The notes under the pieces: model-generated
Databases searched by the model: none
What the model was told of the DNA's origin: nothing
The model's input: the letters and a program-made list of their open reading frames with translations, nothing else
Shown: positions 1 through 56,145 of the stretch, one piece after another
Layout of the letters: each line of letters opens with the position of its first letter
Numbering within the stretch: position 1 is the first letter of the stretch
Made by a program: the position numbers and the translations under genes
Source of the DNA: Lobosporangium transversale
Lineage: Eukaryota
Reading direction: 5' to 3'
Assembly: GCF_002105155.1 (NCBI RefSeq)
Contig: NW_019029009.1
Location: forward strand, 434,001 to 490,145
DNA length: 56,145 bases

Positions 1-1389
1 GAGGATCCCTTGAACCCGATTATAACGACAACAGCGCCGGATGATACTACTGCAGCATTTTCAAACTCGATTTTAAAGAGCACTGCTCAAGCCGAGTTCT
101 CAAGTCTGGCAAGCAAGAAACGAGATCTTGCTGCATACTCGACTTCTTTTGATACCCACAGCCCCATGGCCAAAAAGACTTCAACTTTTCAGAACATGAC
201 CCTTTCCTCTGCTTCGACTGTATTCAACAACAGCAATGACAACAATAAGCAAAGCGTGGCAGCTGAATCATCCACAAGCAATGCCGCGACTGCTGCTTCT
301 GGAGTCAGATCACAGGAGGATCTCTTGAATTCTGTCACGGATTATCTCCAATTGGCGGTCAAACAAGGGCTATTGCCTGACTGTGGCGAAGTCGGCTCTG
401 CTTCATATATGCAGGCGGCCGAGGATCTGATCCGGAAGCGCGAAGAACTTGTAAACATCATGGAAAATATTGGGAAATCTGGTTCTTCTAGTGCAGATAA
501 ACCTTACCGATGCCAAGTAAGCGGTTGCGACAAGGCGTATAAAAACCCTAATGGACTAAAATACCATAATCAACATGGACACTGTTCTGCAGCAGGTCTT
601 GGAGATTCAGAAGGTCCAGAATCAAGGCCTTATGTTTGCACATTCATGGATTGTTGCAAGCGATACAAGAACTTGAATGGTCTCAAATATCATATCGAAC
701 ACTCGCATCCCAACCTGCCCACGGCTTTGAGGGCACATCAAGCAGGTTTGACAACTCATCCCTTGCTAATCAACGGAGTCTTTGCCAATAACCAGGCTGC
801 TGCCTTGGCGGTCGCTGCTGCACTGTCTCAAGTCGAATCCTCGCCTATGATGATGGCAGCTATCAATGCTATCACGGCCTCTGCTAACAGTGCAAGCAAC
901 AACCTCAACAACAACACAAGTATCACGGGCAATAGACTCTCACCCTCATCAGATGACACGCCTGATTCGAGCCCTAATTCTAGCCCGGCCCTACGACCGG
1001 CAGCACCTACTATGCCCACTTCCAATGTCAATGCCACTGTCTCTATCCCCTCAGTCCCTTCAGTGGCCGCTTCAGCGAACATTAACAACAATATCGGCCA
1101 AAAAATGAGCATTAATACCAATAACTTGAATGTCTTCCGGAGCGGGAACAACACCTTCTCAACAGATGTCACGCCTATGGCCTCGCCTGTCCATAGTCGC
1201 GCGACCCTTCCGAGTTTGAACGTTCTATCGATCCAGACAGGCCCAGGATTGAATGGCATGACTACACCTTCATCTCTTTCTCCAACTTCTACAGTACCTA
1301 AATCCCCAACAGGCGTCACTCAGGTTTCGACCCTGACAGCTGCCCTTGCTGCCGTCACTGTGGAGCAACAGCGTCAGCAGCAATATTAA
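1..1389 (+). CDS. SFP1: Sfp1/JAZF1-like split C2H2 zinc-finger transcription factor, 5' end outside the window
   Basis: The frame is open from base 1. Two Sfp1-type fingers: KPYRCQVSGCDKAYKNPNGLKYHNQHGHC and RPYVCTFMDCCKRYKNLNGLKYHIEHSH. Stop at 1387-1389. Confidence 0.8.
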   Translation, partial: EDPLNPIITTTAPDDTTAAFSNSILKSTAQAEFSSLASKKRDLAAYSTSFDTHSPMAKKTSTFQNMTLSSASTVFNNSNDNNKQSVAAESSTSNAATAASGVRSQEDLLNSVTDYLQLAVKQGLLPDCGEVGSASYMQAAEDLIRKREELVNIMENIGKSGSSSADKPYRCQVSGCDKAYKNPNGLKYHNQHGHCSAAGLGDSEGPESRPYVCTFMDCCKRYKNLNGLKYHIEHSHPNLPTALRAHQAGLTTHPLLINGVFANNQAAALAVAAALSQVESSPMMMAAINAITASANSASNNLNNNTSITGNRLSPSSDDTPDSSPNSSPALRPAAPTMPTSNVNATVSIPSVPSVAASANINNNIGQKMSINTNNLNVFRSGNNTFSTDVTPMASPVHSRATLPSLNVLSIQTGPGLNGMTTPSSLSPTSTVPKSPTGVTQVSTLTAALAAVTVEQQRQQQY

Positions 1390-1507
1390 TAACAGCAATG
1401 AAACAGTTATCTAAAAGGATAGCTCTTTTTCCCTCTCTCTTCAGTCTTGATCATACTTCATGAAAGCTGTAAAAGCATTCGACACGTACAAACAAAAAAG
1501 AAAAAAA

Positions 1508-1539
<32 letters not shown>

Positions 1540-1683
1540 AAAAGAAAAGAGATCCTGTGCTCTGTTTTTTTTTTTTTTTTTTCTTCTGATCTATTGAGGC
1601 TGTACATGTACAAACTATCATCCATCTATTGTATTTTTTTTTTTTTCCCTTCTTCTGTTTCTTATAGTAAGTATAAAACACAT

Positions 1684-1714
<31 letters not shown>

Positions 1715-1778
1715 CAACTCCCCGCTCTTCATAAAGCTATATTGTTATTTTTTTTCATGTCCATGTCATATTATACAG

Positions 1779-1810
<32 letters not shown>

Positions 1811-1812
1811 CG

Positions 1813-2205
1813 ATTGTCATGACGAGGGATCCATTGGCGGAAGGCAAGCTTGCACCTAAATATCATGGACCATACAAAGTCATGGCCAGAATAGGAAACG
1901 GTAGCTATACTTTACTAGATGCCACCAATAGTCAACTATTATGCAACTATATGTCCCCTGAGCAACTCAAATTAGTCACACAGGTACTTAATGCTCTAAG
2001 TGATGAGTCCTACAAAGTCAAGGGTGAGATACACTCTGAAGTTGAAAGGGATATGTATGAATGGCTCCTCAGGAAAGTCGCAGTTAGCGTATGATTGATG
2101 ACTTTAATTCTGATCTGACCATTAGACAGTTATTGGAAAACGTCTTAATCAAACCAACCCTCACATTCGTGCTAAACAAAACGATAAAATGAAAAAGGGG
2201 GCGGC
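1813..2205 (+). mobile_element. Degenerate Ty3/Gypsy (chromovirus-like) pol 3' remnant
   Basis: Integrase C-terminal GPY/F motif (GKLAPKYHGPYKVMARIGNGSYTL). Decayed chromodomain-like tail (DDFNSDLTIRQ, ~2097-2130). Purine tract AAAAAGGGGGC at ~2192. Confidence 0.7.
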
Positions 2206-3055
2206 GCAAGACCAGAGGGATAGCTATGACAGATCAAGAATTACATTACAGTAAAGCATTTGATGGATTATGGAAAGGTCTTGATCTCTCCTAGGCAACA
2301 TAGGTAACTCTTCAAGGTCTTGGAGAGCTGTATTTGACGATTTATCTCATAGCCCCCCCCCCCCCCCATAGTCGCTGCTGGATTTCATCAGCTGCTTGCT
2401 CGAAAAAAAAAAAAATATTGAGTTCCCGTGATACACATCCCCGGTAACTTGGCTTCTAAATACGCCTGTTAGTGCCGTTCATTAGTTAAAACGGACCTAT
2501 TAATTAGTAAGACTTTTACCTTTTTATTTAACAATAGTCTCGCTCTCGTTACTTTGTTACTTATTATGAACCTGGAGTATTCAGAACCTTAAGCCTAATG
2601 CTTTGCTATGGTAGTCTCTAGCATTGCTAGGAAATTCGATACTACTTTACAGACTGCACGATAAACAACATCTTCGATATCCATGTAATTTTTTTTTTTT
2701 TATGTACATGTAGTTCATCATTTCATCAAAACTTGTCATTGTCTTTGGGTTAATAGTAACAAGATTTGTATATATGTATCTTAATATAATTAAATAAAAA
2801 AAAAATAAAAAAAAAAAAACTTCCCCAGTTCCAATATTTGTTTATTGATATTTACTGCATGGTTGTTATTATCAAGATTATTATTATGGAGAATAGGAAA
2901 GGGAAACATTATTGTATAGAATACGATTGAAAGACATTAAAAACGAGAGACTATGTAAAGGACTAGACGACAAAGTAACAAAAGGTATGGTAATACAATA
3001 AAAGACGAGAAAAGTAATAATAATAATAATAATAATAATAACTATAAAGACAAAT

Positions 3056-5802
3056 TTAAATATTAAAAGTCACCGTAGGTGGGTTGCGCGTTGTTGGCGT
3101 GCTACCCTCATGCAATGGACGTGATGATGGCGGCGATTGAAAGCTCATTGAAAGGCCAGGAAGCGCTCTTGTCGGTGAAGTGACACCTGTGCTATGACCA
3201 TCTGTTCTGCATTCCAGATTCAGTGCCTTATTCAGCTGTACATTAGAATTAAGTATGCCACTACCGCCATTGGAAGAGGATCCCTCATTGTGCTGATGCA
3301 GTCGAGGGGAAATAGGATTATGATCCATATGGGCGACTCTGCCGATGGCCCTTGAATCCGATAAAATATCATCATCTGCTGCAGTAGAATGTTGATTCTG
3401 TTCACTCTTGGCCTCTCTGGTGACGCGTGCACACTCCACATGGAGAGCGTCTATCCATTGAAGAAGAGTGTCCTCATCCGGCGCACACAAAACAATGCTC
3501 TTCTTGCTACTGGTGACAATGCGTAGGCAATATTGTTTATGCTTCGAAACAGGATCAGTCTGTAGACTATCGATAATGGTCGATAGTGGGATGATCCCAA
3601 GTGGTTGATACTCCTTTGCGTTTTTGTAATATGTCAATTTATCGCCACGGAGCACAAACCATTTCTTTCGCCATGTCTAGGACATTGAAAATCGGGATTA
3701 AAAAAAAAAAAAAAAAAAAAAAAAGGTTTAATATTACGACAGTATTGAAGAGCTTACAAGCCTATAATGTTTATAATTCCTTTGTATGCGACCCACAAAA
3801 AATAAGTAAAATAAAATAAAATAAAGCTGCCATGTCTGCATTACCTTGTATGTCTTGCCAAGTTTCAGGAGATAACCTTGTCGAACAACCTTGCTCTCAA
3901 GCTGTTCTCCAGTAACTAAGCCTGATCCTGGAGCATTTGCTGCTGCTGCTACACGCCCAGCCTCCAAGACTGTAGGATCATCTGCCACGTCCTCTTCCTC
4001 AGACGACACGTTGTGGTCCCCCATGCCAAATTGATCTCCTCCAGATCCAAACCCTGGTGAATTGGGTGTACAAGGAGAGACAATGAAAGATTGATTCGAC
4101 GAAAACGAATTTGCAGGGAGTTCGTTAGGGTCATGGTGTCCCTGCCGGGCAGCAGGGGATGAGGGTGATGCGAGGCCACCAATGCGAATAGCCTGTGTTC
4201 CTGATGTGATGAGAGACAAGCCGTCGCCCGTCCTATTGCTGTTTGGCTGTAGATGTCTGCCGCTCGTACCAGTGTTAACAACGTGACTATTGTTATTCCC
4301 AGGCGAGACAATTGCTGGCATTTGCCCAGCTGATTGGCTCATGATTCCTAGAGAAAGCCCAGAGAGCCTCTGATCTGGATTACGAGAGAGTGGAGATGGA
4401 GGTGACAAATTCCTTCCTGTCTGTCCGAGCGCCAGCAGTCCTGAATCCGAGATTGACATCGGGTTGGGTGGTCTACGTGATAAAAGTGCGTCAGATTTTT
4501 TTGATCCTAATTGAGGTGCGGAGCTTGACTGTACCTCCTGTTGAGCGTTTGATCCCGGATGCGAAAGTTCAATATCTGAGCTTGATGTCAAGTCGTATTG
4601 CATCTTAGCCTGATTGATTGCCTGAATCCACTCCTCCATTTCAGCCACACTATCGGCCTGTACAGTGAACGTGCGTTTGGGTGTGAGGATCACAAAGACA
4701 CCCGTTTTGTTCTTGACCATCACCTCTGCTGCCTTGTGAATGTCCCTGATGTCGATAATTCTAAGGAGCACATACTCCTTACTGTCCTTGTAGTATGCAA
4801 GCTTTGAGGTTCGAAGTACGAACCATTTCTTCTTCCAAATCTATTAAGGACCAAGCATGTGAAAAAAAGAAAAAAAGAAAAAAAAAAAAAAAAAAGTTGA
4901 GCAACATTAATAAAATACGCTAGTACTAATCATGGCTTGAATCTCATTGATTTAGCGCCATCATTATAAAATCACACGAAGCTTATTAGTGTGGAAGAAG
5001 AAAATAATAAAAGTACCCTTGCGCTTTCTAGATTACAGAGCTGCAGGGACTAGGACTGACTGACCAATGATCGGCTCAGTGGTTCATTCTACCATATGCA
5101 ACAATGTCAATGCTCCGATGCTCACACAATTGGTATAAATAAGTTCAATCATGAAGAGAGCATGTCACTCCTAAGCTCTAATATGGACCATTAAGGCCTA
5201 TTCTTGTGAAAGAAGGACCCCGTCCAATCCAGTCTTTTATCATAACCCGTTCATATGCAATAACAACAGTGAAAGTAGCGAAAGGCAATGAAGGAAAAAA
5301 CAAATAAAATGCAGGAAAAAAAAAAAAATATATCTGGGCTGAGCTGATGCTGAGCTGATGCTGAGCTGATGCTGAGCTTAGCAAACAACTCTTATAAACA
5401 CACAGCATTCACACAGGGCTTTGTAATTGTCGTATAAAGTGATCGAAAACGTTGGTACATGATTTTTTTGAAGGGGGGCTTTGCACTCTTCCTTATTTTT
5501 ACCTTGATACGTTCGCCTTTTTTAATAAGATATCCAGACTTGAGAATCTGGCCTTCGTGTAAGGTCTCTTGTGACTGATCCATATCCAGTTCTGCCTCCA
5601 TGTCTGAGTCATACTGCTCACAGTGATCGTCTGCAAACGTGACTCCAGGAGAAACAATGCCTGCTTGTGCGATGGATTGTGATTGCTGTGGATGTTGAAC
5701 ATCAGAAGATCTAGTTATTATTGGATATGGTCGCGTCGGTGATGCTGGCGAATTGGGCATTTGTTGTGAATGTCGGTGTTGTGGATCTGTTGCAAAAGAC
5801 AT
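3056..5802 (-). CDS. Tandem PH-domain protein (Opy1-like); exons 5802-5503, 4840-3845, 3676-3056; ~638 aa
   Basis: Two PH domains (KSGYLIKKGERIK|IWKKKWFVLR and RQGYLLKLGKTYK|TWRKKWFVLR). GT-AG introns join the exons in frame. Confidence 0.85.
5338..5378 (+). repeat. 11-bp minisatellite (GCTGAGCTGAT) x ~3.7 in intron 1 of the PH gene
   Basis: Directly visible tandem repeat. Confidence 0.85.
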
Positions 5803-6687
5803 TGTTACTGGAGTAGTGTCCGTCCTATGGGTGATACCATGACCTTCTCCTGACAGGACAGGCGTATCAGTGAACTGTGAAGGCAGAAAATAAAGTTGTA
5901 TGAAAATAAAACAGTGGTATTAGATGCGATTGTCCTTGTAGGGTCCAACTCCTACCGCGCAGACAGCAGTAGGGAGCTTTTTACTGAATACGAGAGTTGA
6001 ATTGGGTGACAATGATGGCTGTGTTGTTGGAAAAAAGAAAGGCTGTACTCTTCAAGGTCAACTGTCCAACATGATTGTTTTTTTATTTTAGTTTTTATTT
6101 TTGACCTGCACTGCACCACATTGTCGTTGTTGTACGCTCTTTACAGATGGTATTTGAATCTTGGCTGCGTTGATTGCTTTCTCATGTGGTTTCTTCTGTG
6201 CTCAGCAGCCTGTTGCATCAATGATTTTACTTTTTCTTTCCAAGGGCTGGAGTGATGTCCTTTGTTGCTTTATGAATGAATACCTGAGTGGTAGTCGTCA
6301 TTGTTCACCGAAAAGGGAAGGAAGGAAAAGAAAAGCAAAAAAAAAAAAAAAGAATCGCAAAGAGTCGCAAAGAGTCGTTCGATTATATGATAGTTAGAAG
6401 TAAAGAGATGGTGTATAATATGTGCAAATGTTTGTAAGTAAATGTGGATGGTGAAATGACTGAAAAAACAAAAAAGAGAGAGGGAGTAGAAAATATAATG
6501 AGACCAATGCCAAAAAAAAAAAATCAAAGACCGAGAACGATGTTGCAATTACAGGATGTACGCATAGAATGATGTGTGTCTGTGGAGAGAGAGAGAACGC
6601 CCTTTCTGTTGATGCACAGCAAATGAGCATTCGTCATTTTTATTTTTAAAATCCATCTTATCTAGTTTGTGACATAACGGTGAAGAG

Positions 6688-7659
6688 TTACCACAATCCG
6701 AAAAAATTAAATCCGTAGCTGGATCCAGGCGCCTTTTGTCCGCGATGGAGTTTATAGCACTCTACGACATGCTTACCCGCCGTTGTCTTTCGTAGTTCCT
6801 GGCAGAACGACTGAGCCTCAGGCGTCCACTCTGTGACCGGGGGCACCCATGCTCCATAACCATCTTCTTGCAATACCCCAACGACCATTGCGGCCAAACT
6901 CGCCAACGTTAGATCAGCTGCTGTGAATTGATTGCCAATCAGATATGCTGGACCTGGTGGGCCAGACTCAAGAACACGCGAGATGTGTTCAAATTCACGT
7001 CGGATGATATCCTTGGATCGCGCTGCAGAGGCATCGTTGACATGAAACAGTTTAATTAAGATATAGGAGATCAATGGGAAAAATAAACTCCAGATCCATG
7101 ACTGAAGCTTGCCAGCATTGTCGTGATGGCCAAGTGCTCGGCCAACCTTTTTAGGTGACTTGATCAATGCTTCATAATATACATATCGTCTGACATGTGG
7201 CCCAATCATTTTGTCAAATCGGTCTTCAAGTGCCAAGATCTTCGCTTTAGTCTCTTCGTTGTTCGAGTAGAGGCTAGTAGGAGCGGACTTGCTGTCGCCG
7301 GCAGGGGCCCCATATTGGTCAGAGAGGAAGCTCATGATGGCAGTTGAGTCATTAAATGTGATACATTCCTTTGCCTCTAATTTCTTTCCTGCTGCAGCCG
7401 TAGTTGGGGTTACCATCAAAAATGGGGTGACAAAGGGACTTCCTTCGGCAACCCAAGGTGCTCCCTTTGCCCTGTACTTGAACATGGAGATCATATGACA
7501 CATAGGCAAAGACCGATACTCGACGTAAGGGATTTGAAAGTAGTCCAAGGCCCATCTTGCTTTCTCGTTGTAGTGCGAGAAGGGAATAGATCTTAGACTG
7601 AAGTGGAGACCATCCTTGGTACTCAAGACCTCTTTCTGAGAAACACTGTCAGTGTCCAT
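6688..7659 (-). CDS. Glutathione S-transferase family protein, intronless CDS, 323 aa
   Basis: N-terminal SIPFSHYNEKARWALD, ...FVTP...NDSTAI; C-terminal YLIGNQFTAADLTLASL. Confidence 0.85.
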   Translation of the reverse strand: MDTDSVSQKEVLSTKDGLHFSLRSIPFSHYNEKARWALDYFQIPYVEYRSLPMCHMISMFKYRAKGAPWVAEGSPFVTPFLMVTPTTAAAGKKLEAKECITFNDSTAIMSFLSDQYGAPAGDSKSAPTSLYSNNEETKAKILALEDRFDKMIGPHVRRYVYYEALIKSPKKVGRALGHHDNAGKLQSWIWSLFFPLISYILIKLFHVNDASAARSKDIIRREFEHISRVLESGPPGPAYLIGNQFTAADLTLASLAAMVVGVLQEDGYGAWVPPVTEWTPEAQSFCQELRKTTAGKHVVECYKLHRGQKAPGSSYGFNFFGLW

Positions 7660-8014
7660 TGTTTCTACTGGAATGACCTGTAAAATGTTAAAGAATGAAG
7701 GAATGAAGGAATGGAGGAATAAATGATTAACAGATTCATAAGGCCTTATTAAGCGACATCATTCCTATTATTGTTGTGGCATTTTTTATTTGTAATTGTG
7801 ATACTTCACGACTGCGCTTGGGGCGGCGGATGTAGGTTGGCAGGAACGCTCCCGTGATGATTGAGCCATGCCCATCAAAGTCGGGCAATTTGGCTGGCAT
7901 TAAAAATTAGACGGTATCCCCGGCTACTTCAGACGTCTCTCCTTTTTAACATTGTTTTTTGTTTCTTTCTTCTCATCATTTTATTTTTTTCCCCCTATTT
8001 TTCGCTGACAAGCC

Positions 8015-9270
8015 ATGCCACAAGTTCGTGTCGTCTCTTTGGAGCAAGTTGCTACCATTCTCCAAGAGATAGATATTGAAAATATCCTTGTCAGTCAAGC
8101 AAAGGCTTTCAACGCTTATACGTGAGTTTCTTTTTTCATCTTCATTAAATCGATCGGTCGATCAGAGTTATTCCTACTCACCTTTCTTCTACATGTCTTT
8201 ATCAAAAAAAAAAAAAAAAAAAATGTCTTAGAGCAAAGCAAACTCAGACACCTCAGAGATCCACTCTTAATACTGATGCTCATACAACGCTCATCATGCC
8301 TTCACGCATCAATACTCAAACTTCAGTCATTAAAGTCGTCTCTGTCCCAAAGAAAGATACCAAGAATGGTCTTCCAGGTGTCACCCTCGTCCTCAACAAT
8401 GACACTGGTGAGCCCCGAGGCCTCATTAATGCACGTCTTCTCACAGCAGTCAGGACCGCCGCAGGGTCAGCTCTGGCGACACGAGCTATTTTTCATAATA
8501 ACAACAGGAATAACAATAGAAACCTCACACTCGTTGTCTTCGGAGCAGGAGCTCAAGCCAAGGCGCACATCCAGTTGCTCATCCATGTCTTACCCCAGAT
8601 TCATAACGTCATTGTCTGCAACCGTACACTCCCACGCGCTCTCGAATTGATCAAAGAACTTCAGCCTCAGTATCTTGACGGAGATGTGAAGATGATTGCA
8701 TTCAGTATCAGCACAGGTGAATCTTCTACAACTGGACCTGAACAACAACAACAACAACAACAGCATCAGCAACAATCTAAAGAAGATGAATTCAAGAAGA
8801 TCATTCAGAACGCCCACGTTATCTGCACATGCACTAATAGCACAGAGGCTTTATTCCCAGGAGAATGGGTCACACCTGGAACACATATCAATATGGTCGG
8901 ATCATTCAAGCCAGAGATGCACGAAGTGGATCAGACTTTGATTAAAAGAGCTCATGTCCTGGTCGATGCACAAGCAGAGTGTGAGCATGAGGCCGGAGAA
9001 TTGATCCTGGCAAAGAAATTGACAGGACAGAATGGAGTTTTAACAGAACTGGGAGAGATATTTGGAAAGGATGGACAATTGAACAAAGCAACTTTCCCAA
9101 AAGAATTCAGCACATTGACGTCATCACCAACGGCCGATCCGAATAGAGAGTATTCCAAAGATGTATCGATCTTTAAGAGTGTAGGCATTGCTGCACAGGA
9201 TGTCGCCATCACTTCTTTAGTGCTAGACTATGCAGAAGCAAAGAATATCGGTTCTACAGTTGACATGTAA
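8015..9270 (+). CDS. Ornithine cyclodeaminase / mu-crystallin family protein; exons 8015-8121, 8232-9270; ~381 aa
   Basis: LTAVRTAAGS, Rossmann VFGAGAQA, GTHINMVGS, EAGEL and FKSVGIAAQD motifs. The GTGAGT...TAG intron restores the frame. Confidence 0.9.
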
Positions 9271-9870
9271 ATAAATATATAGAATGCTTCTTTCCCTTCT
9301 GTGAAAATGAATAAGGGTGTTCTTACTTTTTACAGAATCACGCGTATTAATGTTCATGTTTGCCCAGGCACGTCATCTAAAGAGGGCATTGAGGTTCAAC
9401 TCTGTTCACCAAGGTTCTAAGCAATCAATTCTTTGATCTTGTCTATTGCCTTAATCCTACATCACATCTTCGTATAATAGCAGAATTAGTGCTATATGCC
9501 CTTTCTACAGCTGTTTAAATGTAATATTTTCATACCGTCCTTCTATCAACATTAGCAAAAGCTATTCATGTGATTGATACAACGCCTCTCAATTCAATTT
9601 AATGCTCATTGAAAAAAAAAAAAAAAAAAAAAAAAAGAGTCTTTGAACGCGTTCCAATAGAAATAAGAGTTGTGGATAGTATCCAATCTGCAGAGTAGGG
9701 CAGATGCGAGAATAGATGCGTTTTTAAATGGAGATACGATTTTTCCTAGCAATGACATGGAGGAGTCAGCACGCAAAAGCGGGTTTAAAACTCATATATG
9801 AAAAGCCGTTAACAAGGCAAAGTTTTATTAATTGTGCTGTATTGTACTATGTTGTGTTGACATTAAAGCC

Positions 9871-12453
9871 TTAGTTACAGCTACATGCTCCAGCATAACA
9901 TCCAACGCATGATGCCGAATGCACTCCTGCCGTCTTAAGGATCAAGTTTATGATCGAAAACGTTCCTTCACCCAATACGAAGCCTGATGCGATAATGATC
10001 AAAAACACTCGGCCCAGTTTGGCATACTTGGCTTTCGGATGACCCGCATACTTCTTACAATGCCAGTCCCACCAGAGTGATACTACACCGCCTACAAAAC
10101 GAGCCAACGTAAAATTTGGTAGGTTGTACATGCCAATTGCAAACGCAATTCCTGAGGGGATCCATCCTATCCATCGTGGCCGGCCTTGTGCGGACCCGTT
10201 TGTTTTTCGAGATCGTAAGATGGCTACATCTGAGAAGATGACTGAGACCAATGTCAAGACCGCAAAGAAAGCAGCGAATCCCCAGATAAAGGGACCCGTG
10301 TTATATGGCAACGAATGCCCATTCACTAAACGAGCAAGATCAAGCCAAACTTTCGCAGTCGGGACCGCAAATTGAGGTCCTGGGAGCTCATACGCACTCG
10401 AGTACAGCCTGTATACACCTGTGGAAATGAATACCGACGCAAGAGACCCGATCAATTGTGCATAAAACTGTGCTTTGGGTGAGGCATCCAAAAGGTGTCC
10501 TGTTTTAAGATCCTGCATCAAATCGCCAGCCTGCTGAGCTCCAGCCTCTGCAATACCGCCTGCAATCAGGTTAGCTACGATACCTCCAGGGACAACACCT
10601 GCAAAAACAAACTGTGAGACCTTGCCGATACCGCTGACAGGATTAAGGTCTGTTGATCCTAGTGCACGAACACCCAGAACTGAAAGGATACATCCAAGCA
10701 CGACCGCCAACAATGTTGCATAGACAGGCATGTGTTGATCCTTAAAGACGATCCAGATCAACAGCAGGCAGAGAGCTGTTGACAACAGCAGGCCACACAC
10801 CCAAACCTTGAGCGGAACCAGCTGATCAATAGGAGCATCTTCTTCCTCAAGGTCTTCTTCAGCATCCAGTTCACTAAAGGCTTCAATCTCAGCCCCAGTT
10901 TGAGAAGCCGAAGCCTCTAGGGCTGCCCTGCGCTCCGCGCGGCGCTTCTCACGTACTCTGCGGCGATAATGGACAATCAATGAGAGGACAATGACTCCCA
11001 ACAACGAAACTACGGCTTCTGCGATCATAACACCAAGAGAAATCCAAAGAATCCAACCACGAGCACCTGTGGTAGAGCTTCCTACAGGTCCAGTCACCCA
11101 CTTCTTGTTCGTCACAATCGGAGATAGAATAGCCCAACCAACAATACAGCCGAATAGCATAGATGCAGTCGTAGGGAATCCCATGATGACGCCTTGCCCT
11201 ACATAACTAAGTGAAGGAGTCAAGAACCATTGCCACGTACTAGCGACTGATACTGTCATACCAGAAAGCCAGTCAAAGATAGGGACTGTTGCAACCACAG
11301 GGAAAAAGTAGGACAACAATGTATACAGAGCTGATGCGCCAAAAGATAGACCTAATGCAATCATGTTGATGCGCCAATTATCCTCCTGCAAGAAATTTCG
11401 ACTCAGACTAAAATGTTCACCATTTTCACCCTTGATCTCCACAACCTCTGCATCATCATTGCTATCGCTGTAAATATCCTTGGCACCATAATCAACAGGG
11501 GCCACTTGGCCCAATGGTTGTTGAGCACCTGGGATGTTATGGTCCAAAGGTTGATCAATCGATCCAGAATTAGAGTCCTTGATATTATCCAATCCTTTTT
11601 CTTCATCGCCTTCCTTCTTCTCTGTATAGACATTGCGCCTACGAATGCCCTGAGCATCTGGATAGGATGAATTTGATGTCTCTTCAAGGGTAGAGGTATT
11701 GTGGTGGCGGCGAAGGGGTGCACGGACAACCAAGGGCGTGTTATGCAGGACACCAATCATTTGAGCTGTGGCAGTTCCTGAGGGAAAAGGTAGCTTCTCC
11801 TTGACTATAACCTGTCGCCTCAAAGGGACAGCAATGAACACTCCAAAGAACGCGATGGCCAGACTCCAAAGGATCATATTTCCTGTCGAGAGATAATAGC
11901 CGCCTCCAGGATGGTTGGCTGTTGGAGGGTTGTCTGCTGTAGTCATCATCTGTAGTGCTGGGATGATGCCCACAAATCCAGCCGCTAAGGGCATCGTACC
12001 AGTAGCCACAGCCACCGACTGGAGGACAATGTTCTCTGCAGGACCAAAAGGTACTTTCAGATACCGTTTAGCACCCTTGAATAGCGCAAATCCCAAAAGA
12101 GAGGATTGTAACGACATCATACTGATCCATCCAGTTTGGAGTCCAAAATACATATTGGTGAAACATAGTAGGGTCCCAATCAGGATACCAACTATAACGG
12201 AACGCCACTAGATGTTGACATGAAGGAAAAACAAGAGGGATTTAGAGATGTAGAATAAGAATAAGATGCAAAGATGGAAGAGTAACCTAAAAAAAATAAA
12301 AAAATAAAAACTCCAAATTTCAGCTTTTATTTTATTTTATTTTTTTACCGTAAAGTGTGGCAAGTTATGGTGAGGAAAATCCTCGAGGATTTGTGTTGTC
12401 CTCTCTTGTTGTTGCCATTGTGTCCGCTCATGACCAGGCACCGTATCCGCCAT
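9871..12453 (-). CDS. OPT/YSL-family oligopeptide transporter; exons 12453-12349, 12207-9871; ~813 aa
   Basis: FT|WRSVIVG, NMYFGLQTGW, KLPFPSGTATA, TDLNPVSGIGK and DLMQDLKTGHL motifs; many hydrophobic segments. Confidence 0.92.
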
Positions 12454-13354
12454 AGTGGATATTATCACTTATTAGATATTACTGGGTAATAATAAGGCAC
12501 TGTTCAAGAATGTGTATGAAGACTTTCTTTTTGTACTGAATGTTTAGAAAATATTAAGAAAAATTAGTAAAACAAAAAAAAGTAAGAAAGGAGAAGAAAC
12601 AAAGGGCACGGTACGATATAGATGAATTGTTGGTGGGGGAAGAGAGTTCGGTCTTCGAAGGAGGAGGAGAGAGAGAGGAGACAGAAAAAGAAAGAAAAGT
12701 GCAAGAGAGAAACACTGTTTATCTTTTATGTCAATCTCATCCTCAAGAGTCAAGAGGCGATCGGTACTAAAAAAAAAAAACCACTAATTGACTAACTGTG
12801 GGGAATGTTGACAGGACTTGCTTGAAATGGTGTGTGATAAGACACAAAACGCCCATTTTTGTGTCTTCTGTACTACATTCTACACCCAATTAAACAAAAC
12901 TGTCCATGAGGATTGGCTTTCCATGCTAAAAAAGATTAAAGTGATGACGAGTCCTCTTCCCACAATCACGCAACCACATAACAAACGAACAAACTTGTCC
13001 AACTTTGGTTTTGATTACAAACCAACAGTTTTTTTTTTTTTTTTTTCCTTCTTTTTCTTTTTTCTCTGCATTACGCGCGGCGTTTGCATGCTCTTGTTAT
13101 TTCTACCGACTGACATGAACGGAATACATTGGTTATTCAAAATTGTGTCATCTCATGCCATTGATAAACAGTACAATACAGGAAAGGTTGCTGCATCTGT
13201 ATCAACTCCGCAGCAATGAAAGCCGAAGTGAAAAGTGGTTACAGATGGTGTTGATCAAGATAACCTAAAGTAAAACGCTAGCTATCATTTTGTCGAATAT
13301 TTTTGTGGATGCTTTAATGCTTTAACAGAAAATGCATAAAGTTCCAACTCATCA

Positions 13355-13385
<31 letters not shown>

Positions 13386-13871
13386 TCCTATAAGCACCAT
13401 AATCAGTAACAAAAAAAAAAAAATAAAAAAGCTAAACTAAATGCCTGTTTAATAATAGCCATGTGTCAATAGAAAGACTCCTACTCCTCGGCCTCGGTCA
13501 CAAATGGCTTCCTTTCGGATCATTGGCATTTCGTTAGCTCGAACCTGTTGACAGAGTCGCCGTCGATAATGATTATGATCTTGCCGAACTGCCTTTTCTT
13601 CATCCGTAGTTGCCACCAATCTCATGACCTCCATTCCAATCCGATCGAAAGCATTTGTCCCCGCAAAACATCTATGGTTTATCTTCAACATTCCTGATCC
13701 TGGTACTGATATTTTTCTGCTCCTCGTCATTAATAATTTTCTCGTCTTTATTTGCTGCTTCTTTGATTGCTCATACCCCATAGTCTTGTACACCATACTA
13801 ACTCGCCCCTTTTTCCTTGCCCCCTGTTCGCTCATCCAGTATATCTTGGCCAAGGATTTAACTACGCAGAG

Positions 13872-14611
13872 TCAAGCCTTGAGCCGGAACATCTTGCTCA
13901 GTCCGCTCTTCAGTCCACTAGCTCCCGAGCCGTTACCTGAACCCGAGCCGTTGCTTCCTGAACCGCTGCCAAGCGCATGCTTCAGAATCTTTCCTCGCTT
14001 GTATCCATCAATGTATTGGATTTGGTTGCTGTTAAAGCAACCTCGACGACGACGGCGAATAAATTCCACTGTATCCAGGTTTGCCATACCCAATTCAATC
14101 ATGGCAATGGCTACTAAAATAGGCGCACGTCCAAGTCCTGCAACGCAGTGAACAGCAATGGTTGGAGGAGCAGGAGCAGAGGCATCCTCTTCCTCCTCGC
14201 TGGCAGAGGGTGAAGGACTACGACGCCTAATAATGCGGCTGTCTACTAACTGCAACCAGTTCTTGATGATATTAGTTGGAGGCTATCATGAACAAAGAGG
14301 AAAAAATAAAAAATAAAATTAGTTATTGCTGTCAATGAATTATGTAAGCGCAGTCTCCATCTCCATTAAAGTCCCCATTTGTCTCATTTACTGTTTCCAC
14401 CAATCATGTGCGTCGCTGGCTGCAAAGTATTTTCATAAGCGCACAGATCAATGACAGATGTGAGAAACATTGTAGTACGGAGGGAAAATAACAAAGGGTT
14501 CATGATCAATTGTGTCAATTTGAAAAAGTATTCCAAGGCCTGTCATATCTTTTCTAATTCCATACTCCTGGGTACTCTCCATTTTGTTCCTGATCATAGC
14601 GTTGATGATAA

Positions 14612-14649
<38 letters not shown>

Positions 14650-15250
14650 TGCCCACCCCTATCCTCCTGGCTTGCGCTTATGCTATAATATTCTCTCCAG
14701 TTTTTTCTACTCATTTATCCATGTTAATGAATCCTGTATGTCTTCATTTGCTCATCTCTTTAATTGCTAATTATTCTGCATCCTTATCCGATAAGGTCAC
14801 AAGCGCTTGATTTTTTTTTCTTTTCTTCTCACTTTTGTAATATGATCATGTCGTTATTAACATAACACTTACCACAGCTCCATCACGGAAAGGCCAGTCA
14901 TGGACAGTGATGCCCTCGTTCTGAAGTGTCTCTGCACGGTATGTAGGCTCGCAGCAGCGGACAACGTCAGTAACGTTGTTGCGCTTCAGCTCGCTCAAGT
15001 AGAAGGGAAGGGTTGAGTCGGTAGGGCAATCGAGGATCAAAAAACGAATGCCCCTAGTCATCGGAGGTTCGATCAGTGTCAGCTGTCTGCCTAAAGGGGC
15101 CAAACCTGGACTGCGGGGGGGTGTAGGCAATCGCTGGAGTCGGGCGGCTGTAGAAGGGTTGATAGCCATCGATGATGAGGATGAGTCTGTTGAAACAGAG
15201 CGGAACATGCTGACGGGAGCGTGCTGAGCGTTGGCAGAGATAGTGCTCAT
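13872..15250 (-). CDS. PTP4A: PRL/PTP4A-type protein tyrosine phosphatase; exons 15250-14873, 14282-13872; ~262 aa
   Basis: RFLILDCPT, VVRCCEPTY, WPFRDGAV|PP, P-loop VHCVAGLGRAP and IRRRRRGCFNSNQ motifs. Confidence 0.9.
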
Positions 15251-16841
15251 TTTATCTGTCTGTTTTCTATGAATGTCTGTCGCTGCTGTTTGTTGTGTGG
15301 GTGTAATAAAGTGAAGAGTGTCCGATAGGATAAATGAAAAAATTAAAAATAAAAAAAAACTATATTATATTTTATGTGGTCCAAAAAAAGTAAATGAGCT
15401 TTGGATGTTAGCATTGCTGCAAAGTATTAATTGTGAAGGCTCAAGTATTGAGGATGAAGTAATGACTAAACAAGTGGTTTTGCAGAATAGTCTTCATTAT
15501 ATATCGAGAAGATTTTGTAGTAAGGATGATGGGGTGTAGAATGTGGAGATAAAGCGGTGTTCCAATTCATTCTCTAGATGTTTCTACAAATCAATCTCGT
15601 CATTCGAACTTGCCTTATAGTGAAACCCAGAAATATTATTCTGTGTCAAGAAAAAAAAAAAAGGGAAAAAAAAATTCAACGATAAAAAAAAAGTGGAATA
15701 AAAGGGAAAAAGGGAACGTGAAAGAATGTTCAAGTGCTCAAATTAGGGATCATCCAAGCAAGAAGTCGAGTAGAATTCAGTTAGGAAAATGACGAGGAAG
15801 TTGACGTGGTTTCCGGCAGCTGCTCGTCGAGAAGTGGAGAGGTGTGTATTAAAACTACTACTAGAAGGATCAGATTTTTTCATTGGATATCAAGGGAGGC
15901 ATATACTCGCACAAAGGCGCAAGGGTATTTTTTTATGTGGATTGAAAGGAAAAAAAAGTGAGTAGGTTGATCAAGAATTAGGGCTGAATCGATCCTATTC
16001 AACTGGTAAATGTGTGATGGAGGTGATGGAATCAGGTCTGGTAGGGATGAAAATGTGGCAAGGTGAAAAAAGGAGAACAGAGAGAACAGAGAATAGAAGT
16101 TTTAAAAAGCGCAACAAATTACAAATTTCATTGGAAGATATTTGGGAAAGACCATTAATTCAAGGGTAAAAATGCAAAAGTCATGCGCCGAATTTTTTTC
16201 TTTTTGTCTTTTTTGGCATGATTGTGGCCACTCTGAATAAAGTATGTACGTTGAGTATGGTTATCATCTGGTATCCCTTAACAGGTCATTTTACTGAAAA
16301 CTGATGTATCTTCGTTAGAAGAGCTGACATTTCGAATACAATACCAATCTGTGAACTGGCTTCTTCAGAAGTTTGCCAAAACGAAAACAAAAACATTGGC
16401 AACATTTCTTTTCTAATCAGTATTCAGAGCCTTTGATTACTTGTGTGGCCAATCAGCTTACTCGCCCTTAAATTTCTGAAATATTACAAGAAAAAAATTT
16501 TAAGCTTTCTTGTAAAAAGCGGGGGGAGTAACTTTTTCCTCAGCGCCTCCATTGACTGGTGGCTTTGTATTTCCGAGGAGCTGTCGATCAATAACATTGC
16601 GTAAATAATTGTATTTAGTCACAGGGTAGATACATGGCCGCAGCAGACTACGAGTAGAACCATCCATGCCTCATGTCTCTATTAACAATAATCACTCTTC
16701 GGATAAGATCAATCTTACTCTTATAATTTTTACAACACTGTGTTTTTATATTTATTTACTATGAGGTGAGTTAAGAATGGTTATATGGACAAAAAAGTTG
16801 CAAAGAGGTAAAAAAAAAAAAAGCAATAAACAATAGGATAT

Positions 16842-18917
16842 TTAAGCCTTGGACTGAAGAGCCTTAAGCTTGGCTTCAACACGAGCACCCCACTCCTTAT
16901 CGGCACGCTTAATATGTTGAACTTGGCGTTCCTGAAGGAAGGGCTTGGCATTCTTCAAGTGACCGGCCATGTTGTCAACCAAGTCAGACTTCTCCTCGGC
17001 GCTCAAAAGACGGTACAAGTCACCAGGCTGGACAAAGTCCTCATCTGAGAGCTGGATATAATGGCGGGCAGCAATAGCGTTAACCTCGAAGCTAGAGTAG
17101 GTGTTTGCGACACCGCTCTGCTTGGCACCTCCGAAGGAGTTGGGCTCATAGTTGGGGGCAGCGCCACCGTTGCCGTTGACGGCCATGAAGCCATCACGCT
17201 GCTGGTTGTTAATGCGAGCATTGTAAGCAACGTTAATGGGGATCTGCTGGTAGTTGGTGCCGAGACGGTGGCGATGGGTATCGGGGTAAGAGAAGAGACG
17301 ACCCTGCAACATACGGTCGGTCGAGGCCTCAATACCGGGAACCATGTGCGAGGGCGAGAAGGCAGCTTGCTCAACCTCGGCAAAGTAATTGTCGGGGTTG
17401 CGGTTGAGAACCATCTTTCCAACGGGGATCAAGGGATAATCCTTCTGAGACCAGACCTTGGTGACATCGAAGGGGTTCCAGCGGTAAGTGGCAGCCTCCT
17501 TCACAGTCATGACCTGGATATGAACAGTCCATGAAGGGAAGTCACCCTTGGCAATGGCGTTGAAGAGATCGGCAGTGGCATAGTCAGGGGCCTCAGAGGC
17601 AAGCTTGGCAGCCTCAGAGGCCTTGAGGTTCTTGATACCCTGGTCGCACTTGAAGTGCCACTTGACAAAGTGAGCCTCACCAGCCTCGTTAACAAGCTTC
17701 AAGGTGTGAGAAGAGAAGCCGTGCATGTGGCGGTAGCCATCAGGGGTACCGCGGTTGGAGAAGAGAATGGTGACCTGGTGAAGAGTCTCGGGGACGAGTG
17801 AGATGAAGTCCCAGAAGGCATCAGGATCTCCGCAGTTAGTCTGGGGGTTACGCTTCTGGGTGTGGATGAAATCAGGGAACTTGATGGGGTCACGACTATT
17901 GTAAAAGAGATCCATGAACCATGTATACTTTAGTCAGTACAAAACTTATTTTTTTGTGTTTGGAAATATTCCGTGGTGACATGTGATTTGTTTTTGTCTG
18001 CTGTTGGGTGGTGTGGCAACGATTTTTTTTCAGTCCTGAAATTGCAGCTCTTCTTCCCGATTCGGTCGCCTACAAAATTTTTGTTTGTATCTTTAGCAGA
18101 CCACAGCTATTTTGGATTGACATGTCACATGGCTACTTACATGAAGAAGACGGGGGTGTTGTTTCCGACCATATCCCAGTTACCCTCCTCGGTATAGAAC
18201 TTGACGGCGAAACCACGAGGGTCACGAGCCGTATCAGCAGAACCCTTCTCACCTCCGACAGTAGAGAAGCGAGTGAAGAGAGGGGTGCGCTTGCCGATGC
18301 GGTTCAAGAACTTGGCCTTGGTATACTTGGTGATGTCGTGAGTAACCTCGAAGTAACCATGGGCACCAGCACCCTTGGCGTGGACAACACGCTCGGGAAT
18401 ACGCTCACGGTCAAAGTGGGACAACTTGTCAATAAGAGCGAAATCCTGGAGAAGACTTTAAAACAGATCATGGTTTCAATAGAAAGAATAGAATTTGTGT
18501 TAGAATTTCATACAGAACCATTCATATTTCATTTCAGGGATCAGAAGTGAGGAATGTTTCATGTCTTTTTTTTTATGTACACTGAACCAAACAAGACAGT
18601 GTAAAGAGACAGTGCAAAGATTTTTGAAGATGCATAACCCATTTCACAGCCTGTGGGACAATGAGTTGCACATTTCAAGCACATGGTGCCTCAATTGTTC
18701 TCCGCAGTGCTTCCGGAACAAAACCCCAAATTTCTCTACAACAACATTTTCGCTGTCCAGAAGACACGGTAAAATCCCTGGAGTGAATGGGATAACTGCA
18801 ATGAAGGAAAGGTGGAGAGGTGTGAAGTACTTACATTGGGCCGAATTGACCAGCAGTGATGGAGTTCTGGTTGTCCTCAACGGGGTTGCCGTTGGATGTA
18901 GTAAGGATAGAAGACAT
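16842..18917 (-). CDS. Monofunctional small-subunit heme catalase; exons 18917-18835, 18455-18141, 17895-16842; ~483 aa
   Basis: [40 protein letters not shown] and [14 protein letters not shown] motifs. Strong C-ending codon bias. Ends in SKA. Confidence 0.97.
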
Positions 18918-19579
18918 GATGATTCGTGAGTGTATGTATGAGGGTGTGGGTGAATGAACAAGAAGAAAAAAGAAGAAAAGAAGAAAAGAAAGAGAAACCG
19001 AAGCTCGGTGTCTTCCTTTAATAAAGTGTGCCTGTCCTTGTCTCGTTGTCGTACAGTTTTCCGAAGACGAACTAGTTTTATTTTTTTCCTTTTTCCAGCA
19101 GAGGTTTCTGGTTTGTTCTCCGTGGATTAAGCGAGAGAGCGATGCTTTTCTAAACTTTAAAAATGAACCGGAACAAGTCAATTTGCTCCGAGTGCCCACT
19201 CGTTGAATTTTTTCTCTCACTGCTCCGGTTCGACAACTGTACACCCAGATATTTTTCTGATCGGTCTCCATCCTCCGCATTTTGCGGGCAAAAATACATT
19301 TCTGCTCAAGACAAAAAGGAAATTCTGACATGTGACTTTATACGTGATTAAAGTGGGGCAGGATTCCAAACTATACCATATAGCGCAACTGGCTGTTTTT
19401 TTCCATTCTTGGATCCCCTGTAGCCTAGTTGGTGCGTGCACTAATGTAGACTAACAATCTCTGTTTCTTATGTATATACCTTATATTCATGCGCAGCAGG
19501 GACATGGCATCTTTTAAGTACTTCTGACCTTTCTTTGGTTAGATGCCAAGCCTGAAGCACCAACGTACTGACAAAACTC

Positions 19580-20175
19580 CGCCAGCCAACGACCCAATAG
19601 CCAACGATCCGATAACCAAGGGACTTTGCCTAGTTCATGCTTTCATGGCGATAAGCACGGAATACCGATTAGGGTCTCAGGAGACTCGCCTTAACAATGA
19701 GAGGCTTCAGAAAGATGGAGTGCTTGCTAGAAAGCCCGATCCTTATTCTTGAATGACCCAAGTCCTATAGCAAGGCTATATACAAATTATCTAAGACTTA
19801 TTCCCATCTACTACATCTATCACATGTAGTAGGACCTTGAGACCAATGTCAACAATTCCCTTTTGAGTCTCTTTTAGATTTTTGATCTTGAGGTGCCAGA
19901 TATTGCCATAAATGTTTGCCAGATAACGCACCATGCTCTCAAGATCCCTTGGTGGCTTGTTAGCTTGAATCTGGTTCTTCTCCATGCTTTACACAATGAA
20001 CGAGGGAAATGCGTACACACATAAGCTTTCTTCTAATCACTATTGAACGTCTCTCGTCCGACTCTTTCATATCCATCCTTGTAACCATGATAAGGTTGAT
20101 CTTCCCAGGTTCAATAGTGTGATACTGCGAGACGAGCATAGCATGTAAGCAAAAAAGGTCACCTCTAGTTTTCAA
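19580..20175 (-). pseudogene. Fanzor (TnpB-like) remnant 1: RuvC-I-equivalent segment through to just before RuvC-II
   Basis: Across frameshifts: TIEPGKINLIMVTRMD...VRYLANIYGNIWH...QKGIVDIGLKVLL...AIGLGSFKNK.GLSSKHSIFLKPLIVK|AKSLGYRIVG. Colinear with the 50 kb copy, with an intron (19689-19630, GC..AG) at the same K|AKSL site. Confidence 0.75.
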
Positions 20176-23100
20176 TCGATATTACTGTTTGTAAGCCACA
20201 TAAGCCTTCTTCATCTGCTTCGATTTCCGTGCTATTCCAGAGAAAGTAATACCTGATTTTGTTTGTGCCTTCTAGATGACAATCCCTATAGCAGCTTCAC
20301 TTCTACCCCACCTCCCTTTCCGCTACTACGCTTGAGCAGCTTATGCGAGTGCGCGAGGCATATGTGCACTCATGCTCGGGCAGTAAAAGGTTAATTTTGA
20401 TATTATTAGTATTTTCATTCAACTTATGAGTCTTTAAATCCGGCTTACTTTACTGCAAGTCCGATAACGCACAGACGAAGTGCTAATTTTGAAGGGTCTA
20501 ATGAAAGACCATATAGTTACTCATATACTCATATAAATGTTAACGACATCTTATTGATTGTTCATGACGAAAAAAGAAAAGGTACAAAGCTATGACCTTA
20601 ATAGTACAGAACTACAAGTTGTAGCGAGGTCTATCACAACATTCCAGCATAGTTATAATTAATAGGTAAACGAATAACATGTCTGCAGTGAGACTGTTAA
20701 CGTTGCATGCATACATTTCCAATTTTCTATCTGCTGCCGAACTCATGTCAAATTCAGCACACGATCTGATGCTGCAGATTCTGAAATACGATTCCGTGTG
20801 TGTCCAAACATTTTGTTGTAGTGGAGTAGTTGATTGCGGGGGATCATATGAGTAGTGTAGTGTTCCACCCAAATACTCAATGTCATGTGTATTTTTTCTT
20901 TATTAGTATTTTGCAAAACAAAAAAAAAAAAAAAAAAAAAAAAAAAGGCTGCGTATAACGGGTTCTTAATCCCATAGCTCTCAGCCAGCCAGGACATAAT
21001 AAACGTCAAACACTCAACTGGTTCTACACAATCGAACTTTGGACGTTCTTGAGAGCTACCAATCTCAAGATCTGTACTTGTAACGCAGCCTCTCTCCAAT
21101 CTAACCTCGTTTCTCTGTTATGTTCTGTGCAGATGGAAGATGGATATAAATCCAACAGTAAGATTTTTAACTAAATATACAGAAATGCACTATCTGAGTC
21201 AGCTTATTAATGGAAGATTGGGACTAGACAGCCCTGACCGTATATTTTCAGGCTCCAATGTGAAGGAATAAGTAGACAAGTAGACAATAAAATGATTGTT
21301 TTGACTCAGTCATACTAAATGTGTATTCCGACATTGCTCTCTGTTTTATTCTCCTCCATTGATTTGGGCGCTCTCTTTAACAGTCCACTCAAAACGGAAA
21401 GTATATATCATGGTATCCTGCCGTCAGAGAGCGAAGTTCCAACATGAAGCAATAGCCCAAATGCTGTATGACCGTGGGTCCCCGCACTGACAACAAATGA
21501 TCTTGTCCAGAATTATTGAAAAGAGAAAGAAGATCAAGTATATACTTTATAAAAATTTTCCAGAATCACCAAATCTGTAAGGAGCGTCTTTTTTTAAAAT
21601 AAAGTATGCAATGCATGCCATGCCATGCAGTAACAATGATCACTGCATTTACTGCATTATTTTTTGTTTATTTGCGCGGCAAAAATGCTCGGCTCTGGTG
21701 CAGAAAGTGTGCTCTGTCTTCAAACTTTCTTCGTGCTCCGTAAACTGTCAACCAATCCTATCGAAGTGCATTTGATAATTAAGTATTTTTACTCCGCCAT
21801 GAAGGCTAGATCGCCAGATCCCATAAGAAAGCAGCGGTACATAAAGCGGCGTTGACCGCCTGTTTGCCCTTTTTTTTTATGCATATCATTTAGATAGCCA
21901 GGATTATGAAGTGGCAGTAACATTCTTGTGAAAATAATAAACCTCCAACTCTTTTCCTTGTCATACATTACTTTATGGGCTGCAGCCTAATCCATTTCAT
22001 TGGCATATTTCAATATAAACTGATCGTGTCAGGAGTAGAAAGGAAGTGGGTCAGTGCTATGCAAGATTACAATGGAAGTAACACCCAGGTGCCAAGGATG
22101 GCTTCTGAAGGATGGTACAGAATCAAAGCCTTGCAGTCGGAGGGAAAAGGAAAGAGGAGTATCTGCACCTTTGTAGAGTATCGGTGATCTTTTGCTAATT
22201 TAATGAGGAGAAAATGGATCTATTTGTTTGTTGTTTGGTTTCTTCGTGCAATTTAGAATTGATCCAGTCTATTAGTTGGCTCAATTATTGAACAACTGTG
22301 GCAAATTCCAGACAACCGCGTGTTTGACTTGTATCTTACAACGCCCCTTGCTCTTTTTTATTAATACACTAATTCATAGTATAATGGCTCAATGGTTAAT
22401 GGCTAATTGTCAATGATCCATGACCCATAAGCAACAATGGCTCTTAGGCCTGCTTCTTCTTTATTTCCCTTGCTCGCTCTCCGTTTCCTTCCTTCTCACT
22501 TTTTGCACTTTGAGCAAAAATAAAAATAAAAATTAGAGTAGAGCGAATTAACCAAAAATCAAAAAGGGGAATTCGTTGTCACCCCAAAATACTTTTTGTA
22601 CTACCGGAGAAATAGAAAATAGAAAACTCTTTTTTCTGGATCTCATCTGTCTTTCAACGTATTCATCTTTTTATATCAATCTTTAAACGCCTCATTCGTA
22701 TAGGATGAATATCTGCAATTACATCTCTAGTGTTTGAAGATATAATAATTCATTAATCCATCTAATCAAATGTTCGCGCTATATACTTGATATCACTATG
22801 AATAACCACATTCGACCACCATCAGTACCAAGCGGCAGGACCGCTTTTCCCAACAATTTAGGGATTCACCATATTGCCAAATTAGCGCCACTAGTCAACA
22901 CGAGAGCCTCTCAAGTTAAAGTCCACATTTGACCACATTACTCTTGACCTTGGTCAACTCTTCGTGTTGTTGATTTATTTCGTTAACATATACTATTGAT
23001 GAAATTAACCCCAAAGTAAGCAATAGTAATATATATATATCAACAATAATCACTATTGAAACAATGCTCTCACTGATGGACATGAGCTTGTTGACTGCAG

Positions 23101-23531
23101 CTTTAGATCGCCTGAACTTAGTCAATCTGCAATGGCAGCTAAAGCAAATCCAGAATTAGCATCTCGAGGAGAGGAGTACATTATTGCAGATACAGATGTA
23201 GATATCCTTGTTATTAAGACATCTGAGCCCTCCTATTCAAAATCAAGAAAGTTTGTGGGTTGCTCTCATAGTCAAATATTTTATGGACAGGGTCCTTTTA
23301 AACGGCCAGGTCAGGAGCAAGTTTGGGATAAAAACCACCAACCACATCGACAAAGCGGTTCTGAGAAATTGGACTTCGGCAACCCGCAGAGTTCCAGCCA
23401 CGAGGATCAAGCCATCTTAAACCATTCTTTGTGTGATCTCGAGCAAATCCTTTCTTCGTCTTCTTTGTCTTTGTCTTTTTCTCAACAAGAAGAACCCCTC
23501 CCCCTTTACCCCTCAAACCTTTACTCTTACC

Positions 23532-26500
23532 ATGTCGTCTAATGATACAACGACAATGATGACCCCCACCCTCACCGACAACAATAACAGGCGCTTGAGC
23601 CGCTTGGCCATGTCATCCTCACCATCCTTGCTATTGTCATCAGAATCTACCTGTCACCCTATTTCCTCCCCAACGCCCTCCTACCTCTTTTCCGCTTCCA
23701 CATCTTGCCTGGTATCATCAGCGAACATGTGTTCTGCTTCCGCCTCTCCTGCTTCTCCTTCCCATTCCCACCAAATATATAGAACAATCAGTCCTGCGCC
23801 TACGCCCCTTGGATTAACTGCAGCACTCTCTTCGAACGATACACAAACGACCACGAGGTGTAGTCAAAGAAGCAGTGACCGCGATAATATTAATATTGCT
23901 GAAACCTCGTGCTCATCAGCTCTAGGTGTTGATGTTAGTGATAATGTGAATCATACCTACAGCTGTAACCTCGTGCTTCAATCGGCTGTCAGTCTCCCTC
24001 TCCCTTCAGCTCTCTGCACGACTGAGAAGCCCTCACAGCAGGATGAGCATCAAGTCATAAGGGCACGGGTCAACTCATCAACGGCCTCGCTTGTCTCACT
24101 TTCCCTTTCATCCCAGGGTTTGCGGCATATTTCTCCCGGACTAAGTTCACTGCAACAACAACAATTCTTTCAGCACCTTGCCCAGCAACAGCAGGAAGAA
24201 CAGCCATTGCAACACCACCAAGGCGATTCTTCTCAGTCACAAGGGACCACACTCTCCATCTCAACCTTCAAAAGCTCCTTGCAAACAGACGAGGAGTTCT
24301 CTCCCTCTTCACTCTCTTCTTCCTCCTCTTCCTCCTCCTCCTCCTCACACTATTACTCTTCTTCTGATGAAGAACCATCCTCTCCAGTTTTCAATCCCTA
24401 CAATTCAAAAGCATTTTATCTCTTCCATCAAAATAACCAGATTAATTCTGAGAGCATGGTCAACTTGACCGCATCCTCTATGCACATTGCTTCTCCGTCC
24501 GAGTCTTGTTCTGATTTCTCATCCGCATTCCACTCTCCTTCCGCATCTACTATTTGGACATCACCTTCTTGCAACATGAGAGGACCCTCCATTTCCTTAT
24601 CACAACAAATCGCTTCAATTTCAGAGGAGCACATTGGCAGTCAAAGCCAAAATAAGGGTAAAGGGATCGCCAGAGCCTATCATCGTTATAATCAACGACG
24701 TATTGACAAAGCAAGTTTTGACGTACTACCAAGAGAGATCAGGATCCATATCTTCCGCTACCTTTCAACATTCCAACTAATCCGAGTCTCAAGGGTAAAA
24801 AAAAAACTCTATGCACCGATGAAAATTTTTTGATTTTTTGATTTTTTTTTTTCGTTTTGTCATTATTATTGCTTCTGATCCTCTCCTAATGTTACCATTG
24901 CACTGACATGAAAGACCTCTAATAAACATGATCATTTACACGTCATTCTAGGTCAGTCGGGCATGGAGGGGTATTGCTATGGACGGGTCTCTTTGGAAGA
25001 CAATTGATGTAACAAGATATTACAAAAGTATCAAGGATAATCAGCTCCGCGCATTGGGATCTGCCGCATCCAACTTTTTGCGCTGTGCAAACTTCCGGTA
25101 TGTCTTTTTATTTTTTTGACTGCGACTTTCAAGTGGCGAAATCTTCATGCCCATTCCCCCCTTCCCCCCCCCCCTAAAATGAGTCTTGATCACAAAGAAC
25201 TAACGCAAGTATTCAAAATTCAAAATTCGTTAGTGGATGCGTACAGCTCTCTGATAAATCTTTGACCACCATTGCAGAGCGCTGCCCCAATATTGAGCGT
25301 CTTAATCTCACGGGGTGTCGTCTTATCACCTCCAAGGCCATTGCAGATGCTTGTACGAACTTGCCCCTCCTCGTTCATCTCGATCTCGCAGGCCTCCAGT
25401 CTGTCAATAACTTCACTCTCCAGACCTTGGCGGTCTACTGTCGCTCACTCCAGATTCTAAACTTGGCGTGGTGCAAACAGATCTCTGGGAGTGGACTGAT
25501 CAAGCTGACTAGAAGCTGTCAAGAGCTACAAAAGCTCAATGTTTCAGGATGCCCTGGATTGGAGGATCGATATATGCCCGTTATTGGTATGAACATGCCT
25601 AAAATGAAGGAACTCTGTCTGAATGGATGCACCTCGTTAACAGATCGTGGCCTGATCGGCTTGCTCTCCGGGCTATCAGTGACTTCGAGCAAGAAGCATC
25701 GCAAATGGAGGATGAGGAAACGGATGGCTTCGTCTGTGAGAGTGTCAAGTTTGGGACACCTACTTATCAACCAAAGTTCATGTAACGATGATGACAGCGA
25801 GGATGAGGAGGGTGATGATATTGAGAAGGAAGGAGACTCTGATAAGGAAAGCGATATCGATGGTAATGAGGATGAAAATGATGAAGGCGACTCGGGAGAG
25901 GATGCGACTGAGGTTGGCAGCAATAATGCCAATGCTATTCCAATCCAACCACTTTCTTCCTCTTCAAAAAATAATTCCTCACAGGCAGGTCCTGAGGGAC
26001 TACAGGCCCGACTTGTTTACCTTGGTCTGTCTCAGTGCCGTCTCCTTACACAAGAAGCTCTCCGGGCCATCGGCCATCTCTGCAGCCGTCATTTGCGTCG
26101 TCTCGAGATCTCAAGTTGTGAGAACTTCAACGATGAAGGACTCATCTATCTCGCGCAGCGCTGCACTCACCTCCGGTCTCTCGACCTTGAAGATGTAACT
26201 CTCTTGACTGATGCTTCACTGCGTGCATTTGCATTGAACTTGCCCAGGCTTGAACGGATTTGTCTTTCTTATTGCGAGAATGTGACAGACCAAGGAGTCA
26301 TGCATCTGTTACGACCAGCATCTAATCCTACTACGCTGTCTACAGCAACTGCCATGATGATGAATATTGAGAGTCCATCCCCTTACTGTCCCAAGTTGAC
26401 TCATATCGAGCTCGATAACTGTTTATTGATCACCGACAGACTGCTACTCGAGTTTGCAAACGTCTTGGAAGAGCGTGCAGTAGCAGCTCTAGAAAGGCGT

Positions 26501-27406
26501 AAAGAAAGGGAGAAGAAGCGTGAGGAACGAGGAGCGAGAATCCAACAAAGGAAGCGAAAGCCAATGTCGCCTCGACAAACACAGCAGGAGAAAGATATGG
26601 ATGAAGTTAATCAACAGACAAAGACTGGACTGGAGCCAGATCAAAATACACTACAGCTTGCTGGACCAAGCAGTACTGTAGCTGCAGATCAGGCTAGTTC
26701 TTCGTCACCTGTCAATATTCCTAGTCATTTCCAACAATCCTCAGCATTTGCTGCCGGTTCGCCATCATCCTACTCCTCATCCCCACTGCAACCTCGCAGT
26801 GTTCTGGCTTCAACATCGTTGTCTGATGAGATAGTCGTCAAAAAGACACGACCAGGTACTCGTATCATGGCTCCAACACGTTCGTTTTCCGATCTATCCA
26901 CATCCTCAACTGCGTCTCTGCCTCTCACATGGCCTGCGGAGGGCCTAACGCTCCGGAATGCTAATGGGAATAACAACAAGAAAGGAGGAGTAGCCCGAGC
27001 AAGAAGGCCTATTCGACCTACGATGCAAGTTTTTGATTGCCGAAACATCACTCTCGAGGGAGTTGAAGCTGCAAAGACTCGGTCACCCTCACTTTTGATC
27101 CGAAGCTACTACTCATGGACCCATCCCTCCGCTTCCGGACCTGCTGAATCTTCGGCATTTGCGGGTAACAGCAGCAGTGGCTCTGGCGGCATGAGTTTTT
27201 TTGATGGAGAGGGAGAAGGTAACGCAGATGATGAGGATGCGGATGGTGGAGCAAGCAACGGAGACAGTTCGAATACGAGTTTACATCATCTGCAACACAT
27301 GCAGCAGCAAATACAGAGCAGGCGAAGCTCAATGTTGCAGCGTGCACGGTCCGGTCTTTCACGTCCAGTTAGTGCACGAGAACCAGCACAGTGCTGTGTA
27401 ATGTAA
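23532..27406 (+). CDS. F-box/leucine-rich-repeat protein (FBXL2/FBXL20-like) with C-terminal CaaX; exons 23532-24794, 24952-25097, 25234-27406; ~1193 aa
   Basis: F-box LPREIRIHIFRYLS..QLIRVSR|VSRAWRGIAMDGSLW; many cysteine-type LRRs; ends QCCVM*. Introns restore the frame. Confidence 0.88.
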
Positions 27407-27904
27407 AAAAAAATTTTGGTCTTGAAAATAAATAAAATCATTTCGTGCAAACATAATGATGATCATATCCTTCGTCTGTACTTTTCTCGAGGAAAAAAAA
27501 AGCGTCTGGGAAGCTAGCTGTTCTCCTCTCTACCCTCTCCCAGCGTGAACGACCAAAAATCATCATGGTCATCAAATTCACTAAAGAAAAGAATGACGAC
27601 GAGTTTAAACTATCACGTAATCCCCATCAACGCCTTTTGGCGCATGTGTCTTTAAGCGTTTTAAAGTTATCAAATGAAAAAGCAGGGTTTATTTTTATTT
27701 CATTTCACTCGAACTCCTTTCTATAGCCTATGAATGTTAATTAGCACTTCAAATTAGCAACAATAATATTTTCTTACCTTGGGACAGGAAGGGATGAGGT
27801 GAACAAAGCTATTAAGGAAGAGATATGTATACAGCAAGTGTTAAAAAAAACAGAAGAAAGATTTTTTTCCTTTTTTTTTTTTTCAATTTATACGGATCAA
27901 GAGG

Positions 27905-28300
27905 GTCAGAAGGAAGGCAACAATAAATCTCAACATAATATGTTTAGACGTGGAAAATTCCTGTATTCATCATCCCAGAAAGTAAAAAAGAAAAAAAAGA
28001 AAAGAAAAGAAAAAATGATGACTAACCTTGGGTAAGATCAAAAAAGCTTCTTGCAAGATGAAAAAACTCCCCGTGAAAGATATAGTCGATAGCTCTATTC
28101 CAAAATCGATCTAAACAGAAAAGAGCCAGCAATGATAATAATAATTAGTGATAAGCACAAACATGATAGTATTTCTACTATCATCTTATGAATGAAACAA
28201 GTAAAACAGCAATGGATTGAAGGGAGATGATCAGAAGGAAGGCAACAATAAATCTCAACATTATGTTTTTTTAGACGTGGAAAAATCCCTGTATTCATCA
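27905..28300 (+). repeat. ~70-bp imperfect direct repeat (27905-27975 and 28230-28300)
   Basis: TCAGAAGGAAGGCAACAATAAATCTCAACAT...TTTAGACGTGGAAAA..CCTGTATTCATCAT occurs twice. Confidence 0.85.
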
Positions 28301-31130
28301 TTTGAACAAATCCAATATTATTACTCAGAAAGGAGAGGTTTTTTAGGATCTTTACAAAAAAAAATACTTACACAAAAAAAAAAAACTCCATACGAAACGC
28401 CAAGCAATTGAGCATAGAAATGAAAAATTGATATGATCAATGTCGCGTTAGAGACCTGCAATATAAAAATAAAGATCTTCAACTCTTGTTCCTATGTCGC
28501 AATGAAGATGAATTCTTGTTCCTCAACATAATCAATATGACGAACAGGTGAAGGTAATGAGGAGTTGAGAGGAGAGTTGATCTGTGAAAATTTGTTAAAA
28601 AAAAAGAAAACATTGGTATTTACACGTGATTATTACTTCAGCCACAGCTACAACAGGCGATCGAAAAAAAAAAAAAAAAAAGTCGACAGTCAGGGATAAT
28701 GTCTACAAAGTGACAATCCAGTAAAGGGACCCAGGGCAAGTTTTCTGCGCCGACGCATTGGTTAAAAAAAAACTGACAACGGTGGTAGCATGGCATGCAG
28801 TGGCTTTTCATTTTCCTCCCGAAAATCCCGCGCTGTGCACCATGTTTATCACTCCTCAAAAAAAGTGTGTCGGAGCTGTGGAAGCCATAAAACACGCGTA
28901 CGAAGGAGAAAAAAAAAACTTGGTCTGCTCCCATGATTTTCTTCGAAGGCTGACACTGTTTTTTCTATTACCGTGCACAATTGCTGTTTTTAATCATGCA
29001 AAGAAAAAGGTACGATCGTTTCTTTCCATTTTCGCATTAGTCTGACCAGCCCAAAAGACTGCATTCATGTTTGAAAAAAAAAAAAAAAATCAACACGATG
29101 ATGTCCACTTCCCGTTTTATCCTTTGTAACGTCAGCAAGTTTGTAAGCGAGAACCGCCCCACAAACATGCATCAAACCACACCCACATACACACGCATGT
29201 GTTTACGAGCAAAGTAAGGTCAAGAAAAGAAAGAAAAAACAATAAGAAAAAGGACAAGTTTAAACCATGGGCTGTGAAAGAAAAGAACGGACATACACAC
29301 AACGAATGTCTTGTGCTTTTAACTTCAATAGGCATTTGTTCTAGGCTATTCAGTATCTGTTTTTGGAAGATGAGCATCGATTGGATCAGAACTCATTCAT
29401 CCCTGTCTTATTCGTCTTTTACTTTCTTTTTGTCAACATCCCTTTTGGATTTTTTTCTTTCTTGATTCAAAAGAGATTTATCTGTGCTGTGCTGAATGTG
29501 TGTGGATGATTTTGCTGTTCAAAATCCTTCGAGACCTGTCAAGTTGAGAAAATGACAGCTGGACATGCCTGTAGACCCGCCCTAAACTTGTGTCGCATTG
29601 CGAGTGCATTGATAAAAAAAAAAAAAAATTGTAAAAATAAAGGAGGATTTGCATTTCCATGCTGCTTTGAAGGGATGGTGTGACATGAATGGATCCCTGG
29701 GTTGCCGTGAAGGAAGAAACAAAGACATCATTATCTTTTTGCAAGCATTGCTGTGTCCATTCTGTATGTGTATGCTTGTGGTGTTTACATGTTTTGGGTT
29801 GAGTTGTTTACCCATTGGCCCGCTCGTTTTCCCTAGTCCTCTTTCTTCTCTTTCATCGCTTTTTTTTAGTCCATTACCAAGCAATTGTCATTGACACAAC
29901 AACATTCTCTCATTTCCTTTGACTCCTTTCCCATCCTCATTGGCTCCCATTCCAAGTTCCACCCGAAGTCAAGGTGCTTTTTCTCTTTTAATAGTTTGTT
30001 TATATTTCTCCTGCTTTTCTTTGCTTCTCATTCTTCATTTCCATCAGTCATCAACTTTTTTTTTTTTTTTTTTTTTTTTTTAGTACAGTTAGTTGTTTGT
30101 GTAGGACTGACCGTTCTCTGCTGCAAGCTGTTCTAACAGCTTTTTTTTTTTTAAAAAAAATACAATATTTAATTGAGCCATCCAGTCTTAATCAATCTGA
30201 ACCAACCCTGTTTCCTGTTCCCTTTGAATTTTTGTTTTTTTTTTTTATTATTATCTTTTTAATCATCCTCTTTCGTTTGCTCCTTCTCTCCACTCTTCTC
30301 ATCCCTTGTGCCTTGTTGGATCTCGAAACAGAGGTTTCGTCTCCATTCAACAAAAACGAACAAACAATCATTGGTTTCTTTCTCTTACTCTTCATCCTTC
30401 CTTTCACATTCATATTCATCTTCTTTTACCTATTCTCTCGCGTGGTAAGCAAAACTTTCTTTTACCCGACACCAATCTCTTCTGGACGATCAATCAGCCA
30501 CACACTACAATACAAAGAAAAGACCTCAATGACAATCCATTTGCATTCATCTCCTTCACTGTTCATCATTTTACCATCAGATCAGTCTATGCTTGAGACA
30601 ACATTGAACAATTACTGTCATCGGAGGTTATAGAACCATTCCGACAGAAAAAGAGCGAGAAAAAGTCTTAGTTTATATATCTTCCATGATCCAAACCCGC
30701 CTCTCCATGCCACGATAAGGTTTATCATATCCACCCTATTTTTTCATGCCGATTGTCGGGCACTATTTATCTTGTCTGCTTGTTCGTCCGAGTGTATCTC
30801 ACAGCAATCCTGGACCGAATTACTTGTCAGGAACCCGTCCCTACGCACACACCAACTCCTCACGCAGGGATACACACATGCACAATTTTTTTATTTTCAT
30901 ACCTCACTCTACCAGTCTTTCTCTCTCTCTCTCTCTTTTTTTTTCTTCCTCTCCTTGGGATATTCCGTCATTTTTTTTTTTTTTTTTTTTTTTTAATGTT
31001 GACTTGTTGTTGTACTAATTAATTCTTTTCTTTTCAAACCCACGACGTAATCAGGTCATCGTTTCCACGCCTGGAGATCTTTGCTTTTTAACTTCAAGCC
31101 ATCCCAAGCTCTGGCCATATTTGGCATTCG

Positions 31131-34100
31131 ATGCCCCCAGAGCTCTCTAGCCTTAAATACGAGACATATCTAAACGGTCTTGGAAAGTCTATCAAGGTAT
31201 CTTCTGCCATGACTCCCAGTAAATCCCAATTCCTGTCCTCAGAAGCTAGTCTGAACAATAATGAAGATGAAATCCTGCCTCAACGCCATACGAGCACTGG
31301 TGCTGGAGCCGTTGGTTCTACTCAGTCCGAATCTCGCGATAAAGATCGTTCCAGCAGCCGTAGCTCTCCTGTAGAGTCAACGGAAGACCATGAAGTGGTG
31401 AGTGAACTTTGATAGTTTTTTTTTTTTTTTTTTTTTTTTTTCTTCTAATGACTTTATGAGATAGCTCGTAACTGATTCTGACTTTGTATATCAACTGCTC
31501 TTTCAATAGGCAGCAAAGCTTGAACAAAAAAGGCTGGAGCACGAGCGTCAGCGCAACTTGAAGCGTGAACTCTTTGAACAGCAAATGCAGCAGTTGGAAA
31601 TCCAGCAACTGGAGGAAGAAAAGGCTATGCTTGCTGGCAATAAGAAATCAACAAACAATACTACTGGTTCTACTGTTGATTCGTCCCATGTGTTGGCCAA
31701 TATCCGTTCTTTACCCGTCTCTAGACGTAACTCGAACGACGGTACTGATATTTGGAGTGGAATGGAAAAGTTAACAGTTGGTGACAAGTCTAAGCGACCT
31801 GTGGAGTAAGTAACCACACGCAATCTAGTCGTTACTCGTTACTTTACGACACAACTGGAAAGAACCACTTATTCATCTCTGTCATCTTTGTGTGTATAGT
31901 TTATCCAAGATTGGGCGGTCGATTACTGCAAAAGAAGATGTTACCTCACCTTCAGAATCCGCATTTAGCGAAAATGCACATCTTTCTCAGCTCGCGGAAA
32001 GATTCATTTTTAACGATGACACTACAACTACCACCACATCCACTGGTTCCAGTAACCGTCTCCCAACAATTCCACGAAGCATCTGGAAGGACCAACAGGG
32101 ACTTGGAGCGGGATCTTCGGCTATTGGTAGCGCCTCTTATTTGCCTCGTTACCTCCAGATGGGGACGGAGGACGATGAAACATTTCTCCCTATGCGTTCG
32201 TCCTCTTCAGGAGCTCTTGATTTGGCTCAAATCTCGCGCACTTCAGGTCTGCGCCACCCTCGTGCCGAATGGCCTCAGTTTAACAAACCTCTTACGTCCT
32301 CCAGCGATCGCCTGCCAACTGTTGCTCAACATGGAAGCGGTATCATCGGGTTTGGAGGAATGGGCAACTCTGATGATCCTCTCAAATCTCCCTTGCCAAA
32401 ACTCACACCAAAGTATTCATCAGCCGAGATTCCTACGCGTTTCAACAAACCCCCATCGCTGAAGCCATTTGATGATCTACCAGAGACAGACCACCGCGGA
32501 CTCATCAAATCTGACTCGAGTCCCAGCGATGCCTGCCTGCAATTCCAGCAAGGCTACTGTCCTCGAGGTGACATGTGTCCCTATTCTCATACGCCCAACT
32601 TGCCCTCTACTTCCCGTTCTGCGGTGGGTACTCCCTTGGGTACACCACTAAGCACACCTTTAAGCCCAGGCCTGAGCATGTCAGCAGGCGGTCTCTCGAA
32701 TACTGTTGGCTCTTTCTACTCGCGCATGAATAGCATCAGTGGGGCTAGTTCGATGACAAGTTTAACAGGCTCCACCGCAGGGTTTCCTTTCAGCACTCCC
32801 CAGAATGGAAATGCCTTTGATATCCCATCGAGCAACGCCACTAATGTTTTACGTATGCAACATCAGCAACCGCCTCAGCAACAAATGAATGGCATGCATA
32901 ACACCAAAGGAAATACTAAGCGCCCCGTTGTCGACGCTGATGCCAATCGTTTTGCTGGTGCTGTGCTTGAAGGTTTTATTGGACAGATTTACTCGCTCTG
33001 CAAAGACCAGCATGGATGCCGCTATCTGCAGAAAAAGCTCGAGGAACAGAATGAAGCTCACTTGGCCATTATTTTCAACGAAGTTTTTGGTCACTTTGTT
33101 GAGCTTATGACAGGTATGTTGATTGCGCTGTCATGTCTGATGCATTAGACAATTTTACCTTCAAAGGTTATTAACTTTCTTTGCAAAAAAAAAAAAAAAA
33201 AAAACCTAATTTTGGTTTAATAATCACTGGAACTAGACCCATTTGGAAACTATCTTTGCCAGAAGCTTCTTGAATACTGTGGTGATGAACAGCGGACTGC
33301 CATTGTTGAAACTGTTGCTCCCGATCTTGTCAACATTTCCTTGAATATGCATGGCACCAGGGCTGTCCAAAAAATGATTGAGTTTTTGTCGACTCCCCAG
33401 CAGATTGCTATCGTGGTTGTGGCTCTCAATCCAAGCGTTGTGACATTGATCAAGGACTTGAATGGAAATCATGTTATCCAAAAATGTCTCAACCGCTTGG
33501 CATCAGAGGATAATCAGTTCATCTATAACGCCATTAGCGCACATTGCATTGAGGTGGCAACCCATCGTCATGGATGCTGCGTCTTGCAGCGATGTATTGA
33601 TCATGCTTCCGCTTCACAAAAGATTCAGCTTGTGCGTGAGATCACGTTTAATGCTCTTGCTTTGGTTCAGGATCCATTCGGCAACTATGTAGTTCAATAC
33701 GTGTTAGATCTGGCTGATAACCGCTTTACAGATGCACTCATTCGCCGATTCATCGGCAATGTTTGTGTCCTGTCCGTTCAAAAGTTTAGCTCCAATGTCA
33801 TTGAAAAGGTAAGAAAAGGACAGGTGCTCTTCAAAACAGACTCTTGGGTGTATGAAAAGCTTAATTTATTTTGTATCTTTTCACATGTTACACATAGTGT
33901 ATTCGCGTGGCTGAGCCGGAGACCCGCAAGTTCTTGATCGAGGAAATGATTAATAAGGCGCGTTTAGATAAACTCCTCCGCGATTCGTATGCCAACTATG
34001 TGGTCCAGACCGCTTTGGAATTTGCTGATCCTATGCAACGTGCGCAGTTGGTCGAATGTATTCGACCTTTACTCCCAGCCATCCGCAATACTCCTTATGG

Positions 34101-34587
34101 CAAGCGCATCCAGAGTAAGCTCCACCGTGAGCAGATGTCTGTAAACCAGATAGCCCATCTGGGTATGAACGGTATGGGTGTCATGGGTCCCATGAATGGC
34201 ATGAATGGTCTTGGAGGGATGGGTAATATGGGCAACTTGAACGGCATGAACATGGCTAATATGAATGGCATGAATGGTATGCCCAATGGTATGGCGATGA
34301 ATATGGCGAATATGGCGAATATGACCAACAATATGAACGGATTGGGTCATATGAATGTCATGCCTATGCCCAACATGGGCAGTATGAGCAATGTCGGAGG
34401 GATTTCAGGCGCTATGACTAACGGTAACATGAACGGCATGAACAGTGGAAACAACATGAACGGCATGAACAACATCCCCAACAACGTTAATGGCAACATA
34501 ATGGGTTTTGGTTTCTCTGGTATGCAGTTCGGCAACATGGGTATGATCGGCATGAACGACTACAACCCTTACAACGGCTACATGTAA
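31131..34587 (+). CDS. Pumilio/PUF RNA-binding protein (Puf4/Puf5 class) with CCCH zinc finger and M/N/G-rich tail; exons 31131-31397, 31510-31805, 31900-33113, 33237-33808, 33898-34587
   Basis: Eight PUF repeats (KDQHGCRYLQ, TDPFGNYLCQ, LNMHGTRAVQ, KDLNGNHVIQ, THRHGCCVLQ, QDPFGNYVVQ, VQKFSSNVIE, RDSYANYVVQ). CCCH finger CLQFQQGYCPRGDMCPYSH. Start codon uncertain. Confidence 0.9.
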
Positions 34588-36079
34588 TCGCCATTTTTCT
34601 TTTTCTTTTTTTTTTTTTTTTTTTTTTTTTTTGTTTTGTTTGGTTGGCATCTAAGTGCCGAACCGTGTCTATTCAGCCAAGAGACACGAGAGTATCCCCT
34701 TCCAGTTCCGTGGTTTTTTCATTTTTTTTTTCTTTCTCTTTTTGCTCCTTTTCTTTTTTCTGCGTGTGCACCATTTTGTTGTAAAAATGTACTATCATTG
34801 TATATCGTCGCTCACACTTTCATTGATATATTTTCTCTTTTTATATATATATTATATATTTGTTATTATTGTGCTTTTACACTTACTTTATTTTATTATC
34901 ACTACCGCATTATCATTGTTCTAGTACCACTGTTGAGATTATATTTTTATGTTTTTTTATTTTTATTTTTCATTTCCTCCTTTGTCCGTGATCTCTGGTT
35001 TATTGTCACGAAGGACTTGTAAAACTTAGTAAACTTAGTATTGCAATTAAAAATCTCAAAGCGATGTAACTGTATGGGTTGATAATTGATCAATATCGAT
35101 CGTGCTGTGTTGCCGAGACTTGAAAAGGTTTATAAACTCCTCCTCTTCGGATTGAACTCTTCTTATCAGCACTCACATTTCCTTGACATAGCTTTTCACT
35201 GTCTACATCCATAATACCTCCAACGTCTCATCACGAGTTTGATATGTTGGAGTGGTCCCCAATGGCTTCAACAGGCTCAACAAATTAGATGATTTTAGCA
35301 GCGTTTAACAACCTGATACATCAAGAAGAGGATAGATTATGTTCATTGATGCTTGCTTTCCCTTTTTACGGGTTCGTTAAATATATTTATTTAAAGGTAA
35401 ACAAATACACATTTCTTGAAGATACAGTTACATTGGATGCTTAAACGCTATGTATGTATGTATGTGTAATATTAATGTTTATTGAGCTTCTAAATCTTGA
35501 GCATTGTTACAGGTTGAAGACATATTGTTATTTTTTTTTTTTTATTCATAAATGAGGTCAACCGATGCAGTTTGAGTGTATGGGAAAATTTTGGCAATGG
35601 CTGTAGTTCAGGAATGAGGAATGAAGGAGCGAGAATTACTTTATAACTGATTCCTTCAAGAATTGCACTCCCCATTAACATCCGCATTCACCATGCATGG
35701 CATGACCATCAGCCAATCACTGGTCTTGGTTTTACCCGTGTCATTAAAAGATACGCCCCACTATTCAGCCTCACTTGAATGTTTATTTTTTTATTGACAG
35801 GGCGTTGTAAATCAGGACGATCTTTTGTTGATTTGCTTCCAAATTTGGAACGTGATAAACTACGCCGCCCGGCGCGTTACGTCTAGACATCACTACAGGT
35901 GGTGGCGCTCCTGTATATTCATATAGATAAAAGATAATAATAGTAAAGGAACTCTGAGAAGAACAGACATTTGCTCAAATTCCTTACATATCCCCACTTC
36001 AATCAATTCCATTCAATCTTCTCCTGTCTTTGACACTCATATCCTACCTTAGGGTCGTTGCTTCTATCCAACCCCCACC

Positions 36080-36556
36080 AAATCTCTACCAACGCTTTCG
36101 GAAGCGGAAGTCCCTTCCCAAGCACTGTTGAGCCAGCTAAAAGAATCACTCATTCAAGCTGATGTCAACTACCAAAATTGTTTGGGTGAGAAGATGAAGA
36201 CGACCGTTCATTACAATGAGGCAATCATCAATCCAGCCCTTCCTACCGAAGATGCTGAAGCAGCTAGACTGAAGTTTGAGCAGATGAACAAAGATCTCAC
36301 TGACAAACTCGACAGGGCTGAGGTCCATTATCAAATGATCAAAGATCTGACTGATATCCAGGAAGCCATGAACAAAACTAGGCAACTTGTTGTTGCACCA
36401 AACGAAGAACGGTCGCTTCCTGAGGCTGAAACCCAAGATCAATTAAAGAATACTATAGAGTCCTTTCCTAAACAAAGGAACCATCCTGGAAGAGTTGAGA
36501 ACCATCATCCCTATCAATTAGGGATCAGAGCTCAAGCAGCCGATGATAAACCCTAG
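36080..36556 (+). mobile_element. Possible decayed retroelement gag-like coiled-coil ORF
   Basis: Intronless helical ORF fragment with no ATG start; a short related fragment at 51147-51182. No diagnostic motif. Confidence 0.3.
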
Positions 36557-36832
36557 AATATTCTTGGTAAAAACCTAGAACAAAAAAGAAGTAAACTAAA
36601 TATCAACACAATTGTTGAGTGCCCTACCGGCTCACCTTTGGCTCACCTTTTGATGAAAACAAACATTCATCTTTAATTCACAAAATTTTGGCTATTAATT
36701 ATTCTTTAAAAAAGCAGCGCCAAGTGCTGTACTGAAAGCTAAAAGACCACAATCAAAAGCACCACATCCGTATGACAATTATGCGAATCCTAAACCAAAC
36801 AGAAATCTTGGTTACAGAGGGCCTGAGCAAGG

Positions 36833-36866
36833 CTCGTCACCAGTCTGAGGACGAAGTTCATGTGCA
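36833..36866 (+). repeat. 34-bp CRN-unit terminal motif, copy 1 (CTCGTCACCAGTCTGAGGACGAAGTTCATGTGCA)
   Basis: 32/34 identical to 40710-40743; an expanded variant at 52570-52655. Confidence 0.85.
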
Positions 36867-37422
36867 CATGCACGTACTGAAAGGCAAATCTGGCTTGCTC
36901 TTGCAGACACTTCTCTCTCAGGCTGGGACCAAACTTGACATTTTGGCTGGAGGTCTCTTTTTTAAATTTGAAAAAATTCCCGAGTCGAAAGCATCTCCTG
37001 AAGCAACACCAGAGGTTAATAAGCCAAAAAAAGGTACAGCCATCTGATAAAGCCAACTCAAAAAATAGACGAATAACACGATCCAAGAGAATGGCATCAT
37101 AACGCTCATAGAGAGTATCGCAGAGGTTTTTTACTGGCAAAAAATAATAATCTGCACGTTGAGGTTTATTTTTTCCTCACAGGTTTTGTTTTTAATTTCC
37201 TGAGTGACAGAGATCATGTATAAGCAATATCAATTAGGTTAAAACATTGCACGCAGCACCACATTATCCGAGCATTTATTCATTTGTTTTCTATATATAA
37301 AGGTCCTATTTATGTGGGCTGGAGGGCTGCAATTAAACGAAATATGCAACAGCGGTTATGACGGGCCCTCAATAAGTATGTGTGTAGGACCGATTTAAAA
37401 GCGCTACCGCCTTTGTCTAAAG

Positions 37423-37617
37423 TGCAAGCGAAATCACTATAATAATTTTGTGCAACATAGTATTTCGCCCATATTTCTAGAGCATTCCTTGCAACAGGAC
37501 ATTAACTAGTATAAATAGGTCTACTTTTCTATCTAGTTCTGTAGCATAGTTCCCCCTGAATAAAGATACCTTTATTGCACCCTTAGATCCCCCTAGAACA
37601 CTACCTTGACTTTTGCA
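37423..37617. mobile_element. 195-bp solo LTR
   Basis: TGCAA...TTGCA ends and a 5-bp TSD TAAAG (37418-37422 / 37618-37622). Internal TATAAAT and AATAAA. The empty site GTCTAAAGGGTAAG is visible in the paralog at ~53192-53205. Confidence 0.85.
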
Positions 37618-37744
37618 TAAAGGGTAAGTGGATAATGATGGCTTCATTCATAAAGAATGAACCATTGTAAAAAATCCTCAAGGAACGGGTATAATGCTTT
37701 TTTTAAAAAAAGATAATTTTCCATCCACTTGATTGCTATTCGAT

Positions 37745-40191
37745 TTAATTCTCCAGATTCGTACCGGCTGATCCTCCTGAATATGCAGCTTCGATGTCGA
37801 TTTTTATGACACGCTGACTTACATGTTTTAAGCATTTATATGGATTCTTGACGACCGTATTTCTGGCGGTAAGAAAGTTCTGAACTTTAAAATCGCCATA
37901 TACGTCTCCTGGCACCACAAAATAGAGGAAAATATCATCACTTCCCTTCGACTTTGATCGGTCTGCAGTAATATAATCAATTATCTTCCTGAAGGGTGCT
38001 TGCTTGATCGGATGCTTCTCTGATACTGTGACCTGAAATAGCTCGTTGGGTCCCAATGCAAAATCAATGCACGGAAATTTAGAATGTTCTGGTACAAACA
38101 ACTTGCCAGCTGATTGAGTGAGCCCTGATAATTCCTCTGAAGTCCGGATAAACACCTCTTCTGGATTTGCTGGAAAATCAAGAAATCCTGTTTCGCCTGA
38201 CTGGAGATCCCTAAAGGGAAATCTAATATCACCACGTCGAAATAAGTGATGAGCATAGATTTCAAACAGTGGGCCTTTATCTATATCCTCTCCGCCTGTG
38301 ACAAGTTTCGCCAACACATCGACCCAAGTGTTATCTTTTATTTTGTCCATAATCTGTGATTCGACCCAACGAGATGCCCACACCAGGTAGAAGTCGAGAT
38401 GGTCAGAAGTGGGGACTCTATGGAGTAAACGACCACTAAATACACTCGCATCTTTTCCTCGTGCAAAGAGGCTTAGAAGATCTGCTGGTTTCTCGAGTGT
38501 ACTAATGGCATCGTTGACGCGGAGAAACGCAGCTTTTTTAGCACGCTCAGTATATTTTTGATTATCGGATAGTACGTCGGCTGGAGCCTGTAGAACCTGT
38601 CTTGGCACGCCCCCCAAGTCGTAAAAAAGCTCCTCCAAAAATGCTTCACTCACTACATGAAAAAACTTTACATTGGCTCTACATTCCTTAAGCTCATCCA
38701 GACTCCAGAGTGACATGTGATAGTAGCTATTTGGTGTATTTTCCTTGGTGAGTTCATCGTATTGCCCATAGAGAGTTCTTGGCGATGCTGAAAATATCGT
38801 CCTGGCTTCACCTGGTTGAGGATTTTTACCACTATCAACTAAATACCACGTTTCACGTTGGTCAAGGAAATTTTTGAAATCTACTCTCTCCCCATAACGT
38901 CGGCAAGTTGTTCCTCCGTAGGCATAACATTCGGTACTCTGCTTCTCATGGAAAATAATAATCGGTGGATTTTCCTCATCGTGTTCGGCAAGGAGGCGGA
39001 TGGCAAAATAGACCAAAAAGGCTGACTTCCCAATTCCAGGCGTTCCAGTGATAAAGAGTCGGTTCAAACGAGATACTTCATGAGGGGTACTTAATTTGGA
39101 TGTAATATGGTCATAAAGCTCTTTATATTCATCTCTGATATAAAGATGCCTTGTTTTAGCAATAGGGAAGATACGACCCTCAGGGGCAGTCAATATTTTG
39201 GAATCCTTGATACCACCAGAATTTCGGAGCTCGCAAGCCACGCTAATAATGCTGCAGTAAATACTATCTCCTGATAACTCCTTCCCCATGTACGAAAGCA
39301 GCTTGACCCTCTCTTTCGAGTTTAGAGGCGAGATTACAGGGCTACCATTCACTATCCCTTTCGTTACAAGCCCTGCTTCTGTAATCGCATCCCTAAGAGC
39401 ACTTCTGCTACTTATACTTGGATGAGCTTTTTTAGAGGGTGACTCTGCTAAAGGAGATAGAGTGATCAAAGTTAATATTTTTGATTTATTGCACTGCACA
39501 TCACTCTGAATTGATCAATAACCAGATTCTCGGCCAAAAGCACTCACCAGAATCTCCATCTTGTTTTCTTTTCTGACCTAAGTATCAAAAGCGAATAATG
39601 AGAAAGAACGTTGAGTTATCAAGACACAAACCAAATGGTGATATTATGCACATGGCCGTTTAAGATACAAACCAAGCTTCATCAGCTGAAAATATCAACA
39701 ATCAGTCCATCAAGAGCCAAGGATATACCTCGCTGTGGTGGCTTGACAAAAACATGGATAGTTTTCCTTGGAAGTTCAGAATTAAATATCTCCCAAAGCT
39801 CCATTGACGCGATTGTGAGAGCCTCTTTTGACTCGATTTCTGACTCAAAGATGGCCTCGCCTTTGTCAGGGATGGAGACCTTGTAGAGGGTGAGATCTTT
39901 GGGCTTAATGCTTGGATCCACAGTAATATTGGGGTAGATTGCTTGCTTGAGCATCCCGACCGATTTATCGCAGAAAATCTCTACTGGGAACGACGTTGCT
40001 TCTCCCTCGACAACGCAGTTCAGCAGTAGCAGTGCGCGCTTTTTTCGTTGTGGGCGCTGGTTTACTCTTTTTCGTTTATTGAGTGTGGAGGCATCCTCAG
40101 GCTTATTTGCAGTCATTTTTTTTTGTGCTTGGCTCTCTGTGGAATCATTTGCAGCCATGTTTTTTTGTGTTGAGCTCCTTGTGGTGGCCAT
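37745..40191 (-). CDS. CRN: Crinkler (CRN) effector copy A: ubiquitin-like header + P-loop NTPase + PD-(D/E)xK REase; exons 40191-39729, 39577-39548, 39447-37745; ~731 aa
   Basis: Header LNCVVEGEATSFPVEI...LTLYKVSIP...IHVFVKPP (LxLFLAK and HVLV equivalents). Walker A GTPGIGKS, Walker B WYLVD, LGGVPR. REase GPLFE...FPCIDF...LFQVTVSEKH. Confidence 0.9.
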
Positions 40192-40567
40192 TGAAAATTA
40201 AGATGAGTGGGACTGAGTGTGGTTGAAATGCAGGGAGAATGATGGTTAAATAGGCAAAGGTATATTCTTACTCTTTCACCCGTGGTCACGGTATGGAAAC
40301 AATAATGAAAAATGTGTAAGGCAAAAAAAAAAAGAAGGAAAGGAAAAGAAAGGCAATAAATGAAGGCTTGGAATGAATAAAAGAGGTAAGTGGTGAAATA
40401 TGAAAAAGGTGGCGAAAATGAAGTGGAGCAAAGGAAAGAAAGGAGCGACAACTGATAAATTTGTTCCTTTATTTCAAGGTTAGGCTTTTGCGTGAGAAAA
40501 TATTTTTTTCAAATCAGCCACGTGCCATTTTCTTGGTCATTGTGACGTGACAATCTTTAGTGCGCAG

Positions 40568-40686
40568 CAGAAGGTCAAGCTTGTCACTCTTTTTGGTTAG
40601 TCCTTTTCAGTTATAAGAATTTTGTTAAGTAAACCATTTATATTTGAAAGAGTCTAGCCAAAAAGAGCGACAAGCTTGACCCTCTG
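40568..40686. mobile_element. 119-bp MITE-like foldback element in the CRN A promoter
   Basis: ~49-bp imperfect TIRs (CAGAAGGTCAAGCTTGTCACTCTTTTTGG / CCAAAAAGAGCGACAAGCTTGACCCTCTG), flanked by GCGCA repeats. Absent from the right arm; partly present at the window end. Confidence 0.75.
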
Positions 40687-40709
40687 GCGCAAAGAACTCA
40701 TTTCTCAGT

Positions 40710-40743
40710 CTCGTCACCAGCCTGAGGACGAAGTTCATATGCA
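40710..40743 (+). repeat. 34-bp CRN-unit terminal motif, copy 2, at the palindrome centre
   Basis: CTCGTCACCAGCCTGAGGACGAAGTTCATATGCA; 2 mismatches versus 36833-36866. Confidence 0.85.
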
Positions 40744-41194
40744 GTTCTTTGCGCAATAAAGATTGTCACGTCACAATGACCCAGAAAATGGCACGTGGCT
40801 GATTTGAAAAAAATATTTTCTCACACATCGCCTAACCTTGAAATAAAGGAACAAATTTATCAGTTGTCGCTCCTTCTTTCCTTTGCTTCACTTCATTTTT
40901 TCACTCTCTCCCTCTTCCTTTACCCTTTTTTTTTTCACTTTTTTCATATTTCACCCCAGTTTTGCTCCCATCAATTTTGCTCTTTTATTTATTCCAAGCC
41001 TTCATCTATTGCCTTTCCTTTCCTTTCCTTTCCTTTCCTTTCCTTTCCTTTCCTTTTTTTTGCCTTACACATTTTTCATTTTTGTTTTCATACAGCGACC
41101 ACGAGTGTGAAAGAGTAAGAATATACCTTTGCCTATTTAACCATCATTCTCCCTGCATTTCAACCACACTCAGTCCCACTCATCTTAATTTTCA

Positions 41195-43656
41195 ATGGCC
41201 ACCACAAGGAGCTCAACACAAAAAACCATGGCTGCAAATGATTCCACAGAGAGCCAAGCACAAAAAAAAATGACTGCAAATAAGCCTGAGGATGCCTCCA
41301 CACTCAATAAACGAAAAAGAGTAAACCAGCACCCACAACGAAAAAAGCGCGCCATCCCACTGCTACTGCTGAACTGCGTTGTCGAGGGAGAAGCAACGTC
41401 GTTCCCAGTAGAGATTTTCTGCGATAAATCGGTCGGGATGCTCAAGCAAGCAATCTACCCCAATATTACTGTGGATCCAAGCATTAAGCCCAAAGATCTC
41501 ACCCTCTACAAGGTCTCCATCCCTGACAAAGGCGAGGCCATCTTTGAGTCAGAAATCGAGTCAAAAGAGGCTCTCACAATCGCGTCAATGGAGCTTTGGG
41601 AGATATTTAATTCTGAACTTCCAAGGAAAACTATCCATGTTTTTGTCAAGCCACCACAGCGAGGTATATCCTTGGCTCTTGATGGACTGATTGTTGATAT
41701 TTTCAGCTGATGAAGCTTGGTTTGTATCTTAAACGGCCATGTGCATAATATCACCATTTGGTTTGTGTCTTGATAACTCAACGTTCTTTCTCATTATTCG
41801 CTTTTGATACTTAGGTCAGAAAAGAAAACAAGATGGAGATTCTGGTGAGTGCTTTTGGCCGAGAATCTGGTTATTGATCAATTCAGAGTGATGTGCAGTG
41901 CAATAAATCAAAAATATTAACTTTGATCACTCTATCTCCTTTAGCAGAGTCACCCTCTAAAAAAGCTCATCCAAGTATAAGTAGCAGAAGTGCTCTTAGG
42001 GATGCGATTACAGAAGCAGGGCTTGTAACGAAAGGGATAGTGAATGGTAGCCCTGTAATCTCGCCTCTAAACTCGAAAGAGAGGGTCAAGCTGCTTTCGT
42101 ACATGGGGAAGGAGTTATCAGGAGATAGTATTTACTGCAGCATTATTAGCGTGGCTTGCGAGCTCCGAAATTCTGGTGGTATCAAGGATTCCAAAATATT
42201 GACTGCCCCTGAGGGTCGTATCTTCCCTATTGCTAAAACAAGGCATCTTTATATCAGAGATGAATATAAAGAGCTTTATGACCATATTACATCCAAATTA
42301 AGTACCCCTCATGAAGTATCTCGTTTGAACCGACTCTTTATCACTGGAACGCCTGGAATTGGGAAGTCAGCCTTTTTGGTCTATTTTGCCATCCGCCTCC
42401 TTGCCGAACACGATGAGGAAAATCCACCGATTATTATTTTCCATGAGAAGCAGAGTACCGAATGTTATGCCTACGGAGGAACAACTTGCCGACGTTATGG
42501 GGAGAGAGTAGATTTCAAAAATTTCCTTGACCAACGTGAAACGTGGTATTTAGTTGATAGTGGTAAAAATCCTCAACCAGGTGAAGCCAGGACGATATTT
42601 TCAGCATCGCCAAGAACTCTCTATGGGCAATACGATGAACTCACCAAGGAAAATACACCAAATAGCTACTATCACATGTCACTCTGGAGTCTGGATGAGC
42701 TTAAGGAATGTAGAGCCAATGTAAAGTTTTTTCATGTAGTGAGTGAAGCATTTTTGGAGGAGCTTTTTTACGACTTGGGGGGCGTGCCAAGACAGGTTCT
42801 ACAGGCTCCAGCCGACGTACTATCCGATAATCAAAAATATACTGAGCGTGCTAAAAAAGCTGCGTTTCTCCGCGTCAACGATGCCATTAGTACACTCGAG
42901 AAACCAGCAGATCTTCTAAGCCTCTTTGCACGAGGAAAAGATGCGAGTGGATTTAGTTGTTTACTCCATAGAGTCCCCACTTCTGACCATCTCGACTTCT
43001 ACCTGGTGTGGGCATCTCGTTGGGTCGAATCACAGATTATGGACAAAATAAAGGATGACACGTGGGTCGATGTGTTGGCGAGACTTGTCACAGGCGGAGA
43101 GGATATAGATAAAGGCCCACTGTTTGAAATCTATGCTCATCACTTATTTCGACGTGGTGATATTAGATTTCCCTTTAGGGATCTCCAGTCAGGCGAAACA
43201 GGATTTCTTGATTTTCCAGCAAATCCAGAAGAGGTGTTTATCCGGACTTCAAAGGAATTATCAGGGCTTACTCAAGCAGCTGGCAAGTTGTTTGTACCAG
43301 AACATTCTAAATTTCCGTGCATTGATTTTGCATTGGGACCCAACAAGCTATTTCAGGTCACAGTATCAGAGGAGCATCCGATCAAGCAAGCACCATTCAA
43401 GGAGATAATTGATTGTATTACTGGACCCTTGAAGGGAGACCAATCAAAGTCGAAGGGAAGTGATGATATTTTCCTCTATTTTGTGGTGCCAGGAGACGTA
43501 TATGGCGATTTTAAAGTTCAGAACTTTCTTACCGCCAGAAATACGGTCGTCAAGAATCCATATAAATGCTTAAAACATGTAAGACAGCGTGTCATAAAAA
43601 TCGACATCGAAGCTGCATATTCAGGAGGATCAGCCGGTACGAATCTGAAGAATTAA
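41195..43656 (+). CDS. CRN: Crinkler (CRN) effector copy B; exons 41195-41663, 41815-41844, 41945-43656; ~736 aa
   Basis: Same architecture and motifs as copy A. 30-nt micro-exon (GQKRKQDGDS); TAG-CAG tandem acceptor at intron 2. Basic NLS-like NKRKR and RKKR. Confidence 0.9.
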
Positions 43657-45165
43657 ATCGAATAGCAATCAAGTGGATGAAACTTTGTCTTTAAAAAAAA
43701 GCATTATACCCGTTCCTTGAGGATTTTTTACAATGGTTCATTCTTTATGAATGAAGCCATCATTATCCACTTACCTTCTAGACGAATAAATAGAGCGGTT
43801 TAATCCGTCCTCCCTTCTACTGGGGCATTTAGAACTTTATAAAGCTGTGATCATTGTGCGATCTTGTGTGCAAGAAAAGGCAGGATTTTGTGATACTATT
43901 ATCAAAGAGTTTTGTAAAAACGGATAGAGATGAAGAATCCTGTGGAGAACCCAGTGAGAGTCTGATGATGAGACCCAAAATCATATTATTATCACCAGGA
44001 CAGCTGGCATAGGAAATTATTCTTTCTCGTATGCTTTGTTATCTGGATGCTTGCCACTTGCGGAAGACCTATCAATTATCATCATCCAGGGCGCCAAAAC
44101 GTTTACCGGGAGCTAGGATGACAGCTCCACTCTAAAGACATAAATGTCCCATGGTGCGCGTGCACGGGATGGCAACCTGTGGCCAATGAGATCATATTAG
44201 TTGTATGTTCGGCCAATTCAATGTCAGTATGTGAAGGCGGCGCGTCTTGAATCTCTAGGCGTCCAGGGACATGGAATAAAAAAACATCAAGAATTTGGCC
44301 AAGGCTGCCACGCGCTTGACCGGTAAAATGTGATACGATATTGGATTGTGTCGTCAGTATATTAATAGTTCTCGGTATATTAATGCTACATGCTGCTGCT
44401 GAGGGCATCAATCTCGCCAGAATCATCCCCTCTCACATCAATTCATGCTAGACGGATGAAAGATTAGGAGGAAAAGGTCCTTGATGTCTGGGATATCCAC
44501 GCTTGTTTATAATCTCACCAAAAGTTCTGTGTCTTGCGTTCATAGGCGGTTAATCGCAGTTTGGTTTTCGTATACCCCTTGAAGAACGTAAGCAAAAATG
44601 CCTTTATGTTTTATATTTGATACTCATCAATTTACTTGTCCGAAGGTAGAATGACGCCTAGCCAATGGATGCTATATGCTTGGTCCTGTGGTCGTCTCCG
44701 TCCAATGATCACTATAATAGAGAACGTCATTGGACGTGCCGATGCAGGCCTTTGGAAGCAAGAAATCAAGGGCCTGGTGTGGTCGCTCACTGATCCGGGA
44801 TATAAAGAATCTGGTAACCTATGCCATGAGTAATCTAGAATTCTGAAGCGTATTAACAAAGGGGATGCAGGAATTAAAACCAGTGTCGACATCAGGGAAA
44901 CCTTCGGTCGAGCCGTAAAGAATGAATAGATTACTATATAGTAAAGACTTGATATTGGAGTACAATGAGCCTGTTCCGTCGAGGTTTCGTTTGCTTGAAT
45001 TGTCGTTAATCAAAGGAAGAAGGAGTTTACAATTATCGTTGAGCCAATATCATTTATAGCAGCAATTAACTTGTTTGAAGTGGATGACCCTTGATTGGCT
45101 AAATTGGTTAATAGTGTGTTGCTAGACGCCCCTACGTCTGGCACAAAGGGCACACATTATGAGTA

Positions 45166-47507
45166 GAGTCCTCGCCAAAAAGTCATAAACTGGATATATT
45201 TTTCAGGCTTTTAAATTGAATAGAATACTTCCACTTTTAGACGCAGGAAAAATACGTACAAACTCAAAATTTTAATTTTTACGAGAGCGTTTTCGATTGA
45301 TAAGAGGCTCGTCCTCAGACTCGCTATCCTCTATCACATTAAACATGCTTCCAGCATCTAGCGTAAGATCCACTATCTCAGGGCCTAGGGTAACAGCTTC
45401 AGCTCGCTCTTGATTTAGTACTCTAATGAGTTCTGCATCCCACTCACTATTGTCGACTTTGAAAGTGTCACTAAGGTCCACAATAGGCTCGTTTTCATCA
45501 AAAACCTCTTGATAAACCTCTTCGACTATTTCTTCCTGTGCATGACTCCTCTCGTTATAGTATCTCATGCCAATTTTCACAGACTTCTTCCATACAGAGT
45601 AAAAGACTTTACACGGAATCTGGGAAAACAAGCTTAGTAGCCTTTTTTTCAGCAAGATGGATGTCATTGTCACCATTGCTCTCGAGGCAATTATGTTTTT
45701 CACAACTGCCCAGATCTTCTCAATAGGTTGTAGCTCGCAATGGTAGGGTGGAGTCTTGAGGATTTCATGTCCACCATTCTCCTGGGCTATTTTACTGATA
45801 GAGAAATACGACTCATCAGGAAGAGCGTTAACCAATTCCATAAGCTCGTTTTTGTTCAGTGCTTTTCCATTTTCCCTTGTTGGAATAACAATCTCCTTGC
45901 CCGTGAGCCACTCTTTGATAGTTTTCACAGTGTCGCTCTTGGTTGGTTTCCTGTTTTTCTTGTGAAAGTGATATGAAGCGCCATCAAGATGGATTTTACA
46001 AGGGCCAAGTCCCATCTTATTGAGATTCTCACAAAGTCGCTTAAAGATACTATCGAACAAACTAGCGTTGAAGTTTCCATGATAATCGTGATCTGTTGCC
46101 ACGACCCCTGCATTCCTGATCTCCTCAGGTACGTCATCCCACAGTTCAGCCTCCTGCTCTTGGCCTTTTTTTGATTGAGGCATTGGTCCCTTTGATGGCC
46201 AAACATACACGCTATCATTAACGAATTTGCCTTCAACCTTTTTAGCAGCTTCATCATAATATACAATGAAGGCTGCAAATATAACCATGATTGGTTTCCT
46301 TCCTGCATCGTTAATGACACCACCGCCACTTTGCACCCAACGTCTTGCTGCAGCATGGTCAATGTGGCAGTAAGACTCGTCCAAGAAGACCTCTGGAGTC
46401 CTAGGCACCCAACTGCCGTCTACTAGTTTTAAATTCTTAAGACGGCGCTTCAGGTAAGTAGCTCGGAAGGCAATATTCTCCTTGGAGTCGTGCAAAAAGT
46501 TCTGTCGGATCCCTTTGCCCCAATACAGTCCCATTTTACGGAGGTCGCGAGTGATTGATCTTGCTGATCTGTCGATTTCAAAGTCTTCTTTCAGTTGGTT
46601 TGCAATTAAACCCGCAGAATTAGGAGTCCCGCTCTTGTTTGATTCAACTATGATATTCAGCACCTTCGAGTTTAAATCCTTGTCCGCTTCTTTTTTAGGG
46701 CGTCCAGTTCTTCCTCGCCCTGTCATTTCGACGATGCCTGTTTGTGCATATTTAATTGCTGCCACACAAGTGTTTCTCCCTACACCCATCAGAATCGAAA
46801 GGTCCATTGCTCTGTTGTCTGTCTTCTTAAACCAGTCTTGGACTGCTGGTGGCGCATTCATTATAGCATTATATGTATGAGCTATTATCGCGTATTCGTC
46901 TTTAGTAACGGACGCTTTACTGCGTGTAAATGCCTTTTTTCTCTCTCCAGTTTGTTTGTCTGACAAGAATGGATTTAAATCGAGGGTATTGGGACGCTCA
47001 CCGAATTGCTCTAATGAGGTAGAACTCCTTGGCTCGTTTCTGGGAGGAGTAATCCATTGATATTCGGTAGGAGACCTAATAGGGGAGAGATCGGCTTCAG
47101 TGGGCAGTTGTGGCGATCTTCGAGGCGAAGTGAAGGGTGTGCCTGAAATCATTTGGTCGATATTTCCTTCGCTATACCAACCACCAAGATCGTTGTATGA
47201 GAGTAGGTTATTGATATCAAAAGGGAAAGACATTTTACTATCTGAAGATTGCGAATAAAGTAGGTTGACAATGAGGATGAGATCGAGAATGAGATTGAGA
47301 ATGATGTTGCCCATTTCTCGCAAATTCTAATATTTCTAATTAAAAACGAAGATTGAATTGGTTTGGTGGCCATGCATCTAATTCATTCCTTCTATTCAAA
47401 AAATATATGCATTTTTGTCTTCGTACGTAAATTTTTATTTTTCAAATTTTTAATTCAAATTGAGTATTGTAAAATATATCCAGTTTATGACTTTTTGGCG
47501 AGGACTC
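45166..47507 (-). mobile_element. Intact IS630-Tc1-mariner DNA transposon, Sailor-like (DD87E), 2342 bp
   Basis: Perfect 37-bp TIRs GAGTCCTCGCCAAAAAGTCATAAACTGGATATATTTT (45166-45202 / 47471-47507). TA TSD at 45164-45165 and 47508-47509. One uninterrupted transposase ORF. Confidence 0.92.
45272..47314 (-). CDS. DDE transposase (ATG at 47314 or 47233)
   Basis: VFLDESY, IHLDGASYH and TPPYHCELQPIEKIW. 87 residues between the second D and E (hand count). GRPKK AT-hook-like linker; C-terminal RKRSRK. Confidence 0.92.
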   Translation of the reverse strand: MGNIILNLILDLILIVNLLYSQSSDSKMSFPFDINNLLSYNDLGGWYSEGNIDQMISGTPFTSPRRSPQLPTEADLSPIRSPTEYQWITPPRNEPRSSTSLEQFGERPNTLDLNPFLSDKQTGERKKAFTRSKASVTKDEYAIIAHTYNAIMNAPPAVQDWFKKTDNRAMDLSILMGVGRNTCVAAIKYAQTGIVEMTGRGRTGRPKKEADKDLNSKVLNIIVESNKSGTPNSAGLIANQLKEDFEIDRSARSITRDLRKMGLYWGKGIRQNFLHDSKENIAFRATYLKRRLKNLKLVDGSWVPRTPEVFLDESYCHIDHAAARRWVQSGGGVINDAGRKPIMVIFAAFIVYYDEAAKKVEGKFVNDSVYVWPSKGPMPQSKKGQEQEAELWDDVPEEIRNAGVVATDHDYHGNFNASLFDSIFKRLCENLNKMGLGPCKIHLDGASYHFHKKNRKPTKSDTVKTIKEWLTGKEIVIPTRENGKALNKNELMELVNALPDESYFSISKIAQENGGHEILKTPPYHCELQPIEKIWAVVKNIIASRAMVTMTSILLKKRLLSLFSQIPCKVFYSVWKKSVKIGMRYYNERSHAQEEIVEEVYQEVFDENEPIVDLSDTFKVDNSEWDAELIRVLNQERAEAVTLGPEIVDLTLDAGSMFNVIEDSESEDEPLINRKRSRKN

Positions 47508-48049
47508 TACTCACTGTAACAAAGACTCCATACATGAATCCAAGTTAATCTCGCTTTTTTTTGTTTTGTTTCCAAAAGAGAACCCATCTGGACCAGATAT
47601 CATTTTTGTATTAGAATCGGAGGGTAAATATTATCCTGGTTCCGTACAGTCAAAAATCGGCGAGAAGGTCAAGAATTAAGGATGCCCACAATACAACTTG
47701 CCATAATTGCATCAAAGAACACCTCTCATCACCGTCTTCTCTCGGCTTTTGCTCGAATGGCATATCCTTGTTGCTGTTGTTTAGGCCTTACTTATCACGT
47801 TGCCTTATCATGTTGCCTTATCACGAACAGGGTGATTATTCGCTAGCTAAAGTCAAAGAAGTTCCTACCATCAAAGACAAACGAATAGAAACGACGTACT
47901 CAATATTAGCTTGTTGAACTTCCTTGAAAGTGCAAGGGAGTCCCTCAAGAAGTCAGAATTGACTCGAGCTGTGGAGGATGAGGGAGAAGGAAGCAAGCCC
48001 AAAGAACCACAGGCAAGGAGGACATCAAAGAGAATTGCCGATAAAGCTC

Positions 48050-48535
48050 AAGCTATGGAGCATCGCCCTAGCTCATGGAATATGAGTCCAACGTTTTCAA
48101 GAAGTTTGGGGCTCCTCTTCCAGTTTATGTTTGCGTAGTCTTCATCAGTCAGGTCTTCACCGGCTGCCTTTAAAACACGCCGTGTTAAAGAACCCTTGTG
48201 AAAGTTTCAATCCCTGGCTGAGATCTTCTTCATCTACGTCAGACTGCTGCTATCTCTTCGTCTGGATTGTGCCATAGGCAAGTGGATTCAGAACAAGGCC
48301 ATTGGTAGAATCGTCCCTTTGAGTTTGAACCGAGTTATACCTTTGTCTTGTGCCTGTAGGGGTACCTTGTCTCGATAGCCATGAAACATGCGATCTCCTT
48401 CAATGTCACAAAGAGAGCCTGTATCTAGACCTCTTTTGTTCCCTGTACACATTCAAACACTGCAGCCTTGGGAGGATTGTCGAGAGGATGTCAGTTAGAA
48501 CGTGTTCAGACAGATACACATACCGAGGGGGGACG
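48050..48535 (-). pseudogene. Fanzor remnant 2 (pre-RuvC segment)
   Basis: Across frameshifts: RYVYLSEHVLTDIL...RFKLKGTI/TNGLVLNPLAYGT...NINWKRSPKLLENVGLIF. Matches RKLRTSFFTNGLTLTLLAYDT...GINWKQRSRLLENVEVKY of the + strand copy. Confidence 0.7.
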
Positions 48536-48546
48536 TAAGGAAGTCT

Positions 48547-48577
<31 letters not shown>

Positions 48578-49399
48578 CATTCCATTGTTCTCTGGCAAGA
48601 AAAGCTCATCGAACAATAAAAAAATAGAGAGCTTTAATAGAGAGCAATCGACTGCAGAATATGCATGAGGATTCTCTACACAAAGTTATATCTTTGTGCT
48701 CCTGTGGTGAATACATGGGTAGATTTGACTCGGTCTGTAGGAACTGATTTGAAACAGGTGGCTACATCCTTGTCAAAGGTAACAACAAAAGAAAAAAAGT
48801 CTTCTTTCTTCTTTTTATCAGAGAATGGCTTCATATGATGCTCTTTGCTCCAACAGCTCCACCAATGGAAAGGCTTGTGTTTTAGCAAAATGTGTTTGTG
48901 CATGTACAGAAACAAAAGAGATGCTTCAGCTGCTTATTCGTGCACACAGTGATTGACGAACAAAAAAGGAAAAAGCCCGCGATAAAAGAAGGCATATGCA
49001 GACAACAAATAAACAAACTGTTTGCTCACATACATTTTTTTCACCGTTGTGTCTGTAACTCTTCTAAGCTTTCTGTCTGGCCGTTTAACACAAGGAACCC
49101 TCAGAAAAAGAAATACCTCGCATGATTGGTGCCAGGTCTGAAAACAACAATAATGCAATGCTGTACGTGGAAGATAGGGTCTAGAAACTATACCATTGAT
49201 CACAACTGCTACTCATGCTCTCTTGCCAAGGACTTGAACAGGCATACCAACCCCTTCTTCCTTGCTCTCATAACCGCTCACATCCTTTCGATGCATTCTT
49301 TCGCCGTTTATGTCCACTACATCTGAACCACACACAGTTCACCACTCACTCCAACAGAGATATTTGTATCACCTTGGGTATGATATGTTGCTGTGGTTC

Positions 49400-51021
49400 C
49401 CTCTGGTTTCAACAGGCCCAACAAACTCTATTAGCAGTGTTTATCAACCCAAATACATCAAGGGAACGCAAGAAGACGAGTAGGCAAATGATGCGACAAA
49501 TCAAGTCTCGTCGAGCTGTACAGAAAAAGATCAAGTTAGTCAGGCTGTAGAACGAATCAACTCAGATTGCCTCAATCATACGACGAATATTATCATCACT
49601 ATATCACATCAATCAATCAATAAACGATACAATGAGGCCCCCCAAGCGGACAATGGAGTCATGCGAAAGTCTTCATGAGTATTATGGTCTAACCCAACAG
49701 TTCGAGAGGAAATAGTCCAATTGTTGGAACTAAACATGAGTACCAAGGGGGCTGCAGAGGACAAGATCCTTAACCACAAGGGGATATTGTTGCAGGAGCT
49801 GTTTTCCTTGAAAGGATACAAGGACGTTGGACTGCAACCTGATGATGGCCCTAGAAGGAAACTACGGACATCGTTCTTTACAAACGGCCTTACCCTAACA
49901 CTTCTTGCCTATGACACATCGAAGCAAAAAAGAGGTAGAGGTTCGCAAGCTGCCCAACCTTCGGATACTCAAAGATCTCAAGCAGTCCAGGCTTCTTCAA
50001 GTGCTCAGCAGGGATCCTCGTCTTCAGGCCATGGTGCAGGCGATGGTGGTGATGATGGAGACGACGACGGAAATGAAGATGACGATATCTTGCTGGGTAT
50101 CAGCGATATTGACTTGCTGGAAGTTGATGAACCATTCTTAGATGGCGACGAGGGAGAAGAAGCAGCTGAAGAAGGTACATCGAGCACAAATCCACTGTCC
50201 CCGGTGAGTCCCAGTCCCCGGCGTGGGATCAACTGGAAGCAGAGATCCCGTCTCCTCGAGAATGTAGAAGTTAAATATGACACCCAGGCAGCATGGGACC
50301 AGTGACGACAATAAGGAGACTATATATAGGGCGCTTGTCGATTTCTATAATGACGGGTGGTTTGTTCGGAATAGCTGGGATAATAGAAAAGCACAGAACG
50401 GATGGGTTGATTATGTGATCAAGGCAATTCTGAAGCTTGCGGGCGGAAGCAATGGAAGAAGAAGAGATGCCAATACGAATGCGGTGATCTGTATTGGACT
50501 AGGATCATTCAAGACAAACCGAGGACAAGTATCGAAGCATGGGATATTGATGAAGAAGCTTGTTGAAAAGGTAAAAAAAAAATCCCTTGATCAATGACAT
50601 TTAATTTTTGAGTCTTTTTTTTAACGAGTATTAAATCTGGCTCGAACAGGCAAAATCTCTAGACTACCCCATTGCAGGTTGTCATGAATACTACACATCT
50701 GCCAAGTGTCCACGGCCTCACTGCGACAGTATATTGGAGAATGTTCCTTTTCGATCCAAGTACTGTCGAAATTGTAAAGCATACTTTGATCGAGATGCTG
50801 TTGGTGCTGAGAACATCGCAAGGGTCTGTGAGTCGCAGACAAGAGAGCAAAAACGACCTGCAAAAATATATGCCGCCGGACGAATGTGGGACACACATCC
50901 TTGGGTGTATATCGATCTATATCAATATCTATATGTCAATCAATGTCTACTATGTCTATACATATCACATCGCGTCAATCAAGATGTATTATCTCGATCC
51001 CTCCATCTCAAATGGATATAG
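49400..51021 (+). pseudogene. Fanzor1-like (TnpB/IS605-OrfB family) RNA-guided nuclease remnant 3; intron 50571-50649; RuvC-I region deleted near 50300
   Basis: SFFTNG motif. VICIGLGSFKT...SKHGILMKKLVEK|AKSLDYPIAGCHEYYTSAKCPRPHC...RSKYCRNCKAYFDRDAVGAENIARV, i.e. RuvC-II E (50686), a four-Cys zinc finger and the RuvC-III DRD..GAENI motif. 5' limit approximate. Confidence 0.85.
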
Positions 51022-51130
51022 CCCGTTCCATTTGGTCGCGATCCCTTATATTTTTTGAATACTCTTAAATGTAATGGCAGCCAATTGACTCGCTTGTTAT
51101 TGCAAGTGGTGTGACTGGTCATTAAAATTA
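50960..51130 (+). ncRNA. Candidate Fanzor omegaRNA scaffold / element right end
   Basis: Lies at the 3' end of the Fanzor ORF. Stems ATCGCG(50969)/CGCGAT(51037), CAAATGGA(51009)/TCCATTTG(51027), and an imperfect hairpin 51072-51124. Positional and structural inference only. Confidence 0.35.
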
Positions 51131-52431
51131 TTTTGTATCCACTAATCTGTCGAGCCAGCTAAAGGAATCTTTGCGCAAAGCCTTTGTAGTCATAGGCGGG
51201 TCCGCCTCACCTAGAAACTACCGAGTTATAAAAGCCAAAGAAACTTCCTTCTTAATAAAGTCTTCAGTTTTCCCCATATGTCCTTATTCTTCACCTGCAG
51301 TTCATCTTGCCATTTATCTTTTTCCCCTTTTCACAACAAGCATTTGTCTTCCGGTAACTCAGTTTGTGAGCTCACCTATAAAGCTCCCATCTTTTTGACA
51401 TTCCTATGGTGCTGTTTGTAGTCAAGGTTATTTGACTCTATTTTCTCTTGTCAATCTTGTTGACACTCTTTTGTCCTGCCTTATTCCTGATTGTGTCTAT
51501 CTTTCTGTCCCTTAAGCAAAGATATTTTTTACAACAATGCCACCAAGCAATTTATTTAGGATTAAGATATGTGGGGTCTATATGTTGTCTAAATAGTCCT
51601 CCCCATAAAAAAAACACCATCTAGACCAAGCATAGAAATAAAGAGATTAGTCAAGAAAGCACTGTCAAGCTAATACTTACAACTTTTTCAAGACGAAGGT
51701 CTTTCCCGACCTAGTCATGTTTGTAGTAGCTCATGAAAAATTTTAGACAGACAAATAGTAACCAGGGAGCAGAAGTGAGAATAGGATGTGGGTTCACACA
51801 TCACATCCATGGGGCATTTATCCAAATTTGTATCAAAATAAAACTGTAAGTTTGTATCGGGCACCACACCATGGGGCATAGAGCCGTTAGTATGTCTGTA
51901 TTATAAATCTTCATGTAACACGTGTACTGTGAAATATGCAACTGATCTATCCATTGTTGTTGCCGGCTTGGTGTCTTTCTCCCCATGGATTCAACGAAGG
52001 CTATTTTGATATCTCGAGTTTGGACTCAACCTGTCAGTGAGCATTGGTGCAAGCATATAAGGCACACAGGCTGTTGACGAGCCTACTTCTCACCTTCACC
52101 GTTTGACGCAGGTCAGGGTTGTGACGGTCTAGCGAAGAAAACGTAAGGGCATTAACAATATCAGGATCGCATTAGACGGTAGTTGTGGTATTTGCAGATG
52201 AAAATAGGGAAGAACTGCGCAAACCCAGCGGATCCAAATAAAAGAAAAGGTGAGTCGACTCAAGCGGAGGACAACAAGTCCAATAGGCCAAGCAGGGATA
52301 AGGGACCAAGGAAAAAGTAGCGATCGTTTCTTTTACTTCTTTTTGCTCGCCATTGTTTATGACAATGGCACAGACCACAATTTTGTAATATAGCACTAAT
52401 AGATAAATTAAAATATCGCTATTTCAATAAA

Positions 52432-55400
52432 CCTGAGCAAGGAGAAGTGAGCACACCAAGCGGATTGCCGCAGCTGCATCATCAGAATTTTCTCAAGCAA
52501 GTGGCAAGTTGTTTTTATGAGTGGCGGAATAGGAATCCTCTCTCAAATGAATTGCCATTTGACGATAGGCTCGTCACTAAGAGCGGACAATTTGCCTTGC
52601 AGCACGTTCATTCGCTGCAGGTGGCTTCGACCTCTGGTGACGAAGTTCATGTGCACATGCACGTACTGAAAGGCAAATCTGGCTTGCTCTTGCAGACACT
52701 TCTCTCTCAGGCTGGGACCAAACTTGACATTTTGGCTGGAGGTCTCTTTTTTAAATTTGAAAAAATTCCCGAGTCGAAAGCATCTCCTGAAGCAACACCA
52801 GAGGTTAATAAGCCAAAAAAAGGTACAGCCATCTGATAAACCAACTCAAAAAATAGACGAATAACACGATCCAAGAGAATGGCATCATAACGCTCATAGA
52901 GAGTATCGCAGAGGTTTTTTACTGCAAAAAATAATAATCTGCACGTTGAGGTTTATTTTTTCCTCACAGGTTTTGTTTTTAATTTCCTGAGTGACAGAGA
53001 TCATGTATAAGCAATATCAATTAAGTTAAAACATTGCACGCAGCACCACATTATCCGAGCATTTATTCATGTTTTCTATTATAAAGATCCTATTTATGTG
53101 GGTGGAGGGCTGCAATTAAACGAAATATGCAACAGCGTTATGACGGCCCTCAATAAGTAGGTAGGACCGATTTAAAAGCGCTATCGCCTTTGTCTAAAGG
53201 GTAAGTGGATAATGATGGCTTCATTCATAAAGAATGAACCTTGTAAAAATTTCTCAAGGAACAGGTATATAAAGACAACTTTCCATCCACTTGATTGCTA
53301 TTCGATTTAATTCTTCAGATTCGTACCGGCTGATCCTCCTGAATATGCAGCTTCGATGTCGATTTTTATGACACGCTGTCTTACATGTTTCAAGTATCCA
53401 GGTATTGCCTTGGCATCCTGACTATCGTTAATAACAACTTCTGAACCTTAAAATTATCATATATGTAACCTGGCACCCAAAATAGAGGAAAATAGTATCA
53501 TCGCTTCCCTTCAGCTTTGATTGGCCTTCATTCAAGCAGGGTCCAGTAATACAATCAATTATCTCCTTGAATGGTGCTTGCTTGATCGGATGCTCCTCTG
53601 ATACTGTAACCTGAAATAGCTTGTTGGGTCCCAATGCAAAATCAATGCACGGAAAGTTGGGTATAGATGGTAGAAACAACTTGTCTGTTGTTTTTGGAGA
53701 ATGTTGAAAAAATCTGCTGTAGTCCTGGGTAAATAATACATCCGAGGAGTCCCTCGGAAGATCAAAGAATCCTGTTTCGTCTGATTGAAGATCCTTAAAT
53801 GGAAACCTAAGTCACCACATCGAATTAAATAGTGAACATAGAGTTCAAACGAAGCTCCTTTTTCTATTTCACTGCCAACTTCGACAAGTCGCTTCAACAC
53901 GTCGATCCAAGTCTGATCTTCTAACTTCATGATGATCCGCGATCGAACATAAGGAGATGCCCATACAGGTGGAAGTGGAGGTGGTCAGAAGTGGGACTCT
54001 ATGGAGTAAAACAACTACCCGCTTCATCTCCTTCTCTAAAGAGGTCTGAAAGATTGCTTGGGAGCCAGGTACGCGAATGGCATCATTGACGTGGAATAAC
54101 GCAGCTGCTTTAGCACGCTCAGTATGTCTTGATTTTTGGATAGTACATTGGCTGGACACTTAGAACCTGTCTTGGCACGCCCCCCAAGTAGTAAAAAAGC
54201 TCCTCCAAAAATGCTTCACTCACTACATGAAAAAACTTTACATTGGCTCTACATTCCTTAAGCTCATCCAGACTCCAGAGTGACATGTGATAGTAGCTAT
54301 TTGGTGTATTTTCCTTGGTGAGTTCATCGTATTGCCCATAGAGAGTTCTTGGCGATGCTGAAAATATCGTCCTGGCTTTACCTGGTTGAGGATTTTCACC
54401 ACTATCAACTAAATACCACGTTTCACGTTGGTCAAGGAAATCTTCGAACATCGTTATTTCCCTTTACGTTGCAAGTTGTTCCTCATACTGATACGTCTAA
54501 TTGGTATGCTGCTTCTCTTGGAAAATAATAATCGGTGGATTTTCCTCATCGTGTTCGGCAAGGAGGCGGATGGCAAAATAGACCAAAAAGGCTGACTTCC
54601 CAATTCCAGGCGTTCCAGTGACAAAGAGTCGGTTCAAACAAGGTACTTCATGAGGGGTACTTAATTCGGATGTAATATGGTCATAAAGCTCTTTATATTC
54701 ATCTCTGATATAAAGATGCCTTGTTCCGGCAACAGGGAAGATACAACCCTCAGGGGCAGTCAAATTTTGGAACCTTGATACCACCAGAATTTCGGAGCTC
54801 GCAAGCCACGCTAATAATGCTGCAGTAAATACTATCTCTGATAACTCCTCCCCATGTACGAAAGCAGCTTGACCCTCTCTTTCGAGTTTAGAGGCGAGAT
54901 GCAGGGTCACCATTCACTATCCCTTTCGTTACAAGCCCTGCTTCTGTAATCGCATCCTAAGAGACCTCTGCTACCTATACTTGGACGAGCTTTTTTAGAG
55001 GGTGACTCTGTAAAGGAGATAGAGTGATCAAGTCAATATTTTTGATTTATTGCACATCACTCTAAAATGATCAATAACCAGATTCTCGGCCAAAAGCACT
55101 CACCAGAATCTCCATCTTGTTTTCTTTTCTGACCTAAGTATCAAAAGCGAATAATGAGAAAGAACGTTGAGTTATCAAGACACAAACCAAATGGTGATAT
55201 TATGCACATGGCCGTTTAAGATACAAACCAAGCTTCATCAGCTGAAAATATCAACAATCAGTCCATCAAGAGCCAAGGATATACCTGCTGTGGTGGCTTG
55301 ACAAAAACATGGATAGTTTCCTTGGAAGTTCAGAATTAAATATTCCCAAGCTCCTTGACGCGATTGTGAGGCCTCTTTTGACTCGATTTCTGACTCAAAG

Positions 55401-56145
55401 ATGGCCTCGCCTTTGTCAGGGATGGAGACCTTGTAGAGGGTGAGTGGTCAGCGCAATATCCTTAATGCATGGCTTCTCTGTTTTGAATGGCTTGCTTGAG
55501 CATCCCGACCGATTTATCGCAGAAAATCTCTACTGGGAACGACGTTGCTTCTCCCTCGACAACGCAGTTCAGCAGTAGCAGTGGGATGGGCGCTTTTTTC
55601 GTTGTGGGCTGGTTTACTCTTTTTCGTTTATTGAGTGTGGAGGCATCCTCAGGCTTATTTGCAGTCATTTTTTTTTGTGCTTGGCTCTCTGTGGAATCAT
55701 TTGCAGCCATGTTTTTTTGTGTTGAGCTCCTTGTGGTGGCCATTGAAAATTAAGATGAGTGGGACTGAGTGTGGTTGAAATGCAGGGAGAATGATGGTTA
55801 AATAGGCGAAGGTATATTCTATACTCTTTCACACCGTGGTCGCTGTATGAAACAAAATGAAAAATGTGTAAGGCAAAAAAAAAAAAAAGGAAAGAAAGGA
55901 AGGAATAAGGAAGGCAAATTGATGAGAAAAATGGGGTGCAAATGATGAAAAAGGACTTTATTTCAGTTAGGCGACGTGTGAAAAATAATTTTTTTCAAAT
56001 CAGCCACGTGCCATTTTCTGGTCATTGTGACGTAAATCTTTGCGGCAAGCGAGGTAAGTCTTTTCAATTTTTGTTAAGTAAACCATTTAAATATTTGAAA
56101 GAGTCTAGCCAAAAAGAGCGACAAGCTTGACCCTCTGGCGCAAAG
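52432..56145 (+). repeat. Direct duplicate of the CRN A unit (36822-40694), lacking the solo LTR
   Basis: Shares CCTGAGCAAGG, the terminal motif, the 3' flank (DEVHVHMHVLKG... ORF text identical), the CRN gene, the promoter and the MITE right half. Confidence 0.9.
53307..55743 (-). pseudogene. CRN: Crinkler copy C, frameshifted as assembled
   Basis: Header, GTPGIGKS, LGGVPR and FPCIDFALGPNKLFQVTVS are present but broken by many, mostly 1-bp, deletions. Confidence 0.85.

Follow-up and report, generated by a model that had tools for sequence, protein, structure and literature searches.

The window analyzed here, a stretch of 56,145 nt from Lobosporangium transversale, contains three copies of a Crinkler (CRN) gene, hereafter A, B, and C (table 1). 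They are part of a repeated cassette of about 3.9 kb, composed of a short motif, a 0.55-kb tail, the Crinkler gene, and about 0.5 kb of upstream sequence, and all full copies of this cassette lie inside 20 kb. Exon 1 of CRN A (approximately 39682–40191) encodes the Crinkler header (PF20147; E-value 1.5e-15, 58.2 bits for a cut-off of 24.6) and is separated by an intron (approximately 39515–39681) from exon 2 (37745–39514), which encodes a P-loop NTPase and a C-terminal nuclease-like domain. CRN A and CRN B differ by indels that are all in-frame; the frame of CRN C is in at least five pieces, with 26 frame-breaking indels relative to A. Cassette C leaves the end of the window 3 nt before the end of the 12-mer that closes the arms of the A/B palindrome.

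Table 1. Positions of the CRN genes, motif copies, and associated features in the window
Feature	Position	Strand	Description
Motif copy A	36830..36866	+	AGGCTCGTCACCAGTCTGAGGACGAAGTTCATGTGCA; cassette's outer edge on the 3' side of CRN A; A/C homology stops here
Tail block, 0.55 kb	36830..37383	-	Between the motif and the 3' flank of CRN A; common to C (96.6–100%)
Perfect 12-bp palindrome	36859..36870		CATGTGCACATG; read directly, self-inverted match 12/12
Insertion of ~200 bp	37418..37617		A only; TAAAG on each side; from the A/B/C alignment
Palindrome left arm, high-identity part	37618..40566	-	Inverted match to the B side
CRN A	37745..40191	-	Frame intact
MITE-like foldback insertion	40567..40686		Upstream of CRN A; fold z -8.6
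Palindrome center	40687..40754		GCGCAAAGAACT (40687–40698) and AGTTCTTTGCGC (40743–40754) around a 44-nt spacer
Motif copy S (center copy)	40707..40743	+	Oriented as copy A; 5' of CRN B, abuts the upstream end of A
Palindrome right arm with CRN B	40750..43780	+	Weak A/C homology continues to ~43818–43820, then stops
CRN B	exon 1 41195–41710, exon 2 41893–43656	+	Frame intact
Motif copy D, probable, degenerate	52067–52084 in 52011..52084	-	Reverse complement AGGCTCGTCAACAGCCTG; opposite in orientation to A, S, and C
Motif copy C	52567..52655	+	Split by ~58 nt, including an inverted copy of neighboring interior sequence
Cassette C	52567..56145	-	Tail block and CRN pseudogene

The three cassettes do not share the same boundaries. 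CRN B lacks the 0.55-kb tail block, and the homology between A and C, which a preliminary description had seen starting near the motif, begins at the motif itself, reaching its edge 550 bp beyond the point where A/B homology ends. A thus retains the native surroundings of the cassette, and B has the look of a truncated copy. In blocks of 100 alignment columns, A/C identity switches between 99–100% and 68–73%, and A/B identity drops to about 70% at the arm ends. Gene conversion among the CRN copies is evident in these alignments; outside the conversion tracts the copies are old, and C is dead.

The motif that borders the cassette is real. Its two copies around CRN A are where the preliminary description had put them, as 34-mers identical at 32 of 34 positions, and the repeat grows to 37 nt (36830–36866 vs. 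40707–40743; 34/37 identical, 92%). When both strands of the window were scanned with a 29-nt pattern allowing up to three mismatches, exactly two sites were found, and none of 100 shuffles reached two matches. The expanded variant reported 3' of CRN C is equally real, both of its halves (AGGCTCGTCAC at 52567, GACGAAGTTCATGTGCA at 52639) being exact matches to copy A; in the insert that splits them, 52590–52607 matches 52678–52661 in inverted orientation (16/18). Copy D lies 482 bp from copy C and is continued by a weak collinear match to the tail interior (52011–52053 vs. 36941–36900), although its 18-mer by itself does not exceed the null when 500 x 500 nt are compared and the interior match by itself was equalled by 13 of 200 real-sequence controls. 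The four copies, D being probable, share the edge AG(G/T)CTCGTC, preceded by the bases A, C, T, and T. Beyond this edge their flanks show a low-complexity match only, the DNA to the left of copy A being unrelated to the flanks of the others, and no target site duplication (TSD) was found next to the edge in the four flanks, as already stated in the preliminary description.

This description had taken the motifs at 36833 and 40710 for the terminal inverted repeats (TIRs) bounding a CRN transposon of about 3.7–3.9 kb, mentioning direct repeats as an alternative. It is the alternative that proved right. Copies A and S are both on the + strand, spaced by 3,877 bp, and are consequently not inverted ends of one unit; moreover, the second is the spacer of a palindrome. 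An inverted orientation is obtained only when the 3' terminus of A and the 5' terminus of B are treated as a pair, and does not exist on the DNA. Scans with half-motifs revealed neither a motif at the 3' homology end of B (~43820) nor an inverted motif at the 5' end of A; the TIR reading of this pair is not supported, neither A nor B showing the motif adjacent to the gene on both sides.

The sole inverted pair of motifs, 40707/52084, spans 11.4 kb and encloses CRN B along with 8 kb of other transposon material. An amended TIR model would make of it a nonautonomous cut-and-paste unit (40707–52084) mobilized by a transposase in trans, with the center copy as 5' TIR and D as 3' TIR, both facing inward around CRN B; nested insertions would have come later, and the 5' TIR of A would have been lost when the center collapsed. 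A pentamer TTCTC stands directly to the left of the center copy (40702–40706) and again to the right of D (52087–52091), and is the best TSD candidate for this pair, but the latter is offset by 2 nt and may be there by chance. The model also has a parallel in fish, where the Crinkler-like AACRNL genes are described as having hAT or mariner TIRs on their flanks (Xu et al. 2026, PMC12957317). As in that description, a Crinkler gene is proposed here to ride neighboring transposon ends, and pseudogenes share a flank with the active copy. However, the fish TIRs match known hAT/mariner families, whereas for the motif no match to a known element was found and its pair is direct; in addition, the adjacent DDE_3 element (Sailor-like, mariner-type) has 46-nt TIRs (45160–45205/47468–47513) that are unrelated to the motif. 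No transposase was found in the cassette, and none was found in the window that would fit the motif. D is degenerate and lies 8 kb from the homology end of B, with no further tail homology found between 43820 and 52011, A and C show one end each, and units placed head to head at zero distance would require a palindrome-forming event anyway. We consider this model improbable.

CRN A and CRN B form the arms of a palindrome of about 3 kb around a short center. The arms extend over 3,034 nt at 95.3% identity and contain a core of 1,603 nt at 100% (38432–40034 vs. 41358–42960). Once the foldback insertion of the A side is removed, their inner ends lie at 40698 and 40743, leaving 44 nt between them that motif copy S fills; this MITE-like insertion is partly present in C and is missing from B, which shows the empty site TTTGCGCAATAAAG. 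The palindrome center has a fold z of -4.75, and within it CAT (40699–40701) is able to pair with ATG (40739–40741). The motif by itself gives no significant hairpin (DNA fold z -0.23), and the match between the center copy and copy A ends 2 nt beyond the center of the perfect palindrome of table 1. Together, the palindrome center, the split motif of C, and the inverted D point to three inverted-duplication events at the motif sequence.

Such structures recall the fold-back inverted duplications described at DNA breaks in yeast (PMC11724301, PMC10164571), with which the locus shares a palindrome, a short unique spacer, and a 3-nt microhomology at the arm ends; the local inverted duplication of about 26 nt in the motif of C is also within the insertion sizes given in these reports. 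The fold-backs they describe are laboratory or tumor events, whereas the one considered here would be old, with arms homogenized by gene conversion and a mechanism deduced from sequence. A rival explanation is a purely local segmental duplication, by breakage and repair in a region of 20 kb and with no mobile element. The motif and its 12-bp palindrome would then be a fragile, hairpin-prone site, at which recurrent breaks would cause duplication boundaries and fold-back junctions to gather, and the tail sequence found off the scaffold (see below) would be an unrelated stray fragment. This scenario accommodates the confinement of the full copies, the three inverted-duplication signatures, the ending of the center copy about the center of a perfect palindrome, and the lack of a TSD, of a cassette transposase, and of a Helitron gene in the window; yeast breaks are, besides, described as gaining templated inverted duplications of 5–34 bp by foldback (PMC11724301). 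However, the flanks of A and C differ outside an identical motif edge, which is also that of the center copy, and independent random breaks would not reuse to the base an edge situated about 30 nt from the palindrome. That the tail is found on a second scaffold, and a CRN paralogue beside a Helitron Rep on a third, also speaks against it. We regard a strictly local origin as a serious but rather unlikely explanation.

Sequences related to the cassette were found on two other scaffolds of L. transversale. BCR41DRAFT_370194 (P0093) carries the inner part of the motif and at least 190 nt of tail, corresponding to the outer ~190 nt of the 0.55-kb block. On a third scaffold, BCR41DRAFT_402185 (P0094) is a CRN 68–76% identical to A/B over residues 1–664, with a Crinkler header and a weak match to the RHSP P-loop family (PF07999; E-value 8e-4); in the gene model, this CRN part is followed by a Helitron_like_N domain (PF14214; E-value 1.1e-17). 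We also asked whether the motif might simply be part of a + strand coding exon in a repeated gene family, as the gene models BCR41DRAFT_372566 and BCR41DRAFT_370194 would have it. Copies A and C do have open frames that cross the motif, and EDEVHVHMHVLKGKSG is present in two annotated proteins, but these two are the sole matches among 1.84 billion representative proteins, both from L. transversale, and no Pfam family is hit at E-value ≤1. Because the three frames are unrelated upstream of the motif and that of P0093 shifts inside the shared DNA, a coding origin appears exceedingly unlikely.

The copies are 37 nt long at the center, ~75–110 nt in D, no less than 190 nt in P0093, and 0.55 kb in A and C. 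Truncated copies anchored at or near the same end, the abutment of the upstream end of A on the center copy, and the absence of a TSD, which fits rolling-circle elements, are Helitron-like traits. The preliminary idea of a CRN transposon, which does not hold as a TIR unit, thus retains some support in the form of a repeated, end-defined, perhaps mobile cassette: the end of the cassette holding the CRN gene appears to be defined and repeated, and this cassette may be mobile, given the common edge, the motif and tail on another scaffold, and the CRN paralogue fused to a Helitron Rep fragment. A 5'-type junction is seen once, at the center copy, so that the 5' end of the cassette is defined only once. 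Reading the four flanks directly, we found no canonical 5'-TC/CTRR-3' Helitron termini at the cassette ends, these being judged against the canonical form, from which a variant specific to the L. transversale lineage may differ. In the four copies, neither an AT/TT insertion site nor a CTRR recurring equally far from the edge was seen, and residues 665–1156 of BCR41DRAFT_402185, used to search for a Rep/helicase remnant, had no tblastn match in the window at E-value ≤1. The lack of a Rep in the window, the noncanonical ends, and the nonsignificant hairpin of the motif count against a Helitron, and the clustering of copies within 20 kb, which local duplication explains as well, weakens this reading.

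The Helitron2 group, described as having TIRs, hairpins at the termini, and copies that are truncated or in tandem (Chellapan et al. 2016, PMC5148889), offers a point of comparison for several of these features. As described there, the locus combines the absence of a TSD, short end inverted repeats, a hairpin-like terminus, tandem and truncated copies, and solo termini. In the same account, Fusarium Helitron2 elements begin with TCAG or TGCCT and have a 3' inverted repeat of 12–16 bp that lies internally, 20–50 bp from the 3' end, whereas the repeat found here is 37 nt long, terminal, and starts with AGGC/AGTC; contrary to the Fusarium elements as reported, no insertion-site preference is visible among the four flanks. 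A second comparison comes from Phytophthora infestans, where DC-type CRN genes are described in Helitron-rich regions as tail-to-head arrays (Haas et al. 2009, as summarized in Amaro et al. 2017, PMC5289972). In both cases, NTPase/nuclease Crinkler genes have multiplied locally, a junction of the head-to-tail type is found (here at the upstream end of A), and there is a physical link to Helitrons, provided here by the fusion of BCR41DRAFT_402185 to Helitron_like_N. In contrast to the arrays as summarized in that source, the copies are palindromic, there is no Helitron gene in the window, and the ends are not canonical; the host is, moreover, a saprotrophic Mortierellomycotina fungus and not an oomycete pathogen.

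Because the motif copies are direct and one of them occupies the center of a palindrome, the locus likely represents a duplicated, possibly Helitron-spread cassette and not an inverted-end transposon. We tentatively favor, with somewhat less than even confidence, a scenario in which an end-defined CRN cassette spread, likely in Helitron fashion, and was then reshaped, likely by fold-back duplication, and by gene conversion. The 37-nt motif would be the outer edge of the cassette, which would have spread by end-defined copying, most likely through a Helitron-type rolling-circle capture with Rep acting in trans. The center copy may be the first 37 nt of a former cassette lying head to tail with A; this neighbor would have broken at its own 12-bp palindrome, and the broken end would have folded back on the CAT/ATG microhomology, from which A was copied into B. 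Gene conversion would later have reshaped the locus, the CRN protein being presumably cargo and not a transposase.

The properties of this protein, the only product encoded by the cassette, bear on the last point. In 24 aligned homologues, the P-loop residues G157-x2-G160-I-G162-K163-S164 and D227 are invariant or nearly so. The model of the P-loop domain (pLDDT 84.8) matched 74 PDB chains at E-value ≤0.001, with AAA+/STAND ATPases first (ClpA/ClpC/Lon, NLRC4) and RuvB and the archaeal ATPase 2fna lower in the list. For the C-terminal domain (pLDDT 88.7), Foldseek gave no match at E-value ≤0.001, and most of the top rows returned by VIA-align, all weak (best Z 4.6), were nucleases of the restriction-endonuclease fold: R.BspD6I, McrC, NucS, BstEII, SgrAI, Cfr10I, BglII, and FokI. 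Residues D484, Q494, T496, and S498 are conserved among the 24 homologues. The modeled C-terminal domain is likely to have a restriction-endonuclease fold (PD-(D/E)xK). An association of NTPase+REase pairs with prokaryotic transposable elements has been described (Zhang et al. 2016, as summarized in PMC5289972). It is conceivable that the CRN NTPase-nuclease cuts the motif and drives the copying of its own cassette, in the manner of the prokaryotic transposon modules that have been proposed as the source of such domains. The intact frames of A and B, the invariance of the Walker A and B residues, the structural neighbors of the C-terminal domain, and the seeming recurrence of breaks at the motif could be understood in this manner. 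Yet the cassette encodes no integrase and no DDE/HUH activity, the structural resemblances are weak, the copies are old outside the conversion tracts with C dead, and nothing ties the CRN protein to the motif sequence. That the cassette moves itself seems to us very unlikely indeed, and the broader view of a selfish unit whose own nuclease, by cutting the motif, causes both copying and fold-backs, as a eukaryotic survivor of the transposon ancestry suggested for these domains, is very unlikely too. Nothing in the analysis supports the CRN protein as a transposase, the role of mobilizer that the preliminary description had suggested for it.

Crinkler proteins are chiefly familiar as effectors with which oomycete plant pathogens kill host cells, and they are abundant in harmless soil fungi as well. 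The locus shows, at base resolution, the growth of this family in a Mortierellomycotina fungus: it combines a cassette with a fixed end, two intact genes in a palindrome held near-identical by gene conversion, and a dead third copy still trading patches of sequence, in a family that also has, on a third scaffold, a paralogue lying next to a Helitron replication gene. If the motif is a Helitron-type end, Helitrons would carry Crinkler NTPase-nuclease genes as cargo in fungi as they do in oomycetes, which would indicate a general route for the multiplication of toxin-like genes. If it is not, the motif would be a natural recurrent breakpoint that seeds inverted duplications.

The left 35 kb of the window holds ordinary fungal genes (PH-domain, GST, ornithine cyclodeaminase, OPT transporter, catalase, F-box/LRR and Pumilio), and the three Crinkler (CRN) copies all lie from 36.8 kb rightward; no tRNA gene was detected in the window by tRNA scan, nor any Rfam match at gathering score. 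Between CRN A and B there are only substitutions and in-frame indels (508/510 and 1745/1764 identities), and C falls into at least five frame pieces, with 26 frame-breaking indels relative to A. A BLASTP search recovered 91 homologous proteins, all from Mortierellomycotina and relatives. Exon 1 encodes a Crinkler header domain (PF20147, E 1.5e-15), and in exon 2 the Walker A/B set is invariant in the homologue alignment. The structural model of exon 2 (pLDDT 84.8) has an AAA+/STAND-like ATPase fold, and no PDB sequence matched this exon at E≤1. The nearest structures to the model of the 180-residue domain that follows are mostly restriction-endonuclease-fold nucleases, but with Z scores of at most 4.6, and Foldseek returned no match to the C-terminal domain at E≤0.001. 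That this putative nuclease mobilizes the CRN cassette itself is, in our estimate, very improbable.

Features of the CRN-bearing part of the window
Feature	Position	Strand	Remarks
Motif copy A	36830-36866	+	37 nt
CRN A	37745-40191	-	frame intact
MITE-like foldback	40567-40686		120 nt, 49-nt arms 84%, DNA fold z -8.6
Motif, centre copy	40707-40743	+	37 nt
CRN B	41195-43656	+	frame intact
DDE transposon	45160-47513	-	complete-looking; 684-aa frame 45272-47326; PF13358 DDE_3 E 2.3e-6, just under cut-off
Fanzor/TnpB-like gene	49679-51021	+	three frame pieces
Motif copy D (probable)	52067-52084	-	degenerate
Motif copy C	52567-52655		split
CRN C	52567 to window end	-	pseudogene

Searches of a 5.8-billion protein database, bounded by length and word limits, found no protein that would be CRN A or B themselves. 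Because the best protein matches were one of 54% identity (BLASTP, near-length search) and, as the only longer-length match, BCR41DRAFT_402185 at 73%, the intact A and B genes appear to be unannotated in public proteomes. The short species-only frames running through the 0.55-kb block between gene and motif (the tail; frames P0092 and P0093) are annotated, in contrast to CRN A and B.

The preliminary description had placed a 34-bp motif at 36833 and 40710 and read the two copies as terminal inverted repeats (TIRs) bounding a CRN transposon, or else as direct repeats flanking A. Both copies are where it placed them, and they extend to 37 nt with 34/37 identities; at up to three mismatches the motif pattern has two matches in the window, a number reached in 0 of 100 shuffles and thus far above chance. 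They are direct repeats, both on the + strand and 3,877 bp apart. A reading of this pair as TIRs is not supported: both members are on one strand, and the second is the centre of a large palindrome formed by A and B. The arms of this palindrome (40750-43775 against 40566-37623 reversed) are 95.3% identical over 3034 nt, with a core of 1603 nt at 100%, 95-97% outside it and about 70% at the tips. If the foldback insertion is disregarded, GCGCAAAGAACT (40687-40698) and AGTTCTTTGCGC (40743-40754) form the arm ends, where CAT/ATG adds three paired bases. Because the 44-nt spacer between these ends is filled by the motif, the copy described as lying 5' of B in sense orientation is the palindrome centre. 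It is equally part of the upstream side of A and, like the copy 3' of A, runs antisense to that gene.

The homology between A and C continues for about 550 bp beyond that with B, at 96.6-100% and up to the motif edge, which bears out the earlier remark that it begins near the C motif. The homology of B drops to about 70% and ends near 43818, beyond which motif and half-motif scans of the window found no motif. Since the homology of A with C reaches the motif and that of B fades without one, A is in its native cassette context and B looks like a truncated inverted copy; direct repeats thus bracket A, and the impression of TIRs results from joining two different gene copies. An insertion of about 200 bp (37418-37617), confined to the 3' flank of A, has TAAAG on either side and ends in TGCAAG.../...CTTTTGCA; it is possibly a short transposable element that duplicated 5 bp, and is located exactly where high A/B identity stops.

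One further copy of the motif and one probable copy were found. The expanded variant 3' of C is made of two pieces, AGGCTCGTCAC (52567) and GACGAAGTTCATGTGCA (52639), that match copy A exactly; within the approximately 58 nt that separate them, 52590-52607 repeats the following sequence in inverted orientation (16/18 matches to 52678-52661). A half-motif scan identified AGGCTCGTCAACAG on the - strand at 52071-52084, with one mismatch. When only the sequence downstream of the Fanzor-like gene was searched, the top two matches were the corresponding 18-mer (E 0.18) and, collinear with it, a stretch of 44 nt resembling the tail interior (52011-52053 against 36941-36900, 72.7%, E 0.025); in a whole-window scan with the outer 121 nt of A, the tile at this site scored 25.7, and the best unrelated one of 2,798 tiles reached 19.3. 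Taken singly, the 18-mer is inside the shuffled range and the interior match is equalled in 13 of 200 controls. Because the collinear pair and the tile score stand and the single matches are not significant, we consider D a probable fourth copy, degenerate and inverted relative to A, centre and C.

Outside the edge AG(G/T)CTCGTC, the flanks of the A, C, D and centre copies have only an A-rich low-complexity match in common. Because the four flanks are otherwise unrelated, the outer edge of the motif acts as a boundary four times, which is not easily explained by local duplication with random breaks. Several other readings of the motif were rejected: a structural hairpin (DNA fold z -0.23; -1.31 for the expanded copy C), the end of the neighboring Sailor-like element, whose TIRs are unrelated, and a canonical Helitron end, none being present when the four junctions are read. 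A 13-nt match at 45309-45321, inside the transposase frame and forming codons for SEDE, was judged to be due to chance. Metagenome scans gave 0 loci for the motif (N at two variable sites) and 0 for a 38-nt CRN segment that does not differ among A, B and C.

The centre copy and D bracket 40707-52084, an interval containing CRN B, the Fanzor-like gene and the Sailor-like DDE transposon; no other arrangement in the window resembles the TIRs of one unit. An amended TIR model, in which they are the ends of a unit belonging to B, would account for this inverted pair, but there is no convincing further tail homology between the end of B and D (43820-52011), and TTCTC, the best candidate target site duplication (TSD), is out of register by 2 nt, in keeping with the initial statement that no TSD was found; we regard the model as improbable. 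The DDE transposon has 46-nt TIRs of its own (45160-45205 and 47468-47513, 98%), and the surroundings of its catalytic sites (VFLDES, HLDGAS and HCELQPIE) resemble the consensus of the Sailor (DD82E) superfamily, which was first noted in L. transversale (PMC8533490). The Fanzor-like gene, oriented as B, ends in a piece (50635-51021) that matches the Cas12f1-like TNB family (PF07282, E 1.2e-6; 29 bits, cut-off 26.3) and contains CxxC...CxxC as well as DRDAVGAENI; a look for terminal repeats around this gene gave none.

The motif and tail also occur elsewhere in the genome. BCR41DRAFT_372566 of L. transversale is matched at 100% identity by a frame at 52363-52833, and for the motif/tail frame a set of 1.84 billion representative proteins yields only two matches, the model from the window itself and BCR41DRAFT_370194, from a different scaffold. 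The latter carries ...KPEDEVHVHMHVLKGKSG...ISQKK, corresponding to the motif's inner part together with 190 nt or more of tail, and is unrelated before and after the shared stretch. This copy, within unrelated sequence on another scaffold, indicates that motif and tail are dispersed. The frame peptide is not a conserved protein. That the motif is a mere coding exon was rejected, with no Pfam family at E≤1 and two matching proteins only, and is the least probable of the explanations considered. When CRN exon 1 was compared with longer proteins, the only match was BCR41DRAFT_402185, on a third scaffold. In this 1156-aa model, residues 1-664 form a full CRN (header, NTPase, nuclease-like), 68-76% identical to A and B, which is the level of the unconverted parts of A versus C, and are followed by a Helitron Rep domain (PF14214, E 1.1e-17). 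The Rep part contains PHQH, which we take to be the HUH-type motif, and a YKY motif. Either a Helitron carries a CRN just upstream of Rep, or it landed directly behind a CRN. With this Rep part as query, no Helitron Rep remnant was found in the window. Local duplication alone, with a fragile site as its cause, would account for the cluster and its fold-backs, but leaves the edge shared by unrelated contexts and the copies on other scaffolds unexplained, and we hold it to be rather unlikely, though clearly less so than the amended TIR model.

The upstream and coding regions of the three genes have different histories, as aligned, because the foldback insertion is found in the diverged C and is missing from the near-identical B. 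It sits upstream of A, is partly deleted in C (approximately 56040-56140) and has TGCGC/GCGCA at both sides, with B representing the uninterrupted empty site. Blocks of 99-100% identity between A and C alternate with blocks of 68-73%, and pseudogene C has stretches in common with A and with B alike that are identical for as many as 219 nt; the intron is among them in full (167/167). Such patchwork identity across 37618-43780 and 52567-56145 is typical of gene conversion.

The observations comprise a cassette that is repeated and has one end fixed, a palindrome with a copy of this end at its centre, the patchwork identity, the dispersal of the tail and of a CRN paralogue, and a Helitron neighbor of that paralogue. 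The explanation we favor, tentatively and at somewhat less than an even chance, is a composite one, in which the cassette would be copied by a process that recognizes its ends and a fold-back would have made B. The best candidate for this process is a Helitron-type rolling-circle element acting in trans (for features of Helitron2, see PMC5148889), because there is no TSD, because differently truncated copies have one end in common, because the upstream end of A abuts the start of the next cassette (a head-to-tail junction), and because a CRN-Helitron association and tail-to-head arrays are described in Phytophthora infestans (PMC5289972). The cassette neighboring A would have broken near the centre of a 12-bp perfect palindrome, CATGTGCACATG, 2 nt beyond whose centre the match of the centre copy to A ends; the broken end would have folded back on CAT/ATG and copied A into B. 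Foldback insertions of 5-34 bp are reported at breaks in yeast (PMC11724301). The split motif of C and the inverted copy D would be smaller fold-back events. Against this composite explanation, the cassette ends are unlike canonical Helitron ends, the four flanks display no insertion-site preference, the motif hairpin is not significant and the 5' end is defined only once.

Of the original proposal, a defined, repeated and possibly mobile end of a CRN cassette is retained, and the TIR transposon is not, for the pair that was named. The window ends within the 5' side of C at ...GGCGCAAAG; beyond this point, AACT followed by the reverse-complement motif, as predicted in the preliminary description, would be a sign of true TIRs, and AACTCATTTCTC followed by the motif in + orientation a sign of head-to-tail cassettes.

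Among the matches listed for Crinkler and Mortierella, titles and abstract openings did not mention CRN gene mobility in these fungi. The locus resembles P. infestans (PMC5289972) in the CRN-Helitron link of BCR41DRAFT_402185 and in the head-to-tail junction at A. Multiplication of Crinkler-family genes is reported to be assisted by Helitrons in oomycetes (PMC5289972) and by hAT and mariner TIRs in fish (PMC12957317). The case described here is thus not of a new kind; transposon-assisted multiplication of Crinklers is already known in oomycetes and fish, to which this fungal locus would add a further case.

Follow-up and report, generated by a model that had tools for sequence, protein, structure and literature searches.

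A truncated Fanzor1-family gene fragment without RuvC-I, likely a dead pseudogene, in Lobosporangium transversale

Part of a gene from a multi-copy Fanzor1 family very probably lies at positions 49680-50882 on the + strand of the analysed Lobosporangium transversale DNA (a 56,145-nt stretch, referred to as the window); the fragment is cut at both ends, is missing approximately 130 codons that include RuvC-I and is a likely dead pseudogene without nuclease activity. It is carried by three open frames of the + strand (Table 1). Piece 1 covers the last part of a helical segment and the WED beta-hairpin, which bears the 'SFFTNG' strand, followed by a disordered insert rich in acidic residues and Gly and by 'INWKQRSRLLENVEVKYDTQAA', which leads into RuvC-I. 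Piece 2 contains the post-RuvC-I helices and the strand 'AVICIGLGSF', and piece 3 contains the relocated RuvC-II Glu (HEYYTS), a four-Cys TNB zinc ribbon (CPRPHC...CRNC) and RuvC-III (FDRDAVGAENI). The WED hairpin, acidic insert, RuvC-II region with the relocated Glu, zinc ribbon and RuvC-III are therefore kept, whereas the REC domain and the 3′ tail are absent, as are strands one to three of the RuvC fold, including the catalytic Asp. In terms of P0011, a Mortierella alpina relative, the window has no equivalents of residues 1-298 and 508-596.

Table 1 Coordinates of the Fanzor1-family fragment and its parts within the window
Feature	Position	Strand	Content or basis
ORF	49679-50305	+	...RTSFFTNGLTLTLLAYDTSKQKRG, acidic/Gly-rich run, then INWKQRSRLLENVEVKYDTQAAWDQ and stop
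ORF	50268-50597	+	...AVICIGLGSFKTNRGQVSKHGILMKKLVEK, then VKKKSLDQ and stop
ORF	50635-51021	+	IWLEQ, then AKSLDYPIAGCHEYYTSAKCPRPHC...CRNCKAYFDRDAVGAENI...
Piece 1	49680-50294	+	Frame of ORF 49679-50305; maps to P0011 model residues 299-507
Deletion junction	50294-50295	+	Loose ends of sibling contigs; P0002 residues 187-317 unmatched in the window
Piece 2 / exon	50295-50570	+	Frame of ORF 50268-50597; maps to P0011 residues 597-674
Intron	50571-50649	+	79 nt, GT..AG, 28% G+C
Piece 3 / exon	50650-50882	+	Pfam PF07282 match; NF040570 C-terminus; 3′ limit from sibling contigs
Extra A	50862	+	Frame-shifting just upstream of the 3′ limit; absent from every contig covering 50862

A GT-AG intron joining the frames had been proposed in a first-pass annotation made from the letters alone, and several lines of evidence now agree with it. 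The intron begins with GT at 50571-50572 and ends with AG at 50648-50649, and its removal joins ...KKLVEK to AKSLDYPIAGCHEYYTS, linking the last two frames. Both gene models and intron-free relatives read through this exon join without a gap. In run X7, which is RNA only by the guess of the tool used, a 57-nt contig lies over 50542-50576 and continues with 'TCTCTAGACTACCCCATTGTAG', the sequence of the exon-exon join, and further contigs end at 50571 or start at 50648. In contrast to this spliced form, contigs from X1 and X2 (guessed DNA) cross the intron with 0 differences. The spliced contig extends just 29 and 28 letters to either side of the join and belongs to a sibling allele, as it reads GTA (Val) against GCA in the window. 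The run evidence consists of contigs, from which no expression level, strand or transcript ends can be read. The gene is thus a eukaryotic one with a spliceosomal intron, as expected of a Fanzor1.

The same annotation had recognized RuvC-II, zinc finger and RuvC-III signatures of TnpB/Fanzor and had proposed a search against TnpB/Fanzor HMMs, which supported this identity. The exon at 50650-51021 matches Pfam PF07282 (Cas12f1-like_TNB) with 28.5 bits against a cut-off of 26.3, and also matches the last 47 positions of the NCBIfam TnpB model NF040570 (E 1.7e-4, far under the whole-protein cut-off). Because of these two matches, the reading across three frames and an intron is more than chance. 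Searched by themselves, pieces 1 and 2 had no meaningful match in Pfam or NCBIfam. The columns concerned are conserved in the family: the four zinc-ribbon Cys residues are kept in 90-101 of 101-108 sequences, the RuvC-I D in 95 of 104, the relocated E in 93 of 106 and the RuvC-III D in 94 of 107, the last being present in the window as part of 'FDRDAVGAENI'. As the conservation of the catalytic columns shows, the family is under constraint. According to Jiang et al. 2023, the rearranged RuvC-II of Fanzor1 has no Glu on the canonical strand and a conserved Glu ~45 residues downstream. The window follows this arrangement: in the spliced reading, 'ICIGLGSF' is followed 36-38 residues on by 'HEYYTS', the strand itself has no acidic residue, and the canonical column in the family is L/T/M/N/D and never the usual E. 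In the E-Y-x-T-S signature, the E corresponds to the relocated RuvC-II glutamate of Jiang et al. 2023.

Assignment to a Fanzor1-type gene, also put forward earlier, is upheld by profile and fold searches, in which this gene family of Mortierellaceae groups with the solved Fanzor1 nucleases. Profiles were used because a phmmer search of the PDB sequences with the sibling protein P0002 was swamped by Gly/Ser linkers, the sole relevant row being LaTranC (E 0.87). The A2 family profile, built from 147 sequences, has as its best PDB match SpuFz1 (8gkh, E 2.5e-10), covering the TNG strand, RuvC-I and EYxTS, followed by GtFz1 (9cer, E 2.7e-7) and PpFz1 (9cf0, E 1.3e-4). The structural comparison with SpuFz1 that had been suggested was performed on a model of P0011 (pLDDT 81.7, pTM 0.81). 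By Foldseek, ranks 1-7 are all Fanzor1 (E 6.1e-13 to 5.3e-8). By VIA, the model matches PpFz with Z 18.9 (442 residues, 4.1 Å), SpuFz with Z 15.0-15.7 (438-441 residues, 3.2-3.4 Å), TnpB 8h1j with Z 11.1 and Fanzor2 9b0l with Z 10.4. The WED-REC-RuvC-TNB fold of solved Fanzor1 proteins is therefore seen over model residues 72-757 of this relative, not of the window copy.

The family shares with SpuFz1 of Spizellomyces punctatus (PDB 8gkh, 9ceu-9cez) and PpFz1 of Parasitella parasitica (9cf0, 9cf1), its best profile and fold matches, the WED-REC-RuvC-TNB order, the 'TDG/TNG' WED strand, the RuvC-I 'DPG/DPN', the relocated RuvC-II Glu in 'EYxTS', the four-Cys ribbon and the 'RD..N' RuvC-III. It differs from them in an identity of only 12-17%, in a ~300-residue FEN1/EXO1-like head on its long members and in a disordered acidic insert of ~85 residues after the WED hairpin (P0011 residues 398-482). 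This insert, which the first-pass annotation had placed correctly as an acidic/Gly-rich stretch after the TNG motif, is a family trait, as it also follows the TNG strand in P0009, P0015 and P0016. The window copy differs further in having no REC, RuvC-I or 3′ end; according to Saito et al. 2023, the omega RNA of SpuFz1 sits at the 3′ end. ISDra2 TnpB (8h1j, 8exa) and Cas12f resemble the family in the RuvC fold and zinc ribbon (8h1j Z 11.1, 8exa E 0.025), but TnpB has the canonical RuvC-II Glu, is ~400 aa long, bacterial and intron-free.

The limits of sibling homology, 49680 at the 5′ side and 50882 at the 3′ side, were set by tblastn of sibling proteins and by divergence of contigs. Matches of the seven proteins similar to exon 2 are confined to 49679-50865 of the window, where P0005 residues 1-176, P0002 residues 187-317 and P0002 residues 480-551 are unmatched. 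Contigs from sibling copies part from the window at 49680, at 50294/50295 and at 50882. Upstream of 49680 the sibling contig diverges with the loose end 'CTCCTGGATA', and past 50882 sibling contigs read 'GAGGAACTCAAGG...' (DGGTQGQ). The window copy stops ~70 codons short of the siblings' stop codon. Homology seemed to extend upstream as far as 49583 with P0028 (27% identity), but the divergence of sibling contigs at 49680 marks this as BLAST over-extension. The span of 49400-51130 initially given to the gene does contain the fragment, but its portion at 49400-49679 lies outside the gene. Near the 3′ limit, the extra A at 50862 is missing from the contigs of X7 (1/1), X1 (3/3) and X3 (1/1), with X5 giving no cover, and the resulting frameshift, contradicted by the contigs, may stem from an error in the assembly or from a difference between strains. 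The truncation at both ends, the membership in a multi-copy FZ1 family, the relocated nature of the RuvC-II Glu and the FEN1-like head on full-length relatives go beyond what the first-pass annotation contained.

The central lesion of the window copy is the deletion at 50294/50295, where ~386 nt, by estimate, are gone, equivalent to 131 residues of P0002 including the RuvC-I 'IDPG'. Siblings P0002 and P0003 carry 'IIIRIDPGE' and 'IIIGIDPGE', respectively, within this 131-residue stretch. The deleted part corresponds to P0011 residues 508-596, which include the strands 515-521 (with D520), 527-532 and 541-545. Loose ends of contigs in X1, X3 and X5 read 'CCCTCCCCCCGAAAGTACCATTATCATTGG' behind 50295 and '...AGCAGTGGATC' ahead of 50294, and the TG at 50294-50295 appears to be common to both sides of the junction, as a 2-nt microhomology. 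The deletion of ~130 codons shifts the frame, and a stop follows at 50303-50305. These results account for the earlier observations of a frame shift near 50300 and of no DPG-like RuvC-I motif, and they agree with the view that the copy is internally deleted and probably nuclease-dead. The DPG-like strand with the RuvC-I catalytic Asp expected of a Fanzor1 is absent from the window copy, which is therefore classed as a relic of the family rather than a working member; with one of three catalytic motifs missing, it is likely dead. An ATG at ~50277 could in principle open a product of ~220 aa without RuvC-I.

The same deletion is present at another locus, since P0005 reads '...DTQAAWDH/WDNRK', the junction codons of the window, before a modelled intron. 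The deletion would have arisen once, in a longer copy, by joining at the 2-nt microhomology; the deleted copy would next have been duplicated or moved, and the window copy would later have been trimmed to 1.2 kb within an 8.8-kb island of transposon debris. By tblastn, the three pieces share 94-98% identity with sibling proteins and have no internal stops, and the copy is therefore young. The evidence of decay is limited to the deletion, the truncations and one frameshift. The window copy may serve as a worked example of decay, from microhomology deletion of a catalytic strand through spread of the deleted form to truncation.

Three other explanations were weighed against a decayed Fanzor1 relic. 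The occurrence of one deletion junction at at least two loci (the window and the P0005 locus), the 94-98% identity of the pieces to intact siblings and the apparent transcription and splicing of the family in X7 (guessed RNA) would suit a RuvC-I-less form maintained as a nuclease-dead derivative, which might be mobilised in trans as a non-autonomous deletion element or, as a truncated TNB/RuvC protein, compete for guide RNA or target DNA. This is nevertheless unlikely: the frame shift of the deletion runs into the stop at 50303-50305; the window copy lacks both the 5′ part and the 3′ tail and offers no start codon in the frame of the siblings; the sole spliced contig is from a sibling allele, with GTA (Val) where the window has GCA; and a junction shared by two copies is also expected from plain duplication of a dead copy. 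A further alternative, that the gene is another TnpB relative (Fanzor2, an IS607-type TnpB or a recent bacterial transfer), draws on the matches of the TNB region alone to mimivirus Fanzor2 (9b0l, E 4.2e-9), LaTranC, Cas12f and TnpB. It has very little probability, as such matches span only ~60-80 residues at the zinc-ribbon/RuvC-III end, while the matches to Fanzor1 chains extend from the WED strand through RuvC in the profile (positions 136-387) and across residues 72-757 of the model. The VIA scores (Z 15-19 for Fanzor1 versus 10.4 for Fanzor2 and 11.1 for TnpB), the placement of siblings under FZ1 in the tree table of Saito et al. 2023 and the spliceosomal intron likewise speak against it.

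It is also highly improbable that faulty assembly of a repeat family produced the deletion and truncations, with an intact Fanzor gene at the true locus. The family is indeed multi-copy, its sibling contigs collapse onto the locus, and at 50862 the window has one base that every contig there lacks. However, X1 record 7 (50852-51020) bridges the window's own 3′ junction, 296-nt contigs in X1, X3 and X7 cross from unique flank to 30 nt beyond 49680, and X5 record 20 (50266-50382) spans the deletion junction. With bridging defined as 31 letters on each side, the 3′ junction alone is bridged, as the contigs across the 5′ junction and the deletion junction reach just 30 and 29 letters, respectively, on one side. 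The contig-bearing runs come from four studies, though possibly from the same strain, and the junction codons occur independently in P0005. A decayed Fanzor1-family copy is the preferred reading of the locus.

Within the family, 7 of 70 candidate proteins match exon 2 at E ≤ 0.001 (76-98% identity), six from L. transversale and one from Entomortierella. The multi-copy family was already catalogued as FZ1 for L. transversale in 2023: XP_021884711.1 (834 aa) and ORZ22893.1 are listed as 'FZ1' in supplementary file 3 of Saito et al. 2023, and the XP_021884711.1 sequence printed there shares the 'LWSNPTVREE...FFTNGLTLTLLAYDTSKQKRG' stretch of the window. Both accessions belong to the same species-level family as the window copy and share long stretches with it, but they are gene models of longer copies, whereas the window copy is a truncated fragment with an internal deletion and no annotation. 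Full-length members listed as FZ1 also include an M. alpina and a Dissophora protein. Intact members are predicted to work in the manner of SpuFz1, with an omega RNA guiding a RuvC endonuclease. The locus is of little weight in itself, being one more decayed copy of a known Fanzor1 family; of greater interest is the family, in whose full-length members a flap/5′-exonuclease-type domain is joined to an RNA-guided nuclease.

This N-terminal FEN1/EXO1-like domain, with conserved acidic residues, is found in 12 of the 12 collected relatives of at least 1000 aa. The A1 head profile matches FEN1 (8yjh, E 3.7e-12) as well as Rad2, XPG and EXO1. In the P0122 model, residues 1-345 mostly have pLDDT > 90, and by fold the model matches EXO1 (E 5.6e-10, TM 0.61-0.62 on the target) and FEN1 (E 1.5e-9). 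The acidic columns of the head pair with FEN1 motifs in the HMMER alignment; the seven columns in A3 are D 12/13, D 15/17, E 19/21, D 19/21, D 15/16, D 14/16 and D 19/19, and the seven metal-binding acidic residues of human FEN1 are D34, D86, E158, E160, D179, D181 and D233. In the long relatives, sequence and fold thus both show an XPG-N/XPG-I nuclease core, and tblastn of all 153 collected proteins found no head sequence in the window. The head resembles the FEN1, EXO1 and XPG-Rad2 5′ nucleases (8yjh, 3q8k, 5v09, 6vbh) in profile, fold and acidic positions and differs from them in being fused to a Fanzor1 body in one protein. As a lead only, the ESM Atlas places the head nearest giant-virus XPG-like clusters (score 0.95).

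Judging from their source and contig sizes, P0132 and P0106 appear to be uninterrupted ORFs. A metagenome scan for P0132 DNA confirmed 0 of 96 candidate stretches, and a word-index search with the P0010 head returned just P0010 itself and P0157. The Fanzor papers and supplements searched contain no mention of a head on Fanzor1, although the head-body architecture is present, yet unremarked, in published Fanzor tables. On balance, the evidence tips towards descent of the relic from a natural two-nuclease gene, found in Mortierellaceae and in uninterrupted metagenomic ORFs, that joins a catalytically intact FEN1/EXO1-like 5′ nuclease to a Fanzor1 body by way of a linker that is basic and disordered. 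Full-length forms are predicted to add 5′ nuclease processing of cut ends; by resection or trimming of the 5′ ends that the RNA-guided RuvC cut leaves, the head would steer repair towards copy-back of the element. Genome engineers pair a flap/5′-exonuclease-type domain with an RNA-guided nuclease by hand. If head and body do cooperate, this would bear on the role of Fanzor for its elements in eukaryotic nuclei and on the design of compact editors.

In the surroundings of the fragment, no inverted or direct repeats bounding it were found, and Rfam searches over 47000-53500 gave nothing above threshold (lysM-TM7 30.4 bits, with 61.5 needed). A separate Tc1-like element at 45160-47513 has its own 46-nt inverted repeats and excludes the Fanzor fragment. 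The fragment is flanked by pieces of a second subfamily (P0045-like), which ORZ22893.1 also matches. These two flanking pieces lie in swapped order, which could reflect insertion, inversion, tandem duplication or a re-inserted circle.

The first-pass annotation had placed an intron-containing Fanzor gene at 49400-51130. Frame reading of the window recovers its peptides from three open frames on the forward strand (49679-51021), and these peptides and frames stand, whereas 49400-49679 lies outside the gene. The putative intron, 79 nt long with 28% G+C, is bordered by GT (50571-50572) and AG (50648-50649), and its excision fuses ...GILMKKLVEK with AKSLDYPIAGCHEYYTSAKCPRPHC...CRNCKAYFDRDAVGAENI while keeping the frame. 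Relatives from other genera span this exon join without a gap, for example protein P0006 ('...KKLVEKAKSLNYPIVGCHEYYTS'). In X7, a public sequencing run presumed by automated guess to be RNA, a contig of 57 nt at depth 83 matches 50542-50576 and then reads 'TCTCTAGACTACCCCATTGTAG', which is the exon 2-exon 3 join 50570/50650. Other ends of X7 contigs fall at 50571 and starts at 50648, and depth on the intron path is 47, versus 170-300 in the exons. In runs X1 and X2 (presumed DNA), 305-nt contigs cross the intron with 0 differences from the window, and no spliced ends are listed in X1, X2 or X3. Since the spliced X7 contig has GTA (Val) and the window GCA (Ala), the contig derives from a sibling copy. 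Splicing of the proposed GT-AG intron is supported at the family level, not for the window copy itself.

Taken by itself, the downstream exon reaches 28.5 bits against PF07282 (Cas12f1-like TNB; Pfam cut-off 26.3). This exon also aligns with the last 47 positions of the NCBIfam TnpB model (E 1.7e-4), far under the whole-protein cut-off of 100, and neither upstream piece by itself matches a Pfam or NCBIfam family. A search of longer proteins with the middle piece (50268-50570) gave 7 matches at E <= 0.001 among 70 candidates, with 76-98% identity: six L. transversale hypothetical proteins and one from Entomortierella. These matches place the window in L. transversale or a species very close to it. 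With the L. transversale sibling P0002 as query, a full HMMER search returned 454 proteins at E <= 0.001, 199 of them at <= 1e-10. Those looked up come from Mortierella alpina, M. claussenii, Benniella, Dissophora, Entomortierella and metagenome contigs. A profile of 147 of these relatives (A2) has as its best PDB match 8gkh, Spizellomyces punctatus Fanzor1 (E 2.5e-10), with an alignment that opens at the 'TDG/TNG' strand, takes in 'vigiDpGe' and extends to 'nEyyTSkkCprC'. Next, in order, are mimivirus Fanzor2 (TNB end only), LaTranC, Guillardia Fanzor1 (2.7e-7), Cas12f, Parasitella Fanzor1 (1.3e-4) and TnpB (0.025). The catalytic columns of A2 are conserved (RuvC-I D, 95/104; relocated E, 93/106; RuvC-III D, 94/107), as are four Cys columns, kept in 90-101 of 101-108 sequences. 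According to Jiang et al. 2023 (section 11), the canonical RuvC-II Glu of Fanzor1 is swapped for Gly/Pro, with an alternative Glu ~45 residues downstream. The window reads 'ICIGLGSF' followed 36-38 residues on by 'HEYYTS', and the glutamate of 'E-Y-x-T-S' is the relocated RuvC-II glutamate of their description.

The structural comparison with SpuFz1 proposed earlier was run on P0011, a Mortierella alpina relative, whose AlphaFold2 model (A2 alignment as input) has a pLDDT of 81.7 and a pTM of 0.81. In a Foldseek search of the PDB, the top 7 chains are all Fanzor1 (E 6.1e-13 to 5.3e-8), followed by Cas-phi (7e-5), Fanzor2 (3e-4) and TnpB (2.5e-3). VIA-align gives the same first rank to Fanzor1: PpFz1 (Z 18.9, 442 residues, 4.1 Å), SpuFz1 (Z 15.0-15.7, 438-441 residues, 3.2-3.4 Å) and GtFz1 (Z 12.9), then TnpB (Z 11.1) and Fanzor2 (Z 10.4), with the Fanzor1 alignments covering model residues 72-757. 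The Fanzor1-type reading holds. Saito et al. 2023 (supplementary file 3) class L. transversale XP_021884711.1 (834 aa) and ORZ22893.1 as 'FZ1', and Mortierella occurs 84 times in that file. The family of the window copy was already catalogued as FZ1 in 2023.

Within this family, the window copy is a young but probably dead fragment. In tblastn searches with seven siblings, matches are confined to 49679-50865, and residues 1-176 of sibling P0005 as well as residues 187-317 and 480-551 of P0002 have no counterpart in the window. The missing internal stretch (CPPSESTIIIRIDPGERYSMT...) includes RuvC-I, which accounts for the absent motif and the frame shift near 50300 noted earlier. The deletion, ~386 nt as estimated from P0002, puts the reading frame into a stop at 50303-50305. 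Because TG at 50294-50295 is common to both flanks, the deletion may have arisen by a 2-nt microhomology join. Contigs of the public runs, compared over 49000-51400, continue beyond each break (see table). When mapped onto the P0011 model, the copy has lost three strands of the core along with its first catalytic Asp, so the product is predicted to be unable to act as a RuvC nuclease, as had been suspected. The long acidic insert described after the TNG motif corresponds to a disordered segment within piece 1, and the 3′ truncation would have removed the Gly/Ser-rich tail.

Features of the window and corresponding parts of the P0011 model
Feature	Window position	Strand	P0011 residues	Details
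Absent N-terminus			1-298	REC helices and first WED strand
Piece 1, kept	49680-50294	+	299-507	WED hairpin 365-388; disordered acidic insert 398-482
Deleted part	50294/50295		508-596	RuvC strands 515-521 (D520), 527-532, 541-545; two helices
Pieces 2 and 3, kept	50295-50570, 50650-50882	+	597-753	RuvC-II strand, E693, zinc ribbon, D730
Sibling contig continuation	upstream of 49680			'...CTCCTGGATA'
Sibling contig continuation	behind 50295			'CCCTCCCCCCGAAAGTACCATTATCATTGG' (PPPESTIIIG)
Sibling contig continuation	before 50294			'...AGCAGTGGATC'
Sibling contig continuation	behind 50882			'GAGGAACTCAAGGCCAAGC...' (DGGTQGQ)
3.3-kb unit copy 1	36844-40380
3.3-kb unit copy 2	40980-43786			inverted
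3.3-kb unit copy 3	52633-55917			direct, 93-100% identity
Tc1-like element, apparently complete	45160-47513			46-nt terminal inverted repeats, 98% complementary; in 8.8-kb island
Second-subfamily piece (like L. transversale P0033/P0045)	48051-48487	-		residues ~82-210, 51% identity, stops and frameshifts, ends '...ELGRCSIA*'
Second-subfamily piece (like L. transversale P0033/P0045)	52073-52201	-		residues 209-249, 83% identity, 'SSANTTTTV*CDPDIVNALTFSSLD...'

In the gene model of P0005, ...KYDTQAAWDH/WDNRKAQ repeats the codons at the window's junction, and the intron modelled after them bypasses the frameshift. Several P0005 residues differ from the window and it keeps a 176-residue N-terminus, so it represents a separate locus with the same deletion. 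The 50882 junction is crossed by X1 record 7 with 31 and 138 letters on its two sides; 296-nt contigs crossing 49680 and X5 record 20 crossing the deletion have only 30 and 29 letters on one side, below the 31-letter criterion. At 50862, the window has an extra A in 'GCAAAAATATATG' relative to every contig there, from X1, X3 and X7 (three of the four runs; X5 gives no cover), among them the one crossing the 3′ junction specific to the window. This frameshift may be spurious; the extra A could stem from misassembly or from variation between strains. In X1 and X3 (presumed DNA), one contig each skips 304 nt (49936-50241), which make up the complete acidic insert; the skipped segment has GT..AG ends, and 4 nt are shared. 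As these runs are presumed DNA, some genomic copies seem to lack the insert, a tentative reading given that the shorter contig side has only 25 letters. The public gene models P0001, P0003, P0005 and P0007 conflict, with introns placed over frameshifts and RuvC-I or the zinc ribbon dropped; in P0007, a piece from mid-gene directly follows a FEN-like start. Probably, many of the 'genes' annotated for this family are patched pseudogenes.

The window locus is in itself of low interest; the part of the family that deserves follow-up is a FEN1-like head that the Fanzor papers searched do not describe. Long relatives start MG(I/V/L) and have in common an N-terminal domain of ~300 residues. The profile A1, made from 11 of these relatives, resembles human FEN1 (8yjh, E 3.7e-12), Rad2, XPG and EXO1 in its N-terminal part and Fanzor/TnpB chains in its C-terminal part. 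With an HMM derived from nine heads, the domain is detected in 12/12 collected proteins of at least 1000 aa and in 14 representatives outside the model, including L. transversale P0007 (residues 1-115, E 3e-17). Seven acidic head positions align with the FEN1 metal ligands and are conserved in 12/13, 15/17, 19/21, 19/21, 15/16, 14/16 and 19/19 sequences. In the AlphaFold2 model of Dissophora P0122 (1166 aa; pLDDT 74.2), most of the head exceeds 90 and residues 351-435 form a disordered linker; this single model matches the folds of EXO1 (E 5.6e-10, TM 0.61-0.62 on target), FEN1 (1.5e-9) and SpuFz1 (1.9e-9). Metagenome gene calls place P0132 (1256 aa; four cluster members from four sources) on contigs of 4.1-5.5 kb and P0106 (1302 aa) on a 4.9-kb contig, which suggests a single ORF without interruption for both head and body. 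The head-body fusion is present in Mortierellaceae; comparison of the collected proteins with the window finds no head sequence in it. By language-model features, P0122 residues 1-300 lie nearest to giant-virus (Nucleocytoviricota) XPG_N/XPG_I clusters and poxvirus G5-like proteins (score 0.94-0.95), a likeness that is no more than a lead to the head's origin.

P0122 and P0153 are filed as FZ1, with full sequences, in the table of Saito et al. 2023, and the head is unmentioned in the 9 supplement files of that study that were searched and in 2 of Jiang et al. 2023. XPG does not occur in the main texts of Saito 2023, Jiang 2023, Yoon 2023, Bao & Jurka 2013 or Xu 2024, nor 'flap' in Saito 2023 or Xu 2024. 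Word-start occurrences of FEN and PIN in Saito 2023 and Xu 2024 (PIN also in Yoon 2023) are few, and none of those shown concerns such a domain. The literature collection searched held no paper combining Fanzor and XPG, and the 15 listed of 21 papers combining Fanzor and flap deal, judging from their titles, with editing, as reviews or tools. In their work on PIN-like domains, Matelska et al. 2017 name no TnpB, OrfB or RuvC in the main text.

The rest of the window holds mostly ordinary genes (PH-domain, OPT transporter, catalase, F-box/LRR, PUF), together with three copies of a 3.3-kb unit. The unit carries one ORF with a Crinkler-N domain (PF20147) and another of ~590 aa that shows faint P-loop matches. 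Copies 1 and 2 lie head to head as a near-perfect palindrome (one arm pair 1603 nt, 100%), and the Fanzor1 fragment sits in an 8.8-kb island between copies 2 and 3. The Tc1-like element of this island has an open 684-aa transposase ORF (45275-47326, minus strand) that matches DDE_3 weakly (28.0 bits, cut-off 28.6). Among its 35 homologues at E <= 1e-5 are several that bear the name Tc1-like transposase, and its Tc1-like relatives occur in Mortierellaceae and Rhizophagus. The element ends, as far as read, show no clean TA duplication, and the Fanzor pieces do not lie within its inverted repeats. The fragment is flanked by two pieces of a second Fanzor subfamily, at spacers of 1192 and 1190 bp; in the 52073-52201 piece the RuvC-I motif is broken by an in-frame stop. 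Both pieces have the same gene breakpoint, with ~9 nt shared, and stand in swapped order, the later gene part upstream of the earlier part on the minus strand. This order resembles a circle opened at the breakpoint.
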